64,000 bases of DNA from Tubulanus polymorphus (taxonomy: Eukaryota; Animalia; Nemertea). Position numbers and translations under genes: made by a program. How positions within the stretch are numbered: the stretch's first letter is position 1; each line of letters starts with the position of its first letter. Positions 1 through 64,000 of the stretch are shown piece by piece. Below the pieces are notes generated by a model, which was not told the DNA's origin, did no database searches, and was given only the letters and a program-made list of their open reading frames with translations. The DNA is taken from NCBI RefSeq assembly GCF_964204645.1, contig NW_027437467.1:1-64000 (forward strand), written 5' to 3'.

Positions 1-58
1 CCTGACGATTTGAGCGCTTTTACGCATCGACATTGTCGTTTTACCGATAGGGAGAATA

Positions 59-108
59 TTCGACACGAAAACGTCTTTTCTCGCGCTGAACGACGTTTTC
101 GCGTCGAA
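59..108. other. 17-bp inverted repeat with 16-bp spacer present in each monomer (first copy shown)
   Basis: TTCGACACGAAAACGTC (59-75) versus GACGTTTTCGCGTCGAA (92-108): 16/17 complementary in this allele. Dyad axis at 83/84 within CGCG. Confidence 0.93.
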
Positions 109-3100
109 AAGTGCTTTTCCTGACGATTTGAGCGCTTTTACGCATCGACATTGTCGTTTTACCGATAGTGAGAATATTCGATACGAAAACGACTTTTCTC
201 GCGCTGAACGACGTTTTCGGGTCGAAAAGTGCTTTTCCTGACGATTTGAGCGCTTTTTCGCATCGGCATTGTCGTTTTTCCGATAGGGGGAATATTCGAT
301 ACGAAAACGTCTTTTCTCGCGCCGAACGACGTTTTCGCGTCGAAAAGTGCTTTTCCTGACGATTTGAGCGCTTTTACGCATCGGCATTGTCGTTTTTCCG
401 ATAGGGGGAATATTCGATACGAAAACGTCTTTTCTCGCGCTGAACGACGTTTTCGGGTCGAAAAGTGCTTTTCCTGACGATTTGAGCGCTTTTACGCATC
501 GGCATTGTCGTTTTTCCGATAGGGGGAATATTTGATAAGAAAACGTCTTTTCTCGCGCTGAACTACGTTTTCGCGTCGAAAAGTGCTTTTCCTGACGATT
601 TGAGCGCTTTTACGCATCGGCATTGTCGTTTTTCCGATAGGGGGAATATTCGATACGAAAAAGTCTTTTCTCGCGCCGAACGACGTTTTCGCGTCGAAAA
701 GTGCTTTTCCTGACGATTTGAGCGCTTTTACGCATCGACATTGTCGTTTTTCCGATAGGGGGAATATTCGATACGAAAACGTCTTTTCTCGCGCCGAACG
801 ACGTTTTCGCGTCGAAAAGTGCTTTTCCTGACGATTTGAGCGCTTTTACGCATCGGCATTGTCGTTTTTCCGATAGGGGGAATATTCGATACGAAAACGT
901 CTTTTCTCGCGCCGAACGACGTTTTCGCGTCGAAAAGTGCTTTTCCTGACGATTTGAGCGCTTTTACGCATCGACATTGTCGTTTTTCCGATAGGGGGAA
1001 TATTCGATACGAAAACGTCTTTTCTCGCGCCGAACGACGTTTTCGCGTCGAAAAGTGCTTTTCCTGACGATTTGAGCGCTTTTACGCATCGGCATTGTCG
1101 TTTTTCCGATAGGGGGAATATTCGATACGAAAACGTCTTTTCTCGCGCCGAACGACGTTTTCGCGTCGAAAAGTGCTTTTCCTGACGATTTGAGCGCTTT
1201 TACGCATCGGCATTGTCGTTTTTCCGATAGGGGGAATATTCGATACGAAAACGTCTTTTCTCGCGCCGAACGACGTTTTCGCGTCGAAAAGTGCTTTTCC
1301 TGACGATTTGAGCGCTTTTACGCATCGACATTGTCGTTTTACCGATAGTGAGAAAATTCGATACGAAAACGTCTTTTCTCGCGCCGAACGACGTTTTCGC
1401 GTCGAAAAGTGCTTTTCCTGACGATTTGAGCGCTTTTACGCATCGACATTGTCGTTTTACCGATAGTGAGAATATTCGATACGAAAACGTCTTTTCTCGC
1501 GCTGAACGACGTTTTCGCGTCGAAAAGTGCTTTTCCTGACGATTTGAGCGCTTTTACGCATCGGCATTGTCGTTTTTCCGATAGGGGGAATATTCGAAAA
1601 GAAAACGTCTTTTCTCGCGCTGAGCGACGTTTTCGCGTCGAAAAGTGCTTTTCCTGACGATTTGAGCGCTTTTACGCATCGGCATTGTCGTTTTTCCGAT
1701 AGGGGGAATATTCGAAAAGAAAACGTCTTTTCTCGCGCTGAGCGACGTTTTCGCGTCGAAATGTGCTTTTCCTGACGATTTGAGCGCTTTTACGCATCGG
1801 CATTGTCGTTTTTCCGATAGGGGGAATATTCGAAAAGAAAACGTCTTTTCTCGCGCTGAACTACGTTTTCGCGTCGAAAAGTGCTTTTTCCTGACGATTT
1901 GAGCGCTTTTACGCATCGACATTGTCGTTTTACCGATAGGGAGAATATTCGACACGAAAACGTCTTTTCTCGCGCCGAACGACGTTTTCGGGTCGAAAAG
2001 TGCTTTTCCTGACGATTTGAGCGCTTTTACGCATCGGCATTGTCGATTTTCCGATAGGGGGAATATTTGATAAGAAAACGTCTTTTCTCGCGCTGAACTA
2101 CGTTTTCGCGTCGAAAAGTGCTTTTCCTGACGATTTGAGCGCTTTTACGCATCGGCATTGTCGTTTTTCCGATAGGGGGAATATTCGATACGAAAACGTC
2201 TTTTCTCGCGCCGAACGACGTTTTCGCGTCGAAAAGTGCTTTTCCTGACGATTTGAGCGCTTTTACGCATCGGCATTGTCGTTTTTCCGATAGGGGGAAT
2301 ATTCGATACGAAAACGTCTTTTCTCGCGCCGAACGACGTTTTCGCGTCGAAAAGTGCTTTTCCTGACGATTTGAGCGCTTTTACGCATCGACATTGTCGT
2401 TTTACCGATAGTGAGAATATTCGATACGAAAACGTCTTTTCTCGCGCCGAACGACGTTTTCGCGTCGAAAAGTGCTTTTCCTGACGATTTGAGCGCTTTT
2501 ACGCATCGACATTGTCGTTTTACCGATAGTGAGAATATTCGATACGAAAACGTCTTTTCTCGCGCTGAACGACGTTTTCGCGTCGAAAAGTGCTTTTCCT
2601 GACGATTTGAGCGCTTTTACGCATCGGCATTGTCGTTTTTCCGATAGGGGGAATATTCGAAAAGAAAACGTCTTTTCTCGCGCTGAGCGACGTTTTCGCG
2701 TCGAAAAGTGCTTTTCCTGACGATTTGAGCGCTTTTACGCATCGGCATTGTCGTTTTTCCGATAGGGGGAATATTCGATACGAAAACGTCTTTTCTCGCG
2801 CCGAACGACGTTTTCGCGTCGAAAAGTGCTTTTCCTGACGATTTGAGCGCTTTTACGCATCGGCATTGTCGTTTTTCCGATAGGGGGAATATTCGAAAAG
2901 AAAACGTCTTTTCTCGCGCTGAACTACGTTTTCGCGTCGAAAAGTGCTTTTCCTGACGATTTGAGCGCTTTTACGCTTCGACATTGTCGTTTTACCGATA
3001 GTGAGAATATTCGATACGAAAACGTCTTTTCTCGCGCTGAACGACGTTTTCGCGTCGAAAAGTGCTTTTCCTGAAGATTTGAGCGCTTTTACGCATCGAC

Positions 3101-6100
3101 ATTGTCGTTTTTCCGATAGGGGGAATATTGGATAAGAAAACGTCTTTTCTCGCGCTGAACGACGTTTTCGCGTCGAAAAGTGCTTTTCCTGACGATTTGA
3201 GCGCTTTTACGCATCGACATTGTCGTTTTTCCGATAGGGGGAATATTCGAAAAGAAAACGTCTTTTCTCGCGCTGAGCGACGTTTTCGCGTCGAAAAGTG
3301 CTTTTCCTGACGATTTGAGCGCTTTTACGCATCGACATTGTCGTTTTACCGATAGTGAGAATATTCGATACGAAAACGTCTTTTCTCGCGCTGAACGACG
3401 TTTTCGCGTCGAAAAGTGCTTTTCCTGACGATTTGAGCGCTTTTACGCATCGGCATTGTCGTTTTTCCGATAGGGGGAATATACGAAAAGAAAACGTCTT
3501 TTCTCGCGCTGAGCGACGTTTTCGCGTCGAAAAGTGCTTTTCCTGACGATTTGAGCGCTTTTACGCATCGACATTGTCGTTTTACCGATAGTGAGAATAT
3601 TCGACACGAAAACGTCTTTTCTCGCGCTGAACGACGTTTTCGCGTCGAAAAGTGCTTTTCCTGACGATTTGAGCGCTTTTACGCATCGGCATTGTCGTTT
3701 TTCCGATAGGGGGAATATTCGAAAAGAAAACGTCTTTTCTCGCGCAGAGCGACGTTTTCGCGTCGAAAAGTGCTTTTCCTGACGATTTGAGCGCTTTTAC
3801 GCATCGGCATTGTCGTTTTTCCGATAGGGGGAATATTCGAAAAGAAAACGTCTTTTCTCGCGCAGAGCGACGTTTTCGCGTCGAAAAGTGCTTTTCCTGA
3901 CGATTTGAGCGCTTTTACGCATCGACATTGTCGTTTTTCCGATAGGGAGAATATTTGATAAGAAAACGTCTTTTCTCGCGCTGAACTACGTTTTCGCGTC
4001 GAAAAGTGCTTTTCCTGACGATTTGAGCGCTTTTACGCATCGACATTGTCGTTTTACCGATAGGGAGAATATTCGACACGAAAACGTCTTTTCTCGCGCT
4101 GAACGACGTTTTCGCGTCCAATAGTGCTTTTCCTGACGATTTGAGCGCTTTTACGCATCGACATTGTCGTTTTACCGATAGTGAGAATATTCGATACGAA
4201 AACGACTTTTCTCGCGCTGAACGACGTTTTCGGGTCGAAAAGTGCTTTTCCTGACGATTTGAGCGCTTTTACGCATCGGCATTGTCGTTTTTCCGATAGG
4301 GGGAATATTTGATACGAAAACGTCTTTTCTCGCGCTGAGCGACGTTTTCGCGTCGAAAAGTGCTTTTCCTGACGATTTGAGCGCTTTTACGCATCGGCAT
4401 TGTCGTTTTTCCGATAGGGGGAATATTCGAAAAGAAAACGTCTTTTCTCGCGCTGAGCGACGTTTTCGCGTCGAAAAGTGCTTTTCCTGACGATTTGAGC
4501 GCTTTTACGCATCGGCATTGTCGTTTTTCCGATAGGGGGAATATTCGATACGAAAACGTCTTTTCTCGCGCCGAACGACGTTTTCGCGTCGAAAAGTGCT
4601 TTTCCTGACGATTTGAGCGCTTTTACGCATCGGCATTGTCGTTTTTCCGATAGGGGGAATATTCGATACGAAAACGTCTTTTCTCGCGCCGAACGACGTT
4701 TTCGCGTCGAAAAGTGCTTTTCCTGACGATTTGAGCGCTTTTACGCATCGACATTGTCGTTTTACCGATAGTGAGAATATTCGATACGAAAACGTCTTTT
4801 CTCGCGCTGAACGACGTTTTCGCGTCGAAAAGTGCTTTTCCTGACGATTTGAGCGCTTTTACGCATCGGCATTGTCGTTTTTCCGATAGGGGGAATATTC
4901 GAAAAGAAAACGTCTTTTCTCGCGCTGAGCGACGTTTTCGCGTCGAAAAGTGCTTTTCCTGACGATTTGAGCGCTTTTACGCATCGGCATTGTCGTTTTT
5001 CCGATAGGGGGAATATTCGAAAAGAAAACGTCTTTTCTCGCGCTGAGCGACGTTTTCGCGTCGAAAAGTGCTTTTCCTGACGATTTGAGCGCTTTTACGC
5101 ATCGGCATTGTCGTTTTTCCGATAGGGGGAATATTCGAAAAGAAAACGTCTTTTCTCGCGCTGAACTACGTTTTCGCGTCGAAAAGTGCTTTTCCTGACG
5201 ATTTGAGCGCTTTTACGCTTCGACATTGTCGTTTTACCGATAGTGAGAATATTCGATACGAAAACGTCTTTTCTCGCGCTGAACGACGTTTTCGCGTCGA
5301 AAAGTGCTTTTCCTGACGATTTGAGCGCTTTTACGCATCGACATTGTCGTTTTTCCGATAGGGGGAATATTTGATAAGAAAACGTCTTTTCTCGCGCTGA
5401 ACGACGTTTTCGCGTCGAAAAGTGCTTTTCCTGACGATTTGAGCGCTTTTACGCATCGGCATTGTCGTTTTTCCGATAGGGTGAATATTCGATACGAAAA
5501 CGTCTTTTCTCGCGCTGAACGACGTTTTCGCGTCGAAAAGTGCTTTTCCTGACGATTTGAGCGCTTTTACGCATCGGCATTGTCGTTTTTCCGATAGGGG
5601 GAATATTCGATACGAAAACGTCTTTTCTCGCGCTGAACGACGTTTTCGCGTCGAAAAGTGCTTTTCCTGACGATTTGAGCGCTTTTACGCATCGACATTG
5701 TCGTTTTTCCGATAGGGGGAATATTCGAAAAGAAAACGTCTTTTCTCGCGCTGAGCGACGTTTTCGCGTCGAAAAGTGCTTTTCCTGACGATTTGAGCGC
5801 TTTTACGCATCGACATTGTCGTTTTTCCGATAGGGGGAATATTCGACACGAAAACGTCTTTTCTCGCGCTGAGCGACGTTTTCGCGTCGAAAAGTGCTTT
5901 TCCTGACGATTTGAGCGCTTTTACGCATCGACATTGTCGTTTTACCGATAGGGAGAATATTCGAAAAGAAAACGTCTTTTCTCGCGCTGAGCGACGTTTT
6001 CGCGTCAAAAAGTGCTTTTCCTGACGATTTGAGCGCTTTTACGCATCGGCATTGTCGTTTTTCCGATAGGGGGAATATTCGATACGAAAACGTCTTTTCT

Positions 6101-9100
6101 CGCGCTGAACGACGTTTTCGCGTCGAAAAGTGCTTTTCCTGACGATTTGAGCGCTTTTACGCATCGACATTGTCGTTTTTCCGATAGGGGGAATATTCGA
6201 AAAGAAAACGTCTTTTCTCGCGCTGAGCGACGTTTTCGCGTCGAAAAGTGCTTTTCCTGACGATTTGAGCGCTTTTACGCATCGGCATTGTCGTTTTTCC
6301 GATAGGGGGAATATTCGAAAAGAAAACGTCTTTTCTCGCGCTGAACTACGTTTTCGCGTCGAAAAGTGCTTTTCCTGACGATTTGAGCGCTTTTACGCTT
6401 CGACATTGTCGTTTTACCGATAGTGAGAATATTCGATACGAAAACGTCTTTTCTCGCGCTGAACGACGTTTTCGCGTCGAAAAGTGCTTTTCCTGATGAT
6501 TTGAGCGCTTTTACGCATCGACATTGTTGTTTTTTCCGATAGGGGGAATATTCGAAAAGAAAACGTCTTTTCTCGCGCTGAACGACGTTTTCGCGTCGAA
6601 AAGTGCTTTTCCTGACGATTTGAGCCCTTTTACGCATCGGCATTGTCGTTTTTACGATAGGGCGAATATTCGATACGAAAACGTCTTTTCTCGCGCTGAA
6701 CGACGTTTTCGGGTCGAAAAGTGCTTTTCCTGACGATTTGAGCGCTTTTACGCATCGGCATTGTCGTTTTTCCGATAGGGGGAATATTCGAAAAGAAAAC
6801 GTCTTTTCTCGCGCTGAGCGACGTTTTCGCGTCGAAAAGTGCTTTTCCTGACGATTTGAGCGCTTTTACGCATCGGCATTGTCGTTTTTCCGATAGGGGG
6901 AATATTCGAAAAGAAAACGTCCTTTCTCGCGCTGAGCGACGTTTTCGCGTCGAAAAGTGCTTTTCCTGACGATTTGAGCGCTTTTACGCATCGGCATTGT
7001 CGTTTTTCCGATAGGGGGAATATTCGATACGAAAACGTCTTTTCTCGCGCCGAACGACGTTTTCGCGTCGAAAAGTGCTTTTCCTGACGATTTGAGCGCT
7101 TTTACGCATCGGCATTGTCGTTTTTCCGATAGGGGGAATATTCGATACGAAAACGTCTTTTCTCGCGCCGAACGACGTTTTCGCGTCGAAAAGTGCTTTT
7201 CCTGACGATTTGAGCGCTTTTACGCATCGACATTGTCGTTTTACCGATAGTGAGAATATTCGATACGAAAACGTCTTTTCTCGCGCTGAACGACGTTTTC
7301 GCGTCGAAAAGTGCTTTTCCTGACGATTTGAGCGCTTTTACGCATCGGCATTGTCGTTTTTCCGATAGGGGGAATATTCGAAAAGAAAACGTCTTTTCTC
7401 GCGCTGAGCGACGTTTTCGCGTCGAAAAGTGCTTTTCCTGACGATTTGAGCGCTTTTACGCATCGGCATTGTCGTTTTTCCGATAGGGGGAAAATTCGAT
7501 ACGAAAACGTCTTTTCTCGCGCCGAACGACGTTTTCGCGTCGAAAAGTGCTTTTCCTGACGATTTGAGCGCTTTTACGCATCGGCATTGTCGTTTTTCCG
7601 ATAGGGGGAATATTCGATACGAAAACGTCTTTTCTCGCGCTGAACGACGTTTTCGCGTCGAAAAGTGCTTTTCCTGACGATTTGAGCGCTTTTACGCATC
7701 GACATTGTCGTTTTTCCGATAGGGGGAATATTCGAAAAGAAAACGTCTTTTCTCGCGCTGAGCGACGTTTTCGCGTCGAAAAGTGCTTTTCCTGACGATT
7801 TGAGCGCTTTTACGCATCGACATTGTCGTTTTTCCGATAGGGGGAATATTCGACACGAAAACGTCTTTTCTCGCGCTGAGCGACGTTTTCGCGTCGAAAA
7901 GTGCTTTTCCTGACGATTTGAGCGCTTTTACGCATCGACATTGTCGTTTTACCGATAGGGAGAATATTCGACACGAAAACGTCTTTTCTCGCGCCGAACG
8001 ACGTTTTCGCGTCGAAAAGTGCTTTTCCTGACGATTTGAGCGCTTTAACGCATCGGCATTGTCGTTTTTCCGATAGGGAGAATATTCGACACGAAAACGT
8101 CTTTTCTCGCGCTGAACGACGTTTTCGCGTCGAAAAGTGCTTTTCCTGACGATTTGAGCGCTTTTACGCATCGACATTGTCGTTTTACCGATAGGGAGAA
8201 TATTCGACACGAAAACGTCTTTTCTCGCGCTGAACGACGTTTTCGCGTCGAAAAGTGCTTTTCCTGACGATTTGAGCGCTTTTACGCATCGGCATTGTCG
8301 TTTTACCGATAGGGAGAATATTCGACACGAAAACGTCTTTTCTCGCGCTGAACGACGTTTTCGCGTCGAAAAGTGCTTTTCCTGACGATTTGAGCGCTTT
8401 TACGCATCGGCATTGTCGTTTTACCGATAGGGAGAATATTCGACACGAAAACGTCTTTTCTCGCGCTGAACGACGTTTTCGCGTCGAAAAGTGCTTTTCC
8501 TGACGATTTGAGCGCTTTTACGCATCGACATTGTCGTTTTACCGATAGGGAGAATATTCGACACGAAAACGTCTTTTCTCGCGCTGAACGACGTTTTCGC
8601 GTCGAAAAGTGCTTTTCCTGACGATTTGAGCGCTTTTACGCATCGGCATTGTCGTTTTTCCGATAGGGGGAATATTCGATACGAAAACGTCTTTTCTCGC
8701 GCTGAACGACGTTTTCGCGTCGAAAAGTGCTTTTCCTGGCGATTTGAGCGCTTTTACGCATCGACATTGTCGTTTTACCGATAGGGAGAATATTCGACAC
8801 GAAAACGTCTTTTCTCGCGCCGAACGACGTTTTCGCGTCGAAAAGTGCTTTTCCTGACGATTTGAGCGCTTTTACGCATCGGCATTGTCGTTTTTCCGAT
8901 AGGGGGAATATTCGATACGAAAACGTCTTTTCTCGCGTCGAAAAGTGCTTTTCCTGACGATTTGAGCGCTTTTACGCATCGGCATTGTCGTTTTTCCGAT
9001 AGGGGGAATATTCGATACGAAAACGTCTTTTCTCGCGCCGAACGACGTTTTCGCGTCGAAAAGTGCTTTTCCTGACGATTTGAGCGCTTTTACGCATCGA

Positions 9101-12100
9101 CATTGTCGTTTTACCGATAGGGAGAATATTCGACACGAAAACGTCTTTTCTCGCGCTGAGCGACGTTTTCGCGTCGAAAAGTGCTTTTCCTGACGATTTG
9201 AGCGCTTTTACGCATCGGCATTGTCGTTTTTCCGATAGGGGGAATATCCGAAAAGAAAACGTCTTTTCTCGCGCTGAGCGACGTTTTCGCGTCGAAAATT
9301 GCTTTTCCTGACGATTTGAGCGCTTTTACGCATCGACATTGTCGTTTTTCCGATAGGGGGAATATTCGATAAGAAAACGTCTTTTCTCGCGCTGAACTAC
9401 GTTTTCGCGTCGAAAAGTGCTTTTCCTGACGATTTGAGCGCTTTTACGCATCGACATTGTCGTTTTACCGATAGGGAGAATATTCGACACGAAAACGTCT
9501 TTTCTCGCGCTAAACGACGTTTTCGCGTCGAAAAGTGCTTTTCCTGACGATTTGAGCGCTTTTACGCATCGACATTGTCGTTTTACCGATAGGGAGAATA
9601 TTCGACACGAAAACGTCTTTTCTCGCGCTTAGCGACGTTTTCGCGTCGAAAAGTGCTTTTCCTGACGATTTGAGCGCTTTTACGCATCGGCATTGTCGTT
9701 TTTCCGATAGGGGGAATATTCGAAAAGAAAACGTCTTTTCTCGCGCAGAGCGACGTTTTCGCGTCGAAAAGTGCTTTTCCTGACGATTTGAGCGCTTTTA
9801 CGCATCGGCATTGTCGTTTTTCCGATAGGGGGAATATTCGATACGAAAACGTCTTTTCTCGCGCCGAACGACGTTTTCGCGTCGAAAAGTGCTTTTCCTG
9901 ACGATTTGAGCGCTTTTACGCATCGACATTGTCGTTTTACCGATAGGGAGAAGATTCGACACGAAAACGTCTTTTCTCGCGCTGAGCGACGTTTTCGCGT
10001 CAAAAAGTGCTTTTCCTGACGATTTGAGCGCTTTTACGCATCGGCATTGTCGTTTTTCCGATAGGGGGAATATCCGAAAAGAAAACGTCTTTTCTCGCGC
10101 TGAGCGACGTTTTCGCGTCGAAAAGTGCTTTTCCTGACGATTTGAGCGCTTTTACGCATCGACATTGTCGTTTTACCGATAGTGAGAATATTCGATACGA
10201 AAACGTCTTTTCTCGCGCTGAACGACGTTTTCGCGTCGAAAAGTGCTTTTCCTGACGATTTGAGCGCTTTTACGCATCGACATTGTCGTTTTTCCGATAG
10301 GGGGAATATTGGATAAGAAAACGTCTTTTCTCGCGCTGAACTACGTTTTCGCGTCGAAAAGTGCTTTTCCTGACGATTTGAGCGCTTTTACGCATCGACA
10401 TTGTCGTTTTACCGATAGGGAGAATATTCGACACGAATACGTCTTTTCTCGCGCTAAACGACGTTTTCGCGTCGAAAAGTGCTTTTCCTGACGATTTGAG
10501 CGCTTTTACGCATCGACATTGTCGTTTTACCGATAGGGAGAATATTCGACACGAAAACGTCTTTTCTCGCGCTGAGCGACGTTTTCGCGTCGAAAAGTGC
10601 TTTTCCTGACGATTTGAGCGCTTTTACGCATCGGCATTGTCGTTTTTCCGATAGGGGGAATATTCGAAAAGAAAACGTCTTTTCTCGCGCAGAGCGACGT
10701 TTTCGCGTCGAAAAGTGCTTTTCCTGACGATTTGAGCGCTTTTACGCATCGGCATTGTCGTTTTTCCGATAGGGGGAATATTCGATAAGAAAACGTCTTT
10801 TCTCGCGCTGAACGACGTTTTCGCGTCGAAAAGTGCTTTTCCTGACGATTTGAGCGCTTTTACGCATCGGCATTGTCGTTTTTCCGATAGGAAGAATATT
10901 CAATACGAAAACGTCTTTTCTGGCGCCGAACGACGTTTTCGCGTCGAAAAGTGCTTTTCCTGACGATTTGAGCGCTTTTACGCATCGACATTGTCGTTTT
11001 ACCGATAGGGAGAATATTCGACACGAAAACGTCTTTTCTCGCTCTGAACGACGTTTTCGCGTCGAAAAGTGCTTTTCCTGACGATTTGAGCGCTTTTACG
11101 CATCGGCATTGTCGTTTTTCCGATAGGGGGAATATTCGAAAAGAAAACGTCTTTTCTCGCGCAGAGCGACGTTTTCGCGTCGAAAAGTGCTTTTCCTGAC
11201 GATTTGAGCGCTTTTACGCATCGGCATTGTCGTTTTTCCGATAGGGAGAATATTCGACACGAAAACGTCTTTTCTCGCGCTGAGCGACGTTTTCGCGTCG
11301 AAAAGTGCTTTTCCTGACGATTTGAGCGCTTTTACGCATCGGCATTGTCGTTTTTTCCGATAGGGGGAATATTCGAAAAGAAAACGTCTTTTCTCGCGCA
11401 GAGCGACGTTTTCGCGTCGAAAAGTGCTTTTCCTGACGATTTGAGCGCTTTTACGCATCGGCATTGTCGTTTTTCCGATAGGGGAATATTCGATACGAAA
11501 ACGTCTTTTCTCGCGCCGAACGACGTTTTCGCGTCGAAAAGTGCTTTTCCTGACGATTTGAGCGCTTTTACGCATCGGCATTGTCGTTTTTTCCGATAGG
11601 GGAATATTCGATACGAAACGTCTTTTCTCGCGCTGAACGACGTTTTCGCGTCGAAAAGTGCTTTCCTGACGATTTGAGCGCTTTTACGCATCGACATTGT
11701 CGTTTTTCCGATAGGGGGAATATTCGAAAAGAAAACGTCTTTTCTCGCGCTGAGCGACGTTTTCGCGTCGAAAAGTGCTTTTCCTGACGATTTGAGCGCT
11801 TTTACGCATCGGCATTGTCGTTTTTCCGATAGGGGGAATATTCGAAAAGAAAACGTCTTTTCTCGCGCAGAGCGACGTTTTCGCGTCGAAAAGTGCTTTT
11901 CCTGACGATTTGAGCGCTTTTACGCATCGGCATTGTCGTTTTTCCGATAGGGGGAATATTCGAAAAGAAAACGTCTTTTCTCGCGCAGAGCGACGTTTTC
12001 GCGTCGAAAAGTGCTTTTCCTGACGATTTGAGCGCTTTTACGCATCGGCATTGTCGTTTTTCCGATAGGGGGAATATTCGAAAAGAAAACGTCTTTTCTC

Positions 12101-15100
12101 GCGCAGAGCGACGTTTTCGCGTCGAAAAGTGCTTTTCCTGACGATTTGAGCGCTTTTACGCATCGGCATTGTCGTTTTTCCGATAGGGGGAATATTCGAA
12201 AAGAAAACATCTTTTCTCGCGCCGAGCGACGTTTTCGCGTCGAAAAGTGCTTTTCCTGACGATTTGAGCGCTTTTACGCATCGACATTGTCGTTTTACCG
12301 ATAGTGAGAATATTCGATACGAAAACGACTTTTCTCGCGCTGAACGACGTTTTCGGGTCGAAAAGTGCTTTTCCTGACGATTTGAGCGCTTTTACGCATC
12401 GGCATTGTCGTTTTTCCGATAGGGGGAATATTCGATACGAAAACGTCTTTTCTCGCGCCGAACGACGTTTTCGCGTCGAAAAGTGCTTTTCCTGACGATT
12501 TGAGCGCTTTTACGCATCGGCATTGTCGTTTTACCGATAGGGAGAATATTCGACACGAAAACGTCTTTTCTCGCGCTGAACGACGTTTTCGCGTCGAAAA
12601 GTGCTTTTCCTGACGATTTGAGCGCTTTTACGCATCGGCATTGTCGTTTTTCCGATAGGGGGAATATTCGATACGAAAACGTCTTTTCTCGCGCTGAACG
12701 ACGTTTTCGCGTCGAAAAGTGCTTTTCCTGGCGATTTGAGCGCTTTTACGCATCGACATTGTCGTTTTACCGATAGGGAGAATATTCGACACGAAAACGT
12801 CTTTTCTCGCGCCGAACGACGTTTTCGCGTCGAAAAGTGCTTTTCCTGACGATTTGAGCGCTTTTACGCATCGACATTGTCGTTTTACCGATAGGGAGAA
12901 TATTCGACACGAAAACGTCTTTTCTCGCGCCGAACGACGTTTTCGCGTCGAAAAGTGCTTTTCCTGACGATTTGAGCGCTTTTACGCATCGGCATTGTCG
13001 TTTTTCCGATAGGGGGAATATTCGAAAAGAAAACGTCTTTTCTCGCGCAGAGCGACGTTTTCGCGTCGAAAAGTGCTTTTCCTGACGATTTGAGCGCTTT
13101 TACGCATCGGCATTGTCGTTTTTCCGATAGGGGGAATATTCGAAAAGAAAACGTCTTTTCTCGCGCTGAGCGACGTTTTCGCGTCGAAAAGTGCTTTTCC
13201 TGACGATTTGAGCGCTTTTACGCATCGGCATTGTCGTTTTTCCGAAAGGGGGAATATTCGACACGAAAACGTCTTTTCTCGCTCTGAACGACGTTTTCGC
13301 GTCGAAAAGTGCTTTTCCTGACGATTTGAGCGCTTTTACGCATCGGCATTGTCGTTTTTCCGATAGGGGGAATATTCGATACGAAAACGTCTTTTCTCGC
13401 GCTGAACGACGTTTTCGCGTCGAAAAGTGCTTTTCCTGACGATTTGAGCGCTTTTACGCATCGACATTGTCGTTTTACCGATAGGGAGAATATTCGACAC
13501 GAAAACGTCTTTTCTCGCGCTGAACGACGTTTTCGCGTCGAAAAGTGCTTTTCCTGACGATTTGAGCGCTTTTACGCATCGGCATTGTCGTTTTTCCGAT
13601 AGGGAAATATTCGATACGAAAACGTCTTTTCTCGCGCTGAACGACGTTTTCGCGTCGAAAAGTGCTTTTCCTGACGATTTGAGCGCTTTTACGCATCGAC
13701 ATTGTCGTTTTACCGATAGGGAGAATATTCGACACGAAAACGTCTTTTCTCGCGCTGAACGACGTTTTCGCGTCGAAAAGTGCTTTTCCTGACGATTTGA
13801 GCGCTTTTACGCATCGGCATTGTCGTTTTTCCGATAGGGGGAATATTCGATACGGAAACGTCTTTTCTCGCGCTGAACGACGTTTTCGCGTCGAAAAGTG
13901 CTTTTCCTGACGATTTGAGCGCTTTTACGCATCGACATTGTCGTTTTACCGATAGGGAGAATATTCGACACGAAAACGTCTTTTCTCGCGCTGAACGACG
14001 TTTTCGCGTCGAAAAGTGCTTTTCCTGACGATTTGAGCGCTTTTACGCATCGACATTGTCGTTTTACCGATAGGGAGAATATTCGACACGAAAACGTCTT
14101 TTCTCGCGCTGAACGACGTTTTCGCGTCGAAAAGTGCTTTTCCTGACGATTTGAGCGCTTTTACGCATCGACATTGTCGTTTTTCCGATAGGGGGAATAT
14201 TCGAAAAGAAAACGTCTTTTCTCGCGCTGAGCGACGTTTTCGCGTCGAAAAGTGCTTTTCCTGACGATTTGAGCGCTTTTACGCATCGGCATTGTCGTTT
14301 TTCCGATAGGGGGAATATTCGAAAAGAAAACGTCTTTTCTCGCGCTGAGCGACGTTTTCGCGTCGAAAAGTGCTTTTCCTGACGATTTGAGCGCTTTTAC
14401 GCATCGGCATTGTCGTTTTTCCGATAGGGGGAATATTCGAAAAGAAAACGTCTTTTCTCGCGCAGAGCGACGTTTTCGCGTCGAAAAGTGCTTTTCCTGA
14501 CGATTTGAGCGCTTTTACGCATCGGCATTGTCGTTTTTCCGATAGGGGGAATATTCGAAAAGAAAACGTCTTTTTTCGCGCAGAGCGACGTTTTCGGGTC
14601 GAAAAGTGCTTTTCCTGACGATTTGAGCGCTTTTACGCATCGGCATTGTCGTTTTTCCGATAGGGGGAATATTCGAAAAGAAAACATCTTTTCTCGCGCA
14701 GAGCGACGTTTTCGCGTCGAAAAGTGCTTTTCCTGACGATTTGAGCGCTTTTACGCATCGGCATTGTCGTTTTTCCGATAGGGGGAATATTCGAAAAGAA
14801 AACATCTTTTCTCGCGCCGAGCGACGTTTTCGCGTCGAAAAGTGCTTTTCCTGACGATTTGAGCGCTTTTACGCATCGACATTGTCGTTTTACCGATAGT
14901 GAGAATATTCGATACGAAAACGACTTTTCTCGCGCTGAACGACGTTTTCGGGTCGAAAAGTGCTTTTCCTGACGATTTGAGCGCTTTTACGCATCGGCAT
15001 TGTCGTTTTTCCGATAGGGGGAATATTCGATACGAAAACGTCTTTTCTCGCGCCGAACGACGTTTTCGCGTCGAAAAGTGCTTTTCCTGACGATTTGAGC

Positions 15101-18100
15101 GCTTTTACGCATCGGCATTGTCGTTTTTCCGATAGGGGGAATATTCGATACGAAAACGTCTTTTCTCGCGCTGAACGACGTTTTCGGGTCGAAAAGTGCT
15201 TTTCCTGACGATTTGAGCGCTTTTACGCATCGGCATTGTCGTTTTTCCGATAGGGGGAATATTCGATACGAAAACGTCTTTTCTCGCGCCGAACGACGTT
15301 TTCGCGTCGAAAAGTGCTTTTCCTGACGATTTGAGCGCTTTTACGCATCGGCATTGTCGTTTTTCCGATAGGGGGAATATTCGAAAAGAAAACGTCTTTT
15401 CTCGCGCTGAACTACGTTTTCGCGTCGAAAAGTGCTTTTCCTGACGATTTGAGCGCTTTTACGCTTCGACATTGTCGTTTTACCGATAGTGAGAATATTC
15501 GATACGAAAACGTCTTTTCTCGCGCCGAACGACGTTTTCGCGTCGAAAAGTGCTTTTCCTGACGATTTGAGCGCTTTTACGCATCGGCATTGTCGTTTTT
15601 CCGATAGGGGGAATATTCGATACGAAAACGTCTTTTCTCGCGCCGAACGACGTTTTCGCGTCGAAAAGTGCTTTTCCTGACGATTTGAGCGCTTTTACGC
15701 ATCGGCATTGTCGTTTTTCCGATAGGGGGAATATTTGATAAGAAAACGTCTTTTCTCGCGCTGAACTACGTTTTCGCGTCGAAAAGTGCTTTTCCTGACG
15801 ATTTGAGCGCTTTTACGCATCGACATTGTCGTTTTTCCGATAGGGGGAATATTCGATACGAAAACGTCTTTTCTCGCGCCGAACGACGTTTTCGCGTCGA
15901 AAAGTGCTTTTCCTGACGATTTGAGCGCTTTTACGCATCGGCATTGTCGTTTTTCCGATTGGGGGAATATTCGATACGAAAACGTCTTTTCTCGCGCCGA
16001 ACGACGTTTTCGCGTCGAAAAGTGCTTTTCCTGACGATTTGAGCGCTTTTACGCATCGACATTGTCGTTTTACCGATAGTGAGAATATTCGATACGAAAA
16101 CGTCTTTTCTCGCGCCGAACGACGTTTTCGCGTCGAAAAGTGCTTTTCCTGACGATTTGAGCGCTTTTACGCATCGACATTGTCGTTTTACCGATAGTGA
16201 GAATATTCGATACGAAAACGTCTTTTCTCGCGCTGAACGACGTTTTCGCGTCGAAAAGTGCTTTTCCTGACGATTTGAGCGCTTTTACGCATCGGCATTG
16301 TCGTTTTTCCGATAGGGGGAATATTCGAAAAGAAAACGTCTTTTCTCGCGCTGAGCGACGTTTTCGCGTCGAAAAGTGCTTTTCCTGACGATTTGAGCGC
16401 TTTTACGCATCGGCATTGTCGTTTTTCCGATAGGGGGAATATTCGAAAAGAAAACGTCTTTTCTCGCGCTGAGCGACGTTTTCGCGTCGAAAAGTGCTTT
16501 TCCTGACGATTTGAGCGCTTTTACGCATCGGCATTGTCGTTTTTCCGATAGGGGGAATATTCGAAAAGAAAACGTCTTTTCTCGCGCTGAACTACGTTTT
16601 CGCGTCGAAAAGTGCTTTTCCTGACGATTTGAGCGCTTTTACGCATCGGCATTGTCGTTTTTCCGATAGGGGGAATATTCGATACGAAAACGTCTTTTCT
16701 CGCGCCGAACGACGTTTACGGGTCGAAAAGTGCTTTTCCTGACGATTTGAGCGCTTTTACGCATCGACATTGTCGTTTTACCGATAGGGAGAATATTCGA
16801 CACGAAAACGTCTTTTCTCGCGCCGAACGACGTTTTCGCGTCGAAAAGTGCTTTTCCTGACGATTTGAGCGCTTTTACGCATCGGCATTGTCGTTTTTCC
16901 GATAGGGGGAATATTCGAAAAGAAAACGTCTTTTCTCGCGCTGAGCGACGTTTTCGCGTCGAAAAGTGCTTTTCCTGACGATTTGAGCGCTTTTACGCAT
17001 CGGCATTGTCGTTTTTCCGATAGGGGGAATATTCGAAAAGAAAACGTCTTTTCTCGCGCTGAACTACGTTTTCGCGTCGAAAAGTGCTTTTCCTGACGAT
17101 TTGAGCGCTTTTACGCTTCGACATTGTCGTTTTACCGATAGTGAGAATATTCGATACGAAAACGTCTTTTCTCGCGCTGAACGACGTTTTCGCGTCGAAA
17201 AGTGCTTTTCCTGACGATTTGAGCGCTTTTACGCATCGACATTGTCGTTTTTCCGATAGGGGGAATATTGGATAAGAAAACGTCTTTTCTCGCGCGGAAC
17301 GACGTTTTCGCGTCGAAAAGTGCTTTTCCTGACGATTTGAGCGCTTTTACGCATCGACATTGTCGTTTTTCCGATAGGGGGAATATTCGAAAAGAAAACG
17401 TCTTTTCTCGCGCTGAGCGACGTTTTCGCGTCGAAAAGTGCTTTTCCTGACGATTTGAGCGCTTTTACGCATCGACATTGTCGTTTTACCGATAGTGAGA
17501 ATATTCGATACGAAAACGTCTTTTCTCGCGCTGAACGACGTTTTCGCGTCGAAAAGTGCTTTTCCTGACGATTTGAGCGCTTTTACGCATCGGCATTGTC
17601 GTTTTTCCGATAGGGGGAATATTCGAAAAGAAAACGTCTTTTCTCGCGCTGAGCGACGTTTTCGCGTCGAAAAGTGCTTTTCCTGACGATTTGAGCGCTT
17701 TTACGCATCGGCATTGTCGTTTTTCCGATAGGGGGAATATTCGAAAAGAAAACGTCTTTTCTCGCGCTGAGCGACGTTTTCGCGTCGAAAAGTGCTTTTC
17801 CTGACGATTTGAGCGCTTTTACGCATCGGCATTGTCGTTTTTCCGATAGGGGGAATATTCGAAAAGAAAACGTCTTTTCTCGCGCTGAACTACGTTTTCG
17901 CGTCGAAAAGTGCTTTTCCTGACGATTTGAGCGCTTTTACGCTTCGACATTGTCGTTTTACCGATAGTGAGAATATTCGATACGAAAACGTCTTTTCTCG
18001 CGCCGAACGACGTTTTCGCGTCGAAAAGTGCTTTTCCTGACGATTTGAGCGCTTTTACGCATCGGCATTGTCGTTTTTCCGATAGGGGGAATATTCGATA

Positions 18101-18118
18101 CGAAAACGTCTTTTCTCG

Positions 18119-18123
18119 CGCCG
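18119..18123 (+). other. 5' target-site duplication CGCCG (monomer positions 84-88)
   Basis: CGCCG immediately precedes the TGT start of the 5' LTR and is repeated at 24140-24144. Confidence 0.97.
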
Positions 18124-18365
18124 TGTCGAGAACAGGATGTTTATGTAAAAATGTCAGTAACCATATAGTGTTCACTCCCCCTTAGCCTATGTAGCGAATC
18201 ATCATATATATTAGCATGCGCATGTGCAGTCGGGACAGGTGGTTAGCCTGTGTGTGACCGAAATAAACGAGTATCTTATGATCTGTAGACTGAACCCGTC
18301 GTGTTTTTAGTCTTTCTCTTCCTTTATCTCCGAACCTGGTCTTCTTTGTGACTCGCAACGCCACA
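18124..18365 (+). repeat. 5' LTR (242 bp)
   Basis: TGTCGAGAAC...AACGCCACA; I found no difference from 23898-24139 by eye. Confidence 0.97.
18205..18210 (+). promoter_or_regulatory. Putative LTR TATA box (TATATA)
   Basis: CATATATATT lies upstream of the AATAAA in the LTR, the usual U3 arrangement; motif match only. Confidence 0.5.
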
Positions 18366-18366
18366 T

Positions 18367-18384
18367 TGGTGCCGTGACCAGGAT
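18367..18384 (+). promoter_or_regulatory. Primer-binding site complementary to the 3' 18 nt of tRNA-His
   Basis: TGGTGCCGTGACCAGGAT starts 1 nt after the LTR. Its reverse complement ATCCTGGTCACGGCA-CCA matches the invertebrate-type tRNA-His(GTG) 3' end as I recall it; the vertebrate form would give ...GACTCGGAT. Confidence 0.88.
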
Positions 18385-18391
18385 CAGCCGA

Positions 18392-21300
18392 ATGGAGGAT
18401 ACTCAACTGAACCGGTCGACAATCACACGAACTGCAATCAGGCAGAAAGTTGATGATCTCGTCGTGAAATCGTCAACAATCGTCGAAGATTTTCGAACGA
18501 CCGAAGACGATGTAGATTTACTAAATATCTACATCGAGCAGATCACAGAAAAGTTAAGTCGACTAGAGAAGCTAGACTCGACAATCGAGGACCTAACTCC
18601 TTTAACGCATCTTTCAGACACGATTCAAGAAGCAGAGGACTTCAGATCTAGCGTCATCGAAAAACGCGGCCGAATAATCCGATTTGTAGAAAAGGCGAAG
18701 CACACAACGCAACCTCATAATTCTTCGATGAACAATTCCGGTGCTTCTGCGACGCCATTTCGCCCGAACAAGGTAAATCTACCTAAACTTACGCTCGCCA
18801 AATTCGACGGCGATTTACTCAAATGGCAGGAATTCATAGACGGATTCAATTCAGCGGTCAACGACGACCCGAATCTCGACGACGTCGTTAAGTTTCAATA
18901 CTTACGCGCACAACTTAACGGCGAAGCTTACAGAACGATCGAGGGTCTGGCCCTCACCGCGTCGAATGATGCGAACGCACTTCAAGTACTGATAAAAAGG
19001 TATGGGCAACCGCAAATCATTATCAGTGCATATATGCGAGCGTTATGGGAACTTTCGCGACCGACAGAAGACATGCAGAGTCTGATGGAATTTTCGGATA
19101 AACTGGAAACATATATCCGAGGACTAAGTGCGCTCGGAAAAAACGAAGATAGCTACGGAGATTTGTTGACTCCGATTATCTTAGATAAACTGCCTGGGAT
19201 GATACGACGACAGATAACGAGGGATAATAACGGCGCGAATTGGAATCTCCAGTCGTTGCGAGATGCCCTTTCGAGAGAGATAACAGCGTTCCAGGCAGGA
19301 GTTTCAGTGTACCCAGAAACTGCTCACCTGGGTACCACGTCAGCGTTCCACGTGGGCAATGCGATCAAGAGAAAACCATTAAAATGTACATTTTGTAAAG
19401 GGACACATTTCGCGTCAGATTGTGTTCTTGTAACCGAACCAGAGAAACGCCTGGATATCGTTAAACGTGATAAACTTTGTTTTAATTGCATGGGCACTCA
19501 TCGTTCTCGGGACTGTAAATCCAAGAACACATGTAAAAAGTGCAGAGGGAAACATCACACGTTACTATGTGGTTCCTCCCTTACAGAAACGCGCGAGATT
19601 TCTACGAAAAATCGACCGCAAAACCCACAAAACGGAAGCAGAAGCGATTCTCACGATGTAAAAACTGTTCATCAAACGTATGCCGGCGCCCAACAACCAC
19701 GACCAGATGGGCCCATACTTCTTAAAACAGCTGTGGCGGAGATTTTTTCGCCATCAACTTCCGCTAATAACCGCTCGAATGGTCGTAAGATAAACATTTT
19801 ACTGGACGAAGGCAGCCATAGATCGTTTATCACGACGCGAATTTCTGTCAGCTTAAATCTCCCACATCTGGGCCAAGAGGAAATCAATCTAGCGACGTTC
19901 GGAGAACAACTGGCCGGTCGGCGATTACTTCAAAGAACGAACTTTAACATCGCGTCATCAGAGGGTTCACCGATACTAATTGAAGCCCTCGTGATACCGA
20001 CCATCTCCACGCCAATCAGCAATCTTGTAAACAATAAAGTTTTGGATCTTCCGCATCTGCGAAACCTAACTCTAGCGGAACAGCCATCATCAATAACCGG
20101 CGACTTTGATATCGATGTATTAATTGGCGCCGATTACTACTGGTCTATAGTCGGCGATAATACCGTGAAGGGCTACGGCCCGACTGCCGTTTCATCACGT
20201 ATAGGGTATCTCTTATCAGGGCCCATACCGAGCCACACCTTACTCACCGGAGTAAGGAATTCAACCGTTCTCAACGTATCTTGTGTGAGAAATATGGATC
20301 TCAATTCGCACCGCGGAGAGGAAGTCTCATTACAATCGTTTTGGGACTTAGAAACGATCGGCATCAAAGATGACGCTTCTTTGATAAAAAACCGTGGACT
20401 TGCTTATTCGGACTATATTAAAACCCATCTAACTGTTGATAGCGATGGACGCTATACTGCGAAACTACCTTGGAAAGAAAGCCACGCCCCCTTGCCGGAC
20501 AACAGACACGTGGCCGAAGCACGGACTCGCAGTATGATACGCCGTTTATCCGCAGAAATGAGAACCGTATACGATGCAATAATTGAAGAACAACTGTCGC
20601 GTGATTTCATAGAGGATGTAACACATGACATCTCTAGTATCGGACACTATTTACCCCACCGAGGAGTAAAAAAGGACTCTACTACCACGCCTCTCAGAAT
20701 CGTTTTCGACTGCAGTTGTAGAGTCGGAAGCGAACCGTCGTTGAATGATTGCTTGGAAACTGGACCCCCGCTCCTAAACGATTTGGTATCTATATTGTTG
20801 CGATTTCGATTGTACTCTACAGGAATATCCACCGATATCGAAAAGGCATTTTTACAAATAAGACTCCACGAACACGATCGGAAGTATACCAAATTCTTGT
20901 GGTTAACCGACCCGAATGATCCAGAAAGCGATTTCAAAGTACTTCAGTTTAAAAGTATCCTGTTCGGAGCGGTCTCGAGCCCGTTTGTTCTTAACGCCAC
21001 TGTCAAATCCCACTTAGCCAATTACGATTGCGAAACCGCGGGGAAATTGGCCGAAAACATATACGTGGATAATATCGTCACTGGAGTAACATCTGAGGAC
21101 AAAGCGATAAACTTTTATGCACAATCAAACGAAATAATGAATTCTGCAGGCTTGGCCCTCAGAGCGTGGGCAACTAATTGCCAGAGACTGCGTAATTTGG
21201 CGAGCTCGGATGGAGTAGCCGAGTCGAAACCCATCGCGAACGTCCTCGGGATCCGATGGGACACTCATAACGACACCCTTAGCATCAAGGTAGATGACGG

Positions 21301-23725
21301 AACGTCCGATCTGGTGACAAAACGTGAGGTAGTTAGCGCGGCGTCGAAGTTATATGATCCGCTTGGTTTTCTGGCCCCCGTACAGGTCAGGGCTAAGATG
21401 TACATCCAGGAACTCTGGAAACTTAATCTAGGCTGGGACGACCCAGTACAGGACGAATCAATGCGAGAAAAATGGTTCTCGATTCGGAATGATTTGTCAC
21501 GTGCGTCAGAAATTGTGTTATCAAGGAAATACTTAAGTCAACCGCAAACCCAGAATTATGAAATACACGTGTTTGCTGATAGTAGCAAAGCAGCATTTGG
21601 AGCTGTGGTTTATTTACGAAACCAGCATGATACATCGTTTGTTATGTCTAAGACACGTGTCGCACCAGTAAAGGAATTAACTATTCCACGACTGGAATTA
21701 CTTGCTGCTTTGACCGGTTCGAAGCTTATCGATTATGTAACTGAATCGCTCGGTTCCGAAATCGCTATAACCAAAAAAGTGCTTTGGAGCGATAGTCAGA
21801 TTGTGCTTTGTTGGTTGAACTCCGATCGAAAGTTACCAGTATTCGTCAGCAACCGCGTGAAACAGATTAAATCTATCAAAATTGACGAGTACCGCTACTG
21901 CCCGACGTCTGATAATCCGGCAGACATACTATCGCGTGGAATCGACTCCGAGAAACTACGGCATTCTAATTTGTGGTGGTTTGGCCCCGAATGGCTGAAA
22001 CATGGCGACTGGCCCGTGGATAAATTATACGCTGACACTAGCACAGTTAATATCCTCCACATCAACGATCCTCAACCCGGGCAGGTTGAAGACGCGGAGG
22101 ACGAACGGATTGGTTTGGTAGAAATAATCGACATTGAACGATTCATAGAGTTGGGATCATTATTACGTGTCACCGCTTACGTTTTCTTGTTTGTCGCGAA
22201 ACTTCAACGCCAGACAGATCGGTCCGCCGAGGATCTGACGCCGGATGATATAGCCCGAGCTAGAACGGCGTGGATTAAAGCTGTGCAAAATGCTAATTAT
22301 TCGAATGAAATTTTCGTGCTGCAGGGTAATCATGCAAAATCGCGAGCGCCCCTGACAAAACAGCTACGGTTGTTTATTGGCGATGATAGTTTGTTGAGAG
22401 TTGGAGGGAGACTCCATAACGCCCCGATTGATTATGGCGCGAAATTCCCAATATTACTACCCCCGAAAGGGCGATTTACCGAGTTAACTGTGATTGATGC
22501 TCACGCGAGAGCACTTCATTTGGGTACAGAATCAACGATTAACCGTATTCGACAAACGTATTGGATTCAAAGTATCAGGAAAGTCGTTAAATCTCTGTTG
22601 CGAAAATGTTACAATTGCAAAATCACTAGTGGTCAGCCATACCCACTACCGGACCCTGCACCGTTGCAGAAGAGCAGGCTGACAGATGCCCCTCCCTTTA
22701 CCGTAACGGGAGTGGATTTCACCGGACATTTGTTCGTGAGAGATAACAACAGAGAAGCGAAAGCGTATATTATCTTGTTTACATGTGCGAACACACGTGC
22801 CGTTCATCTCGAGGTTGTTTCTGATATGTCGTGTGCCACATTTCTTCTCGCCTTCCGACGTTTCGCCGCACGTCGATCCTTACCCCAAAAGTTGATAAGT
22901 GATAATGGATCGGCATTCGTGGCCGCGGCGGGAGAAATAAAGAAGCTTCTCGATATTCATTCGGTTCGAAAATACATGCTCGAGAAAAATGTTGAATGGG
23001 TATTTATACCAAAGGCCGCCCCATGGCATGGTGGCTTTTGGGAACGTTTAGTTGGACTTACGAAACAAGTTCTGAAACGTGTTTTAGTCCGCGCATACAT
23101 ATCGATGTCTGAACTTATTACGCTCGTCGCGGAAATCGAAATGGTGATCAACAACCGCCCGCTTACGTATTTGTCCGATGACGTAACTGATCCAGAACCG
23201 CTAACACCATCGCACCTCCTTCACGGACGAGTTATGTCGAATCTACCGCACCTATCTGATACCGATGCTATCAGTGATCCGGAGTATGGTGTTTCGATAA
23301 ACACACAAAACCTCCAGAAACGCGCACAAAGAGTGATGGAACTCTTCGAACATTTTCGGTCTCGTTGGACCAACGAATACGTTATTGCGCTACGTGAACG
23401 ACATCTGTCCATGCGAAATAATGGCAGAACAAGCGAGATTCGATCAGGAGACGTTGTACTCGTACACGACGACCAAAAACGTAGAATTAACTGGAAGCTT
23501 GCTATCGTAACGAAACTGAACTACGGGAACGACGGCGCAGTTCGTTCAGCAGAAATTAGAATGGGCACTACAAATACTAGCCGACCTATAAATAAACTGT
23601 TCCCGCTTGAAATTAACACCGATATGGACTTTAAAGAGCCTGGCCCCGTTATAGCCTCTGATCCGCGACCCGTGCGAAACGCAGCGCGAAAGGCTCGTGC
23701 AAAAATCGTCGAATGTTTGAAATAG
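18392..23725 (+). CDS. BEL/Pao Gag-Pol polyprotein, 1777 aa from the first ATG (DUF1759-like Gag, 3 zinc knuckles, aspartic protease, RT, RNase H, integrase with C-terminal DUF5641-like region)
   Basis: Uninterrupted ORF. Gag LPKLTLAKFDGD..KFQYL; CX2CX3HX4C x3 at 19385-19570; protease LLDEGS (~19802) and LIGAD; RT YLPH/RIVFD/DIEKAF/FG..SSP/YVDN (21062-21073); RNase H FADSS/SDSQ/NPAD; integrase H..H..CYNC with D (22715), D (22901), E (23042). The ORF-track start at 18374 is a GTG inside the PBS. Confidence 0.97.
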   Translation: MEDTQLNRSTITRTAIRQKVDDLVVKSSTIVEDFRTTEDDVDLLNIYIEQITEKLSRLEKLDSTIEDLTPLTHLSDTIQEAEDFRSSVIEKRGRIIRFVEKAKHTTQPHNSSMNNSGASATPFRPNKVNLPKLTLAKFDGDLLKWQEFIDGFNSAVNDDPNLDDVVKFQYLRAQLNGEAYRTIEGLALTASNDANALQVLIKRYGQPQIIISAYMRALWELSRPTEDMQSLMEFSDKLETYIRGLSALGKNEDSYGDLLTPIILDKLPGMIRRQITRDNNGANWNLQSLRDALSREITAFQAGVSVYPETAHLGTTSAFHVGNAIKRKPLKCTFCKGTHFASDCVLVTEPEKRLDIVKRDKLCFNCMGTHRSRDCKSKNTCKKCRGKHHTLLCGSSLTETREISTKNRPQNPQNGSRSDSHDVKTVHQTYAGAQQPRPDGPILLKTAVAEIFSPSTSANNRSNGRKINILLDEGSHRSFITTRISVSLNLPHLGQEEINLATFGEQLAGRRLLQRTNFNIASSEGSPILIEALVIPTISTPISNLVNNKVLDLPHLRNLTLAEQPSSITGDFDIDVLIGADYYWSIVGDNTVKGYGPTAVSSRIGYLLSGPIPSHTLLTGVRNSTVLNVSCVRNMDLNSHRGEEVSLQSFWDLETIGIKDDASLIKNRGLAYSDYIKTHLTVDSDGRYTAKLPWKESHAPLPDNRHVAEARTRSMIRRLSAEMRTVYDAIIEEQLSRDFIEDVTHDISSIGHYLPHRGVKKDSTTTPLRIVFDCSCRVGSEPSLNDCLETGPPLLNDLVSILLRFRLYSTGISTDIEKAFLQIRLHEHDRKYTKFLWLTDPNDPESDFKVLQFKSILFGAVSSPFVLNATVKSHLANYDCETAGKLAENIYVDNIVTGVTSEDKAINFYAQSNEIMNSAGLALRAWATNCQRLRNLASSDGVAESKPIANVLGIRWDTHNDTLSIKVDDGTSDLVTKREVVSAASKLYDPLGFLAPVQVRAKMYIQELWKLNLGWDDPVQDESMREKWFSIRNDLSRASEIVLSRKYLSQPQTQNYEIHVFADSSKAAFGAVVYLRNQHDTSFVMSKTRVAPVKELTIPRLELLAALTGSKLIDYVTESLGSEIAITKKVLWSDSQIVLCWLNSDRKLPVFVSNRVKQIKSIKIDEYRYCPTSDNPADILSRGIDSEKLRHSNLWWFGPEWLKHGDWPVDKLYADTSTVNILHINDPQPGQVEDAEDERIGLVEIIDIERFIELGSLLRVTAYVFLFVAKLQRQTDRSAEDLTPDDIARARTAWIKAVQNANYSNEIFVLQGNHAKSRAPLTKQLRLFIGDDSLLRVGGRLHNAPIDYGAKFPILLPPKGRFTELTVIDAHARALHLGTESTINRIRQTYWIQSIRKVVKSLLRKCYNCKITSGQPYPLPDPAPLQKSRLTDAPPFTVTGVDFTGHLFVRDNNREAKAYIILFTCANTRAVHLEVVSDMSCATFLLAFRRFAARRSLPQKLISDNGSAFVAAAGEIKKLLDIHSVRKYMLEKNVEWVFIPKAAPWHGGFWERLVGLTKQVLKRVLVRAYISMSELITLVAEIEMVINNRPLTYLSDDVTDPEPLTPSHLLHGRVMSNLPHLSDTDAISDPEYGVSINTQNLQKRAQRVMELFEHFRSRWTNEYVIALRERHLSMRNNGRTSEIRSGDVVLVHDDQKRRINWKLAIVTKLNYGNDGAVRSAEIRMGTTNTSRPINKLFPLEINTDMDFKEPGPVIASDPRPVRNAARKARAKIVECLK

Positions 23726-23884
23726 TTGCATAATAGTTACTATCAATGCCTGAATTTACTATTTAATCGTATTTTGAATTAACGTTTAGTTGTTTATTGA
23801 TTTCCATAAGCTTTATTTACTTAATCCATTGTAATGATTAGTCATATATCTCTCCGTTCTTACTCTTTATTTGTTTACCTTTGT
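23726..23884 (+). other. AT-rich 3' untranslated region of the retrotransposon (no env ORF)
   Basis: About 160 nt of T-rich non-coding sequence between the stop codon and the PPT. Confidence 0.8.
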
Positions 23885-23897
23885 CGCCCCGGAGAAA
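23885..23897 (+). promoter_or_regulatory. Short polypurine tract region (CGCCCC-GGAGAAA) for plus-strand priming
   Basis: Purine run GGAGAAA at 23891-23897 abuts the TGT of the 3' LTR. Confidence 0.7.
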
Positions 23898-24139
23898 TGT
23901 CGAGAACAGGATGTTTATGTAAAAATGTCAGTAACCATATAGTGTTCACTCCCCCTTAGCCTATGTAGCGAATCATCATATATATTAGCATGCGCATGTG
24001 CAGTCGGGACAGGTGGTTAGCCTGTGTGTGACCGAAATAAACGAGTATCTTATGATCTGTAGACTGAACCCGTCGTGTTTTTAGTCTTTCTCTTCCTTTA
24101 TCTCCGAACCTGGTCTTCTTTGTGACTCGCAACGCCACA
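23898..24139 (+). repeat. 3' LTR (242 bp)
   Basis: Direct repeat of 18124-18365; TGT...ACA termini. Confidence 0.97.
24036..24041 (+). terminator. Putative polyadenylation signal AATAAA in 3' LTR (copy at 18262-18267 in 5' LTR)
   Basis: AATAAA followed by GT/T-rich sequence (GTCGTGTTTTTAGTCTTT). Confidence 0.6.
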
Positions 24140-24144
24140 CGCCG
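24140..24144 (+). other. 3' target-site duplication CGCCG
   Basis: Satellite resumes in register at monomer position 84; the next monomer starts at 24175. Confidence 0.97.
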
Positions 24145-26067
24145 AACGACGTTTTCGCGTCGAAAAGTGCTTTTCCTGACGATTTGAGCGCTTTTACGCA
24201 TCGGCATTGTCGTTTTTCCGATAGGGGGAATATTTGATAAGAAAACGTATTTTCTCGCGCTGAACTACGTTTTCGCGTCGAAAAGTGCTTTTCCTGACGA
24301 TTTGAGCGCTTTTACGCATCGACATTGTCGTTTTACCGATAGTGAGAATATTCGATACGAAAACGTCTTTTCTCGCGCCGAACGACGTTTTCGCGTCGAA
24401 AAGTGCTTTTCCTGACGATTTGAGCGCTTTTACGCATCGACATTGTCGTTTTACCGATAGTGAGAATATTCGATACGAAAACGTCTTTTCTCGCGCCGAA
24501 CGACGTTTTCGCGTCGAAAAGTGCTTTTCCTGACGATTTGAGCGCTTTTACGCATCGACATTGTCGTTTTACCGATAGTGAGAATATTCGATACGAAAAC
24601 GTCTTTTCTCGCGCCGAACGACGTTTTCGCGTCGAAAAGTGCTTTTCCTGACGATTTGAGCGCTTTTACGCATCGACATTGTCGTTTTACCGATAGTGAG
24701 AATATTCGATACGAAAACGTCTTTTCTCGCGCTGAACGACGTTTTCGCGTCAAAAAGTGCTTTTCCTGACGATTTGAGCGCTTTTACGCATCGGCATTGT
24801 CGTTTTTCCGATAGGGGGAATATTCGAAAAGAAAACGTCTTTTCTCGCGCTGAGCGACGTTTTCGCGTCGAAAAGTGCTTTTCCTGACGATTTGAGCGCT
24901 TTTACGCATCGGCATTGTCGTTTTTCCGATAGGGGGAATATTCGAAAAGAAAACGTCTTTTCTCGCGCTGAGCGACGTTTTCGCGTCGAAAAGTGCTTTT
25001 CCTGACGATTTGAGCGCTTTTACGCATCGGCATTGTCGTTTTTCCGATAGGGGGAATATTCGAAAAGAAAACGTCTTTTCTCGCGCTGAACTACGTTTTC
25101 GCGTCGAAAAGTGCTTTTCCTGACGATTTGAGCGCTTTTACGCTTCGACATTGTCGTTTTACCGATAGTGAGAATATTCGATACGAAAACGTCTTTTCTC
25201 GCGCTGAACGACGTTTTCGCGTCGAAAAGTGCTTTTCCTGATGATTTGAGCGCTTTTACGCATCGACATTGTTGTTTTTTCCGATAGGGGGAATATTCGA
25301 AAAGAAAACGTCTTTTCTCGCGCTGAACGACGTTTTCGCGTCGAAAAGTGCTTTTCCTGACGATTTGAGCCCTTTTACGCATCGGCATTGTCGTTTTTAC
25401 GATAGGGCGAATATTCGATACGAAAACGTCTTTTCTCGCGCTGAGCGACGTTTTCGCGTCGAAAAGTGCTTTTCCTGACGATTTGAGCGCTTTTACGCAT
25501 CGACATTGTCGTTTTTCCGATAGGGGGAATATTCGATAAGAAAACGTCTTTTCTCGCGCTGAACTACGTTTTCGAGTCGAAAAGTGCTTTTCCTGACGAT
25601 TTCAGCGCTTTTACACATCGACATTGTCGTTTTACCGATAGGGAGAATATTCGACACGAAAACGTCTTTTCTCGCGCTGAACGACGTTTTCGCGTCGAAA
25701 AGTGCTTTTCCTGACGATTTGAGCGCTTTTACGCATCGACATTGTCGTTTTTCCGATAGGGGGAATATTCGATACGAAAACGTCTTTTCTCGCGCTGAGC
25801 GACGTTTTCGCGTCGAAAAGTGCTTTTCCTTATGATTTGAGCGCTTTTACGCATCGACATTGTTGTTTTTTTTCCGATAGGGGGAATATTCGATACGAAA
25901 AGGTCTTTTCTCGCGCTGAACGACGTTTTCGCGTCGAAAAGTGCTTTTCCTGACGATTTGAGCGCTTTTACGCATCGACATTGTCGTTTTTCCGATAGGG
26001 GGAATATTCGAAAAGAAAACGTCTTTTCTCGCGCTGAGCGACGTTTTCGCGTCGAAAAGTGCTTTTC

Positions 26068-29000
26068 CTGACGATTTGAGCGCTTTTACGCATCGACATT
26101 GTCGTTTTTCCGATAGGGGGAATATTCGATAAGAAAACGTCTTTTCTCGCGCTGAACTACGTTTTCGCGTCGAAAAGTGCTTTTCCTGACGATTTGAGCG
26201 CTTTTACGCATCGACATTGTCGTTTTACCGATAGGGAGAATATTCGACACGAAAACGTCTTTTCTCGCGCTGAACGACGTTTTCGCGTCGAAAAGTGCTT
26301 TTCCTGACGATTTGAGCGCTTTTACGCATCGACATTGTCGTTTTTCCGATAGGGGGAATATTCGATAAGAAAACGACTTTTCTCGCGCTGAACTACGTTT
26401 TCGCGTCGAAAAGTGCTTTTCCTGACGATTTGAGCGCTTTTACGCATCGACATTGTCGTTTTACCGATAGGGAGAATATTCGACACGAAAACGTCTTTTC
26501 TCGCGCTGAACGACGTTTTCGCGTCGAAAAGTGCTTTTCCTGACGATTTGAGCGCTTTTACGCATCGACATTGTCGTTTTTCCGATAGGGGGAATATTCG
26601 ATACGAAAACGTCTTTTCTCGCGCTGAGCGACGTTTTCGCGTCGAAAAGTGCTTTTCCTTATGATTTGAGCGCTTTTACGCATCGACATTGTTGTTTTTT
26701 TTCCGATAGGGGGAATATTCGATACGAAAAGGTCTTTTCTCGCGCTGAACGACGTTTTCGCGTCGAAAAGTGCTTTTCCTGACGATTTGAGCGCTTTTAC
26801 GCATCGACATTGTCGTTTTTCCGATAGGGGGAATATTCGATAAGAAAACGTCTTTTCTCGCGCTGAACTACGTTTTCGCGTCGAAAAGTGCTTTTCCTGA
26901 CGATTTGAGCGCTTTTACGCATCGACATTGTCGTTTTTCCGATAGGGGGAATATTCGAAAAGAAAACGTCTTTTCTCGCGCAGAGCGACGTTTTCGCGTC
27001 GAAAAGTGCTTTTCCTGACGATTTGAGCGCTTTTACGCATCGGCATTGTCGTTTTTCCGATAGGGGGAATATTCGAAAAGAAAACATCTTTTCTCGCGCC
27101 GAGCGACGTTTTCGCGTCGAAAAGTGCTTTTCCTGACGATTTGAGCGCTTTTACGCATCGACATTGTCGTTTTACCGATAGGGAGAATATTCGACACGAA
27201 AACGTCTTTTCTCGCGCTGAACGACGTTTTCGCGTCGAAAAGTGCTTTTCCTGACGATTTGAGCGCTTTTACGCATCGACATTGTCGTTTTACCGATAGT
27301 GAGAATATTCGATACGAAAAGGTCTTTTCTCGCGCTGAATGACGTTTTCGCGTCGAAAAGTGCTTTTCCAGACGATTTGAGCGCTTTTACGCATCGACAT
27401 TGTCGTTTTACCGATAGTGAGAATATTCGATACGAAAACGTCTTTTCTCGCGCTGAACGACGTTTTCGCGTCGAAAAGTGCTTTTCCTGACGATTTGAGC
27501 GCTTTTACGCATCGACATTGTCGTTTTTCCGATAGGGGGAATATTCGATAAGAAAACGTCTTTTCTCGCGCTGAACTACGTTTTCGCGTCGAAAAGTGCT
27601 TTTCCTGACGATTTGAGCGCTTTTACGCATCGACATTGTCGTTTTTCCGATAGGGAGAATATTCGACACGAAAACGTCTTTTCTCGCGCCGAACGACGTT
27701 TTCGCGTCGAAAAGTGCTTTTCCTGACGATTTGAGCGCTTTTACGCATCGACATTGTCGTTTTACCGATAGAGGGAATATTCGATACGAAAACGACTTTT
27801 CTCGCGCTGAACGACGTTTTCGGGTCGAAAAGTGCTTTTCCTGACGATTTGAGCGCTTTTACGCATCGACATTGTCGTTTTTCCGATAGGGGGAATATTC
27901 GATACGAAAACGTCTTTTCTCGCGCTGAGCGACGTTTTCGCGTCGAAAAGTGCTTTTCCTGACGATTTGAGCGCTTTTACGCATCGGCATTGTCGTTTTT
28001 ACGATAGGGCGAATATTCGATACGAAAACGTCTTTTCTCGCGCTGAGCGACGTTTTCGCGTCGAAAAGTGCTTTTCCTGACGATTTGAGCGCTTTTACGC
28101 ATCGACATTGTCGTTTTTCCGATAGGGGGAATATTCGATAAGAAAAGGTCTTTTCTCGCGCTGAACGACGTTTTCGCGTCGAAAAGTGCTTTTCCTGACG
28201 ATTTGAGCGCTTTTACGCATCGACATTGTCGTTTTTCCGATAGGGGGAATATTCGAAAAGAAAACGACTTTTCTCGCGCTGAGCGACGTTTTCGCGTCGA
28301 AAAGTGCTTTTCCTGACGATTTGAGCGCTTTTACGCATCGGCATTGTCGTTTTTCCGATAGGGGGAATATTCGAAAAGAAAACGTCTTTTCTCGCGCTGA
28401 GCGACGTTTTCGCGTCGAAAAGTGCTTTTACTGACGATTTGAGCGCTTTTACGCATCGACATTGTCGTTTTACCGATAGGGAGAATATTCGACACGAAAA
28501 CGTCTTTTCTCGCGCTGAACGACGTTTTCGCGTCGAAAAGTGCTTTTCCTGACGATTTGAGCGCTTTTACGCATCGGCATTGTCGTTTTTCCGATACGGG
28601 GAATATTCGAAAAGAAAACGTCTTTTCTCGCGCAGAGCGACGTTTTCGCGTCGAAAAGTGCTTTTCCTGACGATTTGAGCGCTTTTACGCATCGACATTG
28701 TCGTTTTACCGATAGGGAGAATATTCGATACGAAAACGTCTTTTCTCGCGCTGAACGACGTTTTCGCGTCGAAAAGTGCTTTTCCTGACGATTTGAGCGC
28801 TTTTACGCATCGGCATTGTCGTTTTTCCGATAGGGAGAATATTCGACACGAAAACGTCTTTTCTCGCGCTGAACGACGTTTTCGCGTCGAAAAGTGCTTT
28901 TCCTGACGATTTGAGCGCTTTTACGCATCGACATTGTCGTTTTACCGATAGGGAGAATATTCGATACGAAAACGTCTTTTCTCGCGCTGAACGACGTTTT

Positions 29001-31973
29001 CGCGTCGAAAAGTGCTTTTCCTGACGATTTGAGCGCTTTTATGCATCGACATTGTCGTTTTTCCGATAGGGGGAATATTCGATAAGAAAACGTCTTTTCT
29101 CGCGCTGAACTACGTTTTCGCGTCGAAAAGTGCTTTTCCTGACGATTTGAGCGCTTTTACGCATCGACATTGTCGTTTTACCGATAGGGAGAATATTCGA
29201 CACGAAAACGTCTTTTCTCGCGCTGAACGACGTTTTCGCGTCGAAAAGTGCTTTTCCTGACGATTTGAGCGCTTTTACGCATCGACATTGTCGTTTTTCC
29301 GATAGGGGGAATATTCGATAAGAAAACGACTTTTCTCGCGCTGAACTACGTTTTCGCGTCGAAAAGTGCTTTTCCTGACGATTTGAGCGCTTTTACGCAT
29401 CGACATTGTCGTTTTACCGATAGGGAGAATATTCGACACGAAAACGTCTTTTCTCGCGCTGAACGACGTTTTCGCGTCGAAAAGTGCTTTTCCTGACGAT
29501 TTGAGCGCTTTTACGCATCGACATTGTCGTTTTTCCGATAGGGGGAATATTCGATACGAAAACGTCTTTTCTCGCGCTGAGCGACGTTTTCGCGTCGAAA
29601 AGTGCTTTTCCTTATGATTTGAGCGCTTTTACGCATCGACATTGTTGTTTTTTTTCCGATAGGGGGAATATTCGATACGAAAAGGTCTTTTCTCGCGCTG
29701 AACGACGTTTTCGCGTCGAAAAGTGCTTTTCCTGACGATTTGAGCGCTTTTACGCATCGACATTGTCGTTTTTCCGATAGGGGGAATATTCGATAAGAAA
29801 ACGTCTTTTCTCGCGCTGAACTACGTTTTCGCGTCGAAAAGTGCTTTTCCTGACGATTTGAGCGCTTTTACGCATCGACATTGTCGTTTTTCCGATAGGG
29901 GGAATATTCGAAAAGAAAACGTCTTTTCTCGCGCAGAGCGACGTTTTCGCGTCGAAAAGTGCTTTTCCTGACGATTTGAGCGCTTTTACGCATCGGCATT
30001 GTCGTTTTTCCGATAGGGGGAATATTCGAAAAGAAAACATCTTTTCTCGCGCCGAGCGACGTTTTCGCGTCGAAAAGTGCTTTTCCTGACGATTTGAGCG
30101 CTTTTACGCATCGACATTGTCGTTTTACCGATAGGGAGAATATTCGACACGAAAACGTCTTTTCTCGCGCTGAACGACGTTTTCGCGTCGAAAAGTGCTT
30201 TTCCTGACGATTTGAGCGCTTTTACGCATCGACATTGTCGTTTTACCGATAGTGAGAATATTCGATACGAAAAGGTCTTTTCTCGCGCTGAATGACGTTT
30301 TCGCGTCGAAAAGTGCTTTTCCAGACGATTTGAGCGCTTTTACGCATCGACATTGTCGTTTTACCGATAGTGAGAATATTCGATACGAAAACGTCTTTTC
30401 TCGCGCTGAACGACGTTTTCGCGTCGAAAAGTGCTTTTCCTGACGATTTGAGCGCTTTTACGCATCGACATTGTCGTTTTTCCGATAGGGGGAATATTCG
30501 ATAAGAAAACGTCTTTTCTCGCGCTGAACTACGTTTTCGCGTCGAAAAGTGCTTTTCCTGACGATTTGAGCGCTTTTACGCATCGACATTGTCGTTTTTC
30601 CGATAGGGAGAATATTCGACACGAAAACGTCTTTTCTCGCGCCGAACGACGTTTTCGCGTCGAAAAGTGCTTTTCCTGACGATTTGAGCGCTTTTACGCA
30701 TCGACATTGTCGTTTTACCGATAGAGGGAATATTCGATACGAAAACGACTTTTCTCGCGCTGAACGACGTTTTCGGGTCGAAAAGTGCTTTTCCTGACGA
30801 TTTGAGCGCTTTTACGCATCGACATTGTCGTTTTTCCGATAGGGGGAATATTCGATACGAAAACGTCTTTTCTCGCGCTGAGCGACGTTTTCGCGTCGAA
30901 AAGTGCTTTTCCTGACGATTTGAGCGCTTTTACGCATCGGCATTGTCGTTTTTACGATAGGGCGAATATTCGATACGAAAACGTCTTTTCTCGCGCTGAG
31001 CGACGTTTTCGCGTCGAAAAGTGCTTTTCCTGACGATTTGAGCGCTTTTACGCATCGACATTGTCGTTTTTCCGATAGGGGGAATATTCGATAAGAAAAG
31101 GTCTTTTCTCGCGCTGAACGACGTTTTCGCGTCGAAAAGTGCTTTTCCTGACGATTTGAGCGCTTTTACGCATCGACATTGTCGTTTTTCCGATAGGGGG
31201 AATATTCGAAAAGAAAACGACTTTTCTCGCGCTGAGCGACGTTTTCGCGTCGAAAAGTGCTTTTCCTGACGATTTGAGCGCTTTTACGCATCGGCATTGT
31301 CGTTTTTCCGATAGGGGGAATATTCGAAAAGAAAACGTCTTTTCTCGCGCTGAGCGACGTTTTCGCGTCGAAAAGTGCTTTTACTGACGATTTGAGCGCT
31401 TTTACGCATCGACATTGTCGTTTTACCGATAGGGAGAATATTCGACACGAAAACGTCTTTTCTCGCGCTGAACGACGTTTTCGCGTCGAAAAGTGCTTTT
31501 CCTGACGATTTGAGCGCTTTTACGCATCGGCATTGTCGTTTTTCCGATACGGGGAATATTCGAAAAGAAAACGTCTTTTCTCGCGCAGAGCGACGTTTTC
31601 GCGTCGAAAAGTGCTTTTCCTGACGATTTGAGCGCTTTTACGCATCGACATTGTCGTTTTACCGATAGGGAGAATATTCGATACGAAAACGTCTTTTCTC
31701 GCGCTGAACGACGTTTTCGCGTCGAAAAGTGCTTTTCCTGACGATTTGAGCGCTTTTACGCATCGGCATTGTCGTTTTTCCGATAGGGAGAATATTCGAC
31801 ACGAAAACGTCTTTTCTCGCGCTGAACGACGTTTTCGCGTCGAAAAGTGCTTTTCCTGACGATTTGAGCGCTTTTACGCATCGACATTGTCGTTTTACCG
31901 ATAGGGAGAATATTCGATACGAAAACGTCTTTTCTCGCGCTGAACGACGTTTTCGCGTCGAAAAGTGCTTTTC
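26068..31973 (+). repeat. Recent 25-monomer (2953-bp) tandem duplication within the satellite
   Basis: Private variants recur at +2953: CCAGACG 27368/30321, ATAGAGGG ~27770/30723, TTTTACTG ~28430/31383, GATACGGGG ~28595/31548. Confidence 0.92.
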
Positions 31974-34900
31974 CTGACGATTTGAGCGCTTTTACGCATC
32001 GACATTGTCGTTTTACCGATAGGGAGAATATTCGACACGAAAACGTCTTTTCTCGCGCTGAACGACGTTTTCGCGTCGAAAAGTGCTTTTCCTGACGATT
32101 TGAGCGCTTTTACGCATCGGCATTGTCGTTTTACCGATAGGGAGAATATTCGACACGAAAACGTCTTTTCTCGCGCTGAACGACGTTTTCGCGTCGAAAA
32201 GTGCTTTTCCTGACGATTTGAGCGCTTTAACGCATCGGCATTGTCGTTTTTCCGATAGGGAGAATATTCGACACGAAAACGTCTTTTCTCGCGCTGAACG
32301 ACGTTTTCGCGTCGAAAAGTGCTTTTCCTGACGATTTGAGCGCTTTTACGCATCGACATTGTCGTTTTACCGATAGGGAGAATATTCGACACGAAAACGT
32401 CTTTTCTCGCGCTGAACGACGTTTTCGCGTCGAAAAGTGCTTTTCCTGACGATTTGAGCGCTTTTACGCATCGGCATTGTCGTTTTACCGATAGGGAGAA
32501 TATTCGACACGAAAACGTCTTTTCTCGCTCTGAACGACGTTTTCGCGTCGAAAAGTGCTTTTCCTGACGATTTGAGCGCTTTTACGCATCGGCATTGTCG
32601 TTTTTCCGATAGGGGGAATATTCGATACGAAAACGTCTTTTCTCGCGCGGAAAAGACGTTTTCGTGTCGAAAAGTGCTTTTCCTGACGATTTGAGCGCTT
32701 TTACGCATCGACATTGTCGTTTTTCCGATAGGGGGAATATTCGAAAAGAAAACGTCTTTTCTCGCGCCGAACGACGTTTTCGCGTCGAAAAGTGCTTTTC
32801 CTGACGATTTGAGCGCTTTTACGCATCGGCATTGTCGTTTTTCCGATAGGGGAATATTCGAAAAGAAAACGTCTTTTCTCGCGCTGAGCGACGTTTTCGC
32901 GTCGAAAAGTGCTTTTCCTGACGATTTGAGCGCTTTTACGCATCGGCATTGTCGTTTTTCCGATAGGGGGAATATTCGAAAAGAAAACGTCTTTTCTCGC
33001 GCAGAGCGACGTTTTCGCGTCGAAAAGTGCTTTTCCTGACGATTTGAGCGCTTTTACGCATCGGCATTGTCGTTTTTCCGATAGGGGGAATATTCGAAAA
33101 GAAAACGTCTTTTCTCGCGCAGAGCGACGTTTTCGCGTCGAAAAGTGCTTTTCCTGACGATTTGAGCGCTTTTACGCATCGGCATTGTCGTTTTTCCGAT
33201 AGGGGGAATATTCGAAAAGAAAACGTCTTTTCTCGCGCAGAGCGACGTTTTCGCGTCGAAAAGTGCTTTTCCTGACGATTTGAGCGCTTTTACGCATCGG
33301 CATTGTCGTTTTTCCGATAGGGGGAATATTCGAAAAGAAAACGTCTTTTCTCGCGCCGAGCGACGTTTTCGCGTCGAAAAGTGCTTTTCCTGACGATTTG
33401 AGCGCTTTTACGCATCGACATTGTCGTTTTACCGATAGGGAGAATATTCGACACGAAAACGTCTTTTCTTGCGCTGAACGACGTTTTCGCGTCGAAAAGT
33501 GCTTTTCCTGACGATTTGAGCGCTTTTACGCATCGACATTGTCGTTTTACCGATAGTGAGAATATTCGATACGAAAACGACTTTTCTCGCGCTGAACGAC
33601 GTTTTCGGGTCGAAAAGTGCTTTTCCTGACGATTTGAGCGCTTTTACGCATCGGCATTGTCGTTTTTCCGATAGGGGGAATATTCGATACGAAAACGTCT
33701 TTTCTCGCGCCGAACGACGTTTTCGCGTCGAAAAGTGCTTTTCCTGACGATTTGAGCGCTTTTACGTATCGGCATTGTCGTTTTTCCGATAGGGGGAATA
33801 TTCGATACGAAAACGTCTTTTCTCGCGCTGAACGACGTTTTCGGGTCGAAAAGTGCTTTTCCTGACGATTTGAGCGCTTTTACGCATCGGCATTGTCGTT
33901 TTTCCGATAGGGGGAATATTTGATAAGAAAACGTCTTTTCTCGCGCTGAACTACGTTTTCGCGTCGAAAAGTGCTTTTCCTGACGATTTGAGCGCTTTTA
34001 CGCATCGGCATTGTCGTTTTTCCGATAGGGGGAATATTCGATACGAAAACGTCTTTTCTCGCGCCGAACGACGTTTTCGCGTCGAAAAGTGCTTTTCCTG
34101 ACGATTTGAGCGCTTTTACGCATCGACATTGTCGTTTTTCCGATAGGGGGAATATTCGATACGAAAACGTCTTTTCTCGCGCCGAACGACGTTTTCGCGT
34201 CGAAAAGTGCTTTTCCTGACGATTTGAGCGCTTTTACGCATCGGCATTGTCGTTTTTCCGATAGGGGGAATATTCGATACGAAAACGTCTTTTCTCGCGC
34301 CGAACGACGTTTTCGCGTCGAAAAGTGCTTTTCCTGACGATTTGAGCGCTTTTACGCATCGACATTGTCGTTTTTCCGATAGGGGGAATATTCGATACGA
34401 AAACGTCTTTTCTCGCGCCGAACGACGTTTTCGCGTCGAAAAGTGCTTTTCCTGACGATTTGAGCGCTTTTACGCATCGACATTGTCGTTTTTCCGATAG
34501 GGGGAATATTCGATACGAAAACGTCTTTTCTCGCGCCGAACGACGTTTTCGCGTCGAAAAGTGCTTTTCCTGACGATTTGAGCGCTTTTACGCATCGGCA
34601 TTGTCGTTTTACCGATAGGGAGAATATTCGACACGAAAACGTCTTTTCTCGCTCTGAACGACGTTTTCGCGTCGAAAAGTGCTTTTCCTGACGATTTGAG
34701 CGCTTTTACGCATCGGCATTGTCGTTTTTCCGATAGGGGGAATATTCGATACGAAAACGTCTTTTCTCGCGCTGAACGACGTTTTCGCGTCGAAAAGTGC
34801 TTTTCCTGACGATTTGAGCGCTTTTACGCATCGACATTGTCGTTTTTCCGATAGGGGGAATATTCGAAAAGAAAACGTCTTTTCTCGCGCCGAACGACGT

Positions 34901-37900
34901 TTTCGCGTCGAAAAGTGCTTTTCCTGACGATTTGAGCGCTTTTACGCATCGGCATTGTCGTTTTTCCGATAGGGGGAATATTCGAAAAGAAAACGTCTTT
35001 TCTCGCGCTGAGCGACGTTTTCGCGTCGAAAAGTGCTTTTCCTGACGATTTGAGCGCTTTTACGCATCGGCATTGTCGTTTTTCCGATAGGGGGAATATT
35101 CGAAAAGAAAACGTCTTTTCTCGCGCAGAGCGACGTTTTCGCGTCGAAAAGTGCTTTTCCTGACGATTTGAGCGCTTTTACGCATCGGCATTGTCGTTTT
35201 TCCGATAGGGGGAATATTCGAAAAGAAAACGTCTTTTCTCGCGCAGAGCGACGTTTTCGCGTCGAAAAGTGCTTTTCCTGACGATTTGAGCGCTTTTACG
35301 CATCGGCATTGTCGTTTTTCCGATAGGGGAATATTCGAAAAGAAAACGTCTTTTCTCGCGCAGAGCGACGTTTTCGCGTCGAAAAGTGCTTTTCCTGACG
35401 ATTTGAGCGCTTTTACGCATCGGCATTGTCGTTTTTCCGATAGGGGGAATATTCGAAAAGAAAACGTCTTTTCTCTCGCGCCGAGCGACGTTTTCGCGTC
35501 GAAAAGTGCTTTTCCTGACGATTTGAGCGCTTTTACGCATCGACATTGTCGTTTTACCGATAGGGAGAATATTCGACACGAAAACGTCTTTTCTTGCGCT
35601 GAACGACGTTTTCGCGTCGAAAAGTGCTTTTCCTGACGATTTGAGCGCTTTTACGCATCGACATTGTCGTTTTACCGATAGTGAGAATATTCGATACGAA
35701 AACGACTTTTCTCGCGCTGAACGACGTTTTCGGGTCGAAAAGTGCTTTTCCTGACGATTTGAGCGCTTTTACGCATCGGCATTGTCGTTTTTCCGATAGG
35801 GGGAATATTCGATACGAAAACGTCTTTTCTCGCGCCGAACGACGTTTTCGCGTCGAAAAGTGCTTTTCCTGACGATTTGAGCGCTTTTACGCATCGGCAT
35901 TGTCGTTTTTCCGATAGGGGGAATATTCGATACGAAAACGTCTTTTCTCGCGCTGAACGACGTTTTCGGGTCGAAAAGTGCTTTTCCTGACGATTTGAGC
36001 GCTTTTACGCATCGGCATTGTCGTTTTTCCGATAGGGGGAATATTTGATAAGAAAACGTCTTTTCTCGCGCTGAACTACGTTTTCGCGTCGAAAAGTGCT
36101 TTTCCTGACGATTTGAGCGCTTTTACGCATCGGCATTGTCGTTTTTCCGATAGGGGGAATATTCGATACGAAAACGTCTTTTCTCGCGCCGAACGACGTT
36201 TTCGCGTCGAAAAGTGCTTTTCCTGACGATTTGAGCGCTTTTACGCATCGACATTGTCGTTTTTCCGATAGGGGGAATATTCGATACGAAAACGTCTTTT
36301 CTCGCGCCGAACGACGTTTTCGCGTCGAAAAGTGCTTTTCCTGACGATTTGAGCGCTTTTACGCATCGGCATTGTCGTTTTTCCGATAGGGGGAATATTC
36401 GATACGAAAACGTCTTTTCTCGCGCCGAACGACGTTTTCGCGTCGAAAAGTGCTTTTCCTGACGATTTGAGCGCTTTTACGCATCGACATTGTCGTTTTT
36501 CCGATAGGGGGAATATTCGATACGAAAACGTCTTTTCTCGCGCCGAACGACGTTTTCGCGTCGAAAAGTGCTTTTCCTGACGATTTGAGCGCTTTTACGC
36601 ATCGGCATTGTCGTTTTTCCGATAGGGGGAATATTCGATACGAAAACGTCTTTTCTCGCGCCGAACGACGTTTTCGCGTCGAAAAGTGCTTTTCCTGACG
36701 ATTTGAGCGCTTTTACGCATCGGCATTGTCGTTTTTCCGATAGGGGGAATATTCGATACGAAAACGTCTTTTCTCGCGCCGAACGACGTTTTCGCGTCGA
36801 AAAGTGCTTTTCCTGACGATTTGAGCGCTTTTACGCATCGACATTGTCGTTTTACCGATAGTGAGAATATTCGATACGAAAACGTCTTTTCTCGCGCCGA
36901 ACGACGTTTTCGCGTCGAAAAGTGCTTTTCCTGACGATTTGAGCGCTTTTACGCATCGACATTGTCGTTTTACCGATAGTGAGAATATTCGATACGAAAA
37001 CGTCTTTTCTCGCGCTGAACGACGTTTTCGCGTCGAAAAGTGCTTTTCCTGACGATTTGAGCGCTTTTACGCATCGGCATTGTCGTTTTTCCGATAGGGG
37101 GAATATTCGAAAAGAAAACGTCTTTTCTCGCGCTGAGCGACGTTTTCGCGTCGAAAAGTGCTTTTCCTGACGATTTGAGCGCTTTTACGCATCGGCATTG
37201 TCGTTTTTCCGATAGGGGGAATATTCGAAAAGAAAACGTCTTTTCTCGCGCTGAGCGACGTTTTCGCGTCGAAATGTGCTTTTCCTGACGATTTGAGCGC
37301 TTTTACGCATCGGCATTGTCGTTTTTCCGATAGGGGGAATATTCGAAAAGAAAACGTCTTTTCTCGCGCTGAACTACGTTTTCGCGTCGAAAAGTGCTTT
37401 TCCTGACGATTTGAGCGCTTTTACGCATCGGCATTGTCGTTTTTCCGATAGGGGGAATATTCGATACGAAAACGTCTTTTCTCGCGCCGAACGACGTTTA
37501 CGGGTCGAAAAGTGCTTTTTCCTGACGATTTGAGCGCTTTTACGCATCGACATTGTCGTTTTACCGATAGGGAGAATATTCGACACGAAAACGTCTTTTC
37601 TCGCGCCGAACGACGTTTTCGGGTCGAAAAGTGCTTTTCCTGACGATTTGAGCGCTTTTACGCATCGGCATTGTCGATTTTCCGATAGGGGGAATATTTG
37701 ATAAGAAAACGTCTTTTCTCGCGCTGAACTACGTTTTCGCGTCGAAAAGTGCTTTTCCTGACGATTTGAGCGCTTTTACGCATCGGCATTGTCGTTTTTC
37801 CGATAGGGGGAATATTCGATACGAAAACGTCTTTTCTCGCGCCGAACGACGTTTTCGCGTCGAAAAGTGCTTTTCCTGACGATTTGAGCGCTTTTACGCA

Positions 37901-40900
37901 TCGGCATTGTCGTTTTACCGATAGTGAGAATATTCGATACGAAAACGTCTTTTCTCGCGCCGAACGACGTTTTCGCGTCGAAAAGTGCTTTTCCTGACGA
38001 TTTGAGCGCTTTTACGCATCGACATTGTCGTTTTACCGATAGTGAGAATATTCGATACGAAAACGTCTTTTCTCGCGCTGAACGACGTTTTCGCGTCGAA
38101 AAGTGCTTTTCCTGACGATTTGAGCGCTTTTACGCATCGGCATTGTCGTTTTTCCGATAGGGGGAATATTCGAAAAGAAAACGTCTTTTCTCGCGCTGAG
38201 CGACGTTTTCGCGTCGAAAAGTGCTTTTCCTGACGATTTGAGCGCTTTTACGCATCGGCATTGTCGTTTTTCCGATAGGGGGAATATTCGAAAAGAAAAC
38301 GTCTTTTCTCGCGCTGAGCGACGTTTTCGCGTCGAAATGTGCTTTTCCTGACGATTTGAGCGCTTTTACGCATCGGCATTGTCGTTTTTCCGATAGGGGG
38401 AATATTCGAAAAGAAAACGTCTTTTCTCGCGCTGAACTACGTTTTCGCGTCGAAAAGTGCTTTTCCTGACGATTTGAGCGCTTTTACGCATCGGCATTGT
38501 CGTTTTTCCGATAGGGGGAATATTCGATACGAAAACGTCTTTTCTCGCGCCGAACGACGTTTACGGGTCGAAAAGTGCTTTTTCCTGACGATTTGAGCGC
38601 TTTTACGCATCGACATTGTCGTTTTACCGATAGGGAGAATATTCGACACGAAAACGTCTTTTCTCGCGCCGAACGACGTTTTCGGGTCGAAAAGTGCTTT
38701 TCCTGACGATTTGAGCGCTTTTACGCATCGGCATTGTCGATTTTCCGATAGGGGGAATATTTGATAAGAAAACGTCTTTTCTCGCGCTGAACTACGTTTT
38801 CGCGTCGAAAAGTGCTTTTCCTGACGATTTGAGCGCTTTTACGCATCGGCATTGTCGTTTTTCCGATAGGGGGAATATTCGATACGAAAACGTCTTTTCT
38901 CGCGCCGAACGACGTTTTCGCGTCGAAAAGTGCTTTTCCTGACGACTTGAGCGCTTTTACGCATCGGCATTGTCGTTTTTCCGATAGGGGGAATATTCGA
39001 TACGAAAACGTCTTTTCTCGCGCCGAACGACGTTTTCGCGTCGAAAAGTGCTTTTCCTGACGATTTGAGCGCTTTTACGCATCGACATTGTCGTTTTACC
39101 GATAGTGAGAATATTCGATACGAAAACGTCTTTTCTCGCGCCGAACGACGTTTTCGCGTCGAAAAGTGCTTTTCCTGACGATTTGAGCGCTTTTACGCAT
39201 CGACATTGTCGTTTTACCGATAGTGAGAATATTCGATACGAAAACGTCTTTTCTCGCGCTGAACGACGTTTTCGCGTCGAAAAGTGCTTTTCCTGACGAT
39301 TTGAGCGCTTTTACGCATCGGCATTGTCGTTTTTCCGATAGGGGGAATATTCGAAAAGAAAACGTCTTTTCTCGCGCTGAGCGACGTTTTCGCGTCGAAA
39401 AGTGCTTTTCCTGACGATTTGAGCGCTTTTACGCATCGGCATTGTCGTTTTTCCGATAGGGGGAATATTCGATACGAAAACGTCTTTTCTCGCGCCGAAC
39501 GACGTTTTCGCGTCGAAAAGTGCTTTTCCTGACGATTTGAGCGCTTTTACGCATCGGCATTGTCGTTTTTCCGATAGGGGGAATATTCGAAAAGAAAACG
39601 TCTTTTCTCGCGCTGAACTACGTTTTCGCGTCGAAAAGTGCTTTTCCTGACGATTTGAGCGCTTTTACGCTTCGACATTGTCGTTTTACCGATAGTGAGA
39701 ATATTCGATACGAAAACGTCTTTTCTCGCGCTGAACGACGTTTTCGCGTCGAAAAGTGCTTTTCCTGAAGATTTGAGCGCTTTTACGCATCGACATTGTC
39801 GTTTTTCCGATAGGGGGAATATTGGATAAGAAAACGTCTTTTCTCGCGCTGAACGACGTTTTCGCGTCGAAAAGTGCTTTTCCTGACGATTTGAGCGCTT
39901 TTACGCATCGACATTGTCGTTTTTCCGATAGGGGGAATATTCGAAAAGAAAACGTCTTTTCTCGCGCTGAGCGACGTTTTCGCGTCGAAAAGTGCTTTTC
40001 CTGACGATTTGAGCGCTTTTACGCATCGACATTGTCGTTTTACCGATAGTGAGAATATTCGATACGAAAACGTCTTTTCTCGCGCTGAACGACGTTTTCG
40101 CGTCGAAAAGTGCTTTTCCTGACGATTTGAGCGCTTTTACGCATCGGCATTGTCGTTTTTCCGATAGGGGGAATATACGAAAAGAAAACGTCTTTTCTCG
40201 CGCTGAGCGACGTTTTCGCGTCGAAAAGTGCTTTTCCTGACGATTTGAGCGCTTTTACGCATCGACATTGTCGTTTTACCGATAGTGAGAATATTCGACA
40301 CGAAAACGTCTTTTCTCGCGCTGAACGACGTTTTCGCGTCGAAAAGTGCTTTTCCTGACGATTTGAGCGCTTTTACGCATCGGCATTGTCGTTTTTCCGA
40401 TAGGGGGAATATTCGAAAAGAAAACGTCTTTTCTCGCGCAGAGCGACGTTTTCGCGTCGAAAAGTGCTTTTCCTGACGATTTGAGCGCTTTTACGCATCG
40501 GCATTGTCGTTTTTCCGATAGGGGGAATATTCGAAAAGAAAACGTCTTTTCTCGCGCTGAGCGACGTTTTCGCGTCGAAAAGTGCTTTTCCTGACGATTT
40601 GAGCGCTTTTACGCATCGGCATTGTCGTTTTTCCGATAGGGGGAATATTCGATACGAAAACGTCTTTTCTCGCGCCGAACGACGTTTTCGCGTCGAAAAG
40701 TGCTTTTCCTGACGATTTGAGCGCTTTTACGCATCGACATTGTCGTTTTACCGATAGGGAGAATATTCGACACGAAAACGTCTTTTCTCGCGCTGAACGA
40801 CGTTTTCGCGTCCAATAGTGCTTTTCCTGACGATTTGAGCGCTTTTACGCATCGACATTGTCGTTTTACCGATAGTGAGAATATTCGATACGAAAACGAC

Positions 40901-43900
40901 TTTTCTCGCGCTGAACGACGTTTTCGGGTCGAAAAGTGCTTTTCCTGACGATTTGAGCGCTTTTACGCATCGGCATTGTCGTTTTTCCGATAGGGGGAAT
41001 ATTTGATACGAAAACGTCTTTTCTCGCGCTGAGCGACGTTTTCGCGTCGAAAAGTGCTTTTCCTGACGATTTGAGCGCTTTTACGCATCGGCATTGTCGT
41101 TTTTCCGATAGGGGGAATATTCGAAAAGAAAACGTCTTTTCTCGCGCTGAGCGACGTTTTCGCGTCGAAAAGTGCTTTTCCTGACGATTTGAGCGCTTTT
41201 ACGCATCGGCATTGTCGTTTTTCCGATAGGGGGAATATTCGATACGAAAACGTCTTTTCTCGCGCCGAACGACGTTTTCGCGTCGAAAAGTGCTTTTCCT
41301 GACGATTTGAGCGCTTTTACGCATCGGCATTGTCGTTTTCCGATAGGGGGAATATTCGATACGAAAACGTCTTTTCTCGCGCCGAACGACGTTTTCGCGT
41401 CGAAAAGTGCTTTTCCTGACGATTTGAGCGCTTTTACGCATCGACATTGTCGTTTTACCGATAGTGAGAATATTCGATACGAAAACGTCTTTTCTCGCGC
41501 TGAACGACGTTTTCGCGTCGAAAAGTGCTTTTCCTGACGATTTGAGCGCTTTTACGCATCGGCATTGTCGTTTTTCCGATAGGGGGAATATTCGAAAAGA
41601 AAACGTCTTTTCTCGCGCTGAGCGACGTTTTCGCGTCGAAAAGTGCTTTTCCTGACGATTTGAGCGCTTTTACGCATCGGCATTGTCGTTTTTCCGATAG
41701 GGGGAATATTCGAAAAGAAAACGTCTTTTCTCGCGCTGAGCGACGTTTTCGCGTCGAAAAGTGCTTTTCCTGACGATTTGAGCGCTTTTACGCATCGGCA
41801 TTGTCGTTTTTCCGATAGGGGGAATATTCGAAAAGAAAACGTCTTTTCTCGCGCTGAACTACGTTTTCGCGTCGAAAAGTGCTTTTCCTGACGATTTGAG
41901 AGCTTTTACGCTTCGACATTGTCGTTTTACCGATAGTGAGAATATTCGATACGAAAACGTCTTTTCTCGCGCTGAACGACGTTTTCGCGTCGAAAAGTGC
42001 TTTTCCTGACGATTTGAGCGCTTTTACGCATCGACATTGTCGTTTTTCCGATAGGGGGAATATTTGATAAGAAAACGTCTTTTCTCGCGCTGAACGACGT
42101 TTTCGCGTCGAAAAGTGCTTTTCCTGACGATTTGAGCGCTTTTACGCATCGGCATTGTCGTTTTTCCGATAGGGGGAATATTCGATACGAAAACGTCTTT
42201 TCTCGCGCTGAACGACGTTTTCGCGTCGAAAAGTGCTTTTCCTGACGATTTGAGCGCTTTTACGCATCGGCATTGTCGTTTTTCCGATAGGGGGAATATT
42301 CGATACGAAAACGTCTTTTCTCGCGCTGAACGACGTTTTCGCGTCGAAAAGTGCTTTTCCTGACGATTTGAGCGCTTTTACGCATCGACATTGTCGTTTT
42401 TCCGATAGGGGGAATATTCGAAAAGAAAACGTCTTTTCTCGCGCTGAGCGACGTTTTCGCGTCGAAAAGTGCTTTTCCTGACGATTTGAGCGCTTTTACG
42501 CATCGACATTGTCGTTTTTCCGATAGGGGGAATATTCGACACGAAAACGTCTTTTCTCGCGCTGAGCGACGTTTTCGCGTCGAAAAGTGCTTTTCCTGAC
42601 GATTTGAGCGCTTTTACGCATCGACATGGTCGTTTTACCGATAGGGAGAATATTCGAAAAGAAAACGTCTTTTCTCGCGCTGAGCGACGTTTTCGCGTCA
42701 AAAAGTGCTTTTCCTGACGATTTGAGCGCTTTTACGCATCGGCATTGTCGTTTTTCCGATAGGGGGAATATTCGATACGAAAACGTCTTTTCTCGCGCTG
42801 AACGACGTTTTCGCGTCGAAAAGTGCTTTTCCTGACGATTTGAGCGCTTTTACGCATCGACATTGTCGTTTTTCCGATAGGGGGAATATTCGAAAAGAAA
42901 ACGTCTTTTCTCGCGCTGAGCGACGTTTTCGCGTCGAAAAGTGCTTTTCCTGACGATTTGAGCGCTTTTACGCATCGGCATTGTCGTTTTTCCGATAGGG
43001 GGAATATTCGAAAAGAAAACGTCTTTTCTCGCGCTGAACTACGTTTTCGCGTCGAAAAGTGCTTTTCCTGACGATTTGAGCGCTTTTACGCTTCGACATT
43101 GTCGTTTTACCGATAGTGAGAATATTCGATACGAAAACGTCTTTTCTCGCGCTGAACGACGTTTTCGCGTCGAAAAGTGCTTTTCCTGATGATTTGAGCG
43201 CTTTTACGCATCGACATTGTTGTTTTTTCCGATAGGGGGAATATTCGAAAAGAAAACGTCTTTTCTCGCGCTGAACGACGTTTTCGCGTCGAAAAGTGCT
43301 TTTCCTGACGATTTGAGCCCTTTTACGCATCGGCATTGTCGTTTTTACGATAGGGCGAATATTCGATACGAAAACGTCTTTTCTCGCGCTGAACGACGTT
43401 TTCGGGTCGAAAAGTGCTTTTCCTGACGATTTGAGCGCTTTTACGCATCGGCATTGTCGTTTTTCCGATAGGGGGAATATTCGAAAAGAAAACGTCTTTT
43501 CTCGCGCTGAGCGACGTTTTCGCGTCGAAAAGTGCTTTTCCTGACGATTTGAGCGCTTTTACGCATCGGCATTGTCGTTTTTCCGATAGGGGGAATATTC
43601 GAAAAGAAAACGTCCTTTCTCGCGCTGAGCGACGTTTTCGCGTCGAAAAGTGCTTTTCCTGACGATTTGAGCGCTTTTACGCATCGGCATTGTCGTTTTT
43701 CCGATAGGGGGAATATTCGATACGAAACGTCTTTTCTCGCGCCGAACGACGTTTTCGCGTCGAAAAGTGCTTTTCCTGACGATTTGAGCGCTTTTACGCA
43801 TCGGCATTGTCGTTTTTCCGATAGGGGGAATATTCGATACGAAAACGTCTTTTCTCGCGCTGAACGACGTTTTCGCGTCGAAAAGTGCTTTTCCTGACGA

Positions 43901-46900
43901 TTTGAGCGCTTTTACGCATCGACATTGTCGTTTTTCCGATAGGGGGAATATTCGAAAAGAAAACGTCTTTTCTCGCGCTGAGCGACGTTTTCGCGTCGAA
44001 AAGTGCTTTTCCTGACGATTTGAGCGCTTTTACGCATCGACATTGTCGTTTTTCCGATAGGGGGAATATTCGACACGAAAACGTCTTTTCTCGCGCTGAG
44101 CGACGTTTTCGCGTCGAAAAGTGCTTTTCCTGACGATTTGAGCGCTTTTACGCATCGACATGGTCGTTTTACCGATAGGGAGAATATTCGAAAAGAAAAC
44201 GTCTTTTCTCGCGCTGAGCGACGTTTTCGCGTCAAAAAGTGCTTTTCCTGACGATTTGAGCGCTTTTACGCATCGGCATTGTCGTTTTTCCGATAGGGGG
44301 AATATTCGATACGAAAACGTCTTTTCTCGCGCTGAACGACGTTTTCGCGTCGAAAAGTGCTTTTCCTGACGATTTGAGCGCTTTTACGCATCGACATTGT
44401 CGTTTTTCCGATAGGGGGAATATTCGAAAAGAAAACGTCTTTTCTCGCGCTGAGCGACGTTTTCGCGTCGAAAAGTGCTTTTCCTGACGATTTGAGCGCT
44501 TTTACGCATCGGCATTGTCGTTTTTCCGATAGGGGAATATTCGAAAAGAAAACGTCTTTTCTCGCGCTGAACTACGTTTTCGCGTCGAAAAGTGCTTTTC
44601 CTGACGATTTGAGCGCTTTTACGCTTCGACATTGTCGTTTTACCGATAGTGAGAATATTCGATACGAAAACGTCTTTTCTCGCGCTGAACGACGTTTTCG
44701 CGTCGAAAAGTGCTTTTCCTGATGATTTGAGCGCTTTTACGCATCGACATTGTTGTTTTTTCCGATAGGGGGAATATTCGAAAAGAAAACGTCTTTTCTC
44801 GCGCTGAACGACGTTTTCGCGTCGAAAAGTGCTTTTCCTGACGATTTGAGCACTTTTACGCATCGGCATTGTCGTTTTTACGATAGGGCGAATATTCGAT
44901 ACGAAAACGTCTTTTCTCGCGCTGAACGACGTTTTCGGGTCGAAAAGTGCTTTTCCTGACGATTTGAGCGCTTTTACGCATCGGCATTGTCGTTTTTCCG
45001 ATAGGGGGAATATTCGAAAAGAAAACGTCTTTTCTCGCGCTGAGCGACGTTTTCGCGTCGAAAAGTGCTTTTCCTGACGATTTGAGCGCTTTTACGCATC
45101 GGCATTGTCGTTTTTCCGATAGGGGGAATATTCGAAAAGAAAACGTCCTTTCTCGCGCTGAGCGACGTTTTCGCGTCGAAAAGTGCTTTTCCTGACGATT
45201 TGAGCGCTTTTACGCATCGGCATTGTCGTTTTCCGATAGGGGGAATATTCGATACGAAAACGTCTTTTCTCGCGCCGAACGACGTTTTCGCGTCGAAAAG
45301 TGCTTTTCCTGACGATTTGAGCGCTTTTACGCATCGGCATTGTCGTTTTTCCGATAGGGGGAATATTCGATACGAAAACGTCTTTTCTCGCGCCGAACGA
45401 CGTTTTCGCGTCGAAAAGTGCTTTTCCTGACGATTTGAGCGCTTTTACGCATCGACATTGTCGTTTTACCGATAGTGAGAATATTCGATACGAAAACGTC
45501 TTTTCTCGCGCTGAACGACGTTTTCGCGTCGAAAAGTGCTTTTCCTGACGATTTGAGCGCTTTTACGCATCGGCATTGTCGTTTTTCCGATAGGGGGAAT
45601 ATTCGAAAAGAAAACGTCTTTTCTCGCGCTGAGCGACGTTTTCGCGTCGAAAAGTGCTTTTCCTGACGATTTGAGCGCTTTTACGCATCGGCATTGTTGT
45701 TTTTCCGATAGGGGGAATATTCGATACGAAAACGTCTTTTCTCGCGCCGAACGACGTTTTCGCGTCGAAAAGTGCTTTTCCTGACGATTTGAGCGCTTTT
45801 ACGCATCGACATTGTCGTTTTACCGATAGTGAGAATATTCGATACGAAAACGTCTTTTCTCGCGCCGAACGACGTTTTCGCGTCGAAAGTGCTTTTCCTG
45901 ACGATTTGAGCGCTTTTACGCATCGACATTGTCGTTTTACCGATAGTGAGAATATTCGATACGAAAACGTCTTTTCTCGCGCTGAACGACGTTTTCGCGT
46001 CGAAAAGTGCTTTTCCTGACGATTTGAGCGCTTTTACGCATCGGCATTGTCGTTTTTCCGATAGGGGGAATATTCGAAAAGAAAACGTCTTTTCTCGCGC
46101 TGAGCGACGTTTTCGCGTCGAAAAGTGCTTTTCCTGACGATTTGAGCGCTTTTACGCATCGGCATTGTCGTTTTTCCGATAGGGGGAATATTCGAAAAGA
46201 AAACGTCTTTTCTCGCGCTGAGCGACGTTTTCGCGTCGAAAAGTGCTTTTCCTGACGATTTGAGCGCTTTTACGCATCGGCATTGTCGTTTTTCCGATAG
46301 GGGGAATATTCGAAAAGAAAACGTCTTTTCTCGCGCTGAACTACGTTTTCGCGTCGAAAAGTGCTTTTCCTGACGATTTGAGCGCTTTTACGCTTCGACA
46401 TTGTCGTTTTACCGATAGTGAGAATATTCGATACGAAAACGTCTTTTCTCGCGCTGAACGACGTTTTCGCGTCGAAAAGTGCTTTTCCTGATGATTTGAG
46501 CGCTTTTACGCATCGACATTGTTGTTTTTTCCGATAGGGGGAATATTCGAAAAGAAAACGTCTTTTCTCGCGCTGAACGACGTTTTCGCGTCGAAAAGTG
46601 CTTTTCCTGACGATTTGAGCGCTTTTACGCATCGGCATTGTCGTTTTTCCGATAGGGGGAATATTCGAAAAGAAAACGTCTTTTCTCGCGCTGAGCGACG
46701 TTTTCGCGTCGAAAAGTGCTTTTCCTGACGATTTGAGCGCTTTTACGCTTCGACATTGTCGTTTTACCGATAGTGAGAATATTCGATACGAAAACGTCTT
46801 TTCTCGCGCTGAACGACGTTTTCGCGTCGACAAGTGCTTTTCCTGATGATTTGAGCGCTTTTACGCATCGACATTGTTGTTTTTTCCGATAGGGGGAATA

Positions 46901-49900
46901 TTCGAAAAGAAAACGTCTTTTCTCGCGCTGAACGACGTTTTCGCGTCGAAAAGTGCTTTTCCTGACGATTTGAGCCCTTTTACGCATCGGCATTGTCGTT
47001 TTTACGATAGGGCGAATATTCGATACGAAAACGTCTTTTCTCGCGCTGAGCGACGTTTTCGCGTCGAAAAGTGCTTTTCCTGACGATTTGAGCGCTTTTA
47101 CGCATCGACATTGTCGTTTTTCCGATAGGGGGAATATTCGATAAGAAAACGTCTTTTCTCGCGCTGAACTACGTTTTCGCGTCGAAAAGTGCTTTTCCTG
47201 ACGATTTGAGCGCTTTTACGCATCGACATTGTCGTTTTACCGATAGGGAGAATATTCGACACGAAAACGTCTTTTCTCGCGCTGAACGACGTTTTCGCGT
47301 CGAAAAGTGCTTTTCCTGACGATTTGAGCGCTTTTACGCATCGACATTGTCGTTTTACCGATAGGGAGAATATTCGACACGAAAACGTCTTTTCTCGCGC
47401 TGAACGACGTTTTCGCGTCGAAAAGTGCTTTTCCTGACGATTTGAGCGCTTTTACGCATCGACATTGTCGTTTTTCCGATAGGGGGAATATTCGATACGA
47501 AAACGTCTTTTCTCGCGCTGAGCGACGTTTTCGCGTCGAAAAGTGCTTTTCCTTATGATTTGAGCGCTTTTACGCATCGACATTGTTGTTTTTTTTCCGA
47601 TAGGGGGAATATTCGATACGAAAACGTCTTTTCTCGCGTCGAAAAGTGCTTTTCCTGACGATTTGAGCGCTTTTACGCATCGGCATTGTCGTTTTTCCGA
47701 TAGGGGGAATGTTCGATACGAAAACGTCTTTTCTCGCGCCGAACGACGTTTTCGCGTCGAAAAGTGCTTTTCCTGAAGATTTGAGCGCTTTTACGCATCG
47801 ACATTGTCGTTTTACCGATAGGGAGAATATTCGACACGAAAACGTCTTTTCTCGCGCTGAACGACGTTTTCGCGTCGAAAAGTGGTTTTCCTGACGATTT
47901 GAGCGCTTTTACGCATCGGCATTGTCGTTTTTCCGATAGGGGGAATATTCGAAAAGAAAACGTCTTTTCTCGCGCTGAGCGACGTTTTCGCGTCGAAAAG
48001 TGCTTTTCCTGACGATTTGAGCGCTTTTACGCATCGGCATTGTCGTTTTTCCGATAGGGGGAATATTCGAAAAGAAAACGTCTTTTCTCGCGCTGAACTA
48101 CGTTTTCGCGTCGAAAAGTGCTTTTCCTGACGATTTGAGCGCTTTTACGCTTCGACATTGTCGTTTTACCGATAGTGAGAATATTCGATACGAAAACGTC
48201 TTTTCTCGCGCTGAACGACGTTTTCGCGTCGAAAAGTGCTTTTCCTGATGATTTGAGCGCTTTTACGCATCGACATTGTTGTTTTTTCCGATAGGGGGAA
48301 TATTCGAAAAGAAAACGTCTTTTCTCGCGCTGAACGACGTTTTCGCGTCGAAAAGTGCTTTTCCTGACGATTTGAGCCCTTTTACGCATCGGCATTGTCG
48401 TTTTTACGATAGGGCGAATATTCGATACGAAAACGTCTTTTCTCGCGCTGAACGACGTTTTCGGGTCGAAAAGTGCTTTTCCTGACGATTTGAGCGCTTT
48501 TACGCATCGGCATTGTCGTTTTTCCGATAGGGGGAATATTCGAAAAGAAAACGTCTTTTCTCGCGCTGAGCGACGTTTTCGCGTCGAAAAGTGCTTTTCC
48601 TGACGATTTGAGCGCTTTTACGCATCGGCATTGTCGTTTTTCCGATAGGGGGAATATTCGAAAAGAAAACGTCCTTTCTCGCGCTGAGCGACGTTTTCGC
48701 GTCGAAAAGTGCTTTTCCTGACGATTTGAGCGCTTTTACGCATCGGCATTGTCGTTTTTCCGATAGGGGGAATATTCGATACGAAAACGTCTTTTCTCGC
48801 GCCGAACGACGTTTTCGCGTCGAAAAGTGCTTTTCCTGACGATTTGAGCGCTTTTACGCATCGGCATTGTCGTTTTTCCGATAGGGGGAATATTCGATAC
48901 GAAAACGTCTTTTCTCGCGCCGAACGACGTTTTCGCGTCGAAAAGTGCTTTTCCTGACGATTTGAGCGCTTTTACGCATCGACATTGTCGTTTTACCGAT
49001 AGTGAGAATATTCGATACGAAAACGTCTTTTCTCGCGCTGAACGACGTTTTCGCGTCGAAAAGTGCTTTTCCTGACGATTTGAGCGCTTTTACGCATCGG
49101 CATTGTCGTTTTTCCGATAGGGGGAATATTCGAAAAGAAAACGTCTTTTCTCGCGCTGAGCGACGTTTTCGCGTCGAAAAGTGCTTTTCCTGACGATTTG
49201 AGCGCTTTTACGCATCGGCATTGTTGTTTTTCCGATAGGGGGAATATTCGATACGAAAACGTCTTTTCTCGCGCCGAACGACGTTTTCGCGTCGAAAAGT
49301 GCTTTTCCTGACGATTTGAGCGCTTTTACGCATCGACATTGTCGTTTTACCGATAGTGAGAATATTCGATACGAAAACGTCTTTTCTCGCGCCGAACGAC
49401 GTTTTCGCGTCGAAAAGTGCTTTTCCTGACGATTTGAGCGCTTTTACGCATCGACATTGTCGTTTTACCGATAGTGAGAATATTCGATACGAAAACGTCT
49501 TTTACGCATCGGCATTGTCGTTTTTCCGATAGGGGGAATATTCGAAAAGAAAACGTCTTTTCTCGCGCTGAGCGACGTTTTCGCGTCGAAAAGTGCTTTT
49601 CCTGACGATTTGAGCGCTTTTACGCATCGGCATTGTTGTTTTTCCGATAGGGGGAATATTCGATACGAAAACGTCTTTTCTCGCGCCGAACGACGTTTTC
49701 GCGTCGAAAAGTGCTTTTCCTGACGATTTGAGCGCTTTTACGCATCGACATTGTCGTTTTACCGATAGTGAGAATATTCGATACGAAAACGTCTTTTCTC
49801 GCGCCGAACGACGTTTTCGCGTCGAAAAGTGCTTTTCCTGACGATTTGAGCGCTTTTACGCATCGACATTGTCGTTTTACCGATAGTGAGAATATTCGAT

Positions 49901-52900
49901 ACGAAAACGTCTTTTCTCGCGCTGAACGACGTTTTCGCGTCGAAAAGTGCTTTTCCTGACGATTTGAGCGCTTTTACGCATCGGCATTGTCGTTTTTCCG
50001 ATAGGGGGAATATTCGAAAAGAAAACGTCTTTTCTCGCGCTGAGCGACGTTTTCGCGTCGAAAAGTGCTTTTCCTGACGATTTGAGCGCTTTTACGCATC
50101 GGCATTGTCGTTTTTCCGATAGGGGGAATATTCGAAAAGAAAACGTCTTTTCTCGCGCTGAGCGACGTTTTCGCGTCGAAAAGTGCTTTTCCTGACGATT
50201 TGAGCGCTTTTACGCATCGGCATTGTCGTTTTTCCGATAGGGGGAATATTCGAAAAGAAAACGTCTTTTCTCGCGCTGAACTACGTTTTCGCGTCGAAAA
50301 GTGCTTTTCCTGACGATTTGAGCGCTTTTACGCTTCGACATTGTCGTTTTACCGATAGTGAGAATATTCGATACGAAAACGTCTTTTCTCGCGCTGAACG
50401 ACGTTTTCGCGTCGAAAAGTGCTTTTCCTGATGATTTGAGCGCTTTTACGCATCGACATTGTTGTTTTTTCCGATAGGGGGAATATTCGAAAAGAAAACG
50501 TCTTTTCTCGCGCTGAACGACGTTTTCGCGTCGAAAAGTGCTTTTCCTGACGATTTGAGCGCTTTTACGCATCGGCATTGTCGTTTTTCCGATAGGGGGA
50601 ATATTCGAAAAGAAAACGTCTTTTCTCGCGCTGAGCGACGTTTTCGCGTCGAAAAGTGCTTTTCCTGACGATTTGAGCGCTTTTACGCTTCGACATTGTC
50701 GTTTTACCGATAGTGAGAATATTCGATACGAAAACGTCTTTTCTCGCGCTGAACGACGTTTTCGCGTCGACAAGTGCTTTTCCTGATGATTTGAGCGCTT
50801 TTACGCATCGACATTGTTGTTTTTTCCGATAGGGGGAATATTCGAAAAGAAAACGTCTTTTCTCGCGCTGAACGACGTTTTCGCGTCGAAAAGTGCTTTT
50901 CCTGACGATTTGAGCCCTTTTACGCATCGGCATTGTCGTTTTTACGATAGGGCGAATATTCGATACGAAAACGTCTTTTCTCGCGCTGAGCGACGTTTTC
51001 GCGTCGAAAAGTGCTTTTCCTGACGATTTGAGCGCTTTTACGCATCGACATTGTCGTTTTTCCGATAGGGGGAATATTCGATAAGAAAACGTCTTTTCTC
51101 GCGCTGAACTACGTTTTCGCGTCGAAAAGTGCTTTTCACGATTTGAGCGCTTTTACGCATCGACATTGTCGTTTTACCGATAGGGAGAATATTCGACACG
51201 AAAACGTCTTTTCTCGCGCGCTGAACGACGTTTTCGCGTCGAAAAGTGCTTTTCCTGACGATTTGAGCGCTTTTACGCATCGACATTGTCGTTTTACCGA
51301 TAGGGAGAATATTCGACACGAAAACGTCTTTTCTCGGCGCTGAACGACGTTTTCGCGTCGAAAAGTGCTTTTCCTGACGATTTGAGCGCTTTTACGCATC
51401 GACATTGTCGTTTTTCCGATAGGGGGAATATTCGATACGAAAACGTCTTTTCTCGCGCTGAGCGACGTTTTCGCGTCGAAAAGTGCTTTTCCTTATGATT
51501 TGAGCGCTTTTACGCATCGACATTGTTGTTTTTTTTCCGATAGGGGGAATATTCGATACGAAAACGTCTTTTCTCGCGTCGAAAAGTGCTTTTCCTGACG
51601 ATTTGAGCGCTTTTACGCATCGGCATTGTCGTTTTTCCGATAGGGGGAATGTTCGATACGAAAACGTCTTTTCTCGCGCCGAACGACGTTTTCGCGTCGA
51701 AAAGTGCTTTTCCTGAAGATTTGAGCGCTTTTACGCATCGACATTGTCGTTTTACCGATAGGGAGAATATTCGACACGAAAACGTCTTTTCTCGCGCTGA
51801 ACGACGTTTTCGCGTCGAAAAGTGGTTTTCCTGACGATTTGAGCGCTTTTACGCATCGGCATTGTCGTTTTTCCGATAGGGGGAATATTCGAAAGAAAAC
51901 GTCTTTTCTCGCGCAGAGCGACGTTTTCGCGTCGAAAAGTGCTTTTCCTGACGATTTGAGCGCTTTTACGCATCGGCATTGTCGTTTTTCCGATAGGGGG
52001 AATATTCGAAAAGAAACGTCTTTTCTCGCGCAGAGCGACGTTTTCGCGTCGAAAAGTGCTTTTCCTGACGATTTGAGCGCTTTTACGCATCGACATTGTC
52101 GTTTTTCCGATAGGGAGAATATTTGATAAGAAAACGTCTTTTCTCGCGCTGAACTACGTTTTCGCGTCGAAAAGTGCTTTTCCTGACGATTTGAGCGCTT
52201 TTACGCATCGACATTGTCGTTTTACCGATAGGGAGAATATTCGACACGAAAACGTCTTTTCTCGCGCTGAACGACGTTTTCGCGTCCAATAGTGCTTTTC
52301 CTGACGATTTGAGCGCTTTTACGCATCGACATTGTCGTTTTACCGATAGTGAGAATATTCGATACGAAAACGACTTTTCTCGCGCTGAACGACGTTTTCG
52401 GGTCGAAAAGTGCTTTCCTGACGATTTGAGCGCTTTTACGCATCGGCATTGTCGTTTTTCCGATAGGGGGAATATTCGATACGACTTTTCTCGCGCTGAA
52501 CGACGTTTTCGGGTCGAAAAGTGCTTTTCCTGACGATTTGAGCGCTTTTACGCATCGACATTGTCGTTTTACCGATAGGGAGAATATTCGATACGAAAAC
52601 GTCTTTTCTCGCGCTGAACGACGTTTTCGCGTCGAAAAGTGCTTTTCCTGACGATTTGAGCGCTTTTACGCATCGGCATTGTCGTTTTTCCGATAGGGGG
52701 AATATTCGATACGAAAACGTCTTTTCTCGCGCTGAACGACGTTTTCGCGTCGAAAAGTGCTTTTCCTGACGATTTGAGCGCTTTTACGCATCGACATTGT
52801 CGTTTTTCCGATAGGGGGAATATTCGAAAAGAAAACGTCTTTTCTCGCGCTGAGCGACGTTTTCGCGTCGAAAAGTGCTTTTCCTGACGATTTGAGCGCT

Positions 52901-55900
52901 TTTACGCATCGACATTGTCGTTTTTCCGATAGGGGGAATATTCGACACGAAAACGTCTTTTCTCGCGCTGAGCGACGTTTTCGCGTCGAAAAGTGCTTTT
53001 CCTGACGATTTGAGCGCTTTTACGCATCGACATTGTCGTTTTACCGATAGGGAGAATATTCGACACGAAAACGTCTTTTCTCGCGCCGAACGACGTTTTC
53101 GCGTCGAAAAGTGCTTTTCCTGACGATTTGAGCGCTTTAACGCATCGGCATTGTCGTTTTTCCGATAGGGAGAATATTCGACACGAAAACGTCTTTTCTC
53201 GCGCTGAACGACGTTTTCGCGTCGAAAAGTGCTTTTCCTGACGATTTGAGCGCTTTTACGCATCGACATTGTCGTTTTTCCGATAGGGGGAATATTCGAC
53301 ACGAAAACGTCTTTTCTCGCGCTGAGCGACGTTTTCGCGTCGAAAAGTGGTTTTCCTGACGATTTGAGCGCTTTTACGCATCGGCATTGTCGTTTTTCCG
53401 ATAGGGGGAATATTCGAAAAGAAAACGTCTTTTCTCGCGCAGAGCGACGTTTTCGCGTCGAAAAGTGCTTTTCCTGACGATTTGAGCGCTTTTACGCATC
53501 GGCATTGTCGTTTTTCCGATAGGGGGAATATTCGAAAAGAAAACGTCTTTTCTCGCGCAGAGCGACGTTTTCGCGTCGAAAAGTGCTTTTCCTGACGATT
53601 TGAGCGCTTTTACGCATCGACATTGTCGTTTTTCCGATAGGGAGAATATTTGATAAGAAAACGTCTTTTCTCGCGCTGAACTACGTTTTCGCGTCGAAAA
53701 GTGCTTTTCCTGACGATTTGAGCGCTTTTACGCATCGACATTGTCGTTTTACCGATAGGGAGAATATTCGACACGAAAACGTCTTTTCTCGCGCTGAACG
53801 ACGTTTTCGCGTCCAATAGTGCTTTTCCTTATGATTTGAGCGCTTTTACGCATCGACATTGTTGTTTTTTTTCCGATAGGGGGAATATTCGATACGAAAA
53901 CGTCTTTTCTCGCGTCGAAAAGTGCTTTTCCTGACGATTTGAGCGCTTTTACGCATCGGCATTGTCGTTTTTCCGATAGGGGGAATGTTCGATACGAAAA
54001 CGTCTTTTCTCGCGCCGAACGACGTTTTCGCGTCGAAAAGTGCTTTTCCTGAAGATTTGAGCGCTTTTACGCATCGACATTGTCGTTTTACCGATAGGGA
54101 GAATATTCGACACGAAAACGTCTTTTCTCGCGCTGAACGACGTTTTCGCGTCGAAAAGTGGTTTTCCTGACGATTTGAGCGCTTTTACGCATCGGCATTG
54201 TCGTTTTTCCGATAGGGGGAATATTCGAAAAGAAAACGTCTTTCTCGCGCAGAGCGACGTTTTCGCGTCGAAAAGTGCTTTTCCTGACGATTTGAGCGCT
54301 TTTACGCATCGGCATTGTCGTTTTTCCGATAGGGGGAATATTCGAAAAGAAAACGTCTTTTCTCGCGCAGAGCGACGTTTTCGCGTCGAAAAGTGCTTTT
54401 CCTGACGATTTGAGCGCTTTTACGCATCGACATTGTCGTTTTTCCGATAGGGAGAATATTTGATAAGAAAACGTCTTTTCTCGCGCTGAACTACGTTTTC
54501 GCGTCGAAAAGTGCTTTTCCTGACGATTTGAGCGCTTTTACGCATCGACATTGTCGTTTTACCGATAGGGAGAATATTCGACACGAAAACGTCTTTTCTC
54601 GCGCTGAACGACGTTTTCGCGTCCAATAGTGCTTTTCCTGACGATTTGAGCGCTTTTACGCATCGACATTGTCGTTTTACCGATAGTGAGAATATTCGAT
54701 ACGAAAACGACTTTTCTCGCGCTGAACGACGTTTTCGGGTCGAAAAGTGCTTTTCCTGACGATTTGAGCGCTTTTACGCATCGACATTGTCGTTTTACCG
54801 ATAGGGAGAATATTCGACACGAAAACGTCTTTTCTCGCGCCGAACGACGTTTTCGCGTCGAAAAGTGCTTTTCCTGACGATTTGAGCGCTTTAACGCATC
54901 GGCATTGTCGTTTTTCCGATAGGGAGAATATTCGACACGAAAACGTCTTTTCTCGCGCGCTGAACGACGTTTTCGCGTCGAAAAGTGCTTTTCCTGACGA
55001 TTTGAGCGCTTTTACGCATCGACATTGTCGTTTTTCCGATAGGGGGAATATTCGACACGAAAACGTCTTTTCTCGCGCTGAGCGACGTTTTCGCGTCGAA
55101 AAGTGGTTTTCCTGACGATTTGAGCGCTTTTACGCATCGGCATTGTCGTTTTTCCGATAGGGGGAATATTCGAAAAGAAAACGTCTTTTCTCGCGCAGAG
55201 CGACGTTTTCGCGTCGAAAAGTGCTTTTCCTGACGATTTGAGCGCTTTTACGCATCGGCATTGTCGTTTTTCCGATAGGGGGAATATTCGAAAAGAAAAC
55301 GTCTTTTCTCGCGCAGAGCGACGTTTTCGCGTCGAAAAGTGCTTTTCCTGACGATTTGAGCGCTTTTACGCATCGACATTGTCGTTTTTCCGATAGGGAG
55401 AATATTTGATAAGAAAACGTCTTTTCTCGCGCTGAACTACGTTTTCGCGTCGAAAAGTGCTTTTCCTGACGATTTGAGCGCTTTTACGCATCGACATTGT
55501 CGTTTTACCGATAGGGAGAATATTCGACACGAAAACGTCTTTTCTCGCGCTGAACGACGTTTTCGCGTCCAATAGTGCTTTTCCTGACGATTTGAGCGCT
55601 TTTACGCATCGACATTGTCGTTTTACCGATAGTGAGAATATTCGATACGAAAACGACTTTTCTCGCGCTGAACGACGTTTTCGGTCGAAAAGTGCTTTTC
55701 CTGACGATTTGAGCGCTTTTACGCATCGGCATTGTCGTTTTTCCGATAGGGGGAATATTCGATACGACTTTTCTCGCGCTGAACGACGTTTTCGGGTCGA
55801 AAAGTGCTTTTCCTGACGATTTGAGCGCTTTTACGCATCGACATTGTCGTTTTACCGATAGGGAGAATATTCGATACGAAAACGTCTTTTCTCGCGCTGA

Positions 55901-58900
55901 ACGACGTTTTCGCGTCGAAAAGTGCTTTTCCTGACGATTTGAGCGCTTTTACGCATCGGCATTGTCGTTTTTCCGATAGGGGGAATATTCGATACGAAAA
56001 CGTCTTTTCTCGCGCCGAACGACGTTTTCGCGTCGAAAAGTGCTTTTCCTGACGATTTGAGCGCTTTTACGCATCGACATTGTCGTTTTTCCGATAGGGG
56101 GAATATTCGAAAAGAAAACGTCTTTTCTCGCGCTGAGCGACGTTTTCGCGTCGAAAAGTGCTTTTCCTGACGATTTGAGCGCTTTTACGCATCGACATTG
56201 TCGTTTTTCCGATAGGGGGAATATTCGACACGAAAACGTCTTTTCTCGCGCTGAGCGACGTTTTCGCGTCGAAAAGTGCTTTTCCTGACGATTTGAGCGC
56301 TTTTACGCATCGACATTGTCGTTTTACCGATAGGGAGAATATTCGACACGAAAACGTCTTTTCTCGCGCCGAACGACGTTTTCGCGTCGAAAAGTGCTTT
56401 TCCTGACGATTTGAGCGCTTTAACGCATCGGCATTGTCGTTTTTCCGATAGGGAGAATATTCGACACGAAAACGTCTTTTCTCGCGCTGAACGACGTTTT
56501 CGCGTCGAAAAGTGCTTTTCCTGACGATTTGAGCGCTTTTACGCATCGACATTGTCGTTTTTCCGATAGGGGGAATATTCGACACGAAAACGTCTTTTCT
56601 CGCGCTGAGCGACGTTTTCGCGTCGAAAAGTGGTTTTCCTGACGATTTGAGCGCTTTTACGCATCGGCATTGTCGTTTTTCCGATAGGGGGAATATTCGA
56701 AAAGAAAACGTCTTTTCTCGCGCAGAGCGACGTTTTCGCGTCGAAAAGTGCTTTTCCTGACGATTTGAGCGCTTTTACGCATCGGCATTGTCGTTTTTCC
56801 GATAGGGGGAATATTCGAAAAGAAAACGTCTTTTCTCGCGCAGAGCGACGTTTTCGCGTCGAAAAGTGCTTTTCCTGACGATTTGAGCGCTTTTACGCAT
56901 CGACATTGTCGTTTTTCCGATAGGGAGAATATTTGATAAGAAAACGTCTTTTCTCGCGCTGAACTACGTTTTCGCGTCGAAAAGTGCTTTTCCTGACGAT
57001 TTGAGCGCTTTTACGCATCGACATTGTCGTTTTACCATACGCACTGAAAACGTCTTTTCTCGCGCTGAGAGACGTTTTCGTGTCGAATAGTGCTTTTCCT
57101 GACGATTTGAGCGCTTTTACGCATCGACATTGTCGTTTTACCGATAGTGAGAATATTCGATACGAAAACGACTTTTCTCGCGCTGAACGACGTTTTCGGG
57201 TCGAAAAGTGCTTTTCCTGACGATTTGAGCGCTTTTACGCATCGGCATTGTCGTTTTTCCGATAGGGGGAATATTCGATACGACTTTTCTCGCGCTGAAC
57301 GACGTTTTCGGGTCGAAAAGTGCTTTTCCTGACGATTTGAGCGCTTTTACGCATCGACATTGTCGTTTTACCGATAGGGAGAATATTCGATACGAAAACG
57401 TCTTTTCTCGCGCTGAACGACGTTTTCGCGTCGAAAAGTGCTTTTCCTGACGATTTGAGCGCTTTTACGCATCGGCATTGTCGTTTTTCCGATAGGGGGA
57501 ATATTCGATACGAAAACGTCTTTTCTCGCGCCGAACGACGTTTTCGCGTCGAAAAGTGCTTTTCCTGACGATTTGAGCGCTTTTACGCATCGACATTGTC
57601 GTTTTTCCGATAGGGGGAATATTCGAAAAGAAAACGTCTTTTCTCGCGCTGAGCGACGTTTTCGCGTCGAAAAGTGCTTTTCCTGACGATTTGAGCGCTT
57701 TTACGCATCGACATTGTCGTTTTTCCGATAGGGGGAATATTCGACACGAAAACGTCTTTTCTCGCGCTGAGCGACGTTTTCGCGTCGAAAAGTGCTTTTC
57801 CTGACGATTTGAGCGCTTTTACGCATCGACATTGTCGTTTTACCGATAGGGAGAATATTCGACACGAAAACGTCTTTTCTCGCGCCGAACGACGTTTTCG
57901 CGTCGAAAAGTGCTTTTCCTGACGATTTGAGCGCTTTAACGCATCGGCATTGTCGTTTTTCCGATAGGGAGAATATTCGACACGAAAACGTCTTTTCTCG
58001 CGCTGAACGACGTTTTCGCGTCGAAAAGTGCTTTTCCTGACGATTTGAGCGCTTTTACGCATCGACATTGTCGTTTTACCGATAGGGAGAATATTCGACA
58101 CGAAAACGTCTTTTCTCGCGCTGAACGACGTTTTCGCGTCGAAAAGTGCTTTTCCTGACGATTTGAGCGCTTTTACGCATCGGCATTGTCGTTTTACCGA
58201 TAGGGAGAATATTCGACACGAAAACGTCTTTTCTCGCGCTGAACGACGTTTTCGCGTCGAAAAGTGCTTTTCCTGACGATTTGAGCGCTTTTACGCATCG
58301 GCATTGTCGTTTTACCGATAGGGAGAATATTCGACACGAAAACGTCTTTTCTCGCGCTGAACGACGTTTTCGCGTCGAAAAGTGCTTTTCCTGACGATTT
58401 GAGCGCTTTTACGCATCGACATTGTCGTTTTACCGATAGGGAGAATATTCGACACGAAAACGTCTTTTCTCGCGCTGAACGACGTTTTCGCGTCGAAAAG
58501 TGCTTTTCCTGACGATTTGAGCGCTTTTACGCATCGACATTGTCGTTTTTCCGATAGGGGGAATATTCGAAAAGAAAACGTCTTTTCTCGCGCTGAGCGA
58601 CGTTTTCGCGTCGAAAAGTGCTTTTCCTGACGATTTGAGCGCTTTTACGCATCGACATTGTCGTTTTTCCGATAGGGGGAATATTCGATAAGAAAACGTC
58701 TTTTCTCGCGCTGAACTACGTTTTCGCGTCGAAAAGTGCTTTTCCTGACGATTTGAGCGCTTTTACGCATCGACATTGTCGTTTTACCGATAGGGAGAAT
58801 ATTCGACACGAAAACGTCTTTTCTCGCGCTGAACGACGTTTTCGCGTCGAAAAGTGCTTTTCCTGACGATTTGAGCGCTTTTACGCATCGACATTGTCGT

Positions 58901-61900
58901 TTTTCCGATAGGGGGAATATTCGATAAGAAAACGACTTTTCTCGCGCTGAACTACGTTTTCGCGTCGAAAAGTGCTTTTCCTGACGATTTGAGCGCTTTT
59001 ACGCATCGACATTGTCCATTGTCGTTTTACCGATAGGGAGAATATTCGACACGAAAACGTCTTTTCTCGCGCTGAACGACGTTTTCGCGTCGAAAAGTGG
59101 TTTTCCTGACGATTTGAGCGCTTTTACGCATCGGCATTGTCGTTTTTCCGATAGGGGAATATCGAAAAGAAAACGTCTTTTCTCGCGCAGAGCGACGTTT
59201 TCGCGTCGAAAAGTGCTTTTCCTGACGATTTGAGCGCTTTTACGCATCGGCATTGTCGTTTTTCCGATAGGGGGAATATTCGAAAGAAAACGTCTTTTCT
59301 CGCGCAGAGCGACGTTTCGCGTCGAAAAGTGCTTTTCCTGACGATTTGAGCCGCTTTTACGCATCGACATTGTCGTTTTTCCGATAGGGAGAATATTTGA
59401 TAAGAAAACGTCTTTTCTCGCGCTGAACTACGTTTTCGCGTCGAAAAGTGCTTTTCCTGACGATTTGAGCGCTTTTACGCATCGACATTGTCGTTTTACC
59501 GATAGGGAGAATATTCGACACGAAAACGTCTTTTCTCGCGCTGAACGACGTTTTCGCGTCCAATAGTGCTTTTCCTGACGATTTGAGCGCTTTACGCATC
59601 GACATTGTCGTTTTACCGATAGTGAGAATATTCGATACGAAAACGACTTTTCTCGCGCTGAACGACGTTTTCGGGTCGAAAAGTGCTTTTCCTGACGATT
59701 TGAGCGCTTTTACGCATCGGCATTGTCGTTTTTCCGATAGGGGGAATATTCGATACGACTTTTCTCGCGCTGAACGACGTTTTCGGGTCGAAAAGTGCTT
59801 TTCCTGACGATTTGAGCGCTTTTACGCATCGACATTGTCGTTTTACCGATAGGGAGAATATTCGATACGAAACGTCTTTTCTCGCGCTGAACGACGTTTT
59901 CGCGTCGAAAAGTGCTTTTCCTGACGATTTGAGCGCTTTTACGCATCGACATTGTCGTTTTTCCGATAGGGGAATATTCGAAAAGAAAACGTCTTTTCTC
60001 GCGCTGAGCGACGTTTCGCGTCGAAAAGTGCTTTTCCTGACGATTTGAGCGCTTTTACGCATCGACATTGTCGTTTTTCCGATAGGGGGAATATTCGACA
60101 CGAAAACGTCTTTTCTCGCGCTGAGCGACGTTTTCGCGTCGAAAAGTGCTTTTCCTGACGATTTGAGCGCTTTTACGCATCGACATTGTCGTTTTACCGA
60201 TAGGGAGAATATTCGACACGAAAACGTCTTTTCTCGCGCCGAACGACGTTTTCGCGTCGAAAAGTGCTTTTCCTGACGATTTGAGCGCTTTAACGCATCG
60301 GCATTGTCGTTTTTCCGATAGGGAGAATATTCGACACGAAAACGTCTTTCTCGCGCTGAACGACGTTTTCGCGTCGAAAAGTGCTTTTCCTGACGATTTG
60401 AGCGCTTTTACGCATCGACATTGTCGTTTTACCGATAGGGAGAATATTCGACACGAAAACGTCTTTTCTCGCGCTGAACGACGTTTTCGCGTCGAAAAGT
60501 GCTTTTCCTGACGATTTGAGCGCTTTTACGCATCGGCATTGTCGTTTTACCGATAGGGAGAATATTCGACACGAAAACGTCTTTTCTCGCGCTGAACGAC
60601 GTTTTCGCGTCGAAAAGTGCTTTTCCTGACGATTTGAGCGCTTTTACGCATCGGCATTGTCGTTTTACCGATAGGGAGAATATTCGACACGAAAACGTCT
60701 TTTCTCGCGCTGAACGACGTTTTCGCGTCGAAAAGTGCTTTTCTGACGATTTGAGCGCTTTTACGCATCGACATTGTCGTTTTACCGATAGGGAGAATAT
60801 TCGACACGAAAACGTCTTTTCTCGCGCTGAACGACGTTTTCGCGTCGAAAAGTGCTTTTCCTGACGATTTGAGCGCTTTTACGCATCGGCATTGTCGTTT
60901 TTCCGATAGGGGGAATATTCGATACGAAAACGTCTTTTCTCGCGCTGAACGACGTTTTCGCGTCGAAAAGTGCTTTTCCTGGCGATTTGAGCGCTTTTAC
61001 GCATCGACATTGTCGTTTTACCGATAGGGAGAATATTCGACACGAAAACGTCTTTTCTCGCGCCGAACGACGTTTTCGCGTCGAAAAGTGCTTTTCCTGA
61101 CGATTTGAGCGCTTTTACGCATCGACATTGTCGTTTTACCGATAGGGAGAATATTCGACACGAAAACGTCTTTTCTCGCGCCGAACGACGTTTTCGCGTC
61201 GAAAAGTGCTTTTCCTGACGATTTGAGCGCTTTTACGCATCGGCATTGTCGTTTTTCCGATAGGGGGAATATTCGATACGAAAACGTCTTTTCTCGCGTC
61301 GAAAAGTGCTTTTCCTGACGATTTGAGCGCTTTTACGCATCGGCATTGTCGTTTTTCCGATAGGGGGAATATTCGATACGAAAACGTCTTTTCTCGCGCC
61401 GAACGACGTTTTCGCGTCGAAAAGTGCTTTTCCTGACGATTTGAGCGCTTTTACGCATCGACATTGTCGTTTTACCGATAGGGAGAATATTCGACACGAA
61501 AACGTCTTTTCTCGCGCTGAGCGACGTTTTCGCGTCAAAAAGTGCTTTTCCTGACGATTTGAGCGCTTTTACGCATCGGCATTGTCGTTTTTCCGATAGG
61601 GGGAATATCCGAAAAGAAAACGTCTTTTCTCGCGCTGAGCGACGTTTTCGCGTCGAAAATTGCTTTTCCTGACGATTTGAGCGCTTTTACGCATCGACAT
61701 TGTCGTTTTTCCGATAGGGGGAATATTCGATAAGAAAACGTCTTTTCTCGCGCTGAACTACGTTTTCGCGTCGAAAAGTGCTTTTCCTGACGATTTGAGC
61801 GCTTTTACGCATCGACATTGTCGTTTTACCGATAGGGAGAATATTCGACACGAAAACGTCTTTTCTCGCGCTAAACGACGTTTTCGCGTCGAAAAGTGCT

Positions 61901-64000
61901 TTTCCTGACGATTTGAGCGCTTTTACGCATCGACATTGTCGTTTTACCGATAGGGAGAATATTCGACACGAAAACGTCTTTTCTCGCGCTTAGCGACGTT
62001 TTCGCGTCGAAAAGTGCTTTTCCTGACGATTTGAGCGCTTTTACGCATCGGCATTGTCGTTTTTCCGATAGGGGGAATATTCGAAAAGAAAACGTCTTTT
62101 CTCGCGCAGAGCGACGTTTTCGCGTCGAAAAGTGCTTTTCCTGACGATTTGAGCGCTTTTACGCATCGGCATTGTCGTTTTTCCGATAGGGGGAATATTC
62201 GATACGAAAACGTCTTTTCTCGCGCCGAACGACGTTTTCGCGTCGAAAAGTGCTTTTCCTGACGATTTGAGCGCTTTAACGCATCGACATTGTCGTTTTA
62301 CCGATAGGGAGAATATTCGACACGAAAACGTCTTTTCTCGCGCTGAGCGACGTTTTCGCGTCAAAAAGTGCTTTTCCTGACGATTTGAGCGCTTTTACGC
62401 ATCGGCATTGTCGTTTTTCCGATAGGGGGAATATCCGAAAAGAAAACGTCTTTTCTCGCGCTGAGCGACGTTTTCGCGTCGAAAAGTGCTTTTCCTGACG
62501 ATTTGAGCGCTTTTACGCATCGACATTGTCGTTTTACCGATAGTGAGAATATTCGATACGAAAACGTCTTTTCTCGCGCTGAACGACGTTTTCGCGTCGA
62601 AAAGTGCTTTTCCTGACGATTTGAGTGCTTTTACGCATCGACATTGTCGTTTTTCCGATAGGGGGAATATTGGATAAGAAAACGTCTTTTCTCGCGCTGA
62701 ACTACGTTTTCGCGTCGAAAAGTGCTTTTCCTGACGATTTGAGCGCTTTTACGCATCGACATTGTCGTTTTACCGATAGGGAGAATATTCGACACGAATA
62801 CGTCTTTTCTCGCGCTAAACGACGTTTTCGCGTCGAAAAGTGCTTTTCCTGACGATTTGAGCGCTTTTACGCATCGACATTGTCGTTTTACCGATAGGGA
62901 GAATATTCGACACGAAAACGTCTTTTCTCGCGCTGAGCGACGTTTTCGCGTCGAAAAGTGCTTTTCCTGACGATTTGAGCGCTTTTACGCATCGGCATTG
63001 TCGTTTTTCCGATAGGGGGAATATTCGAAAAGAAAACGTCTTTTCTCGCGCAGAGCGACGTTTTCGCGTCGAAAAGTGCTTTTCCTGACGATTTGAGCGC
63101 TTTTACGCATCGGCATTGTCGTTTTTCCGATAGGGGGAATATTCGATAAGAAAACGTCTTTTCTCGCGCTGAACGACGTTTTCGCGTCGAAAAGTGCTTT
63201 TCCTGACGATTTGAGCGCTTTTACGCATCGGCATTGTCGTTTTTCCGATAGGAAGAATATTCAATACGAAAACGTCTTTTCTGGCGCCGAACGACGTTTT
63301 CGCGTCGAAAAGTGCTTTTCCTGACGATTTGAGCGCTTTTACGCATCGACATTGTCGTTTTACCGATAGGGAGAATATTCGACACGAAAACGTCTTTTCT
63401 CGCTCTGAACGACGTTTTCGCGTCGAAAAGTGCTTTTCCTGACGATTTGAGCGCTTTTACGCATCGGCATTGTCGTTTTTCCGATAGGGGGAATATTCGA
63501 AAAGAAAACGTCTTTTCTCGCGCAGAGCGACGTTTTCGCGTCGAAAAGTGCTTTTCCTGACGATTTGAGCGCTTTTACGCATCGACATTGTCGTTTTACC
63601 GATAGGGGGAATATTCGACGCGAAAACGTCTTTTCTCGCTCTCAACGACGTTTTCGCGTCGAAAAGTGCTTTTCCTGACGATTTGAGCGCTTTTACGCAT
63701 CGGCATTGTCGTTTTTCCGATAGGGGGAATATTCGATACGAAAACGTCTTTTCTCGCGCTGAACGACGTTTTCGCGTCGAAAAGTGCTTTTCCCTGACGA
63801 TTTGAGCGCTTTTACGCATCGACATTGTCGTTTTTCCGATAGGGGGAATATTCGAAAAGAAAACGTCTTTTCTCGCGCAGAGCGACGTTTTCGCGTCGAA
63901 AAGTGCTTTTCCTGACGATTTGAGCGCTTTTACGCATCGGCATTGTCGTTTTTCCGATAGGGGGAATATTCGAAAAGAAAACGTCTTTTCTCGCGCAGGG

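Follow-up and report, generated by a model that had tools for sequence, protein, structure and literature searches.

The satellite array and the variant monomer

The window, by which we mean the whole stretch of 64,000 nucleotides analysed here, is filled nearly entirely by a 118-bp tandem satellite, in which 489 monomers were parsed by anchors and aligned to their consensus. A 6-kb insert breaks the array at about 18.1-24.1 kb; in it, a single uninterrupted reading frame of 1,783 aa (18374-23725) carries the domains of a Pao retrotransposon peptidase (A17), a reverse transcriptase and an integrase, so that the insert can be assigned to the BEL/Pao-type retrotransposons inside the satellite. 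On the whole, the same family is found at one internal locus per large contig, namely on C1 (15.7 Mb), C3 (16.8 Mb), C4 (13.55 Mb), C6 (13.4 Mb), C7 (12.9 Mb), C8 (5.2 Mb), C9 (6.9 Mb) and C11 (6.6 Mb), and several small contigs are also filled by it. This layout, with one locus on each large contig, suggests a candidate centromeric satellite. A conserved satellite 33-mer has 4,360 occurrences in the 268-Mb assembly and is present in 39% of the monomers that we collected, from which we extrapolate roughly 10,000-17,000 monomers for the whole assembly. For comparison among arrays we used a set of 1,898 monomers from at least five arrays, which comprises the window, 200 kb of C1, C4, C8 and C38, and eight 3-kb loci. 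Monomer positions are numbered from CCTGACG throughout, with the left arm at 59-80, the spacer at 81-87 and the right arm at 88-108. Two further observations concern the array of the window as such. Four monomers, at 52417, 55700, 57216 and 59691, share an identical 6-nt deletion in the left arm (positions 69-74), and their spacing of 1.5-3.3 kb suggests a marker of a higher-order repeat. Moreover, an identical pair of 100-bp units (monomers 18 nt shorter) is present at both 8833-9042 and 61194-61403, a sign that a large segment of the array may have been duplicated.

The monomer of main concern lies at 32563-32681 on the forward strand and is 119 nt long. Aligned to the 118-nt consensus of the window monomers, it shows four clustered rare changes only, these being T87G (32649), C91A together with an extra A (32651-32654), and C102T (32665); position 30 also differs, at a polymorphism of 50:50. 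Its left arm (32621-32642, forward strand, monomer positions 59-80) is identical to the consensus and is followed by the 7-nt spacer TCGCGCG (32643-32649, forward strand), of which the final base is the derived G, and then by the rewritten right arm (32650-32671, forward strand), in which 32650-32665 and 32627-32642 are exact reverse complements of each other. By inverted-repeat search the two arms are 22 nt each and 95% complementary, with 21 of 22 positions paired, 7 nt between them and T32626 against G32666 as the sole mismatch. This bears out the arms, the pairing and the 7-nt loop described in the first-pass annotation of this DNA, and its rule that position i pairs with 167-i agrees with the numbering from CCTGACG. 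An imperfect inverted repeat pre-exists in the canonical monomer, where 59-75 pairs with 92-108 except for mismatches at 64/103 and 65/102, and the stem has passed from 17 interrupted to 22 near-perfect base pairs in the variant. In addition, the derived G at 32649 makes CGCGCG self-complementary, and the whole 51 nt form a palindrome with one unpaired T. Folded as single-stranded DNA, the variant monomer reaches -22.8 kcal/mol (z = -7.3 against shuffles) and its two neighbouring monomers -16.5 and -11.4 kcal/mol; it is the strongest hairpin among the 1,898 monomers, for which the median fold is -11.0 kcal/mol. The 27-mer of its right arm occurs once in the 268-Mb assembly. Scanning the same assembly with the extended-palindrome pattern (through positions 76-80) gave a match at the variant site alone, and with the mirror of this pattern zero matches, while a metagenome scan with a 28-mer of the variant also gave no match.

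Ancestral state and donor templates of the cluster

The ancestral state can be read from the array itself, as the 18-monomer type pattern around the site repeats once. The first copy of this tandem duplication (32445-34568, forward strand, 18 monomers, 2,124 bp) contains the variant monomer, and the second copy (34569-36692, forward strand) differs from it at 10 places, which are the four of the cluster, two substitutions and four small indels, the copies being 99.5% identical. In the second copy, the paralogous monomer (34687-34804, forward strand) carries the ancestral right arm, having T87, C91 and C102 and no insertion. Since this paralogue is normal, all four changes, G32649 included, are derived in the variant. 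The tandem duplication thus gives an ancestor-descendant pair for every monomer inside it, and satellite tandem duplicates of this kind are usable as such pairs for reading complex mutations. Judged from this comparison, the cluster arose after, or together with, a very recent duplication.

The derived cluster, delimited by the paralogue comparison and by rare-allele statistics, comprises T>G, +A, C>A and C>T within 17 nt (32649-32665, forward strand). Outside it the two duplication copies differ at about 0.003 per base, and rare alleles amount to 0.0027 per site in the window array, at which rate about 0.003 clusters of four in 17 nt are expected array-wide. With so low a background, the four changes are not independent, and their joint origin follows on statistical grounds. 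When the same four changes were placed at random, none of 20,000 placements matched the gain of 9.1 kcal/mol found in the variant.

We then consider the templates from which the cluster could be copied; in a brute-force four-point search, the paralogue was taken as the ancestor. The variant's own left arm is an exact reverse-complement donor for 32650-32665 (16 nt). An alternative donor is the left arm of the upstream neighbour, of the GACACG type (32503-32524, forward strand), and its reverse complement equals 32650-32671 exactly (22 nt). These local donors, at most 150 nt away, reproduce C>A, the inserted A and C>T, where the additional A is templated by the fourth T in the TTTT run of the left arm. 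An exact single local copy including G32649 was not returned by the four-point search, the best all-inclusive solutions keeping one mismatch there; this base would be templated only if T81 were skipped in copying, or if the donor were a rare left arm of the CTTTTCC type. It had been proposed in the first-pass annotation that one copy event from the opposite arm explains most of the clustered changes, and this stands for C>A, the +1 A and C>T, which are copied exactly, but not for T>G at 32649, which falls outside a plain copy of the opposite arm. As hundreds of near-identical potential donors exist, a single donor cannot be named. The sequence identity between the rewritten arm and such donors is a matter of observation, as are the derived state, the clustering and the uniqueness of the changes.

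The best explanation, to which we give a probability of about 0.7, is that the variant was made by a single short template-switch mutation in living cells. During DNA synthesis through the variant monomer, in replication or repair, the growing strand would quit its template in the right arm and re-anneal on the complementary left arm via the perfect 9-bp core GAAAACGTC/GACGTTTTC. From the left arm, either the monomer's own (16 nt exact) or that of the upstream neighbour (22 nt exact), 13 to 22 nt would be copied before a return via the shared outer GTCGAA, by which GAAC-GACGTTTTCGC would become GAAAAGACGTTTTCGT with two substitutions and the +1 insertion together. The T>G beside the entry point would belong to the same event, although it is not simply templated and requires an extra assumption. 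The nascent strand may have folded on itself or switched between strands, at a fork or in repair synthesis; an extruded hairpin is not required by a template switch, and an inter-strand switch yields the identical product. The adjacent duplication makes repair synthesis attractive, though it proves nothing. From the features observed we infer the mechanism, its occurrence in vivo, the strand involved and the mediation by a hairpin or between strands. The template-switch reading given to the variant at first pass is therefore well supported, with changes that are derived and clustered and with three of them reproduced from within 150 nt. For published template switches, the median length copied is 12 nt and the sequence grows longer in 65% of events (PMC7954356); the 13-22 nt copied here, with one base gained on balance, are in keeping with this. 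In comparative genomics template switching is widespread (PMC7954356, PMC8794818), and the conversion of a quasi-palindrome into a palindrome by this process is established and long known in bacteria and yeast (PMC7202029, PMC3820800).

Read evidence and alternative origins

Reads of four runs were placed on 32560-32760 (201 bases). For runs X3 and X4, the Logan contigs leave 32653-32664 at zero depth, it being a property of such contigs that they drop rare variants, and run X2 provides a canonical contig only, which begins at 32655 and has T at 32665. Run X8 consists of raw Illumina reads from another sample, at about 7x against thousands of canonical copies, and canonical reads clipped at 32655 dominate in it. 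About 6% of the X8 reads have T at 32665; most simply, these would be left arms placed in reverse on the rewritten arm.

On another reading the variant is an artefact, produced by a template switch in vitro, for example in low-input library amplification, or by a consensus error of the assembler, in a genome having the normal right arm. Inverted repeats are known as sites where polymerases change template in vitro. The variant occurs once in the assembly, on a contig (C50) that is an unplaced satellite piece, and its specific bases have no X3 or X4 contig over them. However, Logan contigs lose rare variants by construction, and silence is what is expected for one copy among about 10,000 monomers. 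Consensus errors, moreover, are mostly homopolymer indels rather than four coordinated changes, and the two 2.1-kb copies are cleanly resolved otherwise, so we consider an artefact unlikely. A stepwise origin starts from the fact that, by 14-mers, the strictly private part of the cluster is GAAC>GAAAA only, with G87 and T102 each present as alleles in other arrays. It would have these two alleles combined by conversion, and GAAC changed to GAAAA afterwards by slippage on the direct repeat GAAAAG (106-111), which is found 17 nt downstream. G87 is indeed common on contig C8 (97 copies) and T102 is present on C4, C7, C9 and C18 (9 copies), C>AA being the one private step. Against this, all four changes are absent from the paralogue at a distance of 2,124 bp, while the copies otherwise differ by two substitutions, aside from small indels; G87 and T102 each occur in a single other monomer among 488 in the window array, and in combination in no other monomer of the dataset; and the direct repeat shares 6 nt, compared with 16-22 nt for the inverted donor. 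We hold this succession of steps to be extremely improbable.

The donor may also have been a distant one. Besides the variant site, the 17-mer at 32649-32665 has exact matches at 11 places in the genome, on contigs C3, C11, C35, C38 and C58; these were rejected as further copies of the variant, being left arms on the opposite strand with the CTTTTCC variant. In an ectopic copy, a CTTTTCC-type left arm elsewhere in the centromeric arrays, in inverted orientation, would have been copied in repair synthesis. That all 11 matches are such left arms on the other strand speaks for it, as does the exact 17-nt tract, by which all four changes, G87 too, are explained. Yet such a CTTTTCC donor is absent from the 64-kb window, and longer tracts copied from local donors, at most 150 nt away, account for three of the four changes. 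An ectopic copy is still template switching, between monomers rather than in the local dyad, and in our estimation it is very unlikely to be the source of the cluster.

Opposite-strand reads were also seen at the site. In run X8, which comes from another individual, 22 raw Illumina reads (11 + 11, with 17 start sites) switch strand at 32650/32655, following the plus strand to 32650 and then the minus strand from 32655 downward, with at most 56 nt on the shorter side. The switch reads as a fold-back with the spacer AAAAG. Its junction is absent from the assembly, and a simulation of 150-mers over 290 kb of canonical arrays did not reproduce it. The reads may stem from a genuine fold-back, from a chimera of the library or from another cause. 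One may think of template switching at the dyad as recurrent in this candidate centromeric satellite, so that a strand which returns leaves a perfected palindrome and one which does not return leaves a fold-back inversion, the X8 reads being such a junction. We regard this extension as quite unlikely. If true, dyad-centred switching would drive orientation flips and the turnover of centromeric arrays.

The dyad in the satellite family and in known systems

Apart from a template switch at the variant, the first-pass annotation had proposed that the hairpin shapes the evolution of the satellite. We compared 290 rare arm haplotypes, each with its nearest common haplotype, and used 300 randomisations that preserve the type of change. 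Of these haplotypes, 42 are stabilising, where 33.4 ± 5.1 are expected (P=0.06), and 153 destabilising, where 154 are expected; among single changes, 26 are stabilising and 22.7 are expected (P=0.25). Enrichment is confined to the extreme tail, where 3 events reach -4 kcal/mol or lower and 0.7 would be expected (P=0.03). Watson-Crick gains at mismatched pairs amount to 43 of 92, against 34.1 ± 4.4 after correction for the substitution spectrum (P=0.03), a result inflated by alleles that are common elsewhere. Overall, changes that stabilise the hairpin are not clearly in excess among the 290 rare haplotypes of the 1,898 monomers.

The pairing of the stem across the family was also surveyed. In 94-99% of the 1,898 monomers the core 67-75/92-100 forms Watson-Crick pairs, and the outer stem is mostly broken between arrays, being paired in 30% at 61/106, 7% at 64/103 and 61% at 66/101. 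At the level of subfamilies, compensatory states occur at 57/110 (T-A in 1,229 monomers, A-T in 526) and at 66/101 (C-G in 1,023, A-T in 140, with A.G in 669 as an apparent intermediate), while the 3 double-change pairs are not above shuffles (3.2) or slid controls (5-7). Besides the variant, the pattern scan of 268 Mb found no perfected palindromes spreading or recurring in arrays. These tests therefore lend no support to a role of the hairpin in shaping the satellite, given P=0.06, an extended palindrome that occurs once and an outer stem that is degraded in most arrays. Any bias in the family is faint at most, and the variant is a one-off, a single young event; most common variants weaken the outer stem, and the process is not shown to govern the evolution of the family.

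Some other monomers deserve mention for their likeness to the variant. In the singleton at 63556-63673, A65G (GACGCG) perfects the 17-bp stem, and with -21.0 kcal/mol the fold is the second strongest of the 1,898. At 56992-57097 there is a complex monomer of 106 bp, in which about 12 nt are deleted and the left arm is rewritten. Apart from the variant it is the only window monomer in which A91 and T102 are combined; in its right arm, the stretch AGACGTTTTCGT is likewise the reverse complement of a canonical left arm. These two monomers may be of the same kind as the variant. A91 and T102 are found together in two window monomers and in eight copies on contig C6 only. The eight C6 right arms (L029/L030, 13.42-13.45 Mb), with A91, T102 and T103, belong to a divergent subfamily and lie 3-7 kb apart, spaced like a member of a higher-order repeat. 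As a further case of template switching C6 was rejected, because neither T102 nor T103 finds its complement in the C6 left arm (CTTGATGAG); a search of C6 by two anchor patterns gave no match. In the G87 subfamily of contig C8, the monomer at L020:6052 has lost T81, by which a perfect 12-nt palindrome, TTCCGCGCGGAA, is formed at the dyad centre. Finally, 75 private multi-base clusters were scanned by 14-mers, and for none of them did a local reverse complement offer an explanation; the cluster of the variant was itself missed because G87 and T102 exist elsewhere, which shows that the scan is too strict.

Taken as one event, the variant is a clean natural case of one-step perfection of a quasi-palindrome, polarised by a tandem paralogue of 99.5% identity, and it indicates that a dyad-bearing satellite is able to generate long palindromes. 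The event is rare, being one in about 1,900 monomers and one in the genome-wide pattern scan. The kind of process is already known, and what is new is a well-polarised example in a satellite. Closest to it are the quasi-palindrome mutations of the Ripley model in E. coli and yeast reporters (PMC7202029, PMC3820800), where an imperfect inverted repeat likewise precedes the change, and a multi-base change, frameshift included, brings one arm into exact complementarity with the other and lengthens the arms. Unlike those, which were selected in reporters, the variant is inferred from one natural animal satellite sequence, and one of its four changes is untemplated by the simple model. The switches of the four-point model (PMC7954356; PMC8794818) are alike in that a cluster is a reverse-complement copy from at most 150 nt away, with a typical tract length and a net insertion, and creates a stable hairpin; there, however, the ancestor is an orthologue, whereas here it is a tandem paralogue inside a repeat array. 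Short dyads have also been described in centromeric satellites (PMC5889037), to which our satellite, itself a candidate centromeric one, compares in having a dyad of about 9 bp conserved in every monomer and one internal locus per large contig. Those are standing dyads under 10 bp, while the variant is a one-off extension to 22 bp.
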